Shown one piece after another: positions 1-64,000 of a stretch of 64,000 bases of DNA. The stretch covers positions 1 through 64,000 of the forward strand of contig JYFJ02001558.1 in assembly GCA_000934665.2 (NCBI GenBank). Direction: 5' to 3'. The notes under the pieces were generated by a model. The model was not told the origin of the DNA and ran no database searches. It worked only from the letters and a program-made list of their open reading frames with translations. The DNA is from Catajapyx aquilonaris. Taxonomy: Eukaryota. Every line of letters begins with the position of its first letter. Within the stretch, counting starts at the first letter, position 1. A program made the position numbers and the translations under genes.

Positions 1-1341
1 TTTAGTTAGTTTCAGTGGTTGAAGGGTGCAGGAGGACTGATGACACGAAGATCGAATGGAATTCATACGAACATGATAGAGTTATCGTATCTAAGACTTT
101 AATAATATTTTTGATTGTTGGCAACAACCATAATCGAGTCACTCAACTGTTGACGCCTAAGGAGGATACCGTGGAAACTGAATGAAATATAATAACAAGT
201 TGAATGAATGAAATGTTCATTTAATAATAATGTAATGAAAATAAGGTAAGGCATATATTTATTTAAGCAGTTAGCGTACTAGTACGTAATTCCGCATAAA
301 GTGTAGAGATGATATTTACACAAAATAATATTCTAAATAATGTGTGACTGTTGTCACACATGGATTCCAGTTGCACGCATTGCTGCTCATAATGAATTAT
401 TCACTTATAATTTTATTTCGGGGTTCTATTACGTCCTTGGGTTTTTTGTGTAGGGGATCGGGCACTGCAGCACGTCGGGCCGGATACGTGTTCAAAATAT
501 GAAGGCTGTACTTGCAACGGTTTTTGAGATATGCTTGACAGAAAAACGTCCTCTGAACAACAACAACAACAAGGAAAATTTTCATTGTTGTTTTTGCACG
601 AGGATCTTACTTATAGGGACTATCGTCCCTACAATGGAGAGAAGTTCATCTATATCCATCGCATCGGCCTGACGTGGATGCACTAAAAATAGGAAAACGT
701 CGTTGAACAGTGTACTAGAGTCAAATTTCCATTTCCTTGATTTCTCACGTGCATATGGTTTTTAATTATGACGTTGGCTATGTTCAAGGACTAGTCTACA
801 TGTAAAGTTATACAGGTCTTGGATCTGAGGCACTTCATTGTAGTTTCTGTTTTTAAATTTTTCTTCCTAAGGAGGAAAAATGATTTTAGAACGAAAATTA
901 ATACATATTAGTCTGAATCCACTTTGTACCGCACTACGCAGCTACACCTGGATATTAAAGTTTGCAATAATATTTTCTCTTTCACAGTGCACATCTGAAA
1001 AGTGACGGAATACTCTATCGAGGCTTCGAGGGGCTTCCTAAATGTGGGTTTCAAAAGTGCCCTTATTAACTTTCTATTTATGGTTATCATACCAGAGATT
1101 ATTGGTTGCCCAATGCCCAACACCCCTTAGAGCAAAAAATATTTTAGGTATCCACTAAAACAGAGGGTTTTAAAAGTGCTTACTGCATCATATATTGTTC
1201 ACACTATACAGGTGGGATTGCAATCGCGGATTGTTGATCAGAGTGACAAGTTTACTGCGACATGTCATTTATACGTCAAGTGTAACATTAATAATAATGA
1301 TGTAAACTATACACAGGCTAGCCTGCGCTGTAACCTTCCCA

Positions 1342-1411
1342 GTGAAGTGAAGTGAAGAACTGTAGAAGAAACTGTGAAGAACTGTGAAGAACTGTAGAAG
1401 AAACTGTGAAG
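1342..1411. repeat. Short tandem repeat of (GAACTGT(A)GAA)-like 10-12 bp units
   Basis: gtgaagtgaagtgaagaactgtagaagaaactgtgaagaactgtgaagaactgtagaagaaactgtgaag. Confidence 0.7.
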
Positions 1412-1524
1412 GTCATGTTAATGCGTCGTAATTTATGTATTGTTATTACCTTATACCCCTTTACTGTGCTTGATTACATACTGCCAGCTCTTGATACTGC
1501 TATAATTTATATAAAGGCAGAAAA

Positions 1525-2631
1525 TTACAATTTGTTAAAATCACTTAGAGGAATGTATAATTTGTTGTGGTCAATGCATTGCTTCTTAATGCGTTTAACC
1601 ACTACATGTAGCGTGTAATTTAATAAACATACCACTACTGGGAATCGACAGAGATACTTTGTTAAAAATTTTATCATCGTGAAATATACTTTTGCATACC
1701 ATGACACAACTTTGAGGGCTGATGACACTACACTATTAAAGTCACACGCCCAAAAGACAAAAAGTGCCACGCTATCAAAGTTAACAAGAATATTCATTAT
1801 AGCTGAATAGTCTTGGGTGCTTACTGCCATCATCCTCCACCCAAATTCACTTTCGGTAGAAAAATACCTCAACTGATCCTGAAACACCTGGCATGCTTCG
1901 TGGCAAAGTTTTCTGGTTTCAGACAAAGTGCCCGAAAATGGATTATATTTATCGTCCATTCCCATATGATAACACAGTACCTTCCACATGTACACATAGT
2001 CCTCGATTTCCTTTTCGGTTGCTCCGTGTACGCCCGCTTTCTCTGGATGCAAGACCACTGGGAAAACACAAGCAATAGCTCCCATGGCCCAGTCCTGCTG
2101 GCTTAAATACATTCTCCTTTCTGGCACCTTGAGTGGACATGTAGACGATAAAGTGCTGGTCCTAATACTTTCTGCCAGTCGACAATCCTTGAGGACCTCG
2201 GGCATCTTGGAGGTGTCGATTTTGGAAGAATCCACATCGGTCTTGTTCTTGTTGGCGATGAACCCCATCTCCAGATGCTTTTCCTGAATATACTTCATGC
2301 TCAGGTAGGCCTCTCCCGAGGGGTCCCACAAGTCACCATCCAGCCATGTCGAGTAGTGGATTGCAGTGCTGAAGATCAGGCGGCGAAGGGTGGTCAGGTT
2401 GTCGAATGTAACGAAGTACTTGAATATTTGGTTCAAAGGATTCCAAAGGAAGTAATTTCCGACGAACAAGAGGATAGAAAGCAGCACACCGAAATAGTGC
2501 TTTTGGGCGAATGCCTGACCTCTGCGGAACCGGTCTCTGTCCAGCCAAGATGGTGGTTTGTCCACGGAGTTCACTCGGACGTATGGAATGGGGTCGACCT
2601 CTAGGAGTTTTAGGAGCGTAGGTGCTGCCAT
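1525..2631 (-). CDS. Intronless ER-bound oxygenase mpaB/rubber oxygenase (Lcp)-like, DUF2236-type arthropod protein (~368 aa from Met at 2631; ORF is open to 2772)
   Basis: Long ORF with family-like motifs PSWLDRDRFRRGQAF, TAIHYSTWLDGD, SMKYIQEKH, LSQQDWA, HPEKAG, YVYMWKVLCYHMGMDDKYNP and a hydrophobic C-terminus. Start codon choice is inferred. Confidence 0.8.
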   Translation of the reverse strand: MAAPTLLKLLEVDPIPYVRVNSVDKPPSWLDRDRFRRGQAFAQKHYFGVLLSILLFVGNYFLWNPLNQIFKYFVTFDNLTTLRRLIFSTAIHYSTWLDGDLWDPSGEAYLSMKYIQEKHLEMGFIANKNKTDVDSSKIDTSKMPEVLKDCRLAESIRTSTLSSTCPLKVPERRMYLSQQDWAMGAIACVFPVVLHPEKAGVHGATEKEIEDYVYMWKVLCYHMGMDDKYNPFSGTLSETRKLCHEACQVFQDQLRYFSTESEFGWRMMAVSTQDYSAIMNILVNFDSVALFVFWACDFNSVVSSALKVVSWYAKVYFTMIKFLTKYLCRFPVVVCLLNYTLHVVVKRIKKQCIDHNKLYIPLSDFNKL

Positions 2632-3553
2632 GCTTATCGAGCGAGCCTTATATCCCAACTGAAAGTCTGGAAGACTTACGACATAAAAATGAGAGAAAGG
2701 AATCCTATAGTTATGCAACTTTTTTATTACGTTTACGAAATTTACAACAAAAAATCTGAAATCTGAATGCATGCACTATACGAGTATCCTCGTACAGTAT
2801 AGGCCTACAATTCCGCAAACAAGTTACGTGATTGACAGAGCTTGTAAAAAATTCTCGGGAAAATCACAATTCCACAAAAAAACTACACCTTCAGCAACAA
2901 AAACAACACTAATCTTAGTTGCCGTTGCACTATACCGGCTGAATAATAATTTGGATTATTTGGAGAAGCAAAGATCTGGGTAGTGGGGGGAGAGGAGAGT
3001 ATACTGTACTAACACTAAGTAGAATGATAAAATTAAAACTAAAATTGAAAAAAAAAATATGAAACTGATGGAGTAGGATAGTCTGGGAGGGTTTCATATT
3101 CAGAGGGATATTCTACATTATTATTTATTAACCATGGGAAATCATCAAAACTGAATGTTCGTTCCACGCCGCAACGCGACCAAGGTAGGCCTATACTGTA
3201 TAGAGCCCTTTGGTCTTTTAAAAGGGTCGGGAAATCACTGTATCTGATAATTGCGATGGAGTGACACTGCTGTCAGCACTTGAACAGTAATTTCCAGTAG
3301 GCCTACTAAGAAACCCCGGTGAACACTGTACGTACGTCCTTGCAGAAGTGCCAGACTTTTATCACACCGAAACCACAATCCGGTTGATATGCTATATGCA
3401 AAATGATATATGTTTGCCATGACCTGAATAAGAGGAAGGAAACTTACGTCAAACGAGTGGTGTAAACCATCTCATGCTCTTTTTGTCATGCGGTATTTTT
3501 CTGACTGATGTTCTTTTTCCCTGGGAAAAGAGTTGCCTTGGATTTTGTTGGAC

Positions 3554-4922
3554 ATGCGGAATTCGACTTTCTGTAATGGTGAGGTAAAGATTAATAGTGC
3601 CGTGTGTTATGTCACAGGATACCTCTCGTTGGTAAGTGCAAGGCCTTGATACTTTTTTTCAAAACACTCTTATGCAGTCTATGTGTTTTAATAATAATTC
3701 TCTTTTTTTGCAGTCCAAATCCATAGTTAGTGTCGTTCTTATATTGCTCAGCGTCGGCATAAGCGAAGATTTTACCCTAACAGTGTACATGTGTTACGTA
3801 ACAGGTAAGCTCTAGTATAAAATGTATTGAGAGTGCTAATACCTAATATGCTACTACTTTCTTCGAACTCACTCTTTACAGTATGACAATTACCAAAGTT
3901 TTATTTTGTGCGTAGCGATGAGCAAGTTTAATCCTCTTTAGGACTATAGGATCCGCCCCTACAGTGTATAAGACAGTAATTGTCTATTATGCCTATACAT
4001 TAGTGCATTTATCATATTCTTGGAAAAGCAGGCTGGTGTTATTAGTACTAACTTATATCTTTAGAGGAAAGTATTGCACTTATCACAAACATTTGTTTCA
4101 GTGGATACCAATTTGCTGACAGTACTCCTGATTCTGAGTTTTGCGGAAATGGTTTTTTCCCCTCTTCTCATCACAGGACTCAGTAAGGTACAGTATACAG
4201 CTGGTTGAAACTTTTCCGTGGTGTCAATGGTTCACTGGTTACTTATTTTGGGGCACTAAAATTCCAAAACTCAAAACCATTGGTCCCAAAAATGACAGCT
4301 TCATTTTGTGAATTAATCTCATATAACTGATCAGGAGGCTACGTGATACAGTTTCCTGATTTTGCTTACTGTGCATTAACTGCTAATTTGCCCATTTTTT
4401 CTCGAACAGAAACATCCGCAGTTTCTGCTTCCTTGGTGGCTGCTCTACGCAGCCTACGAAGGAATAGTCGTATTTCTCATGTACCAAACATGGCACGAGC
4501 CAACACGATCCTACCCATCTTTCGACCACACTTTATCTGCTGAAGAATATGACGCCAGGATTAGGTTCACCCTCATCCTGGTTACAATTTTCCTGGTGCA
4601 GCTATTCCTGATGGCGAATGTTATAGTTCGAGCCATATCCATGAAGAATGCATCCAGTAATGTCAGATCATCGTCAATAATTACGTCCCATCATCAACAG
4701 CAACAAAGGATAGTGCACCATGTCCCTCAGCAAAGGTCCAGTTCAATGAGGGATTCTCCTCCTTCATATGAAGAGTGCGTCGTAGTAAATACTTTCTCCT
4801 CTGCACAATGCCCTGGAAGCATTTCGATCACTAGAGGAAGACTGCGCAGCCAGGGAACGGTTGCAGAAACGCCTCCTCCTTCATACAACAACTGTTCCTT
4901 CGCATTTACCAAATCATCTTGA
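3554..4922 (+). CDS. LAPTM/DUF4728-like four-TM membrane protein with two C-terminal PPSY motifs; exons 3554-3631, 3714-3804, 4102-4187, 4410-4922
   Basis: GT-AG junctions with consistent phases (0,1,0) give MRNSTFCNGEVKINSAVCYVTGYLSL|SKSIVSVVLILLSVG...|VDTNLLTVLLILSFAEMVFSPLLITGLSK|KHPQFLLPWWLLY...PPSYEE...PPPSY. The G-x-x-K..FLLPW signature is typical of the family. AATAAA at 5004. Confidence 0.8.
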
Positions 4923-5589
4923 ACTACAGTAATTTCGATCTCATTTATGTAGGCTAATAGTCCCAGTTAAATGTGAACTTCCATGGATATAAAATCGTGC
5001 TGTAATAAAAACACTCCTCGGCCGTGCTGATACGAAAGTGTTCGAGTTGATATGGATTTTATCCTGACTAATGAGAGCTACCCACGCGACATAATTGTTC
5101 ACATTGCAGTCTAATTTACATGATGACACAAATACAATACGGTACCGTATTTATCCTAAGTACAGTATCCTAAGTAAGCAAAGCTACCAGTACTATAGCT
5201 ACAGAATTTCGGGATGGACCTAGGGAATTGTCATTTGAAAGTAAATTGGTAGAGAGGTTTACCACTGTTATACAGTGCTAAGCTGATAGCCACAACTGCT
5301 ACCTTAGTCGCTGCGACTTTACGCTAGCAGCTTTTGTTAATAGTGGCGGATGCGACGCGATAATCGGCCCGTCGCATCTTCCGTCCGCCATTACGGAAAA
5401 GAGTGTCTGGACAGGAGTGGGCAAGGCAAGGCGAGGCAGAAAGACAGGCCAGAAAAGAGGACAAGACTTGGTATGCCCTGTTGATACGTGATAGACCAGG
5501 GGACTGCGGACAGGAGGTTGTCATCTATTGTGGTTTGGTGTGCACTCGGGTGGCCACGTCGAGTGGGAGACAGAGAGAGGGCAGAGGTC

Positions 5590-7864
5590 ATGGCGTCGCT
5601 GCCGGTGGAGCAGCAGCAGGGGCAGCAGATATGCCTCAAGTGGAACAGCTTCCACTCCTCGCTGGTGCACAGCTTCGAGTCTCTCTGGGAGGAGGAAGGC
5701 CTGGTCGACGTCACCCTCTCCTCAGACGGGCAGACCATCAAGGCGCACAAGGTTGTGCTCTCCGCATGCAGCCCGTACTTCAGGTCACTCTTCCAGGTAT
5801 AAAACACACACACACACACACACATATAGAAGGAGGGATAGACTGGGTGGAGGTGGCATGAGGCCCATTTCGTATGAGGCTGTTGTTAGCAAAATAAGCG
5901 TGGCTTCCCCCAGTCAGAGTTTAGATTGGCCTTCTGGGTTATTACGTTACATCTGTATGTGCCAACGAATGACTTACAGGACAGCTTTCACCTGGTGCAA
6001 ACACCTGCCAACCGACAAGCGACTGACATGGCTGCAGATTATTAGTCTTGGTGACTATTGAACTAATTATTATGGAAAGCTAGGGTGGCATGCACCACTT
6101 TTATTTTGCTAGCAATGTTCCTATATAATCATGCTTTTATACAGTATAGTCATTCATTGAGGTTGGTGAGGTTATGCTTTGCTCATTCGAGAAACTACAT
6201 TCTTTGATCCTTTGTCTTATGGTGAATGGGCCTGCAGAAGCAGACATTGTTAACAATTGCCCATGTTGTTCCTCAGTGCTGAAAGTAAAGATGTTCACAT
6301 ATATAAAGAGCTGCTTGTAATTGCAACAGTCCGGAGAGACGTGGTGGTCGAGATAGTAACAGCTTGGCTTGCTGTGTGAAAGGTCCCAGGTTCGATCCCC
6401 GCCAGGGAGATCCCTTTCACCTGCGCCAGGAGGGTCTCTGACCTGCGCTGTGGAGGCGTCTGGCAACCTAACACCACCAAACACCCCCCTCCCCCCCATT
6501 ATAAGTCATGCACCTGCCAGGAGTGCGGGGGAAAATCAACAGGTCTGGGGAAACATGGTATCTTTTAAAAATAATTTGAGTTTGTACACTTTCTTCACTT
6601 TGGTCTTAAGAATGCTAATTCAATTAGTAACCATAATTGTAAATAATTGATGAGGCAAAGGAGTGACTGTATATTACTGTGTTACAGAACAACCCCTGCC
6701 AACACCCTGTAATAATCTTACAAGGAGTACGCTACTCTGAGCTGGAGTCTCTGATGTGCTTTGTCTACAAGGGAGAGGTCAACATAAGCCAGGACAATCT
6801 GCCTGAGTTGCTCAGGGCTGCAGACACGCTTCATATCCGGGGACTCTCAGGTGCCTCAGAGCAAGTCAAGGAAAAAGTGAGTAGTGCTGAGGAGTTTGCA
6901 AGTAACTGGTGCACATCAAATTGTAATCTGGATGTGATTTGACATTGGTAGTTGGTCATTCCCCAACAGCGATAAAAAACTAGCCATTCATGTGGCAAAA
7001 TATGTCAAGAAGTTTAGCACCTTTAAATGAACTGTAGATCATAGAAGGGTATTGGCACCTTTTTATTTTTGAGAAGAGAAATCTGACATGCAAATTGGAG
7101 GAGCAACGTGGAACAAAAATTTTTGCTGTCATCATTCATGGGCCATGAGAAATATGATAGGTCAAATTTGACCACTGATTTAAATTTTTGTATGTGCCAT
7201 ATGGCATGAGATATTGTATATAATTTGCTATTTTTTAAGAGAAACAATGGCAAGTATGTTAACTGTGAGGGACATGTAGAATAATTTATCAATATAAAAA
7301 TTTAGTAAGAAAACCTTAGGCCCCTGTACTGCGTATTTTGACTTGAGGGCAACAATTAATTTGCGCAGGCGCCATAAGCTTCAATGTTGGTCCTGGAAAC
7401 CGCAGTGTGCCTTGATGTCACAGTTAGTTTGTTAGCTTCCATTAGATGACTAGCAATGTCGACAAATGAGACGGTCAGGATACGGTATGAAGTGGAGAGA
7501 AGTCAAGGTAATTGAAAATGGCACGAAATTTGAATTTGCTGAAGCAGCAATTGTTTCTGGAGCTGATTAGATATAGGTGCAGATATTAATATCCACTTAC
7601 ATTTGTAAAACTGCAAGAGTAGCTCTCTACTCACCATTTGCGGCCATTATAATTTTGCCAGCACAATTTCATCGCAATTTTTAGGCGGCACAGGGACAAT
7701 ATTGCTTGAGGTTTGAGTCCTAAGTCATTGTGCGTATTTTTATTTAAAAATGTACAGATTTGGCCATTATTACGTTTTCAAGGTCTGGTGATTACAATTT
7801 GGAGTGGAATATAGATGGTCCCGAGATCTCAAGGGGAGCCGGTAAATGAAAGGGGATCGTGGAC

Positions 7865-7905
<41 letters not shown>

Positions 7906-10900
7906 NGCCCCCACCCCGAGCTGCATGCAACGGTGGAATGGTGGGGGTTATAATCGCCTTTAGTTTTCTGGCCCCCCTTGCGATATGGATGGCATCTCTA
8001 TAACAGATAAAATTGTAATCGCCGGACCTTCAAGACTTAGCAAAGGTCATCTCTGTATGTGTTACGGTTTTTGAATAAAAAAATACTCGCCATAACTTCT
8101 GACTCAGCCCATGTAACTTCCAAGTCATTGGGTCGGAGATGACCAAAACATAATAAAAACCATCCTTACGTCACCTGTGATGAGAAAAAGGTGTTAGAAT
8201 TTTTTTCTTCCCAAAATCCTAAAAGTGTGCAATACAGCTGGGTTAGTATAGGCAGGATTCAGAGCTGATGAAGGTCTGATTGAGGCACTATGTTGAGGGG
8301 TGGATATTGTGACGATACTCTAATTTGCTACTGTGGAATCTGAACTCCTTGTTTTGCAGTCCTCAATGCCATTTTCAAAAGGTCCATTACACTCAGAAAT
8401 CAAGAACTGTGTTTCACTAGTTCATTATTGTGAGGCTTGCATTTTTTTCTCAGTGGAAGTGTGCCTTCAGTGAGTTAAAAGAGAGTTACAATGCATTTAT
8501 AGCATTTATATTGTTTTCAGATGGGTGGTAAGCATCCACATAGCTCTCGAACGAGTGACTCTCCTTTGCCCAAGCGTGCTCGCTCTTCTCATTTTACCCC
8601 CAACCCCCACCCTGCCCATCAGCCACAGCCTTCCCATCTATCCCACCCTCCCCATTCTTACCCATCTCCTTCTACCAGTTTTCCAAAATCACCCCAAGAA
8701 AACAAGTCATCAGGGAATCCATCCCAGGAAGTGAAGAATGAGCCTGAAGAGGAGTTTGATTGCTACGAAGAGAGTGAGTCAGGAGATGGTAAAGGAAGAG
8801 AAGAGAGAAGGGAAGAGGAAGATGATGACGACGATGAGATGCATGTGGTGGATGAAAGTGATGGAGCAGCCGTGTCTGGTCTGGGCCTGGAAGGGTTCAG
8901 GAGGGGTGCCTTTGATGGGAGGGTAGCACATGGGAGATTGTCGCCATCTGATCCACATCCCAAAGGTACAGGGTGCACTTGAAGTGCTTGCTTAGTCATA
9001 CTCTAAGACACAGTCTATCATTTCAAAGATGAGGTCACCTCAATTGGAAGCAAGCTTGTGTGAATACTTTTTCCATATTAAAAGTCACGCAATATACACA
9101 GGGTGTAAATCCTAGGCATGTCACCAGAAAAGGTGGTGGTAGAGGGCGCAGGTGTTAGCATTTTTGTATAAGGAACTAGTGGTCCACCTGCCAAGCCCCC
9201 CTCACCCATTCCGCTGTGTGCCACACGCCTCTTGCACACTGCCTGCCGCAAACTTGAAAGGGGCGTAACTCGGTGAGGGTGCGTTTCAGACTTCTAGTTC
9301 CTTATGCAAAAATGCTCACACCTGCGCCCTCTACCGCCAATGAAAGCCTGATTCAAGCATTATGACAGGATAATGCTGAATCTCTATGTAAATTATTCAC
9401 CAATGATATGGTGGCAAATGCATTTGAATTGGGTAGTTTATTGGATATCGTTATTGAAAACAATGGATTTGGCTGTGCCTAAGTGGCAGGAAATGTGGGC
9501 TCAGAGTGAGAAGGCAGTAGATGCCACATTTTCCTGCCCCTTGTGATAAATCCATTGTCAGTTCTGACAATGATATCTGATAAACAACAAATGCGTCTTG
9601 TATCAATCACATTTTTACATGCTTTCCTGTACTGGTAACAAGCCAAGTAATATTAGTGTATCCGGAAAGTAAGGTCTGTTATTTATTTTAAAAACCACAA
9701 TGCGCCCCCAAAAATTTTATTTACACATCTGAAATAGACAACTGTCTACTTTTTTTTTTTAAATAGTTTCCAAACAAATCGAGCCATTTTTCATTGAGTT
9801 ACCAAGATTTGTGGGCCTATGTCATAGAGCAGGGCTATTCAACTGGCGGACCGCGGTCCGGATCCGGACCTTCAATGGCCCAGGAAAGGTAAATACTGGA
9901 CCTTGTCATAAACTAGTTGAATACCCCTGACATAGAGTCTGCCCAAGCCATTTCCGCGATCCCTGAATGCTGGATTGCAACTCCTCGTCATCGTCAAGCT
10001 TCTGCTAGGCAAGCCATTTCTCCCTGCCCATGGACAGGTGGTAATCACTAGGCTCTAAATCCCGGGTGATCAAACAATTCTCACTTGAATTGTCGCAACA
10101 GGGTTCCAGTAAGCAAGCACAAGCAGTAGGCAGGCGGGCATTGTCGCACAAGAAAAACACCAGGAACTCAACATGCTGCTACACAATAATTCAAGTGTGA
10201 ATTGTTCGATCACCCGGGATTTAGAGCCTAGCGATTACCACCTGTCCAAGGAAAGGAAAAAATTGCTTGCAAAGCAGAAGGTTGACGATGACGAGGAGAT
10301 GCAATCCAGCATTCAGGGATAGCGGAAATGGCTGACGGCAGACCTCATGACATAGGCCCACAAGATCTTGTCTAACTCAATGAAAAATGCCTCGATTTGT
10401 TTGGAAACTATTTTGAAAAAAAAAGTAGGTAGTTGTCGATTTCAGATGTGTAAATAAAAATTTCGGGGGCGCATCGTGGTTTTAAAAATAAATAACGGAC
10501 CTTACTTTTCAGATACGCTAATATTTACACCAAGAAATTGGGAGTGAAAACAGCCTTGGGGTTCAATTGTGAGTCATCAAGAAAATCACATTGAGCCTAC
10601 TGTGTGAGACATTGGTAGTGAGGAGTGATATGCTCCAGTACACAGTTCAAGGCAGCTGTTTCCTCATTCATTTCATTTTTCAGATTTTGTAATAGTTTTT
10701 GTCGGGAAGGCGAAGTGGCGCTCTGGTAGCGCATGCGCCCACGGATGGAAGGGTCCCGGGTTCGATACCAAGCCCGGGCATTCCCCCCTTTCATCTCGTG
10801 CGGAATTCTGTGGCATCTCCGGCTTCGGCTAGGGTGGGATTTCCGATAGACGAACCACCCGGGGGAGCTCCAAAATGTCTACAGCAAATGACATTGCACT

Positions 10901-11032
10901 TGCACATTGCACATCCCCTCCCAGTCACCCTGCCCTTCGATCAAGGGCCAATTGTACATTGTCAAATTCATGTACCCATGTGACAAATAAAGGTCCGTGC
11001 TCAGACCTCTAAGGCACTATACCCAAATTATT

Positions 11033-11090
<58 letters not shown>

Positions 11091-11386
11091 GTTTTTGTCC
11101 TCTAACATTGCCTTTATGGGAATTAATCTTGCCTGCATTGTCTTAACTTCTATTGCCAGCCTTGGAAATTATTACGGTGTAACTACAAGGTTTGATGCAG
11201 GCTTGTGTTATTTTAGCATGACTGTGAAGAGGACCTAGATTGGTTAACTTGTGTGACATTTTTAGATATTTTTAAAATTTGCTGCATATCAGCATGAAGT
11301 ATCTATTACTAATCTCAGCCGTATATTTGCAGTGAAATTTGATGGCAGCCTGTTACATGGAGAAGGAAACCTGGACAGCAGTAGTG
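5590..11386 (+). CDS. Tramtrack-type BTB/POZ transcription factor (lola/mod(mdg4)/br-like architecture), common coding exons 5590-5796, 6688-6876, 8521-8965, 11333-11386
   Basis: QQICLKWNSF...VDVTLSSDGQTIKAHKVVLSACSPYFRSLFQ|NNPCQHPVIIL...FVYKGEVNISQDNLPELLRAADTLHIRGL is a TTK-type BTB domain. It is followed by a low-complexity linker with VKNEPEE and a 54-nt phase-1 exon (VKFDGSLLHGEGNLDSSS) with cag/gtgagt boundaries. Confidence 0.9.
6332..6550 (+). mobile_element. Diverged tRNA-derived SINE in BTB intron 1 (boundaries approximate)
   Basis: A-box-like TGGTCGAGATAG and B-box GGTTCGATCCC at tRNA spacing, followed by a non-tRNA GC-rich body. Confidence 0.55.
7710..8110. mobile_element. Diverged fold-back/MITE with a central poly-C tract
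   Basis: aaggtctggtgattacaatt (~7780) pairs with aattgtaatcgccggacctt (~8011). Further degenerate pairing extends outward. The ~45-nt C run at the centre contains an N. Confidence 0.55.
9095..9338. mobile_element. Tc1/mariner-type MITE, right terminus eroded
   Basis: TACACAGGGTG left end; ~45-bp arms at 9135-9179 and 9294-9338 are near-perfect inverted copies. Confidence 0.6.
9649..10525. mobile_element. Palindromic non-autonomous mariner derivative made of two inverted transposase 3' ends
   Basis: ~340-bp inverted arms (excluding the nested insertion). The right arm translates to degenerate DLEPSDYHL...DDDEEMQ...EKCLDLFGNYFEK, the mariner C-terminus. Confidence 0.85.
9830..9929. mobile_element. 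100-bp hAT (Buster-type) MITE nested in the mariner palindrome
   Basis: TIRs CAGGGCTATTCAACT / AGTTGAATACCCCTG; 8-bp TSD tcatagag/acatagag with central TA; absent from the opposite arm. Confidence 0.85.
10704..11085 (+). mobile_element. Full-length tRNA-derived SINE with (AAT)n tail
   Basis: A-box TGGCGCTCTGG, B-box GGTTCGATACC, long (AAT)n tail, and a perfect 14-bp TSD taatagtttttgtc (10690-10703 / 11086-11099). Confidence 0.9.
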
Positions 11387-11665
11387 GTGAGTTATTTCAT
11401 AAACCTAGTTTATTAATGTGTCACGATCAGTCACTTTATTTAATTTTTTTATTTTGCATTGTGTGTTGGTCACTTTGAGCATGGAAATGGTACAGTCCCT
11501 TCTTCAATGCTATGCTCTGGAAAAGAGTTTGAGCATTGAGGAAGTAATTTTTATGTGTCGAGATAGAAGAGGACTTGATGTTGGGACGGAAGACAGCTTA
11601 GGACATTTTCTTTTCTCACTCTCCACCACCTCTCTCTCCTTTTCCTGCCCTATCCTTGATTTCAG

Positions 11666-11919
11666 AACATAATGGCGACCTCTTGGCTGATGATGGGTTG
11701 TGCGAAGGTCATGCCCCTGGCAGGATCCAGCCAACAGGACGGCAGAGATACCCAAGAAGGAGGTGCAGAGTATGCTACTCAAGAGGAATCCGAAAGGAAA
11801 CTGCCTTCCTGTGCAAGAGCTGCATGGTTCCACTACATTTAGGCCGGTGTTTCCAAGATTTTCATCTGAAGTTTGCAGAAGTCAGTACCAATGGCAGTGA
11901 CCCTACAGCATCATTATAG
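11666..11919 (+). CDS. Alternative terminal exon A of the BTB gene: piggyBac-transposase-type C-terminal Cys-rich zinc-binding domain (isoform ~382 aa)
   Basis: Pyrimidine tract plus ttcag acceptor in phase 1, matching the common exon. Encodes GHAPGRIQPTGRQRYPRRRCRVCYSRGIRKETAFLCKSCMVPLHLGRCFQDFH. Confidence 0.75.
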
Positions 11920-12108
11920 GGGAGAGCGTTGGACAGCACCCAGTGTTTAAGACTGAGCCATTTCCATGCCCACAGTTGCCATGGGAAAAAAGACTGATCA
12001 TGTCAAGAGCAGTCAGTGCATCATGTGTGACTGCAATTCCGAAATTCTTAAATTCACATTTTTAAAAATTTAGTTTTATGTGAATACTTGAAAAGAGGAA
12101 CAAGTAGG

Positions 12109-12389
12109 CCTTACTGGCGGGAAGTGGCAGGGTGAGTGGTGGCTGGGGGCAGCTTGGCTGTGTCACAAAGGCAAGGATGCAAGGATTGATTTTTTGGATT
12201 TTGGAAGGGGTATGCTGTACCAACCTAACCTAACCAAGCCTAACCTTCCTTCCTTGCGGATACAGACCTATCTTCAGCCATACAGACCTATCTTCAGCGG
12301 ATACATGCCTATCCTTTATCCTTGCCTTTGTGACACAGCTTGCTGCCCCCACCTACTACTACCCTCCCACCTCCCGCATGCCAGTAAGG
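12109..12389. mobile_element. Diverged MITE/fold-back element
   Basis: ccttactggc..gctgtgtcacaaaggcaaggat pairs with atccttgcctttgtgacacagc..gccagtaagg; internal AACCT repeats. Confidence 0.7.
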
Positions 12390-13051
12390 ACAACTCTATC
12401 TGAAAAGAATTTGTGTAATAATTGTAAGCAATACTTTGGCTCTGGAAATTATTTTTAAGACTGTGCTTGTGAGGTGTCAAGTACTTCTAAATAGCCGTCC
12501 ATAACTTGCATTATGCTTCATAGAGGGGGATAGAATATTCCCTGCACTATTCTCTATTACAATGTACGGTACATTTCTTCAATTAATATCCACGGGAGTG
12601 AGCAAAAAATGACAAAAGTTAAGAGAGATAACTACAGTCTAAATATTGGCATAAATCATAAATGGTTAGTGTTAGAATGTGCGACTTGCATTTACATGTG
12701 GGTTAGGTTTAATGCTCAATTATATTGCGACAAAGAAACAGTTGTTCAGTCTCTCTGTTTTGACACTTTCATGTGTGATTGGAATGTATTAGCACTGGTT
12801 ATTTGTATTTTATGCTCCACAAAAGTGTAATCTTGTCTTTTTTTTAAATTTATACCAATAATTGGGTTCTCAGACACTTTGCTGCCTCCTTGGCAGAGAA
12901 GCTTTTCATGTAACTGCCTGGCGTGTGCAGTTGACTGAAAGTTGCATACCTACAAAATGCAAGTAACTTGCACCACTGGCAGAAATCAGGTTTTTAAATG
13001 GCTTGAATGTAATCAGTACTCATGCTCAAATCATCCAGCTTTTGATCATAA

Positions 13052-13182
13052 TGTAATGCCCCTTGGGTCATATCTGGCACACCATTTAGTGACATTTGGC
13101 ACTTAACAGGAAAAATATACAGAATTTTTTTTTTGCACTAAATGGTGTGCCAGATATGACCCAAGGGGCATTACAGGGTTAA
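13052..13182. mobile_element. piggyBac-type MITE (left terminus incomplete)
   Basis: Perfect 40-bp inverted repeat 13052-13091 / 13136-13175; the right end continues GGG-TTAA. Confidence 0.65.
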
Positions 13183-13650
13183 GGAAGGAAGGATCCGTGC
13201 AAAACTACCAGTCTATTAATTTTGATAAGTGATGCTTGAGAATGGCATTAATCTTTTTAGTCAGTAGAGGAATGCTGTTGAATCCATCTGTGATGATACT
13301 GGCTAATTTTTTGTGGTGTACCTTGTACATACAGGCCATTTAGTAAATGCATACGAGCCATTTACACTTTCCATAGCTCATGGGAAGTGACTGGATGGAA
13401 AGGACTGAATCAGAAAAATTTCAGCTGCACGTCCTTATGCAAGCCTGGTTATTTTAACACGTCTTGAATGCCGATATTACAGCTTACTCTTCGTTAACAG
13501 TTGATGCTCAATGCAAAAGTACAATTCACATACAATTTCAAATGGCCAAGGGCCTGTTACCGTAATGATGGCCATCATATCTTAGTTCACGTGCTTGACC
13601 GTGATGCCACACTTGATCATGTATGGAGATAATATTGTGTTTTGCCTAAC

Positions 13651-13852
13651 GCTGGGTATCCACGTAAAAGTTTCTCATGCCAGAGTCCTCTTGCACGAGA
13701 AAATTTGTCCGTCGAGATGGACTCGATGTCGCCTCAGGACCCCTTTGGACCCTCGGAAAAGGGATTAAAGTCGAAAATTGTCTACCTTTTCTCTTTCCTC
13801 TGATAAGTGAATGCGCAGTTGGCTTCTCTGACAAGAGAAAGAGATACCCAGC
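13651..13852. mobile_element. Possible small MITE
   Basis: 10-bp TIR gctgggtatc / gatacccagc; no clear TSD. Confidence 0.35.
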
Positions 13853-14370
13853 TTTAGATGGTAATACAGTAATTTCTCTTAAGGTGTAATTGAGCTATTG
13901 TGTGTCATGACCTTGGTGGAGTGACATTTGTGCTCAATCCTTCTTGTTCAGTCTCAACTGTCGAGTCAACATGCCTTTTGTATGGGTCAAACAATTCAAA
14001 TTCATTTTGTTCACCAACTTATGTAACGAGGTACTAGTACTGATTTGTGAAATCCTTCCTCTGCAAGAACTTGAATCATTCACACACAAAAAACCAATGT
14101 ACAGTAAATAGATGAGTGTATTTTGATTAAATTGTGATTTCCTGAGTTTTTAACAACCCCTGCTTGCTAATGTTATGCAAGGAATATGTTTGGATGTAAA
14201 AACGATGCTGAGCATTGCTTAACGGTAGGATTGTCATTAGAAATTATCATTCATTCAAAGAGGGATGTTAGTGATGTCACAATCCTTTAATTGTCAGTGT
14301 CATTGTTGACATTGCTGACAATCATTTTTGCCCATTGTGATGTCACTACTATTTCTAGTTGAATCAATTT

Positions 14371-15068
14371 TATGAGGGCCATACCATACAGATTTACATT
14401 TTATTTTTTTGCCACAAGTACAGGGCCATTACAGGTTGGCAGATAGGCACACGTTGATAATAGAATCATCTTGGAGCTGAATGCACTGGTGCCCCAAGTG
14501 TGGCAGCCTATCCAGGCCCTCCAGGAACCACGTTTTGGAGGTGCCATGCACTCAATCCCAGACCACTTCTCACAGTACAGCAATGTCTTTGAAGTGGCAT
14601 TGGGGAAGGGGTTTTTTCAGGTTTTGAGAAGAGAAGGGCATCATCCTCACCCAACTGACTAGAACCGAGCACTACCATAAGCAGCCCCTTGTACTGTATG
14701 TGGTGACCCTCCACATCTTGCAGTGTGCCATCCAAAAAATGTGGCCAGGGAAGTTCATGAGATGTGCTCTTGCAGCATGACAATGAACAGCCCCATACAA
14801 GCTGGGAAACAACGGCTGCCATTACTGAGTTTGGGTTCAGGTATGGCCATATCCGCCGTACTCTATCAACCTGGCATCCACTGACTCTCACCTGTCCAGA
14901 GCCATGAAAAAATCTCTTCGCCAACACCATTTTGAGGACACTGTTGAACTGCAAGCAGTTGTCTGGGAGCAGGTGTGCTGTACCTTCAAATTGTGGTGCC
15001 AACCTGTAAGGGCCCTGTATTTGTGGCAAAATATTAAAGGGTAAAATCAATATGATATGGCCAAAATA
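14371..15068. mobile_element. Rearranged mariner remnant with transposase pseudogene fragments in both orientations
   Basis: TATGAGGG start and ~75-bp degenerate TIRs. Plus strand gives LLQHDNEQPHT...PPYSINLASTDSHL (HDNAxPH / YSPDLAPSDY). The minus strand gives a C-terminal fragment GLDRLPH..CIQLQDD. Confidence 0.75.
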
Positions 15069-15831
15069 AATCTCACATGTAGCAAGTATTACCCCTTTTT
15101 TCGCCCCTGTCCAGGGCTACACCAGTTTGTGTCTGTTTGGCTCTTGGGACTAGACAGGAACTTGCACAAGTTCAAGAGAATGATGCTGTAAAAGAGGTGT
15201 CATCAGATTCAACTTGGCAGTGGCCTAAACAGGAGATGCTAGTTTTAATGGAAAATTTGAACTGGGCTGCTGGTTGAGATCTTAGGGAAAATCGAATTTG
15301 TTGTCCCCCGAGGTTATTTCTCACCTTGTTGTGTTCAAAATGCAAGGGATGTACTGTACAAAGGACCACTTACTAAGCAAGCTCAGGCATATTTGCAAGC
15401 ACTGTACAACCTTTCATGCTGATTATTGCAATCCAACTGGAATTCACAAGGAAGTCATGTTACCCAATCCTGCAATGAGACAGTTTGTACGTAGTTACCT
15501 GGCAAGCGAGTCTTTTGTAACCTGATGAATTTTATATTTGGACATTAGTTGTGCTTGATTCTGAGGTCAGATTGCCTCAGAACCTGTAAATTATTAAAGT
15601 TATGATTTTCATTGTGTAAATTATTTCCCAATAAATTAACAGCAATGAAAATAGATTGTTAAAAATTTACAGGTTTTGAGATAACTGAATGTTTTACTCA
15701 TACAGAAGGCATTGACTCTGGTTGAATGTGAAGAAAGTGCACCGGAAACAATAAATAGCTGGTTATGAAACCTTGACCTGTCCTATCCTTGACTGCAGTA
15801 TTTCTTATTATTATTTTTATATCTGATTCAG

Positions 15832-16256
15832 CTGCAACATCAACCAAGAGCTTTCCATATCCCCCTTTCCCGTGCCCCTTTTGTGACCGTGCATACACCA
15901 GTTGGGGTTTTCGACGGCGCCACATCAAAGCAGTGCACACCCAGTCACCACGACTTAGCTGCAAGTGGTGCTTGCAAGTTCTTCCTACTCACGAGGAGTG
16001 GGAGAAGCACGTCACGGCCGAGCATGCCCTTTCCAGAAGCGATGCTCACAATGGACTGCTCATTTTGGAGGAAGCTCACATGGTGCTGCAGATACCCAAT
16101 CCAACACGGTTGGACACATTTGTGGACATGATCAAGAAGACAGAAGAGAGGGAGAGGGAGGAAAAGGAGAAAGGAGGTGGCGGGGATGGGAATAAGGGTG
16201 GAGGTGGGGATAACAAGAAAGGGGGAGGAGGTGCAAGTGCATCTGGTGACAAGTAG
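15832..16256 (+). CDS. Alternative terminal exon B of the BTB gene: two C2H2 zinc fingers (isoform ~439 aa)
   Basis: ttcag acceptor in phase 1. Encodes FPCPFCDRAYTSWGFRRRHIKAVH and LSCKWCLQVLPTHEEWEKHVTAEH, then a Gly-rich tail and TAG. Confidence 0.85.
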
Positions 16257-18540
16257 TTAGATAGATTTAGAGGGAGAAGGTCATTCTTTGGCCAGGTGAC
16301 ATGGTGCATTGCTCTTTAGGGTTGATCACGTTCGGATAGTTGGCGCTAGGAAATCCATTGTGTGTGAAGTCAGAGAGTGAAATAATGGAAATAACATAGC
16401 CCACTTCCATTTTCAGAACAGATTGAGTGAATGCACCTAAGTGAGTTTTACCAGTAATGCTTGTTTTAGCCTAAATAAGGGAAACCATGGCTGGAAATCA
16501 AACTTGTTTGAAGCGTGTGGAGGGAACCAAAGAAGGATGAAACTCTCATGCAATTAGGGTAATTGTATATGTATATTTTTTACATATGTATGCAGTGATA
16601 AGTAGCAACTATAGCTTGAAAAACCTGGGTATCTGCTAAGGCATTGGCGATTACAAAATGTGGTAACCCAGGTACTCATCTGTATCAAAATTATTTTCAC
16701 CTGAAGGGAGCCTTGTGCTATAAGCACTCCAGCTATAAGCACTGCAGTGCTTTTTTTTTTTTTTTTTTTTATCGATACAGCACCAGTGTGTGCTTGGTAA
16801 AACTTTTTTTTTTGGCAGATAGTACCTGGTAGGGATTATGTATGCCAGTGAATCACCCCTGCATATTAAGGGCTAAATTTGAGTGCCTAACAGTAACAGA
16901 CTTATGCAATGCCAGACTTACACTGGACTTTCAAAAGGCACATTTGTGTGTATAATGGATATGCGGAGTGATTTATTCCTAGTTCCACACAGTGCACTTG
17001 GATGCTTGACTTGTAACATACCAATATGATGCAAGATGTTGTGGGTACTCAAAACCAACTGGGTACGCAATTCTGAACTTGTATCTAATTCCCAACAGTT
17101 CATTGGCTGTTTGGAATTAATTAGGTACCTGATGCCTGAATCCTTTTTCTGTTATTATTATTATTAGCAACATGGGTGCCTTGTAAATAATACCATGTAC
17201 TATGCAGTCTTCATTTAACTTGTTGAGGTACTTGTAATGAATTTTTAACTGCAGGGACCAATACATGACAGGTGTGAAGAGCAAGTTGGATATAATATTA
17301 TAAATGCCTTACAGAGGAGATTGTATTTTCTTAACATGCACTCAGTGGCATACTAGTGTAATTATTGCAGTATTAATACCACTACTCTGCAAAATGTTTA
17401 AAAATTTCTATGGCGTGGTATTTAATGGCTGACGTAGCAGAATTCAAAGGTGCTGATTTCAGATCTGCTTTCGATTTTTTTCCAGTCACACTTTGGGGGA
17501 AGAACAATCAAGGTCTACCCTTGGTCAAAAATGAGTTACATATCCAATAGGATAGTTTCACTAGCGCAGAATATCATGGTTTGGTCGTGGTTGTGGAGAA
17601 ATGATTATAGTCCACTATGGAAGGCCCCGAATGTGGGATGTACAATAGAATGTTTGAAATTCCATGTCTCAGTTTCACATGAGGTGGACCTGGATCATTC
17701 TTCACCTGGCAGGTAATGCCAATATGTTAATTTTGTGAATATAGCCAAAAAGTTTTCTTAGCTTTGATTATTATTTATTTAAAGAACATTTATGCTCCTA
17801 GTATACCCAAGATGTTTTTTTGTTTTCTGAATATTTTTGGTATAATTACTCGTAGGATGATTTGGTTAATTGTTTTATTTATTCTTCAGTAATTTTTATT
17901 TGATGTAATAGTAGCATGTGATAAAATTATGGCATCATTGCAGTCATACGTGACAGAAAAAGGGAAAGCAGATCTGAAATCAGCACCCTCGGGTTAGGTT
18001 ACATCATCCATCAAACTCCTTGCTGCAAAATCACTGCAGGGTAGTGTAGTTTGTCAGCATTTATTGGCGTGCACAATCACTTGGCAATACGTAGACTGCT
18101 GCATCTCTTGCACAAAGTCAGTTCACACTTCACAGGGACATGATAGGGCTTGCAAGTCACTAATTTCATAAGGTGAGCTTCAATAATAATAAGTTATGGA
18201 AAGTGACTAAGTTTTGTGAACCAAGTATTTTGAATGCCACTTTCTCAAAAATCATGCCTTGTGGAATTGGTAAGAACAAATCCAATCATGAACTGCTGCA
18301 CAAAACTACTTGTGAGCATTATGACTATGCAAATTTATATATGCTGACAAAATGAATTGAATGGTGTTATGCAAACAGGCAACAGCCCTGAGAATCCTGA
18401 AGACAGAGTAATATTAATGATGAATTGATGGTGTATTGTTATGCACTAACCCTTATTTAGAGAAACTATTCTTCAACCAATTAATAATCAGCCTCAGGTA
18501 AAAATTACTGACTGACAGTAATTTACAACATACCCTATGT

Positions 18541-18717
18541 CAGTGGTTTTAACCTGGGGTGCCCGCAACCCCAGGTGGCTCCCATGGGGTGCAAGCAAGG
18601 TGCACCTCTGGACTTAGTCTAACTATGAACTTAATCAATCACCCCTGGTATATGGGGGGAGACAAAGATCAACTGTCTTCAAAGGGGTGCATAGGCCCAA
18701 AAAGGTTAAGAACCCTG
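18541..18717. mobile_element. hAT (Buster-type) MITE
   Basis: CAGTGGTTTTAACCT / AGGTTAAGAACCCTG termini; 8-bp TSD ccctatgt/gcctatgt. Confidence 0.75.
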
Positions 18718-21070
18718 GCCTATGTGTATTAAAATTTTCAACATGGTAATGCATTTCCCTTGAGGATGTGACAGATTGGTTCCTGTTTTCATAACACTAT
18801 CTAGTTGTCACAATATTTGCACAGAAAATGTATGTTCAAATAGGTGCAATAAGTGCAAATGTATCAAATGTGGTAGTGTGTACAGCAGGCTACCACGAGA
18901 GAATGTATCTCACAAATATTACTTTTTGCTACACATAACTTGTTCGTTGTTTGTGGCTTGTTTTACATTGTTGCTTATGTGTATGAAAGTTTTAGTGCCA
19001 AACCTTTGTTTTGTTTCATTTCTATTTTTGTGTGTCATCAATAGCCTGTATTTATAGTTGCTATTTTGATACAGACAATTGCTATCATTGTAATATTCTG
19101 GCTGATTAAAGCACGAAGTTCATCACTGATTTGTGTTTATTTGCACCTAAATGACATGGTGCATGATATACTGCACTCTGGCAATTTTTGAAAGACTTGC
19201 CAGTCCACCACCATGTCAGACCACATGTAAATGAAGTTTCCACAGGTTCAGTTGATTCTGTGTCCCTGACTGCGACTTTATGCTACACACACACAAAACG
19301 AGTAAGCTACTCAGCAAGGAACCTTGCAAGGCTTGATAATTACAATGTGTAAAGCAAGGTAGCTGACGTCAAATGGAATGTGAAGCCTGTCCAGATAGGG
19401 AGGGTTGCTTTTACCGGATGAAATTGGCATGGTGATTGCGAAGCACGGGGGAAATAAGCCAATTATTGCGTCTTTTGATCGTGGAAGCGGAAAACTTGTT
19501 GGAATTCAGCCAGCCACGGCTACGCAAATTAGAACCGACAAGCCAAAGAGAATTGTTAATCAGATATTAATTAACAAGGCTTCATTTTTAGCCTCCCTCA
19601 TTTTTTATGTAGCATTCTTCTTGCTACCGTGGCGCTTTTTATTGGCAGCGAAGGGTGGGGCTCCATGTGTTTTTTGTGCCATTATTTTAATACGAGTTTT
19701 TTAGTACGATAATTCTATTTATACTAATCAACATCCATGATTGTAGCTTAATGAGGCTAATTTGCTATAGTGTAATATCTTGTATATCTGACTCTCATTT
19801 TTAGAATAATGTTAATAAAAGCTCAACGTCACTCTGGCAATGGACAATGCTAACTATTTATCCATAGATAAGAGAACCAGTGACAATGCAGCTAGTGTTG
19901 AGTGGACACGATAATTGGCCTGCGTCACTGCCTATTTCAAGGGAAATTGGATCCGGAGTGGCATCGGTCGTCTTTGTGCCTTTAAAAAACATGCCGTAAA
20001 ACATGTGTCAATTGTGGTGAATACCTCCATTAGAGCTCTTTTCAACCCGCGTCCGGCAAATTACATGTCGGGAGAACGCCCTCATGGGAAAGTTTTAACC
20101 CCAGCCCTTTTTATTTAGTTGTCCTGTCCATTCCCCACTGACGCTCTTTGGGACGACAGTATAATACACGAGTATGTAACAACAACAAAAAAAAGAAGAG
20201 TAAAAGCACACCCTCTTCAAAAGAGGATTGGCTCAAATGAAAAGGTTGGCAACAGATGCATGCAGTTACAAGGAGGGTGTTTTGAATGAGCCCGTTTTCT
20301 GTTTGCCGGATGTCTTTGTGCTCCTCTGTCCGATCCTGTCAGTGTCACCTGGGATTAGGACGGATGGAGGATCCTTGTTATGCGGGTCCTTTCTCGTTGG
20401 CCAGTTTGAGATTTCCGGACAGATCATTTTGGCATCCGAGTGGCTGTAATGGCACAGATTGATTCTTGATAACTTAGGATTCGTCATTAGAAATAAATCA
20501 TAGGTCACAGTTTTTGGTTGTGTTCTTTATTTTTACGGACTTAACTCTATAACACTGAACTTACACATCTGTCACAACCATTCGATTCAGAGAAAATGTG
20601 TTGTAATAACCAGTGCAAAATTCAGATGTATTTACATTTTGCTGAGGATAATATTGCACATTGTGGTTACAGAGACAAGAATTATTACTTAGCTGACGCA
20701 GTTGCTGGCTTATCTGATAACTCTCATGATATAGTCGTGTTAGGGATACCGCTGTATCAAATGTGAACAAAATATACTATGTATACGTACTGTGTAGACG
20801 AAGGTATTTACTGGCTATTCTGAAACACCGTATTCGGGGCACCATCAAGGATCACCTTATGTAGCGTATTGGTCTCAGCAGCCTCGTTAACTATATTAAC
20901 ATTAATAAATTATATGTTGCATTATATCATCATGCCGGATATTGCGGATGCAGCCTATCGCATCCATCGCCATCATTATTGGCTGCTACATCCATGAGAT
21001 CGCAGTTTAAATCAAAATGGCATGGTAACACCAAGTAGGTTTGGGTAACACCCAAGATTTTAAATAATTA

Positions 21071-21413
21071 CAGAAGTCCCTGGTCTATGAACGGGGTTTA
21101 GTTCTTGAAAATCATGTCCGTATGTCGGATTTGTACGTAACTCGGATCCCCAAGGAACAGCGCATAAGCACCAGTCAACGAACCGCTTACGTCATGTGTG
21201 TTTGTTTACATGCGCGAGAGAACGTAGTTTCCCAATTATTTATTAATATTATGCAGTAGTTATGTTGAACTTTGTGTTTGTCAATGTACTCAGAAGTGAT
21301 TGAAAGTGGAGGGATAATAATTAATTAGAAATTATCTTACTGGGGAGCTTTGGGAGCCCGTTCGTAAGTACGGATTGCCGCAAGTCGGGTCGTTCGTAAC
21401 CGGGGACTACCTG
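21071..21413. mobile_element. pogo/Tigger-like MITE
   Basis: TA-CAGAAGTCCCTGGTCTATGAAC ... GTTCGTAACCGGGGACTACCTG-TA termini with subterminal cgtaa repeats. Confidence 0.7.
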
Positions 21414-23262
21414 TATATGGCAAGGCTGCATGGAGGTACGCACATCTGCCAGGATATTTCACACCTTGCGGAGACTGCGGAGACCAAAATATGATATATC
21501 TCAACACATAGAGTGACCCTCTTAAAAGTTGATATTAGATGCCGGCTTATTGTTTGAATCATTGTGAAACACCTGTATGATGAGACTGAATGAGTTTCTG
21601 TGACTTACAACAACTCCCTGAATAACGGCTAGTGGTAGAATATCGTAAACCTAATATTGCAAGGTATCAAGGGTGACCAATAATCAACGCATGACTGAAC
21701 AATTAATAAATTACTTCCGCTTATTATACGACCACTTCTCGTGTACTTGGTGAATGAATAGTATAGCCTGTTCTATACCTAGAAACTCAAGTTACTACAA
21801 CCGTCTGTTAGGTTGCTGCGGGTACTTGTCATTTATAGGTTTGGTGCCATTTTGTTGCTTATTTGATTAACACTAGGAGTAAGTGCATATGTAGGCACAT
21901 AAAATAGTAAATTATTATTTGCGATAATGCTAGTCTCCTGAATAAGGTAAAACTTGATTTCTCATGGGCAGTGAAGTGTCGCGTTGAACATTGTAAATTA
22001 TAAATTATGGACTGGCATAGTACTACACATCCACGTAACAGCCATTTGATGAACCATTCTTAAAAAATTTCCGTGTGCATTTAACTATCTGAAGTGCATT
22101 CTCATGGAGTTCCAACATCCACCGCCTCTGGATGTGCCCTTTCTACGCTAATCGGCTGGCAGCATCAATACGTTAGGTATACTAACTTGTAGGGACTATT
22201 TACAATGCAAGCGAGAAAAGGAGAGGATTCCAATGTGGTGTGCCAATCTGCAGATTCCATCCTTCCTTGTTTACGATATCTGAGGAAAAATTATCATATG
22301 AGACAAAGAATGATCCATTAGAGGGCTGAAGATCCGTGCCAATATGCATTTTCATGTAGTTGCTTGACAGCAGCGTTTCACACAGGTTATACGGTTGAGA
22401 GACATTGTGACTTATTGAGATGTAAGAGCAGATAACAACATTACGAACATGTACATAAACCTTAAAGTACCTGTTCTTTATGATGTGTCGACGAATATAA
22501 TGGTTTATTGTTCAGTCTTATGTTCTTGTATAATGAACACTGCAGATTTTAAAGATAAGCTTAAGTTAACGATACGCAATACATTTGAAAAAAAAAGTGT
22601 TGGAAGAATAAATTGCAACAGGGTGACACATCATTAAGCTAGCCTACTTGAAGTTGTCAGTTTTCTCCATCCACTTAGGCCTGCAAGAATTATACTTTCA
22701 TGTCGTAATATGCATAATACGAGAGTGCTCAGTTGTTTTCTTCTGAGACATCGTGTAAGTGCGGTAAGAAATAATAATGATCACTGATAGATGTATACAC
22801 TGCTGCTGCTGGATTCCCCGGTGAATGCATCTCATACTTATACGAAGCATAATTACGTGTGTTGAAGTTACTTAAATTTCTTGTTTTAGTCTGGCTCCCA
22901 AATGAAATAAAGTGTTTCATTTCGGGCGAAAATACACACACCCACGTCCACAAGCAATATTATTGTACACTATATTACTGCTGGAAAGTTTGATATGGAA
23001 TCTCTGGCGCTTTCCAGGGAACGTATAATTAATTATCCAGGCTATAACTTTAGAATTTGCGTCTTAAAAATCTGCTAAAGTTACATCAAAATACTGAAGC
23101 GTATATAGGCTATCTGAAATAAATTAAAATAGTTCTATAACTATACACTCGAGTCAGTCTGCTGTCCCACTGGAATTGCTTCAAACTTGGCTCAGCACAC
23201 TTTGACTGGCTTTGTCGTTGACGTATAAAACAGTATCTGGTATGTCCGTCGGTCTTGACCAA

Positions 23263-26200
23263 TTACTTGCACTCTGTGACCCAGTGGTCTAACGTGCAGT
23301 TCTGGCAGACCACCTGACAGCACCACTGGAAGCGGCAGTTGCACCGCTGGACTCTCCTTTCCCTAATGGTGTTGTATCCCCTCCCGCAACACATGGAGTC
23401 GCACCCATCTGCACCGTCACTGGTCCGGTTGCACCTCCGACCCTGGGTGCCCTTGAAGTCCAACTTGGGGTCAGGCTCGCAGAAATTTGGCGACTTCTCA
23501 TAGTATAGTAGTCTGGCTCCGTACAGGCGCCGGCGCTTGCGTCTGGGCATCAGGAATGGCCTTTGACCCGCGTTGCCCTGATCCACCAGCACCGCGTCCG
23601 TGTACCGTTGCTTCAAGACCTCACCCACCTTCCCAAACGGCGGGGTCACCTGCCAGCAGGTCTTCAGCTCGCAACTGCCAGACAATCCGTGACACTTGCA
23701 CTTCACCTCCATATTTTTGGTCACCGCCTACAGGCGACAAGTCAATTGCAATTAGCTAACTGGACCCAATAAAAATAAACAAAACTGCTCTAATTTGCCC
23801 GCCCATGCATGATGAACCGGGTAAAAGATGGCGACCACCCCAGTGGTCCTACAAGCTAAGTTTTCCCACAGCTTGCCGCCAATTAAGGAAAGGATTTAGC
23901 GGTCTCCGTTTGTAAGCAACTCAAAAGAAACTTGCACTAATTCGTCCACCTCTTTAGGCTCAGTCGGCCAGCGAAAATGAAAAGCAGAACCCCCGAATTT
24001 ATGCCCACCATCTACACTTCCCACTGCCAATTGCTGCTCAGATTATCCTCCCCCAAAATATATTTTTATGCGTCAAAAAAAGACGGCAACCCAAGTTTTC
24101 CTAATTATCTAGAAGAGACTAATGGGTTTTCCGGAAACCATTTTTTTTCCACCGTTCCGAGCCGGTGTAAAACATGAGAAAATTACTCTCTGGAAAAAGT
24201 AATAAACTGGTGTGGTTGGACTGTTGGGAGGATATTAAAAAATGCAAATTGGAAGTGATTCGCTATGCATCTCAAGAGTTGACAGCTAGTGTGAGCTATC
24301 CCTTAGCTGTGACCGGAAGCGCCTGAGGCCACTCGTATTTATCAACATGGAGGATGATACATGTTGTGTTGGATGTATGGCCCGGGCCTTTAGGAAACAA
24401 GTGGCCCAGCAGGAGGGCACCTTCTTTTCGCACCGGCCAAATCAGTTTCAGCTTCCAGAAGGCTAATGAAGCCGGCTCGGGGGATGTTGGCCTCAGCGTG
24501 AAATTACCTTCACGGAGCTTTATCTTAGGCTCTCCTGCTGTGGTGTGCAGCTGCTGCTGCCACCGATCCTCAGCAATGATGACCATGGGTTTGCTTTTAG
24601 ATCCATTAAGTGGTCTTGTCATATGAAACTATTAGGCGACCGCCAAAGGGAAAAGGAGGGAAAGGTCATAAGACATTGGGTGCACTTACCATCCTCCCGA
24701 CTTGGTTGTTGTGAAGGATTGTCTGCGAGTGAAGATCCTTGGCCTTTTCTCTGGAATCTAGAAGAACTCTGGAGAATCGGAGTCCAAAATCTAGGTTGTG
24801 GGCACAACCTGCCCATTTCCAGCTGGAGTCGCTGGTGTCACTGCTGCCCTCTTCTGCCCACCTGAGCTGACCATCGTTCCGTCCTCGACCTCGACGACGA
24901 CCCTCGGCTGACCCGCAGCCGCAGGAGAGGAGGTCACCTGAGCTGCACGCCCTGGACACGGCGTGAACCACTCCTGCGGTGCTGATGGCATGTGCGAAAG
25001 CACTCTCTCGGTAACCTGGGGTCAAAGAAAACTATGGTCATAGAATGCTAAGGTCTGGACACCATGGCCGCCGGCGACCATGTTGGGTCCCCCAATGTAG
25101 CGCTTCCCTTTTGTACCTATAAAGTTCAGTGTAGTCCGGTATATGGTCGCCAACATAATAGCTCCGTGAAAGGTCTCATGGCTCTCTCAGGTGAGCACCT
25201 CATGCAAAACGCCCCGGCAGGCGATAAGATAAGATCGTAGGGGAAGTGTCCGGTTATAGATAAATTTTCTCATGATGAAAAATATGAATTTCAGAGCTGC
25301 TTCAATTGGTCAACAGCCTCATTTCCTGCCAAACAAGTAGACGAAACATCGTCACTCTTTTCGCACTCAGGTGTGAGCACAATTTCATGAATGTCCTCAC
25401 AAGATGGGTGACCTTTGAGAAGTGGAATTGCCCTTCTCTACAATACTTTTATTTTCATTTACAACCCCAAAGGGTGGAGTAGTTTACTCTCTTTTGAGAT
25501 AAGCACCGTAGGAATTTCTGGACAAGTGGTATTTATGAGAGTGGGTAGGTTGGAATCGCCATTCGTCAGAGATTAAGAGTGTCATCACCGTGTTAAAGAT
25601 GGGAAAATGCGGGGATCCTTTCCGAGTCGCAGGATGGTGTGGAATTTAGAGGCTACTTGGTGAGTTCGACTCGACTCGTCTTACTTCACCTTTCTTAATT
25701 GCTACGAACCGTGACGGGGTTGTAAGTATATGAAAGTGTAGTTTTATTTCTGAGACTGAACCTTAACAGGACTGGGGTTTGGACCAATCAGCTATGGCGC
25801 AATAGTTTGGGCTGGTTGTACTTCTGAATATTTATCCAAAAAAATTTGACATCGTGTTGCCTAAAGCGTGACTGATTGGGGTATCGGTACTTTTAAAGTG
25901 GTTATTATTCGTGAAATTCAGCACGTTTCGCTAATTGGAGCCAAATACTGCAATTATGACTAAAAAGCTATAATTTGGCAGCAAATTGGCCAATTATTTC
26001 TTGTAAATGGGAATGTTATACGACTTGAGGCCGACTGTGACGATGATTACACAGCCCTTTTAGAAAAATGCTCGCGTTTTGACATATTTAAGCTACTCAT
26101 AAATCCCTTTATTGCCATGTTATTACTTTATTTAATACAATTACTCTTTCCCAACCGCATTAATAATGCCAAAGAAATGATAGAGTGCATACAGGTGATG

Positions 26201-29200
26201 ATTCGAAAACTGGAAGTACTTGAACCAAACAAAAATGCCACATCACTTTAAGCAACTAAAACCAGTGTCATTGCAAGAGTAGGTTAAGAAGGTAAGCACT
26301 GTCACACTGAGATACCTTTGCCTTACCAAAAAAAAAATGTAACTGCCATCCCCAAATGGCTGGGAGTGAAAGCAAATTGAGGCACGTAATTCCATGGCGC
26401 AATTTGGTGCCCAATTGCTTACGGAATGAAGTCATTTATAAAGCCAGGGTGGTCTGCTTATCCGGGTCGACTGCGTCTTTGCCTTTGTGATTGGTGGCTT
26501 CCAGGTGGCCGTAAAGCAATTATTCGCTATCACCTACACTACATTTTACGACGAAGCCTCCTTTTTTTTGCGCGCGCTTTTTCTTGCTCCACGTCTAATT
26601 ATCATTCTTCAAGCATATGTAGCAATTTGATCCTGCAAGCAAAATTATACCGTACGTTTGATGACTGGTGATGTCTTCGGTCAACTAATAATGTGTGCCA
26701 AATATACACCGGTACCGGTATAGCGTGACTAAGAAAGGGCAGTGTGAAACAAGGTTTGAAATAATTTGGGTGGTGAGAAGGGAAGTTATGCACGATTTGG
26801 ACAAAAGGCTCAGGACGTGTGAAAAAGAGTCCGGCCCATTGCCACACACGGAGAGAAGGGCTGGACGACTTGACCCCATGACTCCAGCTTTCCTTTTTAT
26901 CTTCACTTCAGTCTATTATGTATACACACAGGCGTCAAGTTGATCAGATACGAGCTGTTTTCTGGTCATGTGTGGGGGGCGTGGGATTCTAGGCCTAGGT
27001 GAAGTTGTATGGCGTCAGTCTAGGTGGCGCTGAAGTATTAGCGTCACTCTTGCGCACGTGTTTAAAAGGTGATTGACTGCGGTTCGCTTTAAATACACAG
27101 CATGTAATGAGCGCACTTTGGGTGGGCGCGAACAATGGCACATAGGAAGGTATTTTTGCGTGGTTATTTTTTTTTGTGGGATACTGCGGGCCTTAAGCAC
27201 CCGTTGACTGTGCCCCCGGGCAGACCCACCCACCTAGACGTCCGGAAAGAAATAATTTCACGTCACCCCACAAGAGCCTAATCACCCATGCGGCCATGGA
27301 TGCCTTTTGTCAGCAAGGCAAATATTCATTTACAGAAAAAAAGAGGGAGGAGGGGTGCGGTGGGGGACGAAATTGGGTAGTGGGGGGTAATGTTGGTCTG
27401 GAGCACAATGACCAATTTTCCAAGAGTAATTACCGTGGTCTTCCACTTTTTACTACACCTCAGCCTCACCTCTTAAGCGGATTGGGAGGTCCTTTACCAC
27501 ATTATTACGCGCTCGAATTCCTTCGTGTGCTGTGGGGCAATCTTATGGGCGCCTCGGCAATAATATCGATGGTCATTTTCGCACTCAAAAACCTGGGGCG
27601 TTGGTAATCTGTATGCAGCCTCGAAGGTATTTGGCACACGCAACATCTGTGTTTCGGTGAAAATAACTACTTACAAAAATGTATACATAATATTAGTGAC
27701 ATTTCAATGAAATAACGAGGTATGACTGCCAGCAGGGCAACATGCAGTATGAAAACCAATATATTATTTAATTAATGCGATGCCAGAAAGTATGAATAGC
27801 TTAATAAATGCAGCCCCTTTGATTGCAGATAGTTTACAAATTAGGCGCATAGAAAATAAATAATTACAAGTAATCAATTCGCATGGTTATTTCATCCATT
27901 CACATTGTTCTTCTCTTAGAAAATTCTCTGAAGAAATTTGAAGAGCCGCCCTTCTATTGGCCTTGCCCATATTCAAATTTTGACCCTGATTTAGCACTAT
28001 ACTATATTATTTACCATTTTTAACAACAAATGTAAACTTGAAATGCATCCGGTCACATTTGACTGGCTACGGCATATGAGGATTGGAAATTACAAAATTG
28101 TATTAGCCCTTAATTTTATTTCTTCTTCTTCTAAGAAGTCTGTAGGTGAACTATAATATTTCTATCAGAAATCTGACTTCACACTCAGAATTACCGGTAT
28201 ACCCCTCAAGAACTGTAAACATGCATGACTCAATTTTTTCAGAAACGGGGCTCTGACAATTCTGCATTTTAGGTGTTCAATAGTGCAGAAATGATTATGA
28301 AAAGACACTGAGAAAAGAGTTTAAAAAATCATTTCCATTCCTTAAAAATTATCAATGATTCGAATAAATCACTACTATTATGTATAACATTTGAACTTTG
28401 AAGTTGCCTTATTGAGATAACATTCGAGGGAAGTTGACAGAAATACTCGTAGGTATGTAAATATCCGAGAAACCGAGAAAACCAGTCGCACAAAATAATG
28501 ATGTTATTCCCGGAAATGCCTCAGTGTCTGGCGTAAGGCTTCATAAGTGTCCATAACAATCAAGAAGTAGGAAACCACTGTATAACTTAGGCTGACTATA
28601 GTCCGGAAGTAGGACGTCTCCAAATGGTGCAGAGTAAACTGGAGAGAGTTGACTTAGTATGATCCCCTGTTTGTTCCTACCTTTCCAGTGCCATTAGAGT
28701 AATAAACAATCTGAAGAGCGACTGGGGTTACTTTAAAGCAAACTTTGGTTAATTTGAAAGGTGCGCTATGGAAAAAAAACTGATTTTTTGTACACTATGA
28801 AAGCCCACATCTTGAATATACTGTACATTGTAGGCTAACCATTTATTGGATAACCAACCTCTGTTATTATCTTAAATTTATAGATTGTTAATCATGTTTC
28901 CTACACATATGTATGTGTAACCGAATCTGGAAACCCCGGCACCGGTCTGGGTCCGCATTCCTCCGATTGTGGTGGTGGTGGATGGAGATGGAGGGCAGGC
29001 TGGAGGCCGCCTTATACCCACTCTGGACCACTGACTCCTCAGGTGGCCCTTCTCACGGCCCTGCTCTTTTTGTGCACCGAGACCCCTTTGCCCACTCAGC
29101 CATGCATGCTTTATGAGCCTCCATCACCGGTAATTAAACCCAGTGACATGTCTAAAAATCCTCCGCTCTTTACCTCTCTAGAATATTACACGCTTGTACG

Positions 29201-32200
29201 AGACACACCGGAATCTCACTTGCGCACTTGGAGACTCGACACTAATTGTGGGGGTCTACGGTCCATCATTCGTTGAATCACGTTTAAGCTGATATTATTT
29301 ATTTATTGCATCGAGCAAATTTGCAAGCACATGTCAAGGATAAACTAATCCTATTTTCAATCAGTGTTCGGTAAACACTTTATTGTATGGAGATAACCTT
29401 GAGCAAATAGGTGTTACTGTCAATTAAACGAGATGCCAAACAACTCTTTATTTACCGACCTTCTAATGTTGTTTGATGCTTAATTAATAATTTTTTAAAT
29501 GTCAACCATCAGGACGAACAGTTTAAAATTATGTATACGACAATTTTTTATATATAAAAAACAGCAGATGCATATCCGATATGTCAGTAGTGCACACGTA
29601 TTATTGTGTCCTATTATGGTCCTCTTAAACTTTGTGTATTGAGATGATTTGCGGTTTCTGGCAGGCGACGGCTCAGCCTGTGCAATGTTAATCTCAAAAA
29701 CACGGTTTTCTTTGAAAAACAGTTTGGACGTGACGAATGTCTTCAGGGTGTGAGAAAAAGGTTCAATAGTAACACCCAGAAGCCGGGGGGACTAATGTTG
29801 GAAAAGGTCATTTTTTTTCTCTCTTTCGTTTTTGTAAAATGCTGTGTCGATTGGGCACGCTCTGTTTCAAGGCGGTTGCCAGGTGGGGAGTCTAGGGGGT
29901 AGCCAGGTGATGAAGACATTTCCTGGACAAGGGATCGACCGTTTGTCACCACGGGGAGTGTCTCCTTACCCTCTATTTTTTTCTCTCTTTCCCTCAGGGT
30001 CACTTTCACCTGGTCAACCATTTTTCACCGGTCCCCGATCGTATACACCAAGTTCACCAAATTTGCGGGCTAATTGGCGCAACCCTCGATCTGGACTCGT
30101 GATAATCCTCTCATAAAATATTTGGTTGGCAACAATGAGGCATGACAAACCTGTGGAATTCCGAAGTTTGGCTCTTGGAGATGGGTGATAACATTATGTC
30201 CACATGCGTACAGGCCATAAAATTTTAGCCCTACATTCTTTAGAGAGTAATTTATACCTTTTAGGTTTCAATTTAGTGGCATGGAAGCCTTTTTTACTCC
30301 CATCCTCCCCTTCCTGACTTACTCATTTCCCGCAACTCTTTCTGAAACAATAAAGTGTCACTTTGTAAGCAGGGAGAATTCCATTAGCTGGAGGCTGCCA
30401 AGAGCATCGGGTCATGAGAAACTATGCGGCTCTTCAAGAATGGAATGAGACATGGTTCCTCGCCCCATGCTACACTATACGTTATTGTAGAATTTTTTTG
30501 TGTGGTTTTGCTGGTGCGATTTGCGCATTGCCACAATGCAGGTGGGCAGTGTGACCTAAGGCAATATGATTAACATTTTATTTTGTGGGTTCATATGTGG
30601 ATGTGGAAGGTGAGTCAACAGTGATATGTGTACAAGGCTGATGGACATGGCTAGCAGTGTATAGTCTGAGGTTTGTGCCCTGGGCCATTTCATGTTGGGT
30701 TTTCAAAGCGGAGCAAGCGAGTGGAAAAGCCCCTTTCCATCTCTCTCTTTGATAATTGCAGCGCACGTAATCAATTCCTTCCGGCCATCTCTCTCTGCCC
30801 ACTCTTGTGTCCCTTGCAAGTCTTGTTAGTTATATTTTGGAATGGTCTCTCTCTCTCTCTCTCCCTCTGCCTGCATCAGCCATGCGTTTCTCTCAGGTGC
30901 AACGTGGCGTTCCAAATTTAGGGTATATGGCCAGAGTTGTGCGGTTTTACTGGTTCAGTCAGTGACAAATTGTCAAATTGCCTTGTTGCATGAAATTGGA
31001 GGGCATAATTATATTGTGCTTTGATTTTTTTTAAATATCATGCTTGTTTGTAGCTCTTTTGCGTTACAACCATTACTTTTTATTAGCTTATTTTATAGAT
31101 GGAGATGATTTCGTCAGTGTATGAATAATGCTTAAAATAATCCACACAGAACAATCAGAGTAACATTTGGTGATTTCGAGGTTTGAAGAGTGAGATCGTT
31201 CATCATGTTTCCGATCTATGTTTAGTGGAAAAGAAGAATTGATGCCTTAAATTGAATGGTAATTTCTTCAGATCAGTTTTACAAGAAATTCTAACCATAG
31301 ACTACGTTACAAGCACATTGCAAAATGAAAATAAAAAGTAAAAGATGAACCTGAAATGTCAATATTTACCATAGGGATTTTCATGATGCCACCTACACAT
31401 TTGGGGGGCAAGTCAATAATAAAGGCAGAAATGTTCAAATTGCTTAATTAAAATAAAGCGCCTTTTTGTAACACTGACTGATGAGTATTATTGTCATGAG
31501 AAAACTTGGAGCGCTCACTTGATGCGGATAAACTTACATAAATTACGTGTTATGATTTTTCCGAAACTTTGGAACCTGGCAATTAATCGCAATTAATAGT
31601 AACGCAAAGTAAATTCCAAGTAGTCTTTTGAACAGCTGTCCGAACATCGGTAATATAGAATTTACTATAATACTACACGACAGAATATTATTACCAATTC
31701 GTCGCCACACCTGTTTACTTCCCGTGATGACTTATTGTGGAGATGTCTGCGAGAATTAGTGCTTTGCAACAAATGTTACAGACAAATGAGGCATTGAAGG
31801 AGAACATTACAAACGAAACCACAATTCATGATAGAATTTCCCATATACAATAGTCTACTGTGAGAGAGACGCATCATCAGGCAGTATGCTGTACATCCCA
31901 GGATTCGCATTGCCCTGAGCCGTCAATGATGGTCACTTTCTACAAATTACTGATATATGTGCTATCATTTTGTTAAACATGAAGTAAAGCACATAATATG
32001 ACAGTGCTATTGCATTGTGCCCATTCAGTGGCGATTTATGGGTTGCACTCAAAATAAATTTTCGGCATAGATCTGGTGAGTAAAAAAAACCCCAGTGATA
32101 TAGCCTAATGACTGCTGGCCTTGAATTTTCTTAACAACCTTCCCATTTATTGGTATGACGTATGAGCCTATATATTGCCTGTATATACTGTACACCTGTA

Positions 32201-33912
32201 GGATGGGATGCAATTGTCCCTGCTTTTTTAAGAACCCCCCTTCATAAATCGTGCAGGAAGTTGATACCACATGAAATTGCACTGTACTATACGTACAGTA
32301 TTATTTATTCCGTTCCATGTTTTACTCGAAATTTTGCCAAAAAACGTGCATAAAAACGCACCAAAATTGAAGACAGCAGCAGCACTGAATACCTTTTTTG
32401 AGGATAGGGCTGGTGTGCGGGTTCCTGTACCGATGATGCAGCGACGAGCAATTCCACCTGTCATTCCTGAACTGCCTTTGACACTCATCCAGGGCTACCT
32501 GGAAGCCCCTCAGGGCCATCAGGGTGGCGTCCGGGAATTTGGAGCACACTTCGGCTTGTTCTTTACGAAGACCCGGAAGGTTCTTGCACACCGCGTTCAC
32601 TTCCAGGGGTAGAGGTCTCTTCCTTGAGGAACCAAGACGCCGCAGTTTCTGCGACCACGACGACGAAGTTCGCGGAAGTGATCTGCTCGAGGTCGAGTTC
32701 TGGCCACGCATTTGGTTGGCAGCACTCCTGGTGACAAAATGGCTTCATATAAGTCATAAATGTTGCCAATAAGCACATATCCTATTTACCCTATTTTATT
32801 TTACAAAACAAGTCAGTTGTCAGACGAATTTTCCACAACAATTTTCACAACAATAAAATTGAAGAAGACCACCTGCGCATTAAAGGGCCGATTGGCATGG
32901 AGCATGGCAGGATAACTGGGAATATTTATTTTGATGTTAGACAAAAAAAAATATATTGTCCAACCGGTTGGAGAGGTTGGTTTGGCAGACCGAATTTTCT
33001 GTGGCAAGTCCAACCCATCACATGATTCATTCATTACTGGATTGGAGAACCAATAGCGACATATTTTGCGGCGAACCTATCATTACAAAGAGTTTTAACT
33101 GCTCTTTCAGAACTGTTCTGGATTTGAAATAATAAGCCTTTGGAAAAGAAACCAGTCTTTCTGATTAGTAATTCAACTCGGCGCAAATATACGGTGGCAT
33201 GGCCTAAATAAGTGGCGAGTTGATAATGCATTAATAGTTTTCCCTGCAGGTAACTACACCTGACGTGCTGTTTCAGGCTCAGCATCAGGTTGTTCATACA
33301 CAGCAGGAAACATGTGTCTCCTGTTTACGTGTCTTTCTTACATATTGAATGTAATTGTCACTTCTTTTTCGCAGATCCTAATTTTAATCCGTAAATATTG
33401 TGCATGTAATAAACTACGTAGGCAGAGTGTGACAAGTGCCGGTAAAACGGGATTACGAAAGAAAAGGATTTCATGATCACACACCTATTATTCGTACAAT
33501 GAAACAAGGTGTCATGAAAGTGCCACGAAGAGAAGACAAATAACGACGTTTGCGTGCAAGAGAGTCGATTAAGAACATGTGAAGAATGACGTTATCACGT
33601 GGCCTTGCGCTAATGTCTTCACCTGCTGACTTTTTTCTGCCATCTTTGCCAGTCACACTAATGGACGTCACGCCACATCAGCGGACTCGTGAAAATTACT
33701 CTTTTCCTCAATCCTTCCTTGTCAGTGTGACCGCCATTTTCGACGGGCATCACGGTGACATCATCAATGGAAGGGAACGTCGGAAGAAACCTTCTTCCTT
33801 GTCTCTAACATGGGAGGGAGACTTACCCCATTTCGGTGCAGAGAGATAGTGATGCGAGGAGAAGCAGCAGGGACAGCGAGGAACTGGGTCCTTTGCTGCT
33901 CTTCGGGGCCAT
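23263..33912 (-). CDS. Wnt10: Wnt10 (403 aa); exons 33912-33827, 32727-32393, 25015-24690, 23727-23263
   Basis: Signal peptide MAPKSSKGPSSSLSLLLLLASLSLC; ECQRQFRNDRWNCSSL..RNPHTSPILKKGYRESAF (Wnt10-like); [35 protein letters not shown]. Splice phases are consistent (2,1,0). Confidence 0.9.
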
Positions 33913-34809
33913 GGTCCCTCAGGAACCACAGTAGGACCGCGGTCCTCGGTCGGGACCACTCAATGGCATCGTTTCACGCAAGTCCTGTCTTGGGGGTTCT
34001 GTGGTGGTGCACAAGTCAGGGAAAGGTGGAGGATAATTTCAGACAAACTCTCGTACTAGGTACAGTACAAAATTACGCAATGTGTAAACGGAAAAAGAAG
34101 GATTGTAAAATTCAGAGAACAAGATGACTGTGGGATTAGGGGAATAAAAATAAATCCATACAGTTTTATGGTTATGAACTTTTATAATAAGGTGTGGGAT
34201 TTTACGAATAATACAGCGCTATTAAGTTTCCTGCCATCAACTCATTAAAAACTGACTCATTAGCCTAACTTCTAAAATAATGAAGTATATTATCAACTGT
34301 CACAAAAATAACTCCTAGGTGGCTATATTATTGGAAAATCTGATCATTAGTGTATGTTGTTGATGCCACCTTGCTCATGCTCATGCTAATGCAATTTTCC
34401 AAATAAACCTTATCTAAGGTTTTGCAATGTCATCATGCTTCACATTTTTTTTCTTTAAAAGTGCTCCAGAAATAATTTCATTTTTAAAAATTAAGTGCGT
34501 CTAATAAAATATTGATTATATTTTTAAATTTTACTGAGAAATTATCAGAAATGTGTGCCACATTCTTTCTTTACTACTTATTATTGGAAGACTGGCTTAC
34601 TGTATTTTGTATGAGGGAGCCTGAAGTGCCTGTACCTGTATCATTATCCTCATGCCAGCATCATTTATGCATATGTACGTATGTGAAAGACTCCAAAACT
34701 GTGACTGTAATATGAACTACAGATACCTAGAAATCCGATGCCTTATTCAGTATAGGAATAATCGGCATTGGTATAGAGGAAAGTTTGCGTCTAATAAGAA
34801 ACTTAAATT

Positions 34810-34810
<1 letters not shown>

Positions 34811-34883
<73 letters not shown>
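34811..34883. repeat. (AAT)n microsatellite
   Basis: Uninterrupted TAA/AAT run of ~24 units. Confidence 0.95.
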
Positions 34884-34884
<1 letters not shown>

Positions 34885-36976
34885 CCATCAACGCGATATC
34901 GGACTACCAACCAACGATGAAGAATATGTCTACGAACACCTGCAATATATTCAGCAAAGCTGTCTCAGTTACTTCTGAAACTTTTTGTGTAGTAGCCCTA
35001 CTAATGCTGTACTGTATGGGGCTATCATGAATATTCCAAAAATCCGGATAATTATATTAGTTGAGATTTATTGCATGGAATTGCGGCGTGTCGACTAACA
35101 ACAGTGGGAAACAATTTTTGTCCATAATTTAAAAATATTATTGCAACACTGTCTTTATAGTCATAAAATTTTCGAAATTTGCCCTTTAAAAATTCCAACC
35201 CCAACCCCAGCACTGACGACCTGAATCCAATCACCCAAAGAAATGCTGGCACCCCCCCCCCCCCCATTCAAACCAGTGTAGGATCAGTCAAGGTCAAGGA
35301 CCATTTTTGCATATGTAAACAAGGAATAATTACCTGTCTAACGTGCCGGCAAGGCAGGTTGATCGGAGGCAGCGACCCGTGACCTCTGACCGTCTGCGGC
35401 AGTGGCGGGGATGGCCTCTGGTCAGAAGGGACCGGTCCTCCAGTTCCCGCGAATTGGCGGCTCCAGAAAGAACTGGCGGAAGGCGGTAGAGTGGGCCAGA
35501 AAGAGAGACCCCCTCCCTCCCCCTCCCTCCTTCCTCTCACACCACTCCACCCACCCACTCCTCTCCTTCTCTACCCCACCACTCTACACACCAACCCCCC
35601 TCTTCAACCCCATCACCAGAAGGAGGTCCATACACCAGGAAGATGTATCACTGATGACTGGAAGATGTGTCGACAACCCCTGACAACCCTCCCCATATCC
35701 CCCCCCCCCCCATCCCAACCCTCTGTCGTCACTGCGCTTGCTCCAACAATATAGCCACTAGGAAGATACCCATCGCCATGTAATTGATCAAAATGGCGTC
35801 CACTCCTTGGGCTTAATTCCCCTGATAGGCTTAATTTCCACCTTTTTAAATTTTTTTTTAAAACAGAAAATCCGGTCCTGGTCTCTCCTTGAGGGTTAAT
35901 GAGAATCGGGGAGGGGTTGTGAATCCGGATGCGGTGAGTCACCGGAATCGTTCTTGCTCTTGAATTGGTTTCCGCCTAGGTTGTCAAAGGAATTACTGGC
36001 GACTGAAGGAAGCCGAGCGACACAGAAAATGAACGCTCGGTTGACATCGTAACGAAATGGGGGACATTTGGGACGGGTTGGGATGGATAGCTTGATGAAT
36101 TGATGGATGGATGGATGGCAGCGCTTGCGTGAAAAGAGGAACTCTGGACCACGGAATCAATTTTGGACCATGAAAAGTTTTCAGCTCTCCTGCTCTATCT
36201 GCCACCTGCGTTTTTCTATCCTGCATGCTTTTTATGGCCTGAGAGATGTGTGCACGCTTCACTGGGCGCTTCCAAAGACCAAATTGCTATACTCAAACTA
36301 AGGCGATGGCGGAGGGGTAAAGGGTTCCAAAGTGGGATATCATGGTTCATAATTAACGGGAGTACTATCAATTGGGATCATAAGGGTCGGCTAATGCGTG
36401 TATAGGTTCTGATATTAGCCTATGTTAAATATATTTCTTCACGACGTTACGCAGGTGTCGTAAAATGGCACAAATTATTATGTGATTATCTTCATAATCG
36501 ACCTCATACAAGTAGCGCACTTTCACTTTGGAATATCGCAAGGAAGTCTTGCTCATTTGAGTAACACCCAGTATAAAAACTGACCTACACATCAAAAATT
36601 CGAAAAGTGCTCTCAATGTCTGAGTTATTACGAAATAAATCATAAGCCATTATTACCAAAAGAATTGATGAGCGATTCCTCAAGAAGAGTACTATCGTAT
36701 GGACAAAGGTAACAGTGTTATTTTATTATCCTCCTTCTAACTCATCGCTTTTCAATCATTTCATTTCATTCATTCCTTGTTCTACATCAAGGAAAGTATA
36801 AGAGGCATCCCGGCAGAGACGACGAGGGTATAATGAATAACCTGTGGCATTCCTCGACATCTCCTGTGACTAACATCCACATTGTAGATAGGTACTGCTG
36901 GTCTGATGCACGCAGTGTTTTCTATTCAAATAAAAAGTTGCACAATCTACAAACAAATTAATTATCTCTGACTGAT

Positions 36977-37047
36977 ATGGCAAAGTTTGCGTTCCCAGCA
37001 GTTTAACTGATGATCAGCTGAACTGCTGGCCACGCAAACTTTGCCAT
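36977..37047. repeat. 71-nt near-perfect hairpin
   Basis: atggcaaagtttgcgt..ccagcagttt..ctga / tcag..gaactgctgg..acgcaaactttgccat. Confidence 0.75.
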
Positions 37048-39556
37048 TTCCGAACAACTTCAGAATAAAAGTGGTTCGACATTGATTATAATGAACTGAT
37101 ACTGTATGATACTAGAAAAGGATAATGTATTCGAGTTTATTAAACCTGAGTCACTGTTTTACTATATAGAGTACACACGAACTATAGCAATATTAATTTT
37201 TTTGAATAATAATAGATCGGTTTTAGATTTTGTTTAGCATAAACTGAAGATGTGCGGTATATCATTTAGAGAAGTTATTATTTCTCTCGCGTTTGAAACA
37301 ATATTAGTACAGTATAATACATCACAATTATTACGATTCGTGTTTGCCATAATTATTGCCCCTTCAGTATAGGCCTATTGAAGCACATAATCCAAGTTAA
37401 CAGTTTCAGGATACTTGCATACAGTATAGTACAGTATAGCTATCACACTATTTCAGAAGGTATTTTTGGAGTAAAAGTATAATAGTCTAAACAATAATTT
37501 ATTATTAGACTATACAATCTACCTTAAATACACCTTAAATGTGTATTTGACTGTGGTTATATACCATTCGAATCAGGTGCGATTTCTTATATTTTCAATA
37601 TTAATTTTCCTTAAGAAAAGAAATATTATTATTGTGTATAGTACATATTGGATCCCTTTCTCATATGTACAGTACACCATCAAGTTATCCTCTTTTCCTA
37701 ACATAACTTGAACGAACAACTTGAACGCATATATAACGTATACTATACTGTATTTAATCAGAAACACTTTTCTTAAAGGGAAATAGTGTTGCATTTTATT
37801 ACTCATATCGCCAGGTTTGGACCGACGCGGATATTGACCACATCATTTGAGCGGCTTAGAACTTAGTTGAATTTATTCCTGACTGTAAGACTTGTTCATG
37901 AAAAAATCTCTCTCGTGTGATTGATCTGGTAGGCCTATATAAGATTGCCAAAAATATGTATACAGTAGACTATTCCCTAAATAAATTATATGGCTGTATA
38001 CGCTCTCGAGTGGGCCACATTTGCACTGATAACCAAACGACACTAAAAATAACTTGCACTAATAAGATTTGAATGATGTAGCTTAGCCTATTTTATCAGT
38101 GACACTCAAATCACATTGAAATATTATTGTATTTTTATTAACCACGTTATTATTGAGTTCGTCGTAGTAGCCTTTCCGATAGCGATGTTGCTTTGTACAA
38201 TTGCTGCAAAATAACGTTCTCAGATTTAAGACCCAAGCCAAATATAATAACGTCTTATATGCCTCATTCCACAGGCTTGCAAAAGAGTCTTATATAAGTG
38301 ATTCATCCCTTTATACATGAAATGGAAAGATATCTGCAATAAACCAAGATGCCGGGTCCCAAGCATCACTATAGCGCCAGTTACCATAACAGGTGGATGG
38401 TCTCTACCATTCAACTTGACGATATCTATTGTATACGGCATATTACAGTAAGACATGTGTAAGTGGTGGCGCGTAATGCTGCATTGGTCCATCCGTCTAA
38501 ACCCATACAAGGCCAGACTTCGAGCTGCTGAGCCCACCCAAACGCGCTCGCGCACCTGACCACAATCCGCCACTGTTATGCACATAAGTCACGGTCTGCC
38601 CTGATTCGACCAGAGCAAAAACGACACCTATGTCCCCCCATGATCTGAGCCATCTTAGCTAGTGGCTCCCTCCCTGATGGACCGAAAATGGGATCGGTCC
38701 ACGTGGGTGGCCCATTCGTCTCTCCCCTTATATACCCGCTCGTTCGTTCCAAGTGTAAACGCGCCTGATCCTGTTAGATGAGGGTTTATGACAGGACTGG
38801 TGTTTATGGATGTTGATTAGACAGGAAGGAGAACTCCCAGAGAGGTTGGGATTGGCAGAGCTGATCCAGACAAGCCCCGCCCTCCCTCCCACCCACCCAT
38901 GGATGGAACAAGAAGGACCTCTCTTACTGCCCACCTACCTTCGATACCCCCCTACACACACACACCCTCCTCTGCATCCACACGTCCACCTCTACGCCCC
39001 TTTCTTTGCCCGTGGGAAATCCATTCAACCCTCCCTTTCATCCACTTTTTTTCCCACTCTCTTTGGGAAGGCCCTATGGTAGTCCTTTCAGTAGCATCAG
39101 CACTGAGGAAAGAGATGATAGTGACATCTGGTACACCCCACGGGGCATGTCAAACTGATTGCTAAGCGGTCCACGGGTCACAGAAAAGGAAATTCGAGAC
39201 GATGATTATATGGATTGTGCACACTATTGACAGTTACTTTCGTTATTGAATTAGGGGGGCGATTTGGTTTATAGATTGTTAGACTGATTATTCCTGGTTG
39301 AATGCTTTATATACAAGCTTGAAAGCAGCAGGTTAAATGGTTGGGATTGAGTATGTTAATGGAAGTGCAAGTAGGGTGTTGAAGGTCTACTCGTGCCTTA
39401 CAAATAGTCATGTCTTGTAACGCGGTTTGACGTGACATTAAATCCGACTGCGTGCTTACAATCATTATTAAGTTCATAGGACCTTGTTATCCAGGGGAGT
39501 ATAGATAATGTAAGAGATCCAGGGCTACATACTGTACATTGAACCAGTCTGTACTG

Positions 39557-39704
39557 TACTATGGGGCTCAAATTGTTTTGGCCATTTTATCCTGGTCTTG
39601 AAGCAACCCTTCACACAGACAGACATCTCCTCACCGTGGGGCCTGTGCGAAGGGTTGCTTCAAGACCAGGATAAAGTGGCCAAAACAATTTGAGCGCCAT
39701 AGTA
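39557..39704. mobile_element. Tc1/mariner-type MITE (148 bp)
   Basis: ~60-bp near-perfect inverted arms, TA-flanked: tactatggggctcaaattgttttggcca.. / ..tggccaaaacaatttgagcgccatagta. Confidence 0.8.
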
Positions 39705-42700
39705 AGATACACATTCTAATAACTGAGACATGAGATTTTTCGTTCCTGACTCTTCAGGGCTTCCCATGAGCCTTTTCTGTAGAGAGGAAAGCCTAACCTG
39801 CAGGATATACCTTGAAGATTCAATTTGTCCCGCTGCACTGCAGGAATTCATAGCAAGTGAAACATACTTCTAATTACTGTAAGAAGTAATGGCCTACACT
39901 TATCACAGGAACTGCGCACCAGAATACAAGCATGTAAGCACTAAAGATCTTAGAAAAAGCCCTCTGGAACTTTCGTTCATTTATTTTTAGCTCATACCTG
40001 ATATTTAGATCTTCTTACATATTTGGTCTCGAGATAATAGGAAGCCTCCCAGGGTTTCACCCATGGTTGGCCGCATCAGTGAAGTATAAGAAGCGAGGGT
40101 CCTAATCTTCCCCAAAACCCTTTAACAGGTTTCCCCAAAATACACGTTAAGAATGTTGATTGTGGTTGTTCATTAATAGTAATAATATTCAAATCATAAT
40201 AATAATAACCTTTATTCCACCAATGCAATAAAGCATGGCATTGGAGTTGACGAAGAATATTATTTTTACATGTTGAAAGTGACCCTGCTGATGACACCCA
40301 GTTTTTTCACATAATCGAAGAAAAGAAGCATTGTATATTTCAAAAACTTTGCAGTATAATAACACCGTAACTATACTATACATTGTCTTAACTCAGCAAC
40401 ATGCATGTATATAGTCAAGAATGTGCCCTGTGAGAAAAGTAGAGTACAACAGTATGAATTTCATGGCACCAGAAACTGCTTTAGCTATTTCACTTATGCA
40501 GAGTTAACACAGTTAACTTTTAAAAATATTCGAATCGGGTTTTTTCTCAAAATATACTGTTATGTCATTAATAATGCCATTAACAGAAAAAAATGAGGGC
40601 GTCACAGGCCTCGGTAGCTGTAGGAGTAGAAGTGAATGCAGTCCGACCTCCCGCACAGCCTCCAAAGTGATCATTTAGGGCTGATGGTGAATACATCCTT
40701 GCCCTGTATCCCTCTGGCGGGGACCTGCTGAGGCAACTCTTGCTATGGCTTCATCTTGATTTATGGAGAAGGGGCGTTGGAGTGCCTGATTCGTCACGGG
40801 TTGTGGGTCGGACGACTTGCCACCCACGGCGAGGGCCAGGATCCAAAGCACCCCAACCTCTCACCTGGAGGGAGGGAGTGCCCTCCCCCACCCCCATCCC
40901 GCTACCCTGCCCCCTCCTGCTGCACACCTTTCTGCCGAGACATCTTTGTCCAGTTTGACCTAGGATGTCGTCATATCCCTCCTAATATTGAGCAAGTTGG
41001 GTGAAACCAGCGCATGCAAGTGGCGCAGTGCTGCTGGAGAACAAAGGATTATTATTGCTGGGATGCAGTTTCATCAGCTGACATTGTTGCCTATTGTTCC
41101 TAATATTTCATATTCACACATTAAATACACTCTACTAACTACTAACAGTAAGTAATTGCTGCATATAAAATACAGGATAGTATTTCGCGCTTTAAAACTA
41201 TTGGCTGAATAAGTCTGTATCAGCAATATTATTCAGGTGCCCAAACCTGGAACCTGGGTCTGGCACCATAAGTTAAGCAAGCATGCGTAAAATAAAGCAT
41301 TTCTATGCAAATATCTGTTGAATGTCCCTCTTGGCTTGATCTATCTCCTGCTCAAAGAAGGACTGGGAATGGAAACCGTCATGCCCTGGTAATACATGGC
41401 TGGCAACATGAGGGTGTTAATTATCCACCAGTGAAAAGAACTTTCTTCGCTGGAATGTGAATGCCACGAATATCATTCTGCTGCTAAGACGATGCTTTTC
41501 TGACTTGATAACTCTCGGGCCAGTCCAGAGAGGGCTCTGGGCCCCATCTAACTCGTTGGCTTCGAAGAAGATTCGGTCTTCTTATGAAGGGGTTTGTTGT
41601 TAATGATTGGACGCGATGAGGCAATATTTCAAGGAATCACTTTACACCTGAAGTGTGAAGAGTGATGCCTGGTTCAAGGAAATCGGTGGGAGGCCACGAA
41701 CCCAGGAAAGCCTAATTAGAGACTGTATAGGTGTCATTATGATGGCTTATTTTTTTGTAATTCCGACGAAAGAGGTGGGATTTCAAAGGGTGTGTGGCAT
41801 TTCGTGATTTCTTTGTCGATATTGCACGGAAATGCGCAATTTCGACACCGAGAAAACTGCCAATCAAATAATAGTGTCCTCCTGCTTATTGTTTCGTTAC
41901 ACCCAGCCTGCTAACTAATTAATTAGAAATATTAAATCTACAATAATTTTATTATGCATGTGTTGATGTGACTTGCAGTGTGTACACCAGGACTAATGCA
42001 TCCCAGCATGTATCCTTGAGCAACATTACGCAGGTGATATTTTTATTACTAGAAATCCAATAAAAGTGTCGCTAGGTTCACAATCAACAAGAATGTACAG
42101 GGAATTTGCTTCCAGCTTTAATTTATATCCGCTAAGACACATCTTTGTGTGATGCAATTTTGTAGAGGTCCTTGCATATGAATCACTCTTAAAACGCTAA
42201 TGAATTTACAAATGCTGTAATTTTTGAAATGTTTAAGGCTCGCATTTTTTCTGAATCAGGTTACCTTCCCTTTTTATATTCTAAAGGAGAAGGGAAACGG
42301 GTTTTCTTTGGAAGGAGAATCCTTTTAGCCATCCACCTCAATAATTCTTTTCCGCTCACCTGTAAAACATTGCCGATGACAGCATTTTGTGGAGCTAATG
42401 ACTTGCTCCAGGATTGGTGTAGAGGGGGTGAGATAGGGAAATAGGGGGGGAGGAAAAATGACCACCACCTAATTCAATCCTGTACATCCCTCCCTGTCGT
42501 CTAAGCTGCATATAATATGGATTTGAAAAGTGGCGTTCCACGTTTTTCTTTGGGTACAGATTCTGTGGGCATTGTTCTGAAGAGGATGGTGCGCCTTTTT
42601 TTATAGCTCGTTTTAGAACAATGAGGCACCGGGTTAGTCATCTTCTTTTGATTGCATTGCTTCACAACCTTGTCTGGAATGTTGGGTAAGGTCATCCAGA

Positions 42701-45700
42701 AGAAGAAAAAAAACGAGACTATCTTGGCGTAATTCTTGTAGGCACAAATGGATTCTTGGAAATGATTATGGGGACCGTCCCATTCAACCGCAAAAAAGAG
42801 GAACAGCATTGAGCGTATGAATAATTTCAGTCATTTACTAATTTTCATAATTTAGTAATGGCAGTGGAGAAGCCAATTGAATAATTCACTTTGAATGTTT
42901 TGATGACACATTACAGAAAAGCATAATAATGACTGCACCGTTATGCAATGAACCACATAGCAAAGTGTGCTGTTGGAGATCCGTATCACCTTATCCCTAC
43001 AATGATATATATCAGAATTAATAATTAGGCACCTGAGTAAGTTATACAGGCTCGCAACATTAATTTATGCTCTACAATACATCATCAAGATGAAGCCTTG
43101 AGGCCAGCACGCCCTACATCTTTTCGATCTTGAGCTCGTCGAAAACGTCAATCGCGTAACTCACCCATTGTTTACTGCCCGAGTGATCTTAAGAGACAGC
43201 TCAGGTGAGAGGTCAACATCTGAAACTCGAGTCTATATCGTACTATACCTTCTCGTGAGAATCGCCCGTTTCGTGCCGAAAGAACACGGTTTGGCACTCA
43301 GGACAGCCATCCGGGCAAATATTTAGAATCCTGTGAGGAAGAGGGTCTACGAGGGGGACACTCCATGTAACCATTGTCACTTTGGAAAGGGTCTAAATCC
43401 CAGCCTCTTTTTTTTCTTCTTCTTCCTTTTGCTCCCTCCTTCTCTTTCTCTCTCTTAGCGGAGTTTGGCTGCTGTCCGACCCTATATATTTCAGCCCTGT
43501 AACCCAGTTTTCAGCAGGTGGGAACATGGTGTGTAATTAATAACTGGCTAAAGCACTGACGCAATGTATCACGTCGATTCCCATGACGGCCGACCATCCA
43601 TTTCAAATATTTACGCTCGTCCGGTATTGCAGGCAGACTCATTTGCCACAGGGTGTCATCACGACTCCTTCGCGTGGTTCCGTTTGAATATCACCAGTGA
43701 CCGGTACTTGGTTTATATTTTAGAAAATTTGAAACGATCTGAATTGCACAAGTTATTTGAACTGGTACCGGCGTATTTATCACAATGTGGAAAGCTGATG
43801 TCTCGTTGCAGTCAATTTGTCCACCCTGTCAACCCTGACGTGCAAGTGAAAGCGGAACCCTGGTCCTTCAAGTACACTAGCAAAAAAATAAAACCGGCCG
43901 ATAAATAACGTTGCGACCTGCGTCCAAGATGGCGGATTCTGATTGGCATGGAATGGCAGCCATGACAGAAGGTGCGTGAGGTGGGGGTCGAAGTTTTGAC
44001 TGCGTGACCCCGAGGGCGAGGTGACTCTTTTCCCAAGGCAGGTGATGAGGGAAGCGGTAGAAGGAGGAGTGGACTGGGGGTACGGCGATGCCAACACGTC
44101 TTTCGGAAGGAATGAGAAGGGTTTTGTTTTTGGGGGCCCGCATGCCTGCCATAAGGGGGGGGGGGGGGAAGAAGCAGCCTCCGTCCGGATCATGGTATCA
44201 ATCAAATGGACGTGAGTCTCATCCTCAAGAGCAGGACCTGGCCACTCTCATCTATCACGTGGCTGCCCTGCCCGGAGAACCTTTGAAATATGTGGGAAAT
44301 GGTAAAAGGAGGTTGTGCATGTCATTCCAGGATCGTAGTGCGGGCGGATTCTTCCTGCCCAAAGATGGTTTCGGCTGCCGTCTGGGACGCGTCTGGACAC
44401 GGCCTCAAGGCTGTTGCTGCCACTCCAGCAGGAGGAGGATTGTCCGCGGAGGACTTGCTGCCCCCGCGACTTGGGTCGGATCCAATCGGAATCCGAATCG
44501 TGATTGTGTGGCACGAATTTCTAAGGCGCTTACCATGGGAGAGAGACAGGGTTCAAGACCCACGGTGGAGCAGTCAAGTGACATTGATGAGGTCTTGAGA
44601 CATCGTGTGACTGAAGGCTGTAATGTGCCAGGAGGTTCAGAAGTCGTGGGGTTTCCTGTCGATGGTTGTTATGCTGAAGATTTTCTTTTGTTGTTGGAGC
44701 TATAGAGTGTCATGGGGTTATAATGATGCGTTATTAATTTTGCAAGTGTTTTTTATGATGCACATTTTTCATATGCAGTGACATAATATGAACATTAAAG
44801 TTATTCACTCTGTCATCGTCATCTGCTGGTTTTCCATTAGTTTACGTATCCAAAATCTAATGGTGGTGTCATTTATATAATGTTACATAATAACAGTAGC
44901 ACTAATTTTTCACAGCCTATACATTATTTACTGATCATTTAGATGACACTGTAATAGCATTTCAATTGCGAAACCGCATGTAACAAATAATTTACTATAT
45001 AGGAACAGTGTGCTGATTTGTAGGTGCAAATGAGAATTAGATGGACTTAAGAAATATAGGTGTTCCCCTGCTGAAGCAAGCTGATTGTGATCCGCACTTA
45101 ATTAGTGTCCTCTTAATTTTGTTGGCCGGAGCTTGAAGAAAACAAATTATCTGTCGTATCCGAGTTTTTGTGAGGCACTTCTCCCAACCCACAGAACCAC
45201 TTTTTGCTCCTCTGCCTCTACTCACCAATAACAGCATTTACGACCGATACAGGGAGAAAGAGTGAAAATAAATTAATTCTGCCTTGTAACCACGACACGG
45301 CCGGATCTTTAGCGCCGGCCAAGTCAGGATATTAGGACGTTACATCTGCGCCATTATGGCAGGCTTAGGAATCACCATACAGAGATGAGCAAAAAGGAAA
45401 GTAGCAGAATGTTATCCGAAAATTTATTTTCTATCAGGTTGAGAAGTGTGGGAAAGTATTTTTTGTTGAGCTGATTTGTTATTGTTATATACGAGTATTG
45501 TTGTAATAATTATTATTAATTTCCTGCTGCTGTGTTAATTTTATTGCTCTTGGGTAACTGAGGCAAGAACTGCAATGGAAGTTCATCATGCTTTGGGGAG
45601 GTTACTAGTTGGCCTTTCCCAAGTGAAAAATCTCCAGTTTTTTTCCTCTCGATCTTGACTGTAACCTAAACCTGGGAGTATTAACTTGCCTTTTATGGAA

Positions 45701-47558
45701 GTCCATGGCTTGATAAGTTTTTAATTCCTACTTACCCTACAACCAGAATAATTGCAGGGCTATAAATTGGTAGGCACGGGCATAAAGTCATCAAGTTAGT
45801 AATCTCCTCATCGGCTGACAAAAATCACAAATAATTCACCTTATATGGTAGTCCCTAATCCAATTTCTAAGCAGGCCTCAGTAATCTTGCAGAATGAGGT
45901 AAAGGTTTTTGGGAACACCATTTTCCATAAATGTGTTTTGCACTGATTCGCAGAAACTTACAACGTTGCATTCTTGATCGGCCAGAGAGAATCATTTTAT
46001 AGGTTGAGAGGTGTTGTTTTTGGTATATTTATCCTACTTATTGGCATCGAATGTGCAGTGCCTATAACACATGATAATACTTTGCCAGGCATGCATCCCT
46101 CCAAACGACCTTGTCTCTCTTAAAAATAAAATAGCTACCACTGTTTTAATTTCAGCTATAAATAGTCTTGATGTGTTCGTGAATGCGTCCAGAGAGTGTA
46201 AGTCTCTGTCAAAAAAACTAAATTTAATTTTTACTATACACTAATACAGTGTATAATTACTCCATTAACGATGCGATGCTGCGTATAATAAATTAGACCA
46301 CATGTCACCTCCTATGAAGTGATTCTCATTAAGTTATAGTGAACCCCTATGGACAGTATGGAGGGTGTTGAATGTGTTTCAGAATTGTTTATTATTCTGT
46401 CAAGAAGCAAACTGCGACAAAATAATGTACTTAGACAGAAAAATAACTTTCGCACCGTAATTGACAGAGACTCTGCATCATATATCCTGGATTGTCATTT
46501 TGTCATAAATACATTTAAGGACAAGGACATCATCAGCATATATAGGCTACATGATATTGTGCTACATCCAAGTTGCCAGTTTATTTATAAACATACTGTA
46601 CTTAACTGCACCAGCCCATTGAACAACATGACATGTAAATAAAATAGACTATATGTCAATTTACTGCCACAGCCATAAAATTTCCTGCACCTGGAAAGTG
46701 CACCAAGTGTGAAAGACCCTGTAGTGGTGGTGCATTGATTGGATCGAGGTGCCGAGGTTGGGAAAAGGTGTGCCTAGGCGGTGATCCCCTCCACAAAGAG
46801 CAGGTGCCAATTTGCTCCATCTCCCTCTTGGTTGCTTCCTTCCTTGGGCTCCTTTGAAGGTGGCCGGCCGTGCGAAGAAGAAGTTCCTTGAGGCCCTCCC
46901 TCTCCTCCTGTGCATATCTTCTTCTTCCTTTGCTGTTTCCTTCCTTCCTTCCTTCCTTCTTCCACCGGCATCATCCAGCAGCAGCGGCATGCATCCACGC
47001 GCATGCCTGGACTCAGTCGCCAAGTAGTTGGTGTGCCAGCCAGCCAAGAGCTGCCGGGGGGACTCTACGGCCGGAGAGTCAGCCAAAGGGAGCTGCCCGC
47101 CCGACCAGACTGGTCCTCCTCGCCCCCCAAAGCCCCCGTCTCTCTCTCTCTCTCTCTCATCGCACCCTTCCTTCCCTTGCTTGCTGCTGGTGGTTGGTGG
47201 TGCTTGCAACAACCCCCCCCTCTTCTTTTCTTTTCTTTGCTCTGCCGCCTCGAGCACCTTATTTCGCATGGCGGGAACAGCAACGGTGGTGGTGCCACCA
47301 CTCGCGGGAATCACTGCGCCGGTGGCAGCGGTGGCGGAGGAGGCTCTTTACCGCCAACCATGCTCTTCGTACCACTGAGGCGCCTCTGGGTTTGACCACC
47401 CAGGTGCTCACCCACCCCCCCTTGTCTTGTCCTCCTCCTCCCCCTTACCTTCATTCTTTCTCTTCCATCTACCGCCCTTTCCCTCCCTCCCCCCTCCCAC
47501 CTACCTTATTCCCTCCACCCACCACACCACCTCCCCCCAACCCCCACCCGGAGATGCC

Positions 47559-50500
47559 ATGCGGCTGGTGCTGGTGACCATCTACCTGGTGCTGATGTCT
47601 CTGGTCAGCGGGCTTTGGTGGTAAGAAACACCTTCTTTTGTGTTGCTCGGCGGCAGGCAGGGTTTACATATATATATATATACGCGCTTGGGGAGGCTGT
47701 CGATTGATGGGCTGTTTTCTGTCCTTGTCTGTGGATGATGGCTGCCTGTAAAATTGGCTTGTCATGTTTGTATCCGCCTTTCTTGGTGGCCCAAACACAT
47801 TTGCACTGGCTTTTAAAACTTGATTATTGCAATTTGCCATTGCCCCCAAAGTAATTTAAAAGTGTTTCGTCCTTTTGATCATAATGTGCCGAACCTACTG
47901 CATGGCCAAGTGCTCAAATTGATAAAACACAGTGATATAAGCACCAGGCGGCATCATGTTTTGTGCCACGTACCAGCACTGTCAATGTTTACAATAATAG
48001 CGTGTGGTGCCCGATACGTATACGGAATTTCGTAATTGACTGTTTATTTATCAATATTATTAATTGTAGGCACCAAATAAATCCTATACTTATAATGTGT
48101 TGTGCTGAAATCTGGTACTCTTTCATACAAGATGAAAGGCACATGAAGGGTGGTTGGCCTCTATACTCTCTATCCTTGTAAACAGTGTTCATTACGAGTC
48201 GACGCCTACGAATGCACTGCTACGGGTTAAAAAGTGAACTGGTATATATGATTGCCGATTTGACTCCCTTTTAAAACAAACATTAGTCAGCACATGTATT
48301 GTTTATGTGACATAATTGGCACTCATGGACACTTTGTAAATATATTACCATAATGACAGCGTGAAATGTAGGCTAACTATGGTTTGCATCTAGCAATTAC
48401 ATTAGTCTCGTAGGAAGCTGATAAGAGTGTTTGTCTAATATTTACAATCGGCACACATACAAAGGTGTCTGGCACGTCTATAGTAATTTATAATGAACCC
48501 GTCTGGTGTGCTGATAATATTTCAATCAAGCGGCAACTGCCTTCACTTTGCAAGACTTGTTTATTATAATAATCTCGACTGACTTGATCTTGCCAGGAAA
48601 TAGCATCCAATGGCTCCAAGGAGCCTATCATCTGTGGCCAGAGGCTATCATTGCTCATTGGTCCCTTTCATTACAGAGCCACCCAACTTTTTTCTTCTTC
48701 TTCTGGTCCTGTAATTTGATCGTGTCCCGTGTGTTATTTTCCACGCTCTGCGTAACTCAATTAGTCGGAATTAATGCCGTAAATGATTCATCAAAGTTGT
48801 ATTTACAAGAAGGAAGGGAGTCTACACTTTATTTTTATGCCGTATGGAGGTTACTATTTAGGGCTTATCTGCTGCCCTTGTGCCTTGAGGGGTTTGAGAG
48901 ACCCAGCCCCCCACAGGTGGCCATCTCTGATCAGATTCATCAGACAGGGCCGGAAATTGCTTTCATAACAATTTCATCCGCACTGAAAAGTAGGGGATGG
49001 TTCTAATTTAGAATATTAATTTGTTAGACCAATGCAATCATAGGGCGAAAATAGAATACTGCAGACATTTAGAAGGTGTATGAATCGATCATTATGCTTT
49101 ACAAAGGTGGGTGGTCCACCTACTCAATATCTTGATCATATGCTTTCATAATTTGCTGTCGGATGTATTTGGAAAAATTCAGTAATACAGAGCAAAATAA
49201 TTTTGCAATATGTTGATAAAATTACGACTTACTTTTAATATTTATTTTCAAATTCAGCATCAATATGATATTGACTCTCTCGTGCTGGCACGAGTAAATT
49301 GGCCTATACTATACTTGGTTCATTCAGAGATGGACACAAAACCTCTTCAAAGCAAACTCATTAATTGTGGGATTAAGATGGGCGGGATCAATTGAGAAGA
49401 ATGGAGAGATGGGAAGGGGAGGGGGGGGGGGATAGAGAGAGAGAGATGTACAAAAAAGGAGTCCTCATTGAAATTCTTGGAGTCGCTTTGCTGTTCCTAT
49501 TGAACCTTTTGGTTTTGTTGACCGTCGAAGAACAAGTTGGGCCAGCAATTTCTTTGCCATTTGCCTAACGAGAGATATTGTCTCTGCCTCGCAAGCTGTC
49601 TGGGAAGAAGAAAAAAAAGAAGTGAATAAGGCCGGCGGTTGCTCGGGGAAAAGATATTTTATTCGGAGGCTTTGTTGTGCCTGAAATTTTTTCGGGTTTT
49701 TCGGGTTTGCCAGATGGTTTGTATTTAATTCTCAGGCGTTACGACACTGCGGTTGCACAATGGTTATCAATGGAATGGTGGTTAAGTTTCCACGGGGGTT
49801 AATGTAATTTACCACGTGACTCGTGTTTTCAAGTGACATGGACCCCGGATGATGCCGAAGAACGAGTTTAATACACTGTTTCACGGTATATCCTGCTTTT
49901 TTGTGTACACGCATTGTCCTACTTTTTAACTTAAAATTTACAACCAGAAAAATGTAAACAGAAGGTAAGAGTCCACTGTGTTTATTTTATTAATTTGCTT
50001 AAAATGCACTGGAATAGTACAAGCTGCACTGGTTGGTCACATTGTGAGACCATTGGATAGGCCTAAACAAGAATATGCTGAAGTGGAAACTCTCCATACA
50101 AATTCAGCAACTGATCATGATTGACATGTCACAAATATAGTACGAACGCAGCATTGTTTCTCTCTTCTTTCCAAGAAAGATTAGTGTTTAATCCTTCTGA
50201 GCATGTTAGGGCTTCTGTTTTAACTTGTGGCGCTGTAATCTAGTCCGCGAACAGATACTCTCCTTGACGAATGGTAAACAAGAACCAGCGTAGTGGGCAT
50301 TGGGAGTTTACTTCCAGCTTGGTTTTACGGTCCTAGGCCCAAGATTTACGGTCCTTTCTCCAAATATCAGAAGCCATTAAACTTCCAATCCTTGATTTAA
50401 CGGTTTGAGAGTGAGACTGCTCACAGTGGTTGTCAGCCATGCTTGTAAACACGAGGCCTAAGAGAGTTTCACTCTTCAGGGGGATATAACCGGAGGTGTT

Positions 50501-53500
50501 GAGGAAGAAGTTTGGGACTGGGGGATTCTCAGAAACCCCTTTATTTAACGACCGGCATTTAATTATTGGGACCTAGCTATATCCGAGGACCGATCTTGTG
50601 CTAACGGGTCCCTTTGGTGCCATCGCAGTGAACAAAATGAAATAAAAATTAGGGCTTTACGACGCCTCTTAAGGTTTAATGGTCCTGAAGAATCAGTCAA
50701 CAGGTGCATGTTATAAACGAACCAATCTGATTTGTGGGGGGGCTTCTAGAATTATTTGCGCCTAATGTTGCTTGTACAGGCTGTAGATATCAGGAGCATT
50801 AACTATGGTGTGACAGTACTCCTTGAGGTTGTGATGTCACAAATTGTTGAAATTAATCCGCTTTTATTGGGATGGTTTTGCACAAAATTGTGGCACTTAA
50901 ACCTTTATTACACGTTTGCAATTTGTGCCCTAATTGGGAGTTAGCGTCGTGTGCTTTCGGTAGAATAGCTTAAAAAAGAAGGAAATATTTTTTTAACATT
51001 GAAGGGGGTCAAAGGTCCCAGCATGGTTACAGATCCAGAGGGCTGCACCTTTCATGCCTGGTAGAGACAGCACTTACGTATTCATGCGCCGTAACCCTAA
51101 ATCACACTGGGGTCTGTTCCTTCACACGGCGAGCCCTTAATACCACCTAATCTCTACCAGACCCCATGATAAAATTAATTGGCTGCACACCCATTTAGCT
51201 AATATTTCATATGGGTTGTCTTGGACGATGTGCAGGGCCTACACCTATCAAGGATATCAGGTACTCTGTATATCAGCCGGGCAGTCGGATGGGGGAAAAA
51301 TTGAGGGGGTCAACAAGGAGGGATAAATTGCACAAAGTCTAACATGTAATGGCACATTTTTATTCTGGATATTTTTAGGAACAAAAAGTTGGACTCCATT
51401 GAAGGAGTACTGTATAGCATGAAACTTCTAACACAATAGTGTAGGATATACAATGAACTGACTAGCCTTTGTGCCTGACTTCTTGATAATGCAATGCAAT
51501 AAAATTTATTAGAGATGTTATATGAGATGTTTTGCTTCGCATCAGCTCCGACAACTAATAAACGGCTCAGTATTAAGGCACTTTGCATGTTATTAAGACT
51601 GTTTAAGAATAGCACTCAGAAAAGTAACTCAATATTATAACAGCACTGTATGAAAACCTATTTTTGTGACGTTAATCAATGTCCGATTTTGATTGCCTCG
51701 GGTAGTTATGAGGCCCTGCAGTTATATGACACCTCGGATAATTATATATTTTACTTTTAATTGAAAGAATATTATTGCTAGAGTTTATGGAAAATGTCTG
51801 AAAAATGAATCTTACTCTTTTGTAGTGTAGATTTCTACGCAGCTGCATAATATCTGAATTGTAATTTTGCTCGATAGTCATGAAAGATTTTATTACGTGA
51901 TGTAATGGAAATGCTTGTGCACCATAGTGTGATAACCTTATGTAATACAGTAATATGCATGTGTTTCTCACAGATCAGACTTATCATTAATATAGCCTAC
52001 GGAAATATTATGAAAGGGCTGTTTTCATATGATTTAATTTTAAATTAATGGGAAAAGAATGATGCATGAAAATGAATACTGTACTGAGAATATTATTAAA
52101 AGTTTCAGTGCTCTTTCTCCATATCAGTGGGCCGAATGTGAAATTTTAATTCTCGCATTAATTGAACCGTTGGAGATTATGGCTACGATTCTTGATGGTG
52201 ATATTAAATCAGGGGTCACACACTGCATTTGTTTCTGTTGTAAGGCGATGCAGATTCCGCTGCCTCAATAACAGTGCCAAGTACTGAGGTTGAAATGGCA
52301 TGACATATTCCAGATTTGAGGTAGCATTACACCTTTAAACGGCGAAAGCCTTGGCCAATTTGGCCTTGAGACTTTCTAGGTCATTAGGACGGATATAAAC
52401 TTGGAAGCTATGCAAGTGACGAGTAGTGACTTCAGCAAGCTTATCCTCACCTTTGCCCCAATCCCCCCTACCATGCACCCACCACCCTCAAAGACAACTG
52501 ACAAACGCTCCGTGCTGATGTATGCCCCCTGACGTGGCCATCTCTCTCCCTCATCTGCAAAGAGCCAGCAGCCCTGCAGAGAGATGCACAAATAAACATA
52601 TGCTGTTGCGGAAAAGCCCATCTCCAAATGTCAAAAACTGCACTCCTTACTTCGCAAATGTCAAAAAAATAATGATTATTCATGCGTCTGAATATTCACG
52701 TGCATGTAACATATCCTTCCCATTTGGCTAAATAGTAATTCTGATCACATCCTCACGTCCATGTGCCTCTGCGTAAGGCAATGTCTCAATATGTTGCAGT
52801 GCTAATTGCAAAGCTAACACTAACCTAGGGTGTCACAGAAGCCAAAGAACAAACCAATTAACAGACACAAAAGAATGAGTAGTTGGCCAATTCATCTCGC
52901 ATTTTTCCTTACGTTGAACTAACCACCTGAATACCTCCGGGGTAAAAGTTTGAAACAAACTTGTTGCAGCACTCTGGAGTGATTTGCACTTGACCATGAT
53001 TATGTGCGCTTCATGAAGCTTCTTTGCCTGTGCTGGTATATGCCTTGAATGTAAACATTTTCAGTCAAAATAATAAATACATTCAATATGACAACATTAA
53101 AGAATTGCGGACAAAGCAATGTACGCGGCTTACAACGGATCGTCTAGGGAGGAGCACTGTAATACACACACTACAGCTTATGCTGCATCTTGAATTATCC
53201 GCAGACTTCCATTAATCTGATAGAAGGTACTCTGCATGCATGAGACGACTGCAGACTCGCATAAAGAATATGGAAAAAAGGTGACGACGCGACGCTGTGT
53301 CTACGGCACTTCTGCCAACTGGGTGACGTCAATGATGCAGCACAAAGGAAAGCAAGTTTTCTCCTTTTATTGCCAAACTTGTCTGGAAGCTGTTTCATCC
53401 TGATTCACAATACCACCTGCAGTTTATAGAACGTGAAAGATTATACAGCAGCATCTGAATATGAAAGAGTGCCGTGTTGGTTCCTTCATAATTATGAATG

Positions 53501-56500
53501 ATATATTTAAAACTGTTTAAAATATCATTTTGTTATCAAATATCACTGCTGAATAGATAAATGTCATATTGATAATTTGCATATTTTTGATGCCGGTAAT
53601 AACGTACAACAGGAAAATCTGGCATTCTTCACGCCAGTACAATAAATTAGAAATCTCTGTTACATAAGTCAGTTGCTATTACGGAATCCAGAATCACATA
53701 ATTATCGCAACATGTTGGATACAAAATGAAACTAACCACGTGTAGGGCCAGCAGCCTGATAAATGGAGGTTGGTGGCCTCTCCTCCTCTGGCAGCTGCTC
53801 TCCGAAAGAGCCAGAAGGAAGACTACTTCTTTTGCTGCAGTTTGGAGGGGAAATAGGAGAAAATTTAGTGGAGCTGGTAACTATTTAAGGGCTGGCTAAA
53901 AGGCGCCTGAGGCTTCTTGGCCCTAGACAAATGGCTTCCTGAACCAGCAGGACGATTTCCCTTTTTTTAGCCTATCAAGTGACATTCCCAACCGACCCAC
54001 CGCAGGACTTTTACATGCGATCCACTTTTGCCTCTCACGCTGTAGCAGCAACCAGAGGAAGCGATAAAAATGTTGTTTGTAAACAAATATGGTCGCGCGG
54101 GCCTGAAAATTATGAGTCGGGAAAATATGGAGGGGGGAATCCCGCCAAAAATAACCGTTAGGTTGTCATCTTCGTCTGAATTATGGGGGATGAACGGCCA
54201 GGTCAAGTGCTAATGGGAATAAAAACAATGCAATCAAAATGAAAACTAAAAATACTATCATGTTGGTGTTTGAACGCATATATCATCCTATATGTTCGCT
54301 TTGTGCCAATATTTGATTAAAAGTAACTATTAAAAATATAATCGAATTTTCAGCTAAATTGTAACCTTCTAGTTTCGCATCACAACTAGGGCAATCTGTG
54401 TGACGCAAATGGTTGAAGGAGTAAACTGACTGGGTAGTCTCAGCTGCGGACAGAGCCTATACAGGCCATTATGTGGTCAGGCCTTCGTCGCCAACTTCAG
54501 TTCATTTTGATACAGTTTACTCCAGATGAGCCCAAAATGGTGTGGAGTGTTTGGCTTGGCTCACTAGGCCACTGAACCAGATGGCCAATTCCACAAGGCC
54601 AAGACGCTTTACACTTGTCTTCGTCATTAACCCTTCACATCACCAGGGATTTTGACGAATATTGCGCAATTCCTTCAGCTAATTTAGGACCACCTTCTAA
54701 ATAAGCATACCAACTTTTGTATGGCGATTCAACACCGATTATCATCCGAACGTCAGCTGCATTTTTACTCTTCAGTTGTTATCAGAGGCTCCTTTTTGTA
54801 ACCATTAGACTCCCAACTCAGCTAACTGTTGAATTCAGTGTTCCCTGAGATGAATTACAACAGCGCCAAAGGGCTGTTACCCTGGAGGGGGACAAGGCTT
54901 TCTGGGGAAGCCTGAGTTATGGAGCCTTCATTCCTGGAAGAAAGATGTCCAAAAGTGGCCCGGCCGGAGTGACTTTTCCCTTTTGCACCTGGTAACCATG
55001 GGTCTGAGCAGAGAGAAATACTGCCCAAATGAATGGTGGGCCCATCCGCAACAAATTAAGTGGAGCTGAATTGAAATGTGCCCTCCGTGTCTCTCCACCA
55101 CGTCGTGACGTTAATTTTTTTTCCTCCCGAGTTTTGTTTTCAAACCGGGGCTTCGGGAACGTGCTGGACGTCCCAAATTGCATCAACCTTATACCAAAAA
55201 CCCTCATGTTTCATTCATGCGGTGGCACTGCTCTGCGGGTTCGACCAAGTCTAGAACTAATTGGGGGAAATTGCCGCCACATATTTCTCAGTGCGAAACA
55301 TCATCGTCTGAGAAAAGAATGTGCAGTAACGCACTGTAATTGGGACGGACATGTGAAATACCAAAAATGGTATCAGGATGTGATTTTTCAACAGCTGCCA
55401 TATGTTTATAAGGAACGTTTATGAGACGTTTGAGTCATCTCCTTTTGTTTGTAATTCGTTTACATTAAATTATGAAATGCAAAGAATTGTGGGGAGCAAT
55501 GTATTTGCAGTTCCGTGTGGTCTGACGTTCATCCTAGAGAGATGTAACTTTTCGTTGTGCTCTTGGCCACTTTCCTGAATGAGTTGCCAAGAGGAGCGGG
55601 ACTAGGACCGTTTTGATGACATAGTTGCTTCATCCGAAGATTTATCCGGCGCATCCTCACCAGCCCTTCTGCCAACGCAAGAGTTTTTCACTCTTCTAAC
55701 GAGGTCGACATCCCCACAATCCATCTGACATCCCACCGGGTCACACCATGTCTCCACCTCACTATTCATGTCTTCCTACGTTGTTGGCCTAAGTGGGAGA
55801 CGTATCGATATTTTGCAGATCTCGGACAGTGAGCAATTAGAGACTAGGACCGATGCATATTCACACACTTGCGAAGTAGGTTCTTGTTTGCGAAACTTTG
55901 ACCTCAGCTTGAAAGCTCAGTATATAGATCAGGGTGTGAAAAAAATGTGCACGACTCTAAATAAATTAACACCCAAGATTTTGAAAACTGAGCTTTGTTG
56001 CCAATATTACCTAGCTATAAGGATGTGCCAGTATGTACCCCTGTGCATCATACACATTATGGACAGCGGCCAACCCTATGTTACAAATAATTCTTTATAT
56101 ATCGCGTGCCCCAGATTATTCGACCATCTGTATATTCCTGTATTGCGTGAATCAGTGTTATGTATACTGCATATACTCTATTAGTCTATTGTACTGTACG
56201 ATACTCTCAGCGAGATCTTTCAAAGGATGGGAGACACTTGGTTAGTTGTAATACCTGGTTTATTTTCTTTTCATCTCCAGAGCCTGCCTAATGAAATTTT
56301 ATATTCATAACTCGTAATTATTGTTACACATGGAGTAGGTTAAATAATATCTCCTCTGCTCTTGCAGGACTGTAGTATATACTGGCTTGCCACGGGGTTA
56401 TGATCCACGTGTTCAACACTATACTCTCTTGTTTATACAAATCAGAGCATGACTGAGGCCTAATAATAACTTAATATTAGTCTTTCCAGCTGGCAAGTAC

Positions 56501-59500
56501 GGTTTACTGTCACGCTCATTTTTTTTCTTCGGGAAATAACTGAACCGGTGCAAGTGCCATGACTTGGGGAGATAACCTGCCAACAGTCCCTCTTCTCTTA
56601 CGAGTATACAGGCTGATGAGCTTGTTTTGTTTTCATCTGAACGCAACGATTAGATAATTTTATTTATTATAATTATTATATTATTGTATTATTAATGTAG
56701 ATATTTTGAAACAGTTAATGCTGTAAATGAATGAATTGATTTTTAAAGGTGTAGCATGTAATACTGATGTCTATACATTGGAATGACTTTATCGGTGTTT
56801 ATTTTTTTCCCCTTTTCAATCTAGGGCTGCCGGAACACACGTTATGTTGGACCCTACTCGCATCTGCCGGAAGACCCGTCGCTTGAAAGGAAAGCAAGCC
56901 GAAATTTGTCGAAAGGAACCGGAAGTGGTACGAGAGATGGGCAAAGGAGCTAGAGAAGCCACGAGAGAGTGTGAATTTCAGTTCAGAAACCGAAGATGGA
57001 ACTGCACTACTGTGCGGAAGAGCCTGAAAAAGGTGCTTTTGAGAGGTACGACCACATTCTTATTCCTAAGCCCTACCTGTCCAGTGTCCAAATGACTTAA
57101 TACTAGAGCATAGGGTTGACCACCCCGAGGTTGATCGATGAGGGTAGTAGTTAGTAACATCAGATTTTAAAAATAAATCATTGCTAGAAACCGGTCCTGC
57201 GATGACCTCCTCTCATCCCTACAATCCGGGATGAAAAGGTGCTGAGGCGTCTAATCGTGACAAACCTACTTCTTTTTTTTGGCAACCCGCATATCAAAAT
57301 AGGCGTAGTGAATGCATAAAACACTCGGTGCCGAACAACCAGTCCTTTTGATGCATGTTTTTTAAATATATAACGGCACCCATTAATGTCAGGAAATGAA
57401 GTATAACCATATATCAGGCTGAAGTGTCATTTGAATTCAGGCTACACATTTTTGAGTGTTTATTAAACCCAGCTACAAAGAGCTGTCTCAATTCCAACAA
57501 TGACGACCCCTTCTAATGATGTCATTACATCTCCATGGCCCCATCAGGGGGGCTCTTACCTCCGAGGAGAATACACTCTTCACCTTTTGTATAAGGCAGG
57601 ATTGGAGAGCTTCAGATGGCGCCGAATAAGATAGAGAGATTTGTTTTCTCCCTTCCCCCCTCCTATACCCCACCCATCCTCCCCTCTCAACTTTTACCTC
57701 CCCTTTACTTGACTGGACATAGCAAGAAAAGTGCGGTGGTAGAGAATGGGTGTGACGATGATCCCCTTTTATTCTGGAGAGTCCTCACAAAAGGGGGGCT
57801 TTTAAGAAGGGAACTCTGCTGACAGCGCTCACAGTAGGGGGACAGGTTGGAAAAATGGAGCTGGGCCACTTCCCAAAACTCATCCCTCTTTATACGGGAC
57901 CTGGGAAGGTTTCAAAGGAATGCAAAAGGGTAGCTGGCTCTCTAACTATGGCTGCCCCGGAGAAGCAGGGGTGCCAAGTGCTGGAACACTCTGGCGGCTG
58001 ATAACGGAAGTGGACCTGCCGCTGCCGACCTCTTGTAAAGATTATCGGCCCAATTTGTACCCGGGTCAACCCAAGGGTCACAAAAGGGGCCGACCCTTTT
58101 GACAGAAACAGGATTTTCATTCTCCATCGGGTGTTATTGTCCCTTTTGTCGAGGGGCCTACTTGGAGAGGAATATCTGCGGAAGAAATGCACACAAGAGG
58201 ATGACATGGCGGCCAATTACGGAACTAATTTTGCGCTAAATGGCTCCCGGCTTTTGAGTGCTGTTATATCTCGGCACGTCTTGTCGTACCGCAGTCAACC
58301 GTTTTATTGCCGGTTGCGGGTTAACTGACCACCAGCCAAGGGGGTCGAAGGCCTCAGAATAACGTCGCTTGCTGCTATTTAGATTAAGCTTTCAAGCCCG
58401 TATAGTGTCGTTCATGGTTGGCTGATGCCAGAGGGTAGAACTAAAATGGTTGAACCGGAATTGTGTTAATAACAACCATAGACATTCTCTGGAAGGAATA
58501 AAAGTCACGGAAGACTAAAAATAATGACCCGTGGCCATTTGACAATAATCCCTGATCTCGTACTGCTCCATAAAGCACACTGAAAGGGGGCAGCAGAGGA
58601 GCAGCTGATTATCATAAAGGGACCAGGAGGAAAAAAAGGATGAAAAAAACTAGGAAAAATGCGGACGCAGTGGAAAATAAATGAAAGGAACACCTCATAA
58701 AAGAAGACACCCTGCTGAGGCTTCCAGGCCTTTACTCTTTCATCTTTCATATTTGGGAGCTAAGTATTCGTGTTGATGTGATAAAATCGAGAATATTCGA
58801 GATTGAATTATTCATGACACTTCACTTGATGGACACTTATAGTGGGTCTATTCAGTATAGGCTACGACATGTACTGTACTGTGTGTAATTGCTTTCATGC
58901 ATATTTTGAAAATTACCTAATTGAAATCAAAACTGTCCAAAAATTCAATGCAAATAAAGTGTCGTTTTCAAGTTAGACACCCACATTATTGCTAACCTAA
59001 TATAAAAAAAATAAGCTGCATGGCAAGTTTTCTATGCATATAGAGTAATAAATCCACGTCTAATGTAGCGAGCAGGGGTTTCCATGATTGGCTGTAAATC
59101 ATCAGGTAGGACATAGTTGGTGTCACCCGTGGGGGCATCGTGATCCGTTGCCTGTTGGCCATCTCATCGCCAAAGATTGGAATTCAGCTTAAGGAATCCG
59201 CCCTGGAATCCTCGCAGTTCAGATGCTGGAATGCGCATGTATCACGACGCAGGGTGTCGCCCATATACTTTCGGCTATTCAGGATTGTAACCTGTGGGAA
59301 CAGGATTAATGTCCTGATGACCACTTTCATTTTGAGATTTTTATTTTGAATCGTGATGCTGCTGCATCTTTATATGGAAAAGTGCCTCTTGATCACTGTT
59401 GGTGCTGATGTCAAACATGAAGAGGGCTTAAGTATTGGAACGGCCTTGCAAGGACAGCGAAAAGGTCAAGTGCAGGCATCGATCACAAGCCAATTGGCCG

Positions 59501-60580
59501 ATGACAGGACTGACAGGCTGCGGCCCAAATGAGGCTTCAAGAGCCGACAGATAAGCTTTTCTGGTTCCGTCCACACCACCATGCAACGGTCGTAACCCTC
59601 TGACTTTACAGGGCTATTATGGATGCGCTCTAGAGTATATGCACGTGCCCGTACTATGGTCATAAGAAGGACATTTAAATGGCCATTCAAATCATCATTG
59701 CTCTCTTTTTTATCTATAGACACGAGAGAAACTGGATTTGTGAATGCGATCATTGCTGCTGGAGTTACAACGGCAGTGACTCAAGCTTGTAGTTCCGGAC
59801 AGTTACTCCAGTGCACCTGCGATCGAAGTCTGAAAGGTATGCAACGGTATTATACTCATAAAAATTAGCAGCGAATTGACTTTTGTGTGCTTGTCGCTAG
59901 GTATGTCTGCAGACGGCAACTGGGAATGGGGCGGATGCGGGGACAACGTCCAATTTGGGTATAAGAAGTCCAGGGAGTTCATGGATGCGCGGTACAGACG
60001 AAGGAGCGACATAAAGACGTTGGTTATGCTGCACAACAACGAGGCAGGACGACTGGTACGTTCACTTGACATGTACTCCCGCGCAATGTCCTTACCACTT
60101 CTTCTGGTATTGTTGCAGGCTGTGAAGAACCACATGCGAACAGTCTGCAAATGCCATGGACTGTCCGGGTCATGCACTCTCCGGACATGCTGGCGGAAGA
60201 TGCCTCCTTTCCGGGACGTCAGCAACCGGCTGAAAGAGAGATTCGATGGTGCTGCTAAAGTGATTCCTGGTAACGACGGTCAGACGGTCATCCCAGAGGG
60301 ACCGACCATTAAACCGCCAGGAAGAGAAGACATTATTTACTCGGAAGATTCCCCGGATTTCTGCAAGCCCAATCGGAAGACTGGCTCTTTGGGGACACAG
60401 TTCCGGGTTTGCAATGCGACATCAATGGGCGTAGATGGTTGTGATTTGTTGTGCTGCAACCGAGGTCACGACCTCCAATGGGTTAGAGAGAAGGTCAATT
60501 GCCATTGCCGATTCAGGTGGTGCTGCGAAGTCACCTGCGAGGTTTGCCACGTGAAGAAGGCTGTCAACACTTGTCGTTAA
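47559..60580 (+). CDS. Wnt6: Wnt6 (338 aa); exons 47559-47620, 56825-57045, 59720-59836, 59901-60055, 60119-60580
   Basis: Signal peptide ending [34 protein letters not shown] (Wnt6-diagnostic); [54 protein letters not shown]. Phases are consistent (2,1,1,0). Confidence 0.93.
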
Positions 60581-63500
60581 ATTTTTAATGTTAATTCCTC
60601 TTGCCCATGACATTGTATATATGCGTTTAGGCTTGCTGATCACGGTACCATGACTTTTTAAAAATAACTTTAAATAACGTGATAATGCAGTCTCGGTATG
60701 GACCCATTTCTGTGCAAGATATCTTGCGTGAATTATGGTTACTTTTTTATTGCCTACTTATGTCAAGGGGTGCATAATATTTCTCCGTTTTATTTTATCT
60801 GCACAAAATGACTCGAAATGCCATGGACTTGGAGACGCGCCATAGTTGTTAATAGTAATATTCTTTCGATTCAAACGCTGTCGCCATACATGTAAACTGT
60901 CCTGGTTGTTTATAATCGCAAAAAAAAGTGTTCCTAAATTTTTAAGACGGTGCTGCAATGTTATAGGGTTACATTATCATTTGGAATGTACATCATTTAT
61001 GACCGTAAGTTACATATGAAATGTGATATCAATGAGTGAAAGCGTGCCTTACAAGGTGCGGCAGTTTTATTGCATGTGCAGCGTTATGTTAGCTGCCCTT
61101 ATCGTCTTATGTCGCCTTATCTGGAGCCTTTGCCTAATAGCCTGTTGCAACTGTTCAACACTATAGAGTGACTGAGAGTCAGGACAACAATAAACAAGAA
61201 TGGAACAAAGTGATCAGTGTTGTGAGTAGTCATCAATGGATGTGCACCGACGAGCAACTACTTGAAGCGTATATTTGTTTTGATATCCCATGCTGCTTTG
61301 TAAGAACGGACTTATGTTCCTTAGGGAATAAATAAAAACGCTTTTTTCAATGCATTACCCAATGATTGTTACAGCCATATAGTGGGCCAGAAAAAAAGAC
61401 CATGTTTGAGCTTCACCTTTGAGAAGGAAAACAGGGGCAAAAAAAACAGACACACACAAAAAAAACCAAGCAGCGCCCAGTTTTATAAGACCACCCAGCA
61501 TTGGGCCGAAGGGGCTCTCACACGAAGCCGTGCTTTGGAGGTGGAGCTTGGCGTTGTCATGCTTGCCTTGCCCTCTCTCTCTCCCCTAGCAAACCCCACC
61601 ACTCTCACCACCCACTCTCACCGCTTGCTCAGCAATAATTTGGATTCTGAACCCTCACGGGTTACATGCCTGGAATGCGTATAATTTGTGTCCACCTCGA
61701 GTAATACACCAGGAGATTTGGATGGTCGAATGGTGCATGGTCGTTCACTGACGGTTCATCCTTATACAATCACTCCCTGTGCGGATTTTGACAAGACCTC
61801 ATTCAACATCCTGTCACGACTCATAATTTATTCCCTTTGCTTTGAAAGACAGGTCAGAAATCGATTGATACCCTGATCCGAAACAGGCAATTAGTCCCCC
61901 TAAGAGAAACCCTATCAATCAAGGACGTAATTACAGGTCAAATACATCACGTGGAAGACACTCCCCTTCTCACCTGGGTGCTCGGGATGTAATCAGATCA
62001 GGCAGTCCACCGATTAATGTCTCACTTGTTTTTTTCTAGTGTTTCATAGACTTCTGACCTCAAAACCCATCGTAATGAACTTCTAGGTGGGCTCATGTCA
62101 GTCCATGACATTGTCATTATTAGGCTAGATGTCCGGTCCAGCATGGACAAGTTGGTGATTTTGGATCTGTTTGGGGCCATTTATCCCAGGAGCTGGCCTA
62201 GAAGGCATTTTCAGGCTCCTCCCATCCCAAAACGAGTGTGGCTGCCATTGGACTTGGAGGCGTCAGAGGCCCAAACCCCCTTAGGCCTAGGAGGCGGGAC
62301 GGATTCTTGGCCTTCCCGAGCTTTTACCATGGCGGACACTCTTCTGAACCTTCCTTTTTGTTTGCATTGCCACACACTGACACCATAATCGAGATGGTTA
62401 TGCGCATGCGTGTGTTGGATAACGTGTTGTATCACTTACTCAGGGTGCGTGATGGACATGCCCTTGAATTACGCACAGTTTCACTCTTTGTTATAGAAAC
62501 TCGATGTGACAAAACAGGATGGAATGCATACAGCTAATTATTTAGCGGTCTAATTATCAACAAGAATAATAAAATATAACTCCAGTGGGCACGCTGTATT
62601 GTCCAATAGAAAAATGATTTGTTGATTATTTTTTTACAGGCGGTTATAATTACGCGTTTATGAAAAAACAACATTTTGACGGCAGTGGCATAAAACTTGT
62701 TTCCTGCTGTGAATTTCATATCCCATTACACCAATCTACGCTCCCAGCAACCTTGCTTTTCTCACCTTCCCATACTTTTGTCTAAAATCTCATAAAAGTG
62801 CCTGAAACAGGTCGTAATTCACTAATAACAGCCTTGACTACTCTATCTCCAGCATTCACTTTTTTCGCACGTCCATTTTTTTCTCTCTTAACACAACACA
62901 CAAGTGGGTTTAGTTTCCCAAGAGCCGTATCTCAAAAATCGTCATGAGGCTGGAATTTAACCATCCAGCACAGAACCAGAACTCTGAGGTTATAACCACC
63001 CAAAAGCTGGCGGGAATCCTTGTCAAATGGGCTATAAAAATCGCACCATAATAAGTGCTGGCAGACAAAGTAATCAACGCTGCGGATGAAGGATTTGTCA
63101 ATGGTTTTTCGGGCTAGAGTTGGAAAGGAATTTACGATGCTAATGATGATTATGACGGTCTTATCTCTTTTGTCACGCACTGGGATCAGCAGGGAACAGG
63201 AGCCTTCCATGCGGGAGGCCTAGGGTTTCGTCTGTAATTCTACGTCGCAAAGTGTTCTAATCAAACAAGTTGAGCGATGGCTCCTCGCTTCCACCTCTAG
63301 ACTTTTGCGCCATAAAATTAGACGAGCTGACTTAATAGCTCTTTTTCGGGGGAAGAGGTGCATAAAGAATAACCAAAAAAAGAGAGAGAGGAAGATGAAG
63401 AAAAACGTTCGCGGTGGACTTTCTAAGGGTCACGATGGAAGAATATGATGAAAAACTGGTTGGAATCTGTGGATTTCAGAGAAATGTCATCCGCTGGCCT

Positions 63501-64000
63501 TATGCTAAATTCTGTGGACTGCGAGCCAAACATATGAAAGTGTCAGTGCAAAATATTAACTAATGGATTGGAATCACTCATGTACTATATATACGCAAAT
63601 TCTCCAAGTGAGAGTTGGGTGTTATTTTAGTATTACGCAAAGTATTCCAAGACAACAAGAGGTTAAGATCAATGTAACGGAATCGTTTGTCATTTTAAAA
63701 ATATTTCCATAAACTAAGTTTGTGTAAAGCGTGCATAATATTTATAGGAGGGCATCGAGATTCTGTGTAGAAATTGATTGCGTTATTTGTACCAATAATA
63801 TTGGAGAACAATTTACTGGTTTGATAAAGAAGCATATTTTGTTCACTTTCAACTAACCCGTATTTCAGTTGCAAGTAATCTAAATTGCTCTGAAAACTCT
63901 CGGTTCTGGTTTTAGCCTTGCATTATAGGATGGTGGGAAAGATGTGAATTTCTTCTCGGGCATATATAGGTTTCTTGAACTATAGGCTATTTTAACGCGA

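Follow-up and report, generated by a model that had tools for sequence, protein, structure and literature searches.

The question raised by this locus of the arthropod Catajapyx aquilonaris is whether a short coding stretch that resembles the extreme end of a piggyBac transposase serves as a genuine ending of the BTB gene in which it lies, or whether it is the relic of a mobile element spliced by accident. An initial annotation, made from the letters alone, had read it as a domesticated piggyBac DNA-binding domain used as an alternative last exon of a BTB factor. The window, that is, the whole stretch of DNA analysed, spans 64 kb (positions 1 to 64,000 of contig JYFJ02001558.1), and within it 11666-11919 is very probably a spliced piggyBac-derived exon.

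Results

Coding potential and domain identity of the exon

The following features define the exon and its transposase-like part:

11666-11919, plus strand: alternative 3'-terminal coding exon of 84 codons, counting the first, which is split, and closed by a TAG stop at 11917-11919; encodes a piggyBat/PGBD4-type Cys-rich zinc domain
11692-11874, plus strand: segment truly similar by tblastn to the C-termini of piggyBac-family transposases, with all eight zinc ligands inside; piggyBat chain residues 526-574 align here

Translation of 11668-11925 yields a peptide of 83 residues terminated by this TAG, in which the zinc ligands are spaced H15-x17-C33-x2-C36-x12-C49-x2-C52-x4-H57-x3-C61-x4-H66, exactly the histidine and cysteine spacing that had been claimed, as counted on the translated peptide. 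The 3' splice site is an AG at 11664-11665, the reading phase is 1, and 279 nt separate the exon from the side of a GT donor at 11387, all of which agrees with the earlier description of an intact, open phase-1 exon lying 279 nt past the last common BTB exon. A feature of the exon peptide's own is a tail of 17 residues past the last histidine, whereas transposases end 3-6 residues past it.

Several lines of evidence place the peptide among the piggyBat/PGBD4-like C-terminal Cys-rich domains, as had been suggested. The profile check against Pfam piggyBac zinc models was passed, with PF13842 (zf-Tnp_2) matching at 27.4 bits (gathering cut-off 24; E 5.1e-6) over profile positions 15-60 of 60. Searched with phmmer, 1.84 billion representatives yielded 389 relatives at E<=1e-3; among the matches listed, the closest proteins are piggyBac transposases (DDE_Tnp_1_7 + zf-Tnp_2) and fragments thereof, and DDE_Tnp_1_7 stands beside the same C-terminal domain in many of 150 relatives. 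One such transposase (P0004, 626 aa, DDE_Tnp_1_7 + zf-Tnp_2) is 52% identical to the exon across 61 residues by tblastn, and the single match in a word-index protein search was a 243-aa piggyBac fragment (P0001). In the PDB, the one significant sequence match (E 7.3e-10) is to chain residues 526-574 of the piggyBat transposase, entry 9c0f. The AlphaFold2 model of the peptide has a mean pLDDT of 81, with blocks 11-70 at 84-97, and in a Foldseek search with this model 9c0f_C and 9c0f_D were the sole matches at E<=0.001 (prob 1.00, TMq 0.60-0.61), the model superposing on 9c0f_C with an rmsd of 1.4 Å over 54 columns; no T. ni piggyBac entry was among the 39 Foldseek matches. The release year of PDB entry 9c0f is 2025.

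In an alignment of 48 sequences the exon retains 4/4 invariant and 5/5 near-invariant columns, and the zinc ligands are invariant or at least 90% conserved, save H57, which is present in the nearest relatives. According to the available text of PMC11707139, the piggyBat domain is a Cys3His + Cys2His2 cross-brace, a scheme that the ligand set of the exon (5 Cys + 3 His) matches, and its DNA contacts include R543 and E545 in the major groove and a minor-groove loop, G495-T502. If a 6-residue offset between the numbering of the chain and that of the paper is assumed, R42-K43-E44 of the exon aligns with the major-groove R-x-E of piggyBat. PDB sequence alignment and tblastn detected nothing, in the exon or upstream of it, that corresponds to the piggyBat domain's N-terminal part with its minor-groove loop. 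Judged by its sequence, 11666-11919 encodes the zinc module with which a piggyBac transposase of the piggyBat/PGBD4 type ends, the fold being that of a predicted model. A search of the ESM Atlas found small zf-Tnp_2 clusters only, none with BTB. One metagenome locus (L001) was dismissed as a chance match, as it covers peptide residues 6-24 only, outside the zinc domain.

Joining of the exon to a BTB gene

The remaining exons of the gene are as follows:

5590-5796, plus strand: exon 1, 69 codons in phase 0, carrying the start codon and the BTB domain's N-terminal half (Pfam BTB E 4e-12; GT donor 5797)
6688-6876, plus strand: exon 2, 63 codons that complete the BTB domain with its C-terminal half (Pfam BTB E 2e-10)
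8521-8965, plus strand: exon 3, Ser/Pro/His-rich and acidic linker with a phase-1 end (joint 6876->8521; open frame, GT/AG borders)
11333-11386, plus strand: exon 4, the final exon shared by both isoforms, 54 nt long and of phase 1 at either end (donor common to both terminal exons; acceptor 11332/11333 predicted only)
15832-16256, plus strand: terminal exon B, conserved two-finger C2H2 ending (141 codons, stop 16254-16256; Pfam zf-C2H2; joint 11385/6->15831/2)

Splicing was examined in contigs of one public run of one study (X1), of a kind not recorded as RNA, with 0.43 of sampled words shared with the window. One contig spans the joint 6876->8521 with 109 letters on its shorter side. A second, starting with the last 29 nt of exon 4, crosses a GT..AG joint (11385/6->11665/6) into the Cys-rich domain (CRD) exon, and another with the same 29-nt start crosses a GT..AG joint (11385/6->15831/2) into the C2H2 exon, which X1 covers over 15831-16143. 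Each terminal-exon joint is one contig (depths 2.7 and 3.9), with a short side of 29 letters against 31 required for bridging; this may be the overlap of 29-30 letters expected where an assembly graph forks at a shared exon. All the X1 joints coincide with predicted borders; X1 does not cover the junctions of exon 1 with exon 2 and of exon 3 with exon 4, and these are predicted. It is reasoned that X1 holds spliced RNA of the BTB gene, since it contains both the long-anchored exon 2-3 joint and a shared donor reaching the conserved C2H2 exon. Exon 4 is likewise assigned to the BTB gene because individual insect proteins contain, along with this BTB, the C2H2 exon to which exon 4 is joined; of 15 orthologues tested, 9 matched the C2H2 part.

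The initial annotation had asked for the 11386->11666 junction to be sought in reads, and it is present in one X1 contig, with the 29-letter anchor and the unrecorded run kind given above; together with the joint to the C2H2 exon, it supports the claim of an alternative last exon. The resulting gene models are complete BTB-CRD (382 aa) and BTB-C2H2 (439 aa) proteins with no internal stop and with GT-AG borders at every intron. Transposase-derived coding sequence thus stands in frame with host exons in an X1 contig, within an open frame of 382 aa, and the two terminal exons served by one donor in X1 give isoforms with a common BTB and a different C-terminal domain. No Pfam domain was found in 89 other plus-strand frames (>=40 aa) between 8966 and 23200 that might have provided further terminal exons. 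Neither AATAAA nor ATTAAA occurs within 1.8 kb downstream of the CRD-exon stop. A strong donor-like site lies past the CRD exon at 12132 and, were it used, the stop of the exon would be premature.

Flanks of the exon and absence of a transposase core

The intron before the CRD exon and the repeats around it are as follows:

11387-11665, plus strand: 279-nt intron preceding the CRD exon, with a long pyrimidine tract; the 22-nt motif CCTGCCCTATCCTTGATTTCAG at 11644-11665 terminates in the used acceptor
15777-15798, plus strand: second copy of the 22-nt acceptor motif, 19/22 identical to CCTGCCCTATCCTTGATTTCAG, 33 nt upstream of the used C2H2-exon acceptor
11419-11518, no strand assigned: left arm of an inverted repeat that is weak and gapped, inside the 279-nt intron; pairs I4 (31 nt, 81%) and I22 (19 nt, 79%)
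11923-12005, no strand assigned: right arm of the same inverted repeat, directly past the stop codon

A tblastn search of the whole 64 kb with 32 relatives of at least 350 aa (E<=0.01) found no DDE_Tnp_1_7 transposase core, which bears out the earlier statement that no DDD core is adjacent; its matches were confined to 11560-11937, the true similarity spanning about 11692 to 11874. The companion statement, that no terminal inverted repeat is adjacent, holds in so far as there is no TTAA-flanked terminal repeat, but has to be amended for the weak inverted repeat that flanks the exon. The local alignment of its arms scores 21.7, compared with 12.7+-2.2 in shuffled sequence, of which 0/500 reach it, and with up to 19.8 in real-sequence controls; blastn within the window gives E 0.038, and the arms pair in both the minimum-energy and the centroid RNA folds. 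Two bases beyond the left arm there is a TTAA; none is found at the right end, and there is no recognisable terminal repeat. A further TTAA at 11947-11950 was rejected as a piggyBac end, as the adjoining 17-mer has no partner in the window.

Neither the exon nor its flanks recur elsewhere within the 64 kb, and depth in X1 is about 1 over the exon against 180 over a true repeat at 10341-10974, which argues against a pile-up of paralogous copies. The sequence is immobile in that it has neither catalytic core nor functional ends, only the weak inverted repeat. The locus does not show the marks of an autonomous or non-autonomous piggyBac element, the core being absent, TTAA being near the left arm only and the copy being single in the window. 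On the side of splicing, 85% of the 40 nt before the CRD-exon acceptor are pyrimidines, the highest value among six acceptors compared, and the CAG of the motif copy at 15777-15798 would be an in-frame alternative acceptor for the C2H2 exon.

Orthologues of the BTB gene

Identity to insect orthologues amounts to 72-81% in the BTB part and 72-88% in the C2H2 ending. These orthologues, which NCBI annotation labels bric-a-brac, tramtrack, GAGA or abrupt-like, occur as BTB-C2H2 isoforms of 404-455 aa and as BTB-BEN isoforms of 381-386 aa, compared with 439 and 382 aa in C. aquilonaris; here the piggyBac module occupies the place of the second isoform, where the insects have the BEN ending. No BEN exon was found in the window at E<=0.01, and weak BEN tblastn matches (E 0.05-18; 38166-38258 plus, 42328-42513 minus and 5049-5141 minus) were rejected, their frames being noise-like and far from the gene. 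A word-index protein search with exon 3 found no relatives. PF13842 occurs in 0 of the 120 BTB orthologues among the matches listed, in a database that may miss close relatives of the source species, and BTB occurs in 0 of the 150 CRD relatives among the matches listed. The locus is a host-transposase fusion by choice of an alternative 3' exon and, given that the insect orthologues carry BTB-C2H2 and BTB-BEN isoforms and that 0 of the 120 listed have PF13842, this fusion is probably lineage-specific.

The BTB had been labelled TTK-type. The domain itself matches Pfam, but the narrower label is less secure, as its N-terminal motif, ICLKWN, is a variant of the TTK-type FxLRWN (3/5 fixed positions exact, 2 conservative), and a PDB sequence search with an orthologue (P0153), in which human ZBTB17/BCL6 and NAC1 chimeras rank above the TTK-type CG6765 BTB, fails to separate it from ZBTB-type BTBs.

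Comparison with known systems

Fusion through alternative splicing to a transposase reading frame is recurrent in tetrapods, according to the available part of a preprint (bioRxiv 10.1101/2020.05.07.082677), in which BTB as a host domain has 0 mentions; here the host domain is BTB and the host animal an arthropod. With CSB-PGBD3, KRABINER and SETMAR, in so far as that part of the preprint sets them out, the locus has in common an intronic transposon, an acceptor at the transposase frame and a fusion made alongside a normal isoform. Fusions of the KRABINER/SETMAR type retain the whole or most of the transposase, whereas here there is only a C-terminal zinc module of about 60 residues. CSB-PGBD3 also retains the whole or most of its transposase. 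The analogy with CSB-PGBD3 that had been drawn therefore stands for the mechanism, intronic capture by alternative splicing, and fails for extent, only about 60 transposase residues being retained at this locus.

With the group formed by piggyBat 9c0f, PGBD2/3/4 and Pokey, the exon shares Pfam family, ligand order and spacing, and predicted fold, at 41% identity to 9c0f over 54 aligned columns. The piggyBat transposase has a catalytic core and an N-terminal minor-groove loop, unlike the exon, which has no core and no detectable loop. Two piggyBat domains of one dimer recognise an imperfect palindrome near the left end (PMC11707139, available text). Some BTB genes of Drosophila choose among many C-terminal DNA-binding exons, among them mod(mdg4) with FLYWCH and lola with C2H2 endings (PMC11426971, available text); the present gene resembles them, as they are described there, in combining common BTB exons with alternative terminal exons that exchange the DNA-binding module, and differs in having just two detected terminal exons. 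The available text of PMC11426971 does not name a piggyBac zinc module as a BTB partner, and one row of the supplementary data seen gives a Strigamia BTB protein with a weak Tnp_zf-ribbon_2 match (E 0.156). As the initial annotation had supposed, full-text literature searches and surveys yielded no description of a BTB-piggyBac-CRD isoform, the table of TE-host domain pairs of PMC12062965, which includes BTB pairs, falling outside their scope.

A core-less piggyBac zinc module does stand at the C-terminus behind other host domains, in P0095 (KRAB+C2H2), P0041 (zf-AD+C2H2) and P0050 (MAD), and C2H2 fingers are followed by the C-terminal module, again with no DDE core, in P0096, P0078 and P0002. 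From such proteins it is deduced that core-less capture has happened elsewhere; all six are gene predictions, some of them possibly run-together exons, and the module of P0041 was seen by phmmer only. None of the six carries BTB, unlike the C. aquilonaris gene. LIA5 of Tetrahymena was rejected as a core-less precedent, as it retains a DDE_Tnp_1_7-like region.

Discussion

Taken together, the present data allow three alternatives to a maintained DNA-binding isoform to be weighed. A genuine, if minority, possibility is that the exon is a young and neutral exonisation, in which a short, internally deleted piggyBac-like element (about 11419-12005) is accidentally spliced at a low level with no maintained function. 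An inverted repeat around the exon, with a TTAA two bases outside its left arm, is what the remnant of a short non-autonomous element would be expected to leave; however, the repeat is weak, both by blastn and against the controls (19.8 against 21.7), and its right end has neither TTAA nor a recognisable terminal repeat. The CRD joint was seen in one run, at low depth; the exon has no poly(A) signal close by and is missing from the 120 listed orthologues, which have BEN as their alternative ending. A recent insertion would predict the intact frame and ligands equally well. Against this, no second copy occurs in the 64 kb, depth over the exon in X1 is about 1, and the long pyrimidine tract and the 22-nt motif shared with the region upstream of the C2H2 exon look host-shaped.

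It is improbable that the module has been retained for a role other than DNA binding, whether as a zinc domain for contacts with protein or RNA or as a decoy against the ends or partner subunits of an active piggyBac transposase. Structural neighbours that the available text of PMC11707139 gives for the piggyBat domain (ZNHIT2 and the C1 domains of chimerin and PKC) are not DNA binders, the weak tail of the Foldseek matches of the exon model includes HIT and C1 domains, and the minor-groove loop of the transposase is not detectably kept; however, the two major-groove contact residues appear conserved, under the assumed numbering offset and by the part of that paper available, and, because the other terminal exon is a DNA-binding C2H2 pair, the simplest interpretation is that the gene trades one DNA reader for a different one. 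That the exon is a free-standing intronic transposon relic, artefactually joined to the BTB gene, is highly improbable in spite of the 29-letter anchor on exon 4 and the unrecorded kind of the run, as those letters stop precisely at the GT donor and the sequence restarts precisely past the AG, the frame being the one in which the zinc domain stays open, while a second contig from the same donor reaches the conserved C2H2 exon and a third shows the long-anchored exon 2-3 joint.

The preferred reading, that the alternative last exon is a captured piggyBac zinc module with a DNA-binding role, is evenly balanced when taken as a whole. This model proposes that a piggyBac-like element, or an internally deleted copy, most likely inserted in the last intron of the BTB gene, where an acceptor just upstream of the element's last 60 or so codons was recruited, leaving out the catalytic core. 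In this model the donor at 11386 chooses between the ancient C2H2 exon at 15832-16256 (439 aa) and the CRD exon (382 aa), whose module has eight ligands (5 Cys, 3 His) for two zinc ions. In the transposase, paired modules read a subterminal palindrome, the pair being held by the transposase dimer; as the module reads DNA as a pair, self-association of the BTB domain would replace that dimer. The BTB-CRD isoform would bind DNA sequence-specifically, at a target set unlike that of its C2H2 sibling, with which it could co-assemble. Selection on the isoform, its DNA binding, its targets and its oligomeric state are matters that we infer, and its maintenance for a function is plausible, if slightly short of probable.

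A bolder extension, unlikely as it stands, is that in this lineage an ancient BTB factor swapped its second (BEN) ending for a piggyBat-type end-recognition module and now sits on the palindromes of the parent piggyBac elements and MITEs. Binding to the ends of the parent family could silence or immobilise elements by competing with the transposase, or dispersed sites could be wired into the regulatory network of the factor through mixed oligomers with the C2H2 isoform. The flanking inverted repeat and the acceptor motif common to both terminal exons would act as an isoform switch that sets the ratio of the two products.

Transposon-to-gene capture of this sort is not unprecedented, and the present case may be of use to the animal. 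The capture of transposases by alternative splicing has been documented mainly in tetrapods, usually as whole frames of DNA-binding domain plus core, and this locus joins that theme to a second, that of arthropod BTB factors exchanging their C-terminal DNA readers. The capture is minimal, a zinc module of about 60 residues alone behind a self-associating BTB domain, and the solved relative of this module binds DNA only as a pair. If the isoform is young and accidental, the locus would illustrate an early step of exon capture; if it is maintained, the locus could test whether a multimerisation domain can stand in for the transposase core when the module assembles on DNA, and whether the dispersed ends of the parent element become binding sites of the factor.

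Structure and splicing of the BTB gene

The window DNA is eukaryotic, with a G+C content of about 42%, and between 5.6 and 16.3 kb its forward strand carries a BTB gene with the following exons.

5590-5796, +, exon 1, Pfam BTB match
6688-6876, +, exon 2, Pfam BTB match
8521-8965, +, exon 3, low-complexity linker, phase 1 at its end
11333-11386, +, exon 4, 54 nt, phase 1 kept
11666-11919, +, CRD exon, encoding a Cys-rich zinc module, 279 nt past the exon 4 donor, TAG at 11917-11919
15832-16256, +, C2H2 exon, the other terminal exon, with a two-finger C2H2 ending

The acceptor of the CRD exon is an AG, and 85% of the 40 nt ahead of it are pyrimidines. The joined exons encode a BTB-CRD protein of 382 aa and a BTB-C2H2 protein of 439 aa, both frames being complete and every intron having GT-AG ends; the junctions of exons 1-2 and 3-4 are predicted and absent among the joints described below. 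No other Pfam domain was found among 89 plus-strand frames of at least 40 aa in 8966-23200. Intron 2 holds a homopolymer-like G/C run (7857-7906, with a single N at 7906) that is probably an assembly soft spot.

Splicing was assessed with X1, one public sequencing run whose kind is not on record, seen as contigs only and matching a fraction of 0.43 of the words sampled from 11666-12070. Its contigs gave six joints against 4001-23000, three of them GT..AG and coinciding exactly with the exon borders predicted: 6876->8521, whose shorter side has 109 letters; 11385/6->11665/6, at depth 2.7 and with a 29-letter exon 4 anchor, which bears out the proposal of the initial annotation that the CRD exon is an alternative last exon; and 11385/6->15831/2, at depth 3.9. 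Of the remaining joints, none of them GT..AG, two fall within a repeat at 10.7-10.9 kb and one is at 17.5-17.7 kb. Both joints leaving exon 4 have 29 letters on that exon, under the 31-letter bridging minimum; they were accepted because their contigs share a start point within exon 4, pass from exon to exon precisely at the donor and an AG, and continue in a frame that leaves each zinc domain open. In graph assembly, contigs are expected to begin 29-30 letters ahead of the branch at an alternatively spliced exon. Exon 4 can be assigned to the BTB gene since insects have single proteins that combine this BTB with its C2H2 partner exon. Several points count against a working CRD isoform, namely that only one run supports its splicing, and at low depth, that no AATAAA/ATTAAA occurs within 1.8 kb of the CRD stop, and that a strong donor-like site lies at 12132, the use of which would make that stop codon premature; no X1 joint leaves 12132. 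Continuous X1 cover (100% identity, depth 2-30) runs over 15045-19216, ending at about 19.2 kb; the part from 16257 on may be a long C2H2-isoform 3' UTR, and 15045-15749, which precedes the C2H2 acceptor, may represent retained intron or another transcript.

The last 22 nt ahead of the CRD exon (11644-11665), CCTGCCCTATCCTTGATTTCAG, have a copy identical at 19/22 positions at 15777-15798, 33 nt before the acceptor used by the C2H2 exon. Both copies end in CAG, and the CAG of the second would be in frame. That the motif occurs at both alternative acceptors is striking, and suggests either that an acceptor was copied or that a shared cis-element governs which terminal exon is chosen; the 28-nt pairing of the two regions has a blastn E of 0.13, pyrimidine tracts being alike in general, and the pattern search is circular in that its pattern derives from both sites themselves.

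Identity of the zinc module

The translated CRD exon has exactly the ligand spacing initially described, H15-x17-C33-x2-C36-x12-C49-x2-C52-x4-H57-x3-C61-x4-H66, and its assignment to the piggyBac zinc domain is confirmed by Pfam (PF13842, zf-Tnp_2, formerly Tnp_zf-ribbon_2; 27.4 bits vs a curated cut-off of 24). Among 1.84 billion representative proteins, phmmer found 389 relatives of the peptide at E<=1e-3. The Pfam scan covered 150 listed relatives (79 at E<=1e-3, 71 at E<=1e-5), many of which are piggyBac transposases or fragments with DDE_Tnp_1_7 ahead of the same C-terminal module; BTB was found in none of the 150. Core-less relatives with host domains among those listed are the database proteins P0095 (KRAB and C2H2), P0041 (zf-AD and C2H2; zinc module detected by phmmer only), P0096, P0078 and P0002 (C2H2) and P0050 (MAD). 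Two to three tandem piggyBac-type zinc modules without a transposase core occur in P0035, P0047, P0106, P0122, P0013 and P0002, interleaved in the last with C2H2 fingers; such proteins may be run-together alternative exons or a multi-module family. The closest protein in a word-index search, P0001, is a 243-residue C-terminal piece of a piggyBac transposase and ends ...CFQDFHLKKKY; the CRD exon reads ...CFQDFHLKF...

The sole significant Protein Data Bank sequence match was the piggyBat transposase 9c0f (chain residues 526-574, E 7.3e-10), in an alignment that takes in the unusual PLH histidine ligand. An AlphaFold2 model from a 48-sequence alignment was confident across residues 11-70 of the peptide, and both 9c0f chains were its only Foldseek matches at E<=0.001 (probability 1.00; 9c0f_C, rmsd 1.4 Å over 54 columns), the remaining matches all having E>=2.5 and including no T. 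ni piggyBac entries. This agrees with the difference in fold between the piggyBat and T. ni piggyBac domains described in the available text of PMC11707139, by which the piggyBat domain coordinates two zinc ions, one by Cys3His and one by Cys2His2, is probably common to PGBD2/3/4 and Daphnia Pokey, and, as a pair from the transposase dimer, reads an imperfect palindrome. Like piggyBat as described there, the CRD exon has five Cys and three His in the required order, and its R42/E44 would correspond to the major-groove contacts R543/E545, a mapping that assumes a 6-residue numbering offset. Similarity to transposases spans about 11692 (26 nt into the exon) to 11874, with none convincing upstream of the acceptor; the N-terminal third of the piggyBat domain, minor-groove loop included, is not detectable here, which also counts against a working isoform.

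Possible transposon remnants

The initial annotation saw neither a DDD core nor terminal inverted repeats (TIRs) beside the exon. The former holds, as tblastn with 32 relatives of at least 350 aa, most carrying DDE_Tnp_1_7, matched only the CRD exon in 64 kb at E<=0.01; neither the exon nor its flanks recur in the 64-kb window. The latter stands in part: a TTAA is absent at the right end, but a weak, imperfect and gapped inverted repeat does bracket the exon.

11419-11518, left arm, in the intron before the CRD exon
11923-12005, right arm, directly after the stop codon

A repeat search found two pieces of it (31 nt at 81%, 19 nt at 79%), and a TTAA lies two bases beyond the left arm. Its local alignment scores 21.7 against 12.7±2.2 for shuffles, none of 500 being as high; real-sequence controls (14 comparisons with other stretches, and the same downstream stretch in forward orientation) reach up to 19.8 and blastn within the window gives E 0.038, so the repeat is a lead, not a finding. 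It could represent the ends of an internally deleted element of about 590 bp. The arms could also form an RNA stem looping out the acceptor and CRD exon, possibly a splicing switch, as they pair in the predicted minimum-energy and centroid folds of 11387-12020 (z -2.8, 20 shuffles). About 200 nt past the exon, a hairpin-like element at 12135-12178 / 12318-12360 (complementarity perfect over 22 nt and 84% over another 19 nt, spaced 139-188 nt) looks like a MITE. Intron 3 contains nested long inverted repeats at 9649-10525.

9649-9801 / 10373-10525, outer inverted repeat, 153 nt, 91%
9946-10091 / 10188-10333, inner inverted repeat, 146 nt, 90%

The open frame at 10113-10322, without a Pfam match, looks like a mariner transposase C-terminus. 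X1 depth rises to 180 at 10341-10974, and intron 3 thus carries other transposons.

Relatives and surroundings of the BTB gene

The BTB exon has 175 protein relatives at E<=1e-5, of which 120 were listed. Most of these come from insects (the best 72-81% identical); they bear NCBI names of the bric-a-brac, tramtrack, GAGA or abrupt-like kind, and have BTB + C2H2 or BTB + BEN (PF10523) isoforms. PF13842 was found in none of the 120. Fifteen orthologues were tested, and nine of them align to exons 1 and 2 and to 15819-16142 at 72-88% identity; the six without the C2H2 ending are five BEN isoforms and one (P0267) with a different ending. Judged from these alignments, the BTB gene is old and its C2H2 ending strongly conserved. 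The window contains no BEN exon at E<=0.01, and weak scattered BEN matches, all at E>=0.05, are distant from the gene. Because the piggyBac ending occurs in no listed relative and stands where insects have BEN, the comparison points to a lineage-specific gain; exon 3 is without any match, so the searched database may lack close relatives of the source species. Insect orthologues P0154, P0159, P0163, P0185 and others have BTB-BEN plus BTB-C2H2 isoforms of the same gene. The BTB-BEN arrangement is reminiscent of NACC1/2 in vertebrates, and the best Protein Data Bank matches include a NAC1 BTB chimera.

Downstream lie two head-to-head Wnt genes, at 23263-32741 (-; three exons, Pfam wnt E 9e-58, 6e-27 and 8e-12) and 56787-60577 (+; two exons, E 2e-14 and 8e-76). 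Upstream, an uninterrupted 416-codon frame at 1525-2775 (-), with no Pfam match, is possibly a single-exon gene.

A model for the fusion

A full-text literature search found no description of a BTB-piggyBac-zinc-module isoform. In the portions available, a tetrapod transposase-capture preprint (bioRxiv 10.1101/2020.05.07.082677) does not mention BTB, the Tramtrack-BTB survey text (PMC11426971) mentions neither transposase nor piggyBac, and a metazoan TE-derived transcription-factor preprint does not mention piggyBac; the available main text of a 10-million-protein TE-domain screen (PMC12062965) mentions BTB with an integrase zinc domain and no piggyBac pair. LIA5 retains a DDE-like region, according to the accessible part of its paper. 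The nearest case is one unremarked row in the available part of a survey file (PMC11426971, elife-96832-supp8.xlsx), in which Strigamia maritima T1INN2 has HTH_Tnp_Tc5 and Tnp_zf-ribbon_2 matches (E 0.156 for the latter); the accessible part of file supp7 has no such row.

The data support the structural reading of a host-transposase fusion through alternative last-exon choice. The model proposes that a piggyBac-like element inserted into the last intron of a BTB-C2H2 gene, and that use of an acceptor immediately upstream of the element's last 60 or so codons would yield transcripts ending in the transposon's zinc module. In the transposase, this module works as a pair that the core dimer holds together. 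BTB domains self-associate, forming dimers in ZBTB factors and, in the Tramtrack group, hexamers (PMC11426971, available text), and the fusion would thereby restore the pairing and give a sequence-specific DNA binder whose likeliest targets would be subterminal palindromes of the parent piggyBac family. We infer such binding and targets, as we do the oligomeric state of the isoform and selection on it; the terms of the initial annotation, that the exon is 'domesticated' and that the isoform 'tethers BTB multimers to piggyBac ends', are hypotheses. Two features of this fusion are unusual: the captured part is minimal and lacks the core, and its BTB partner could stand in for the transposase dimer.
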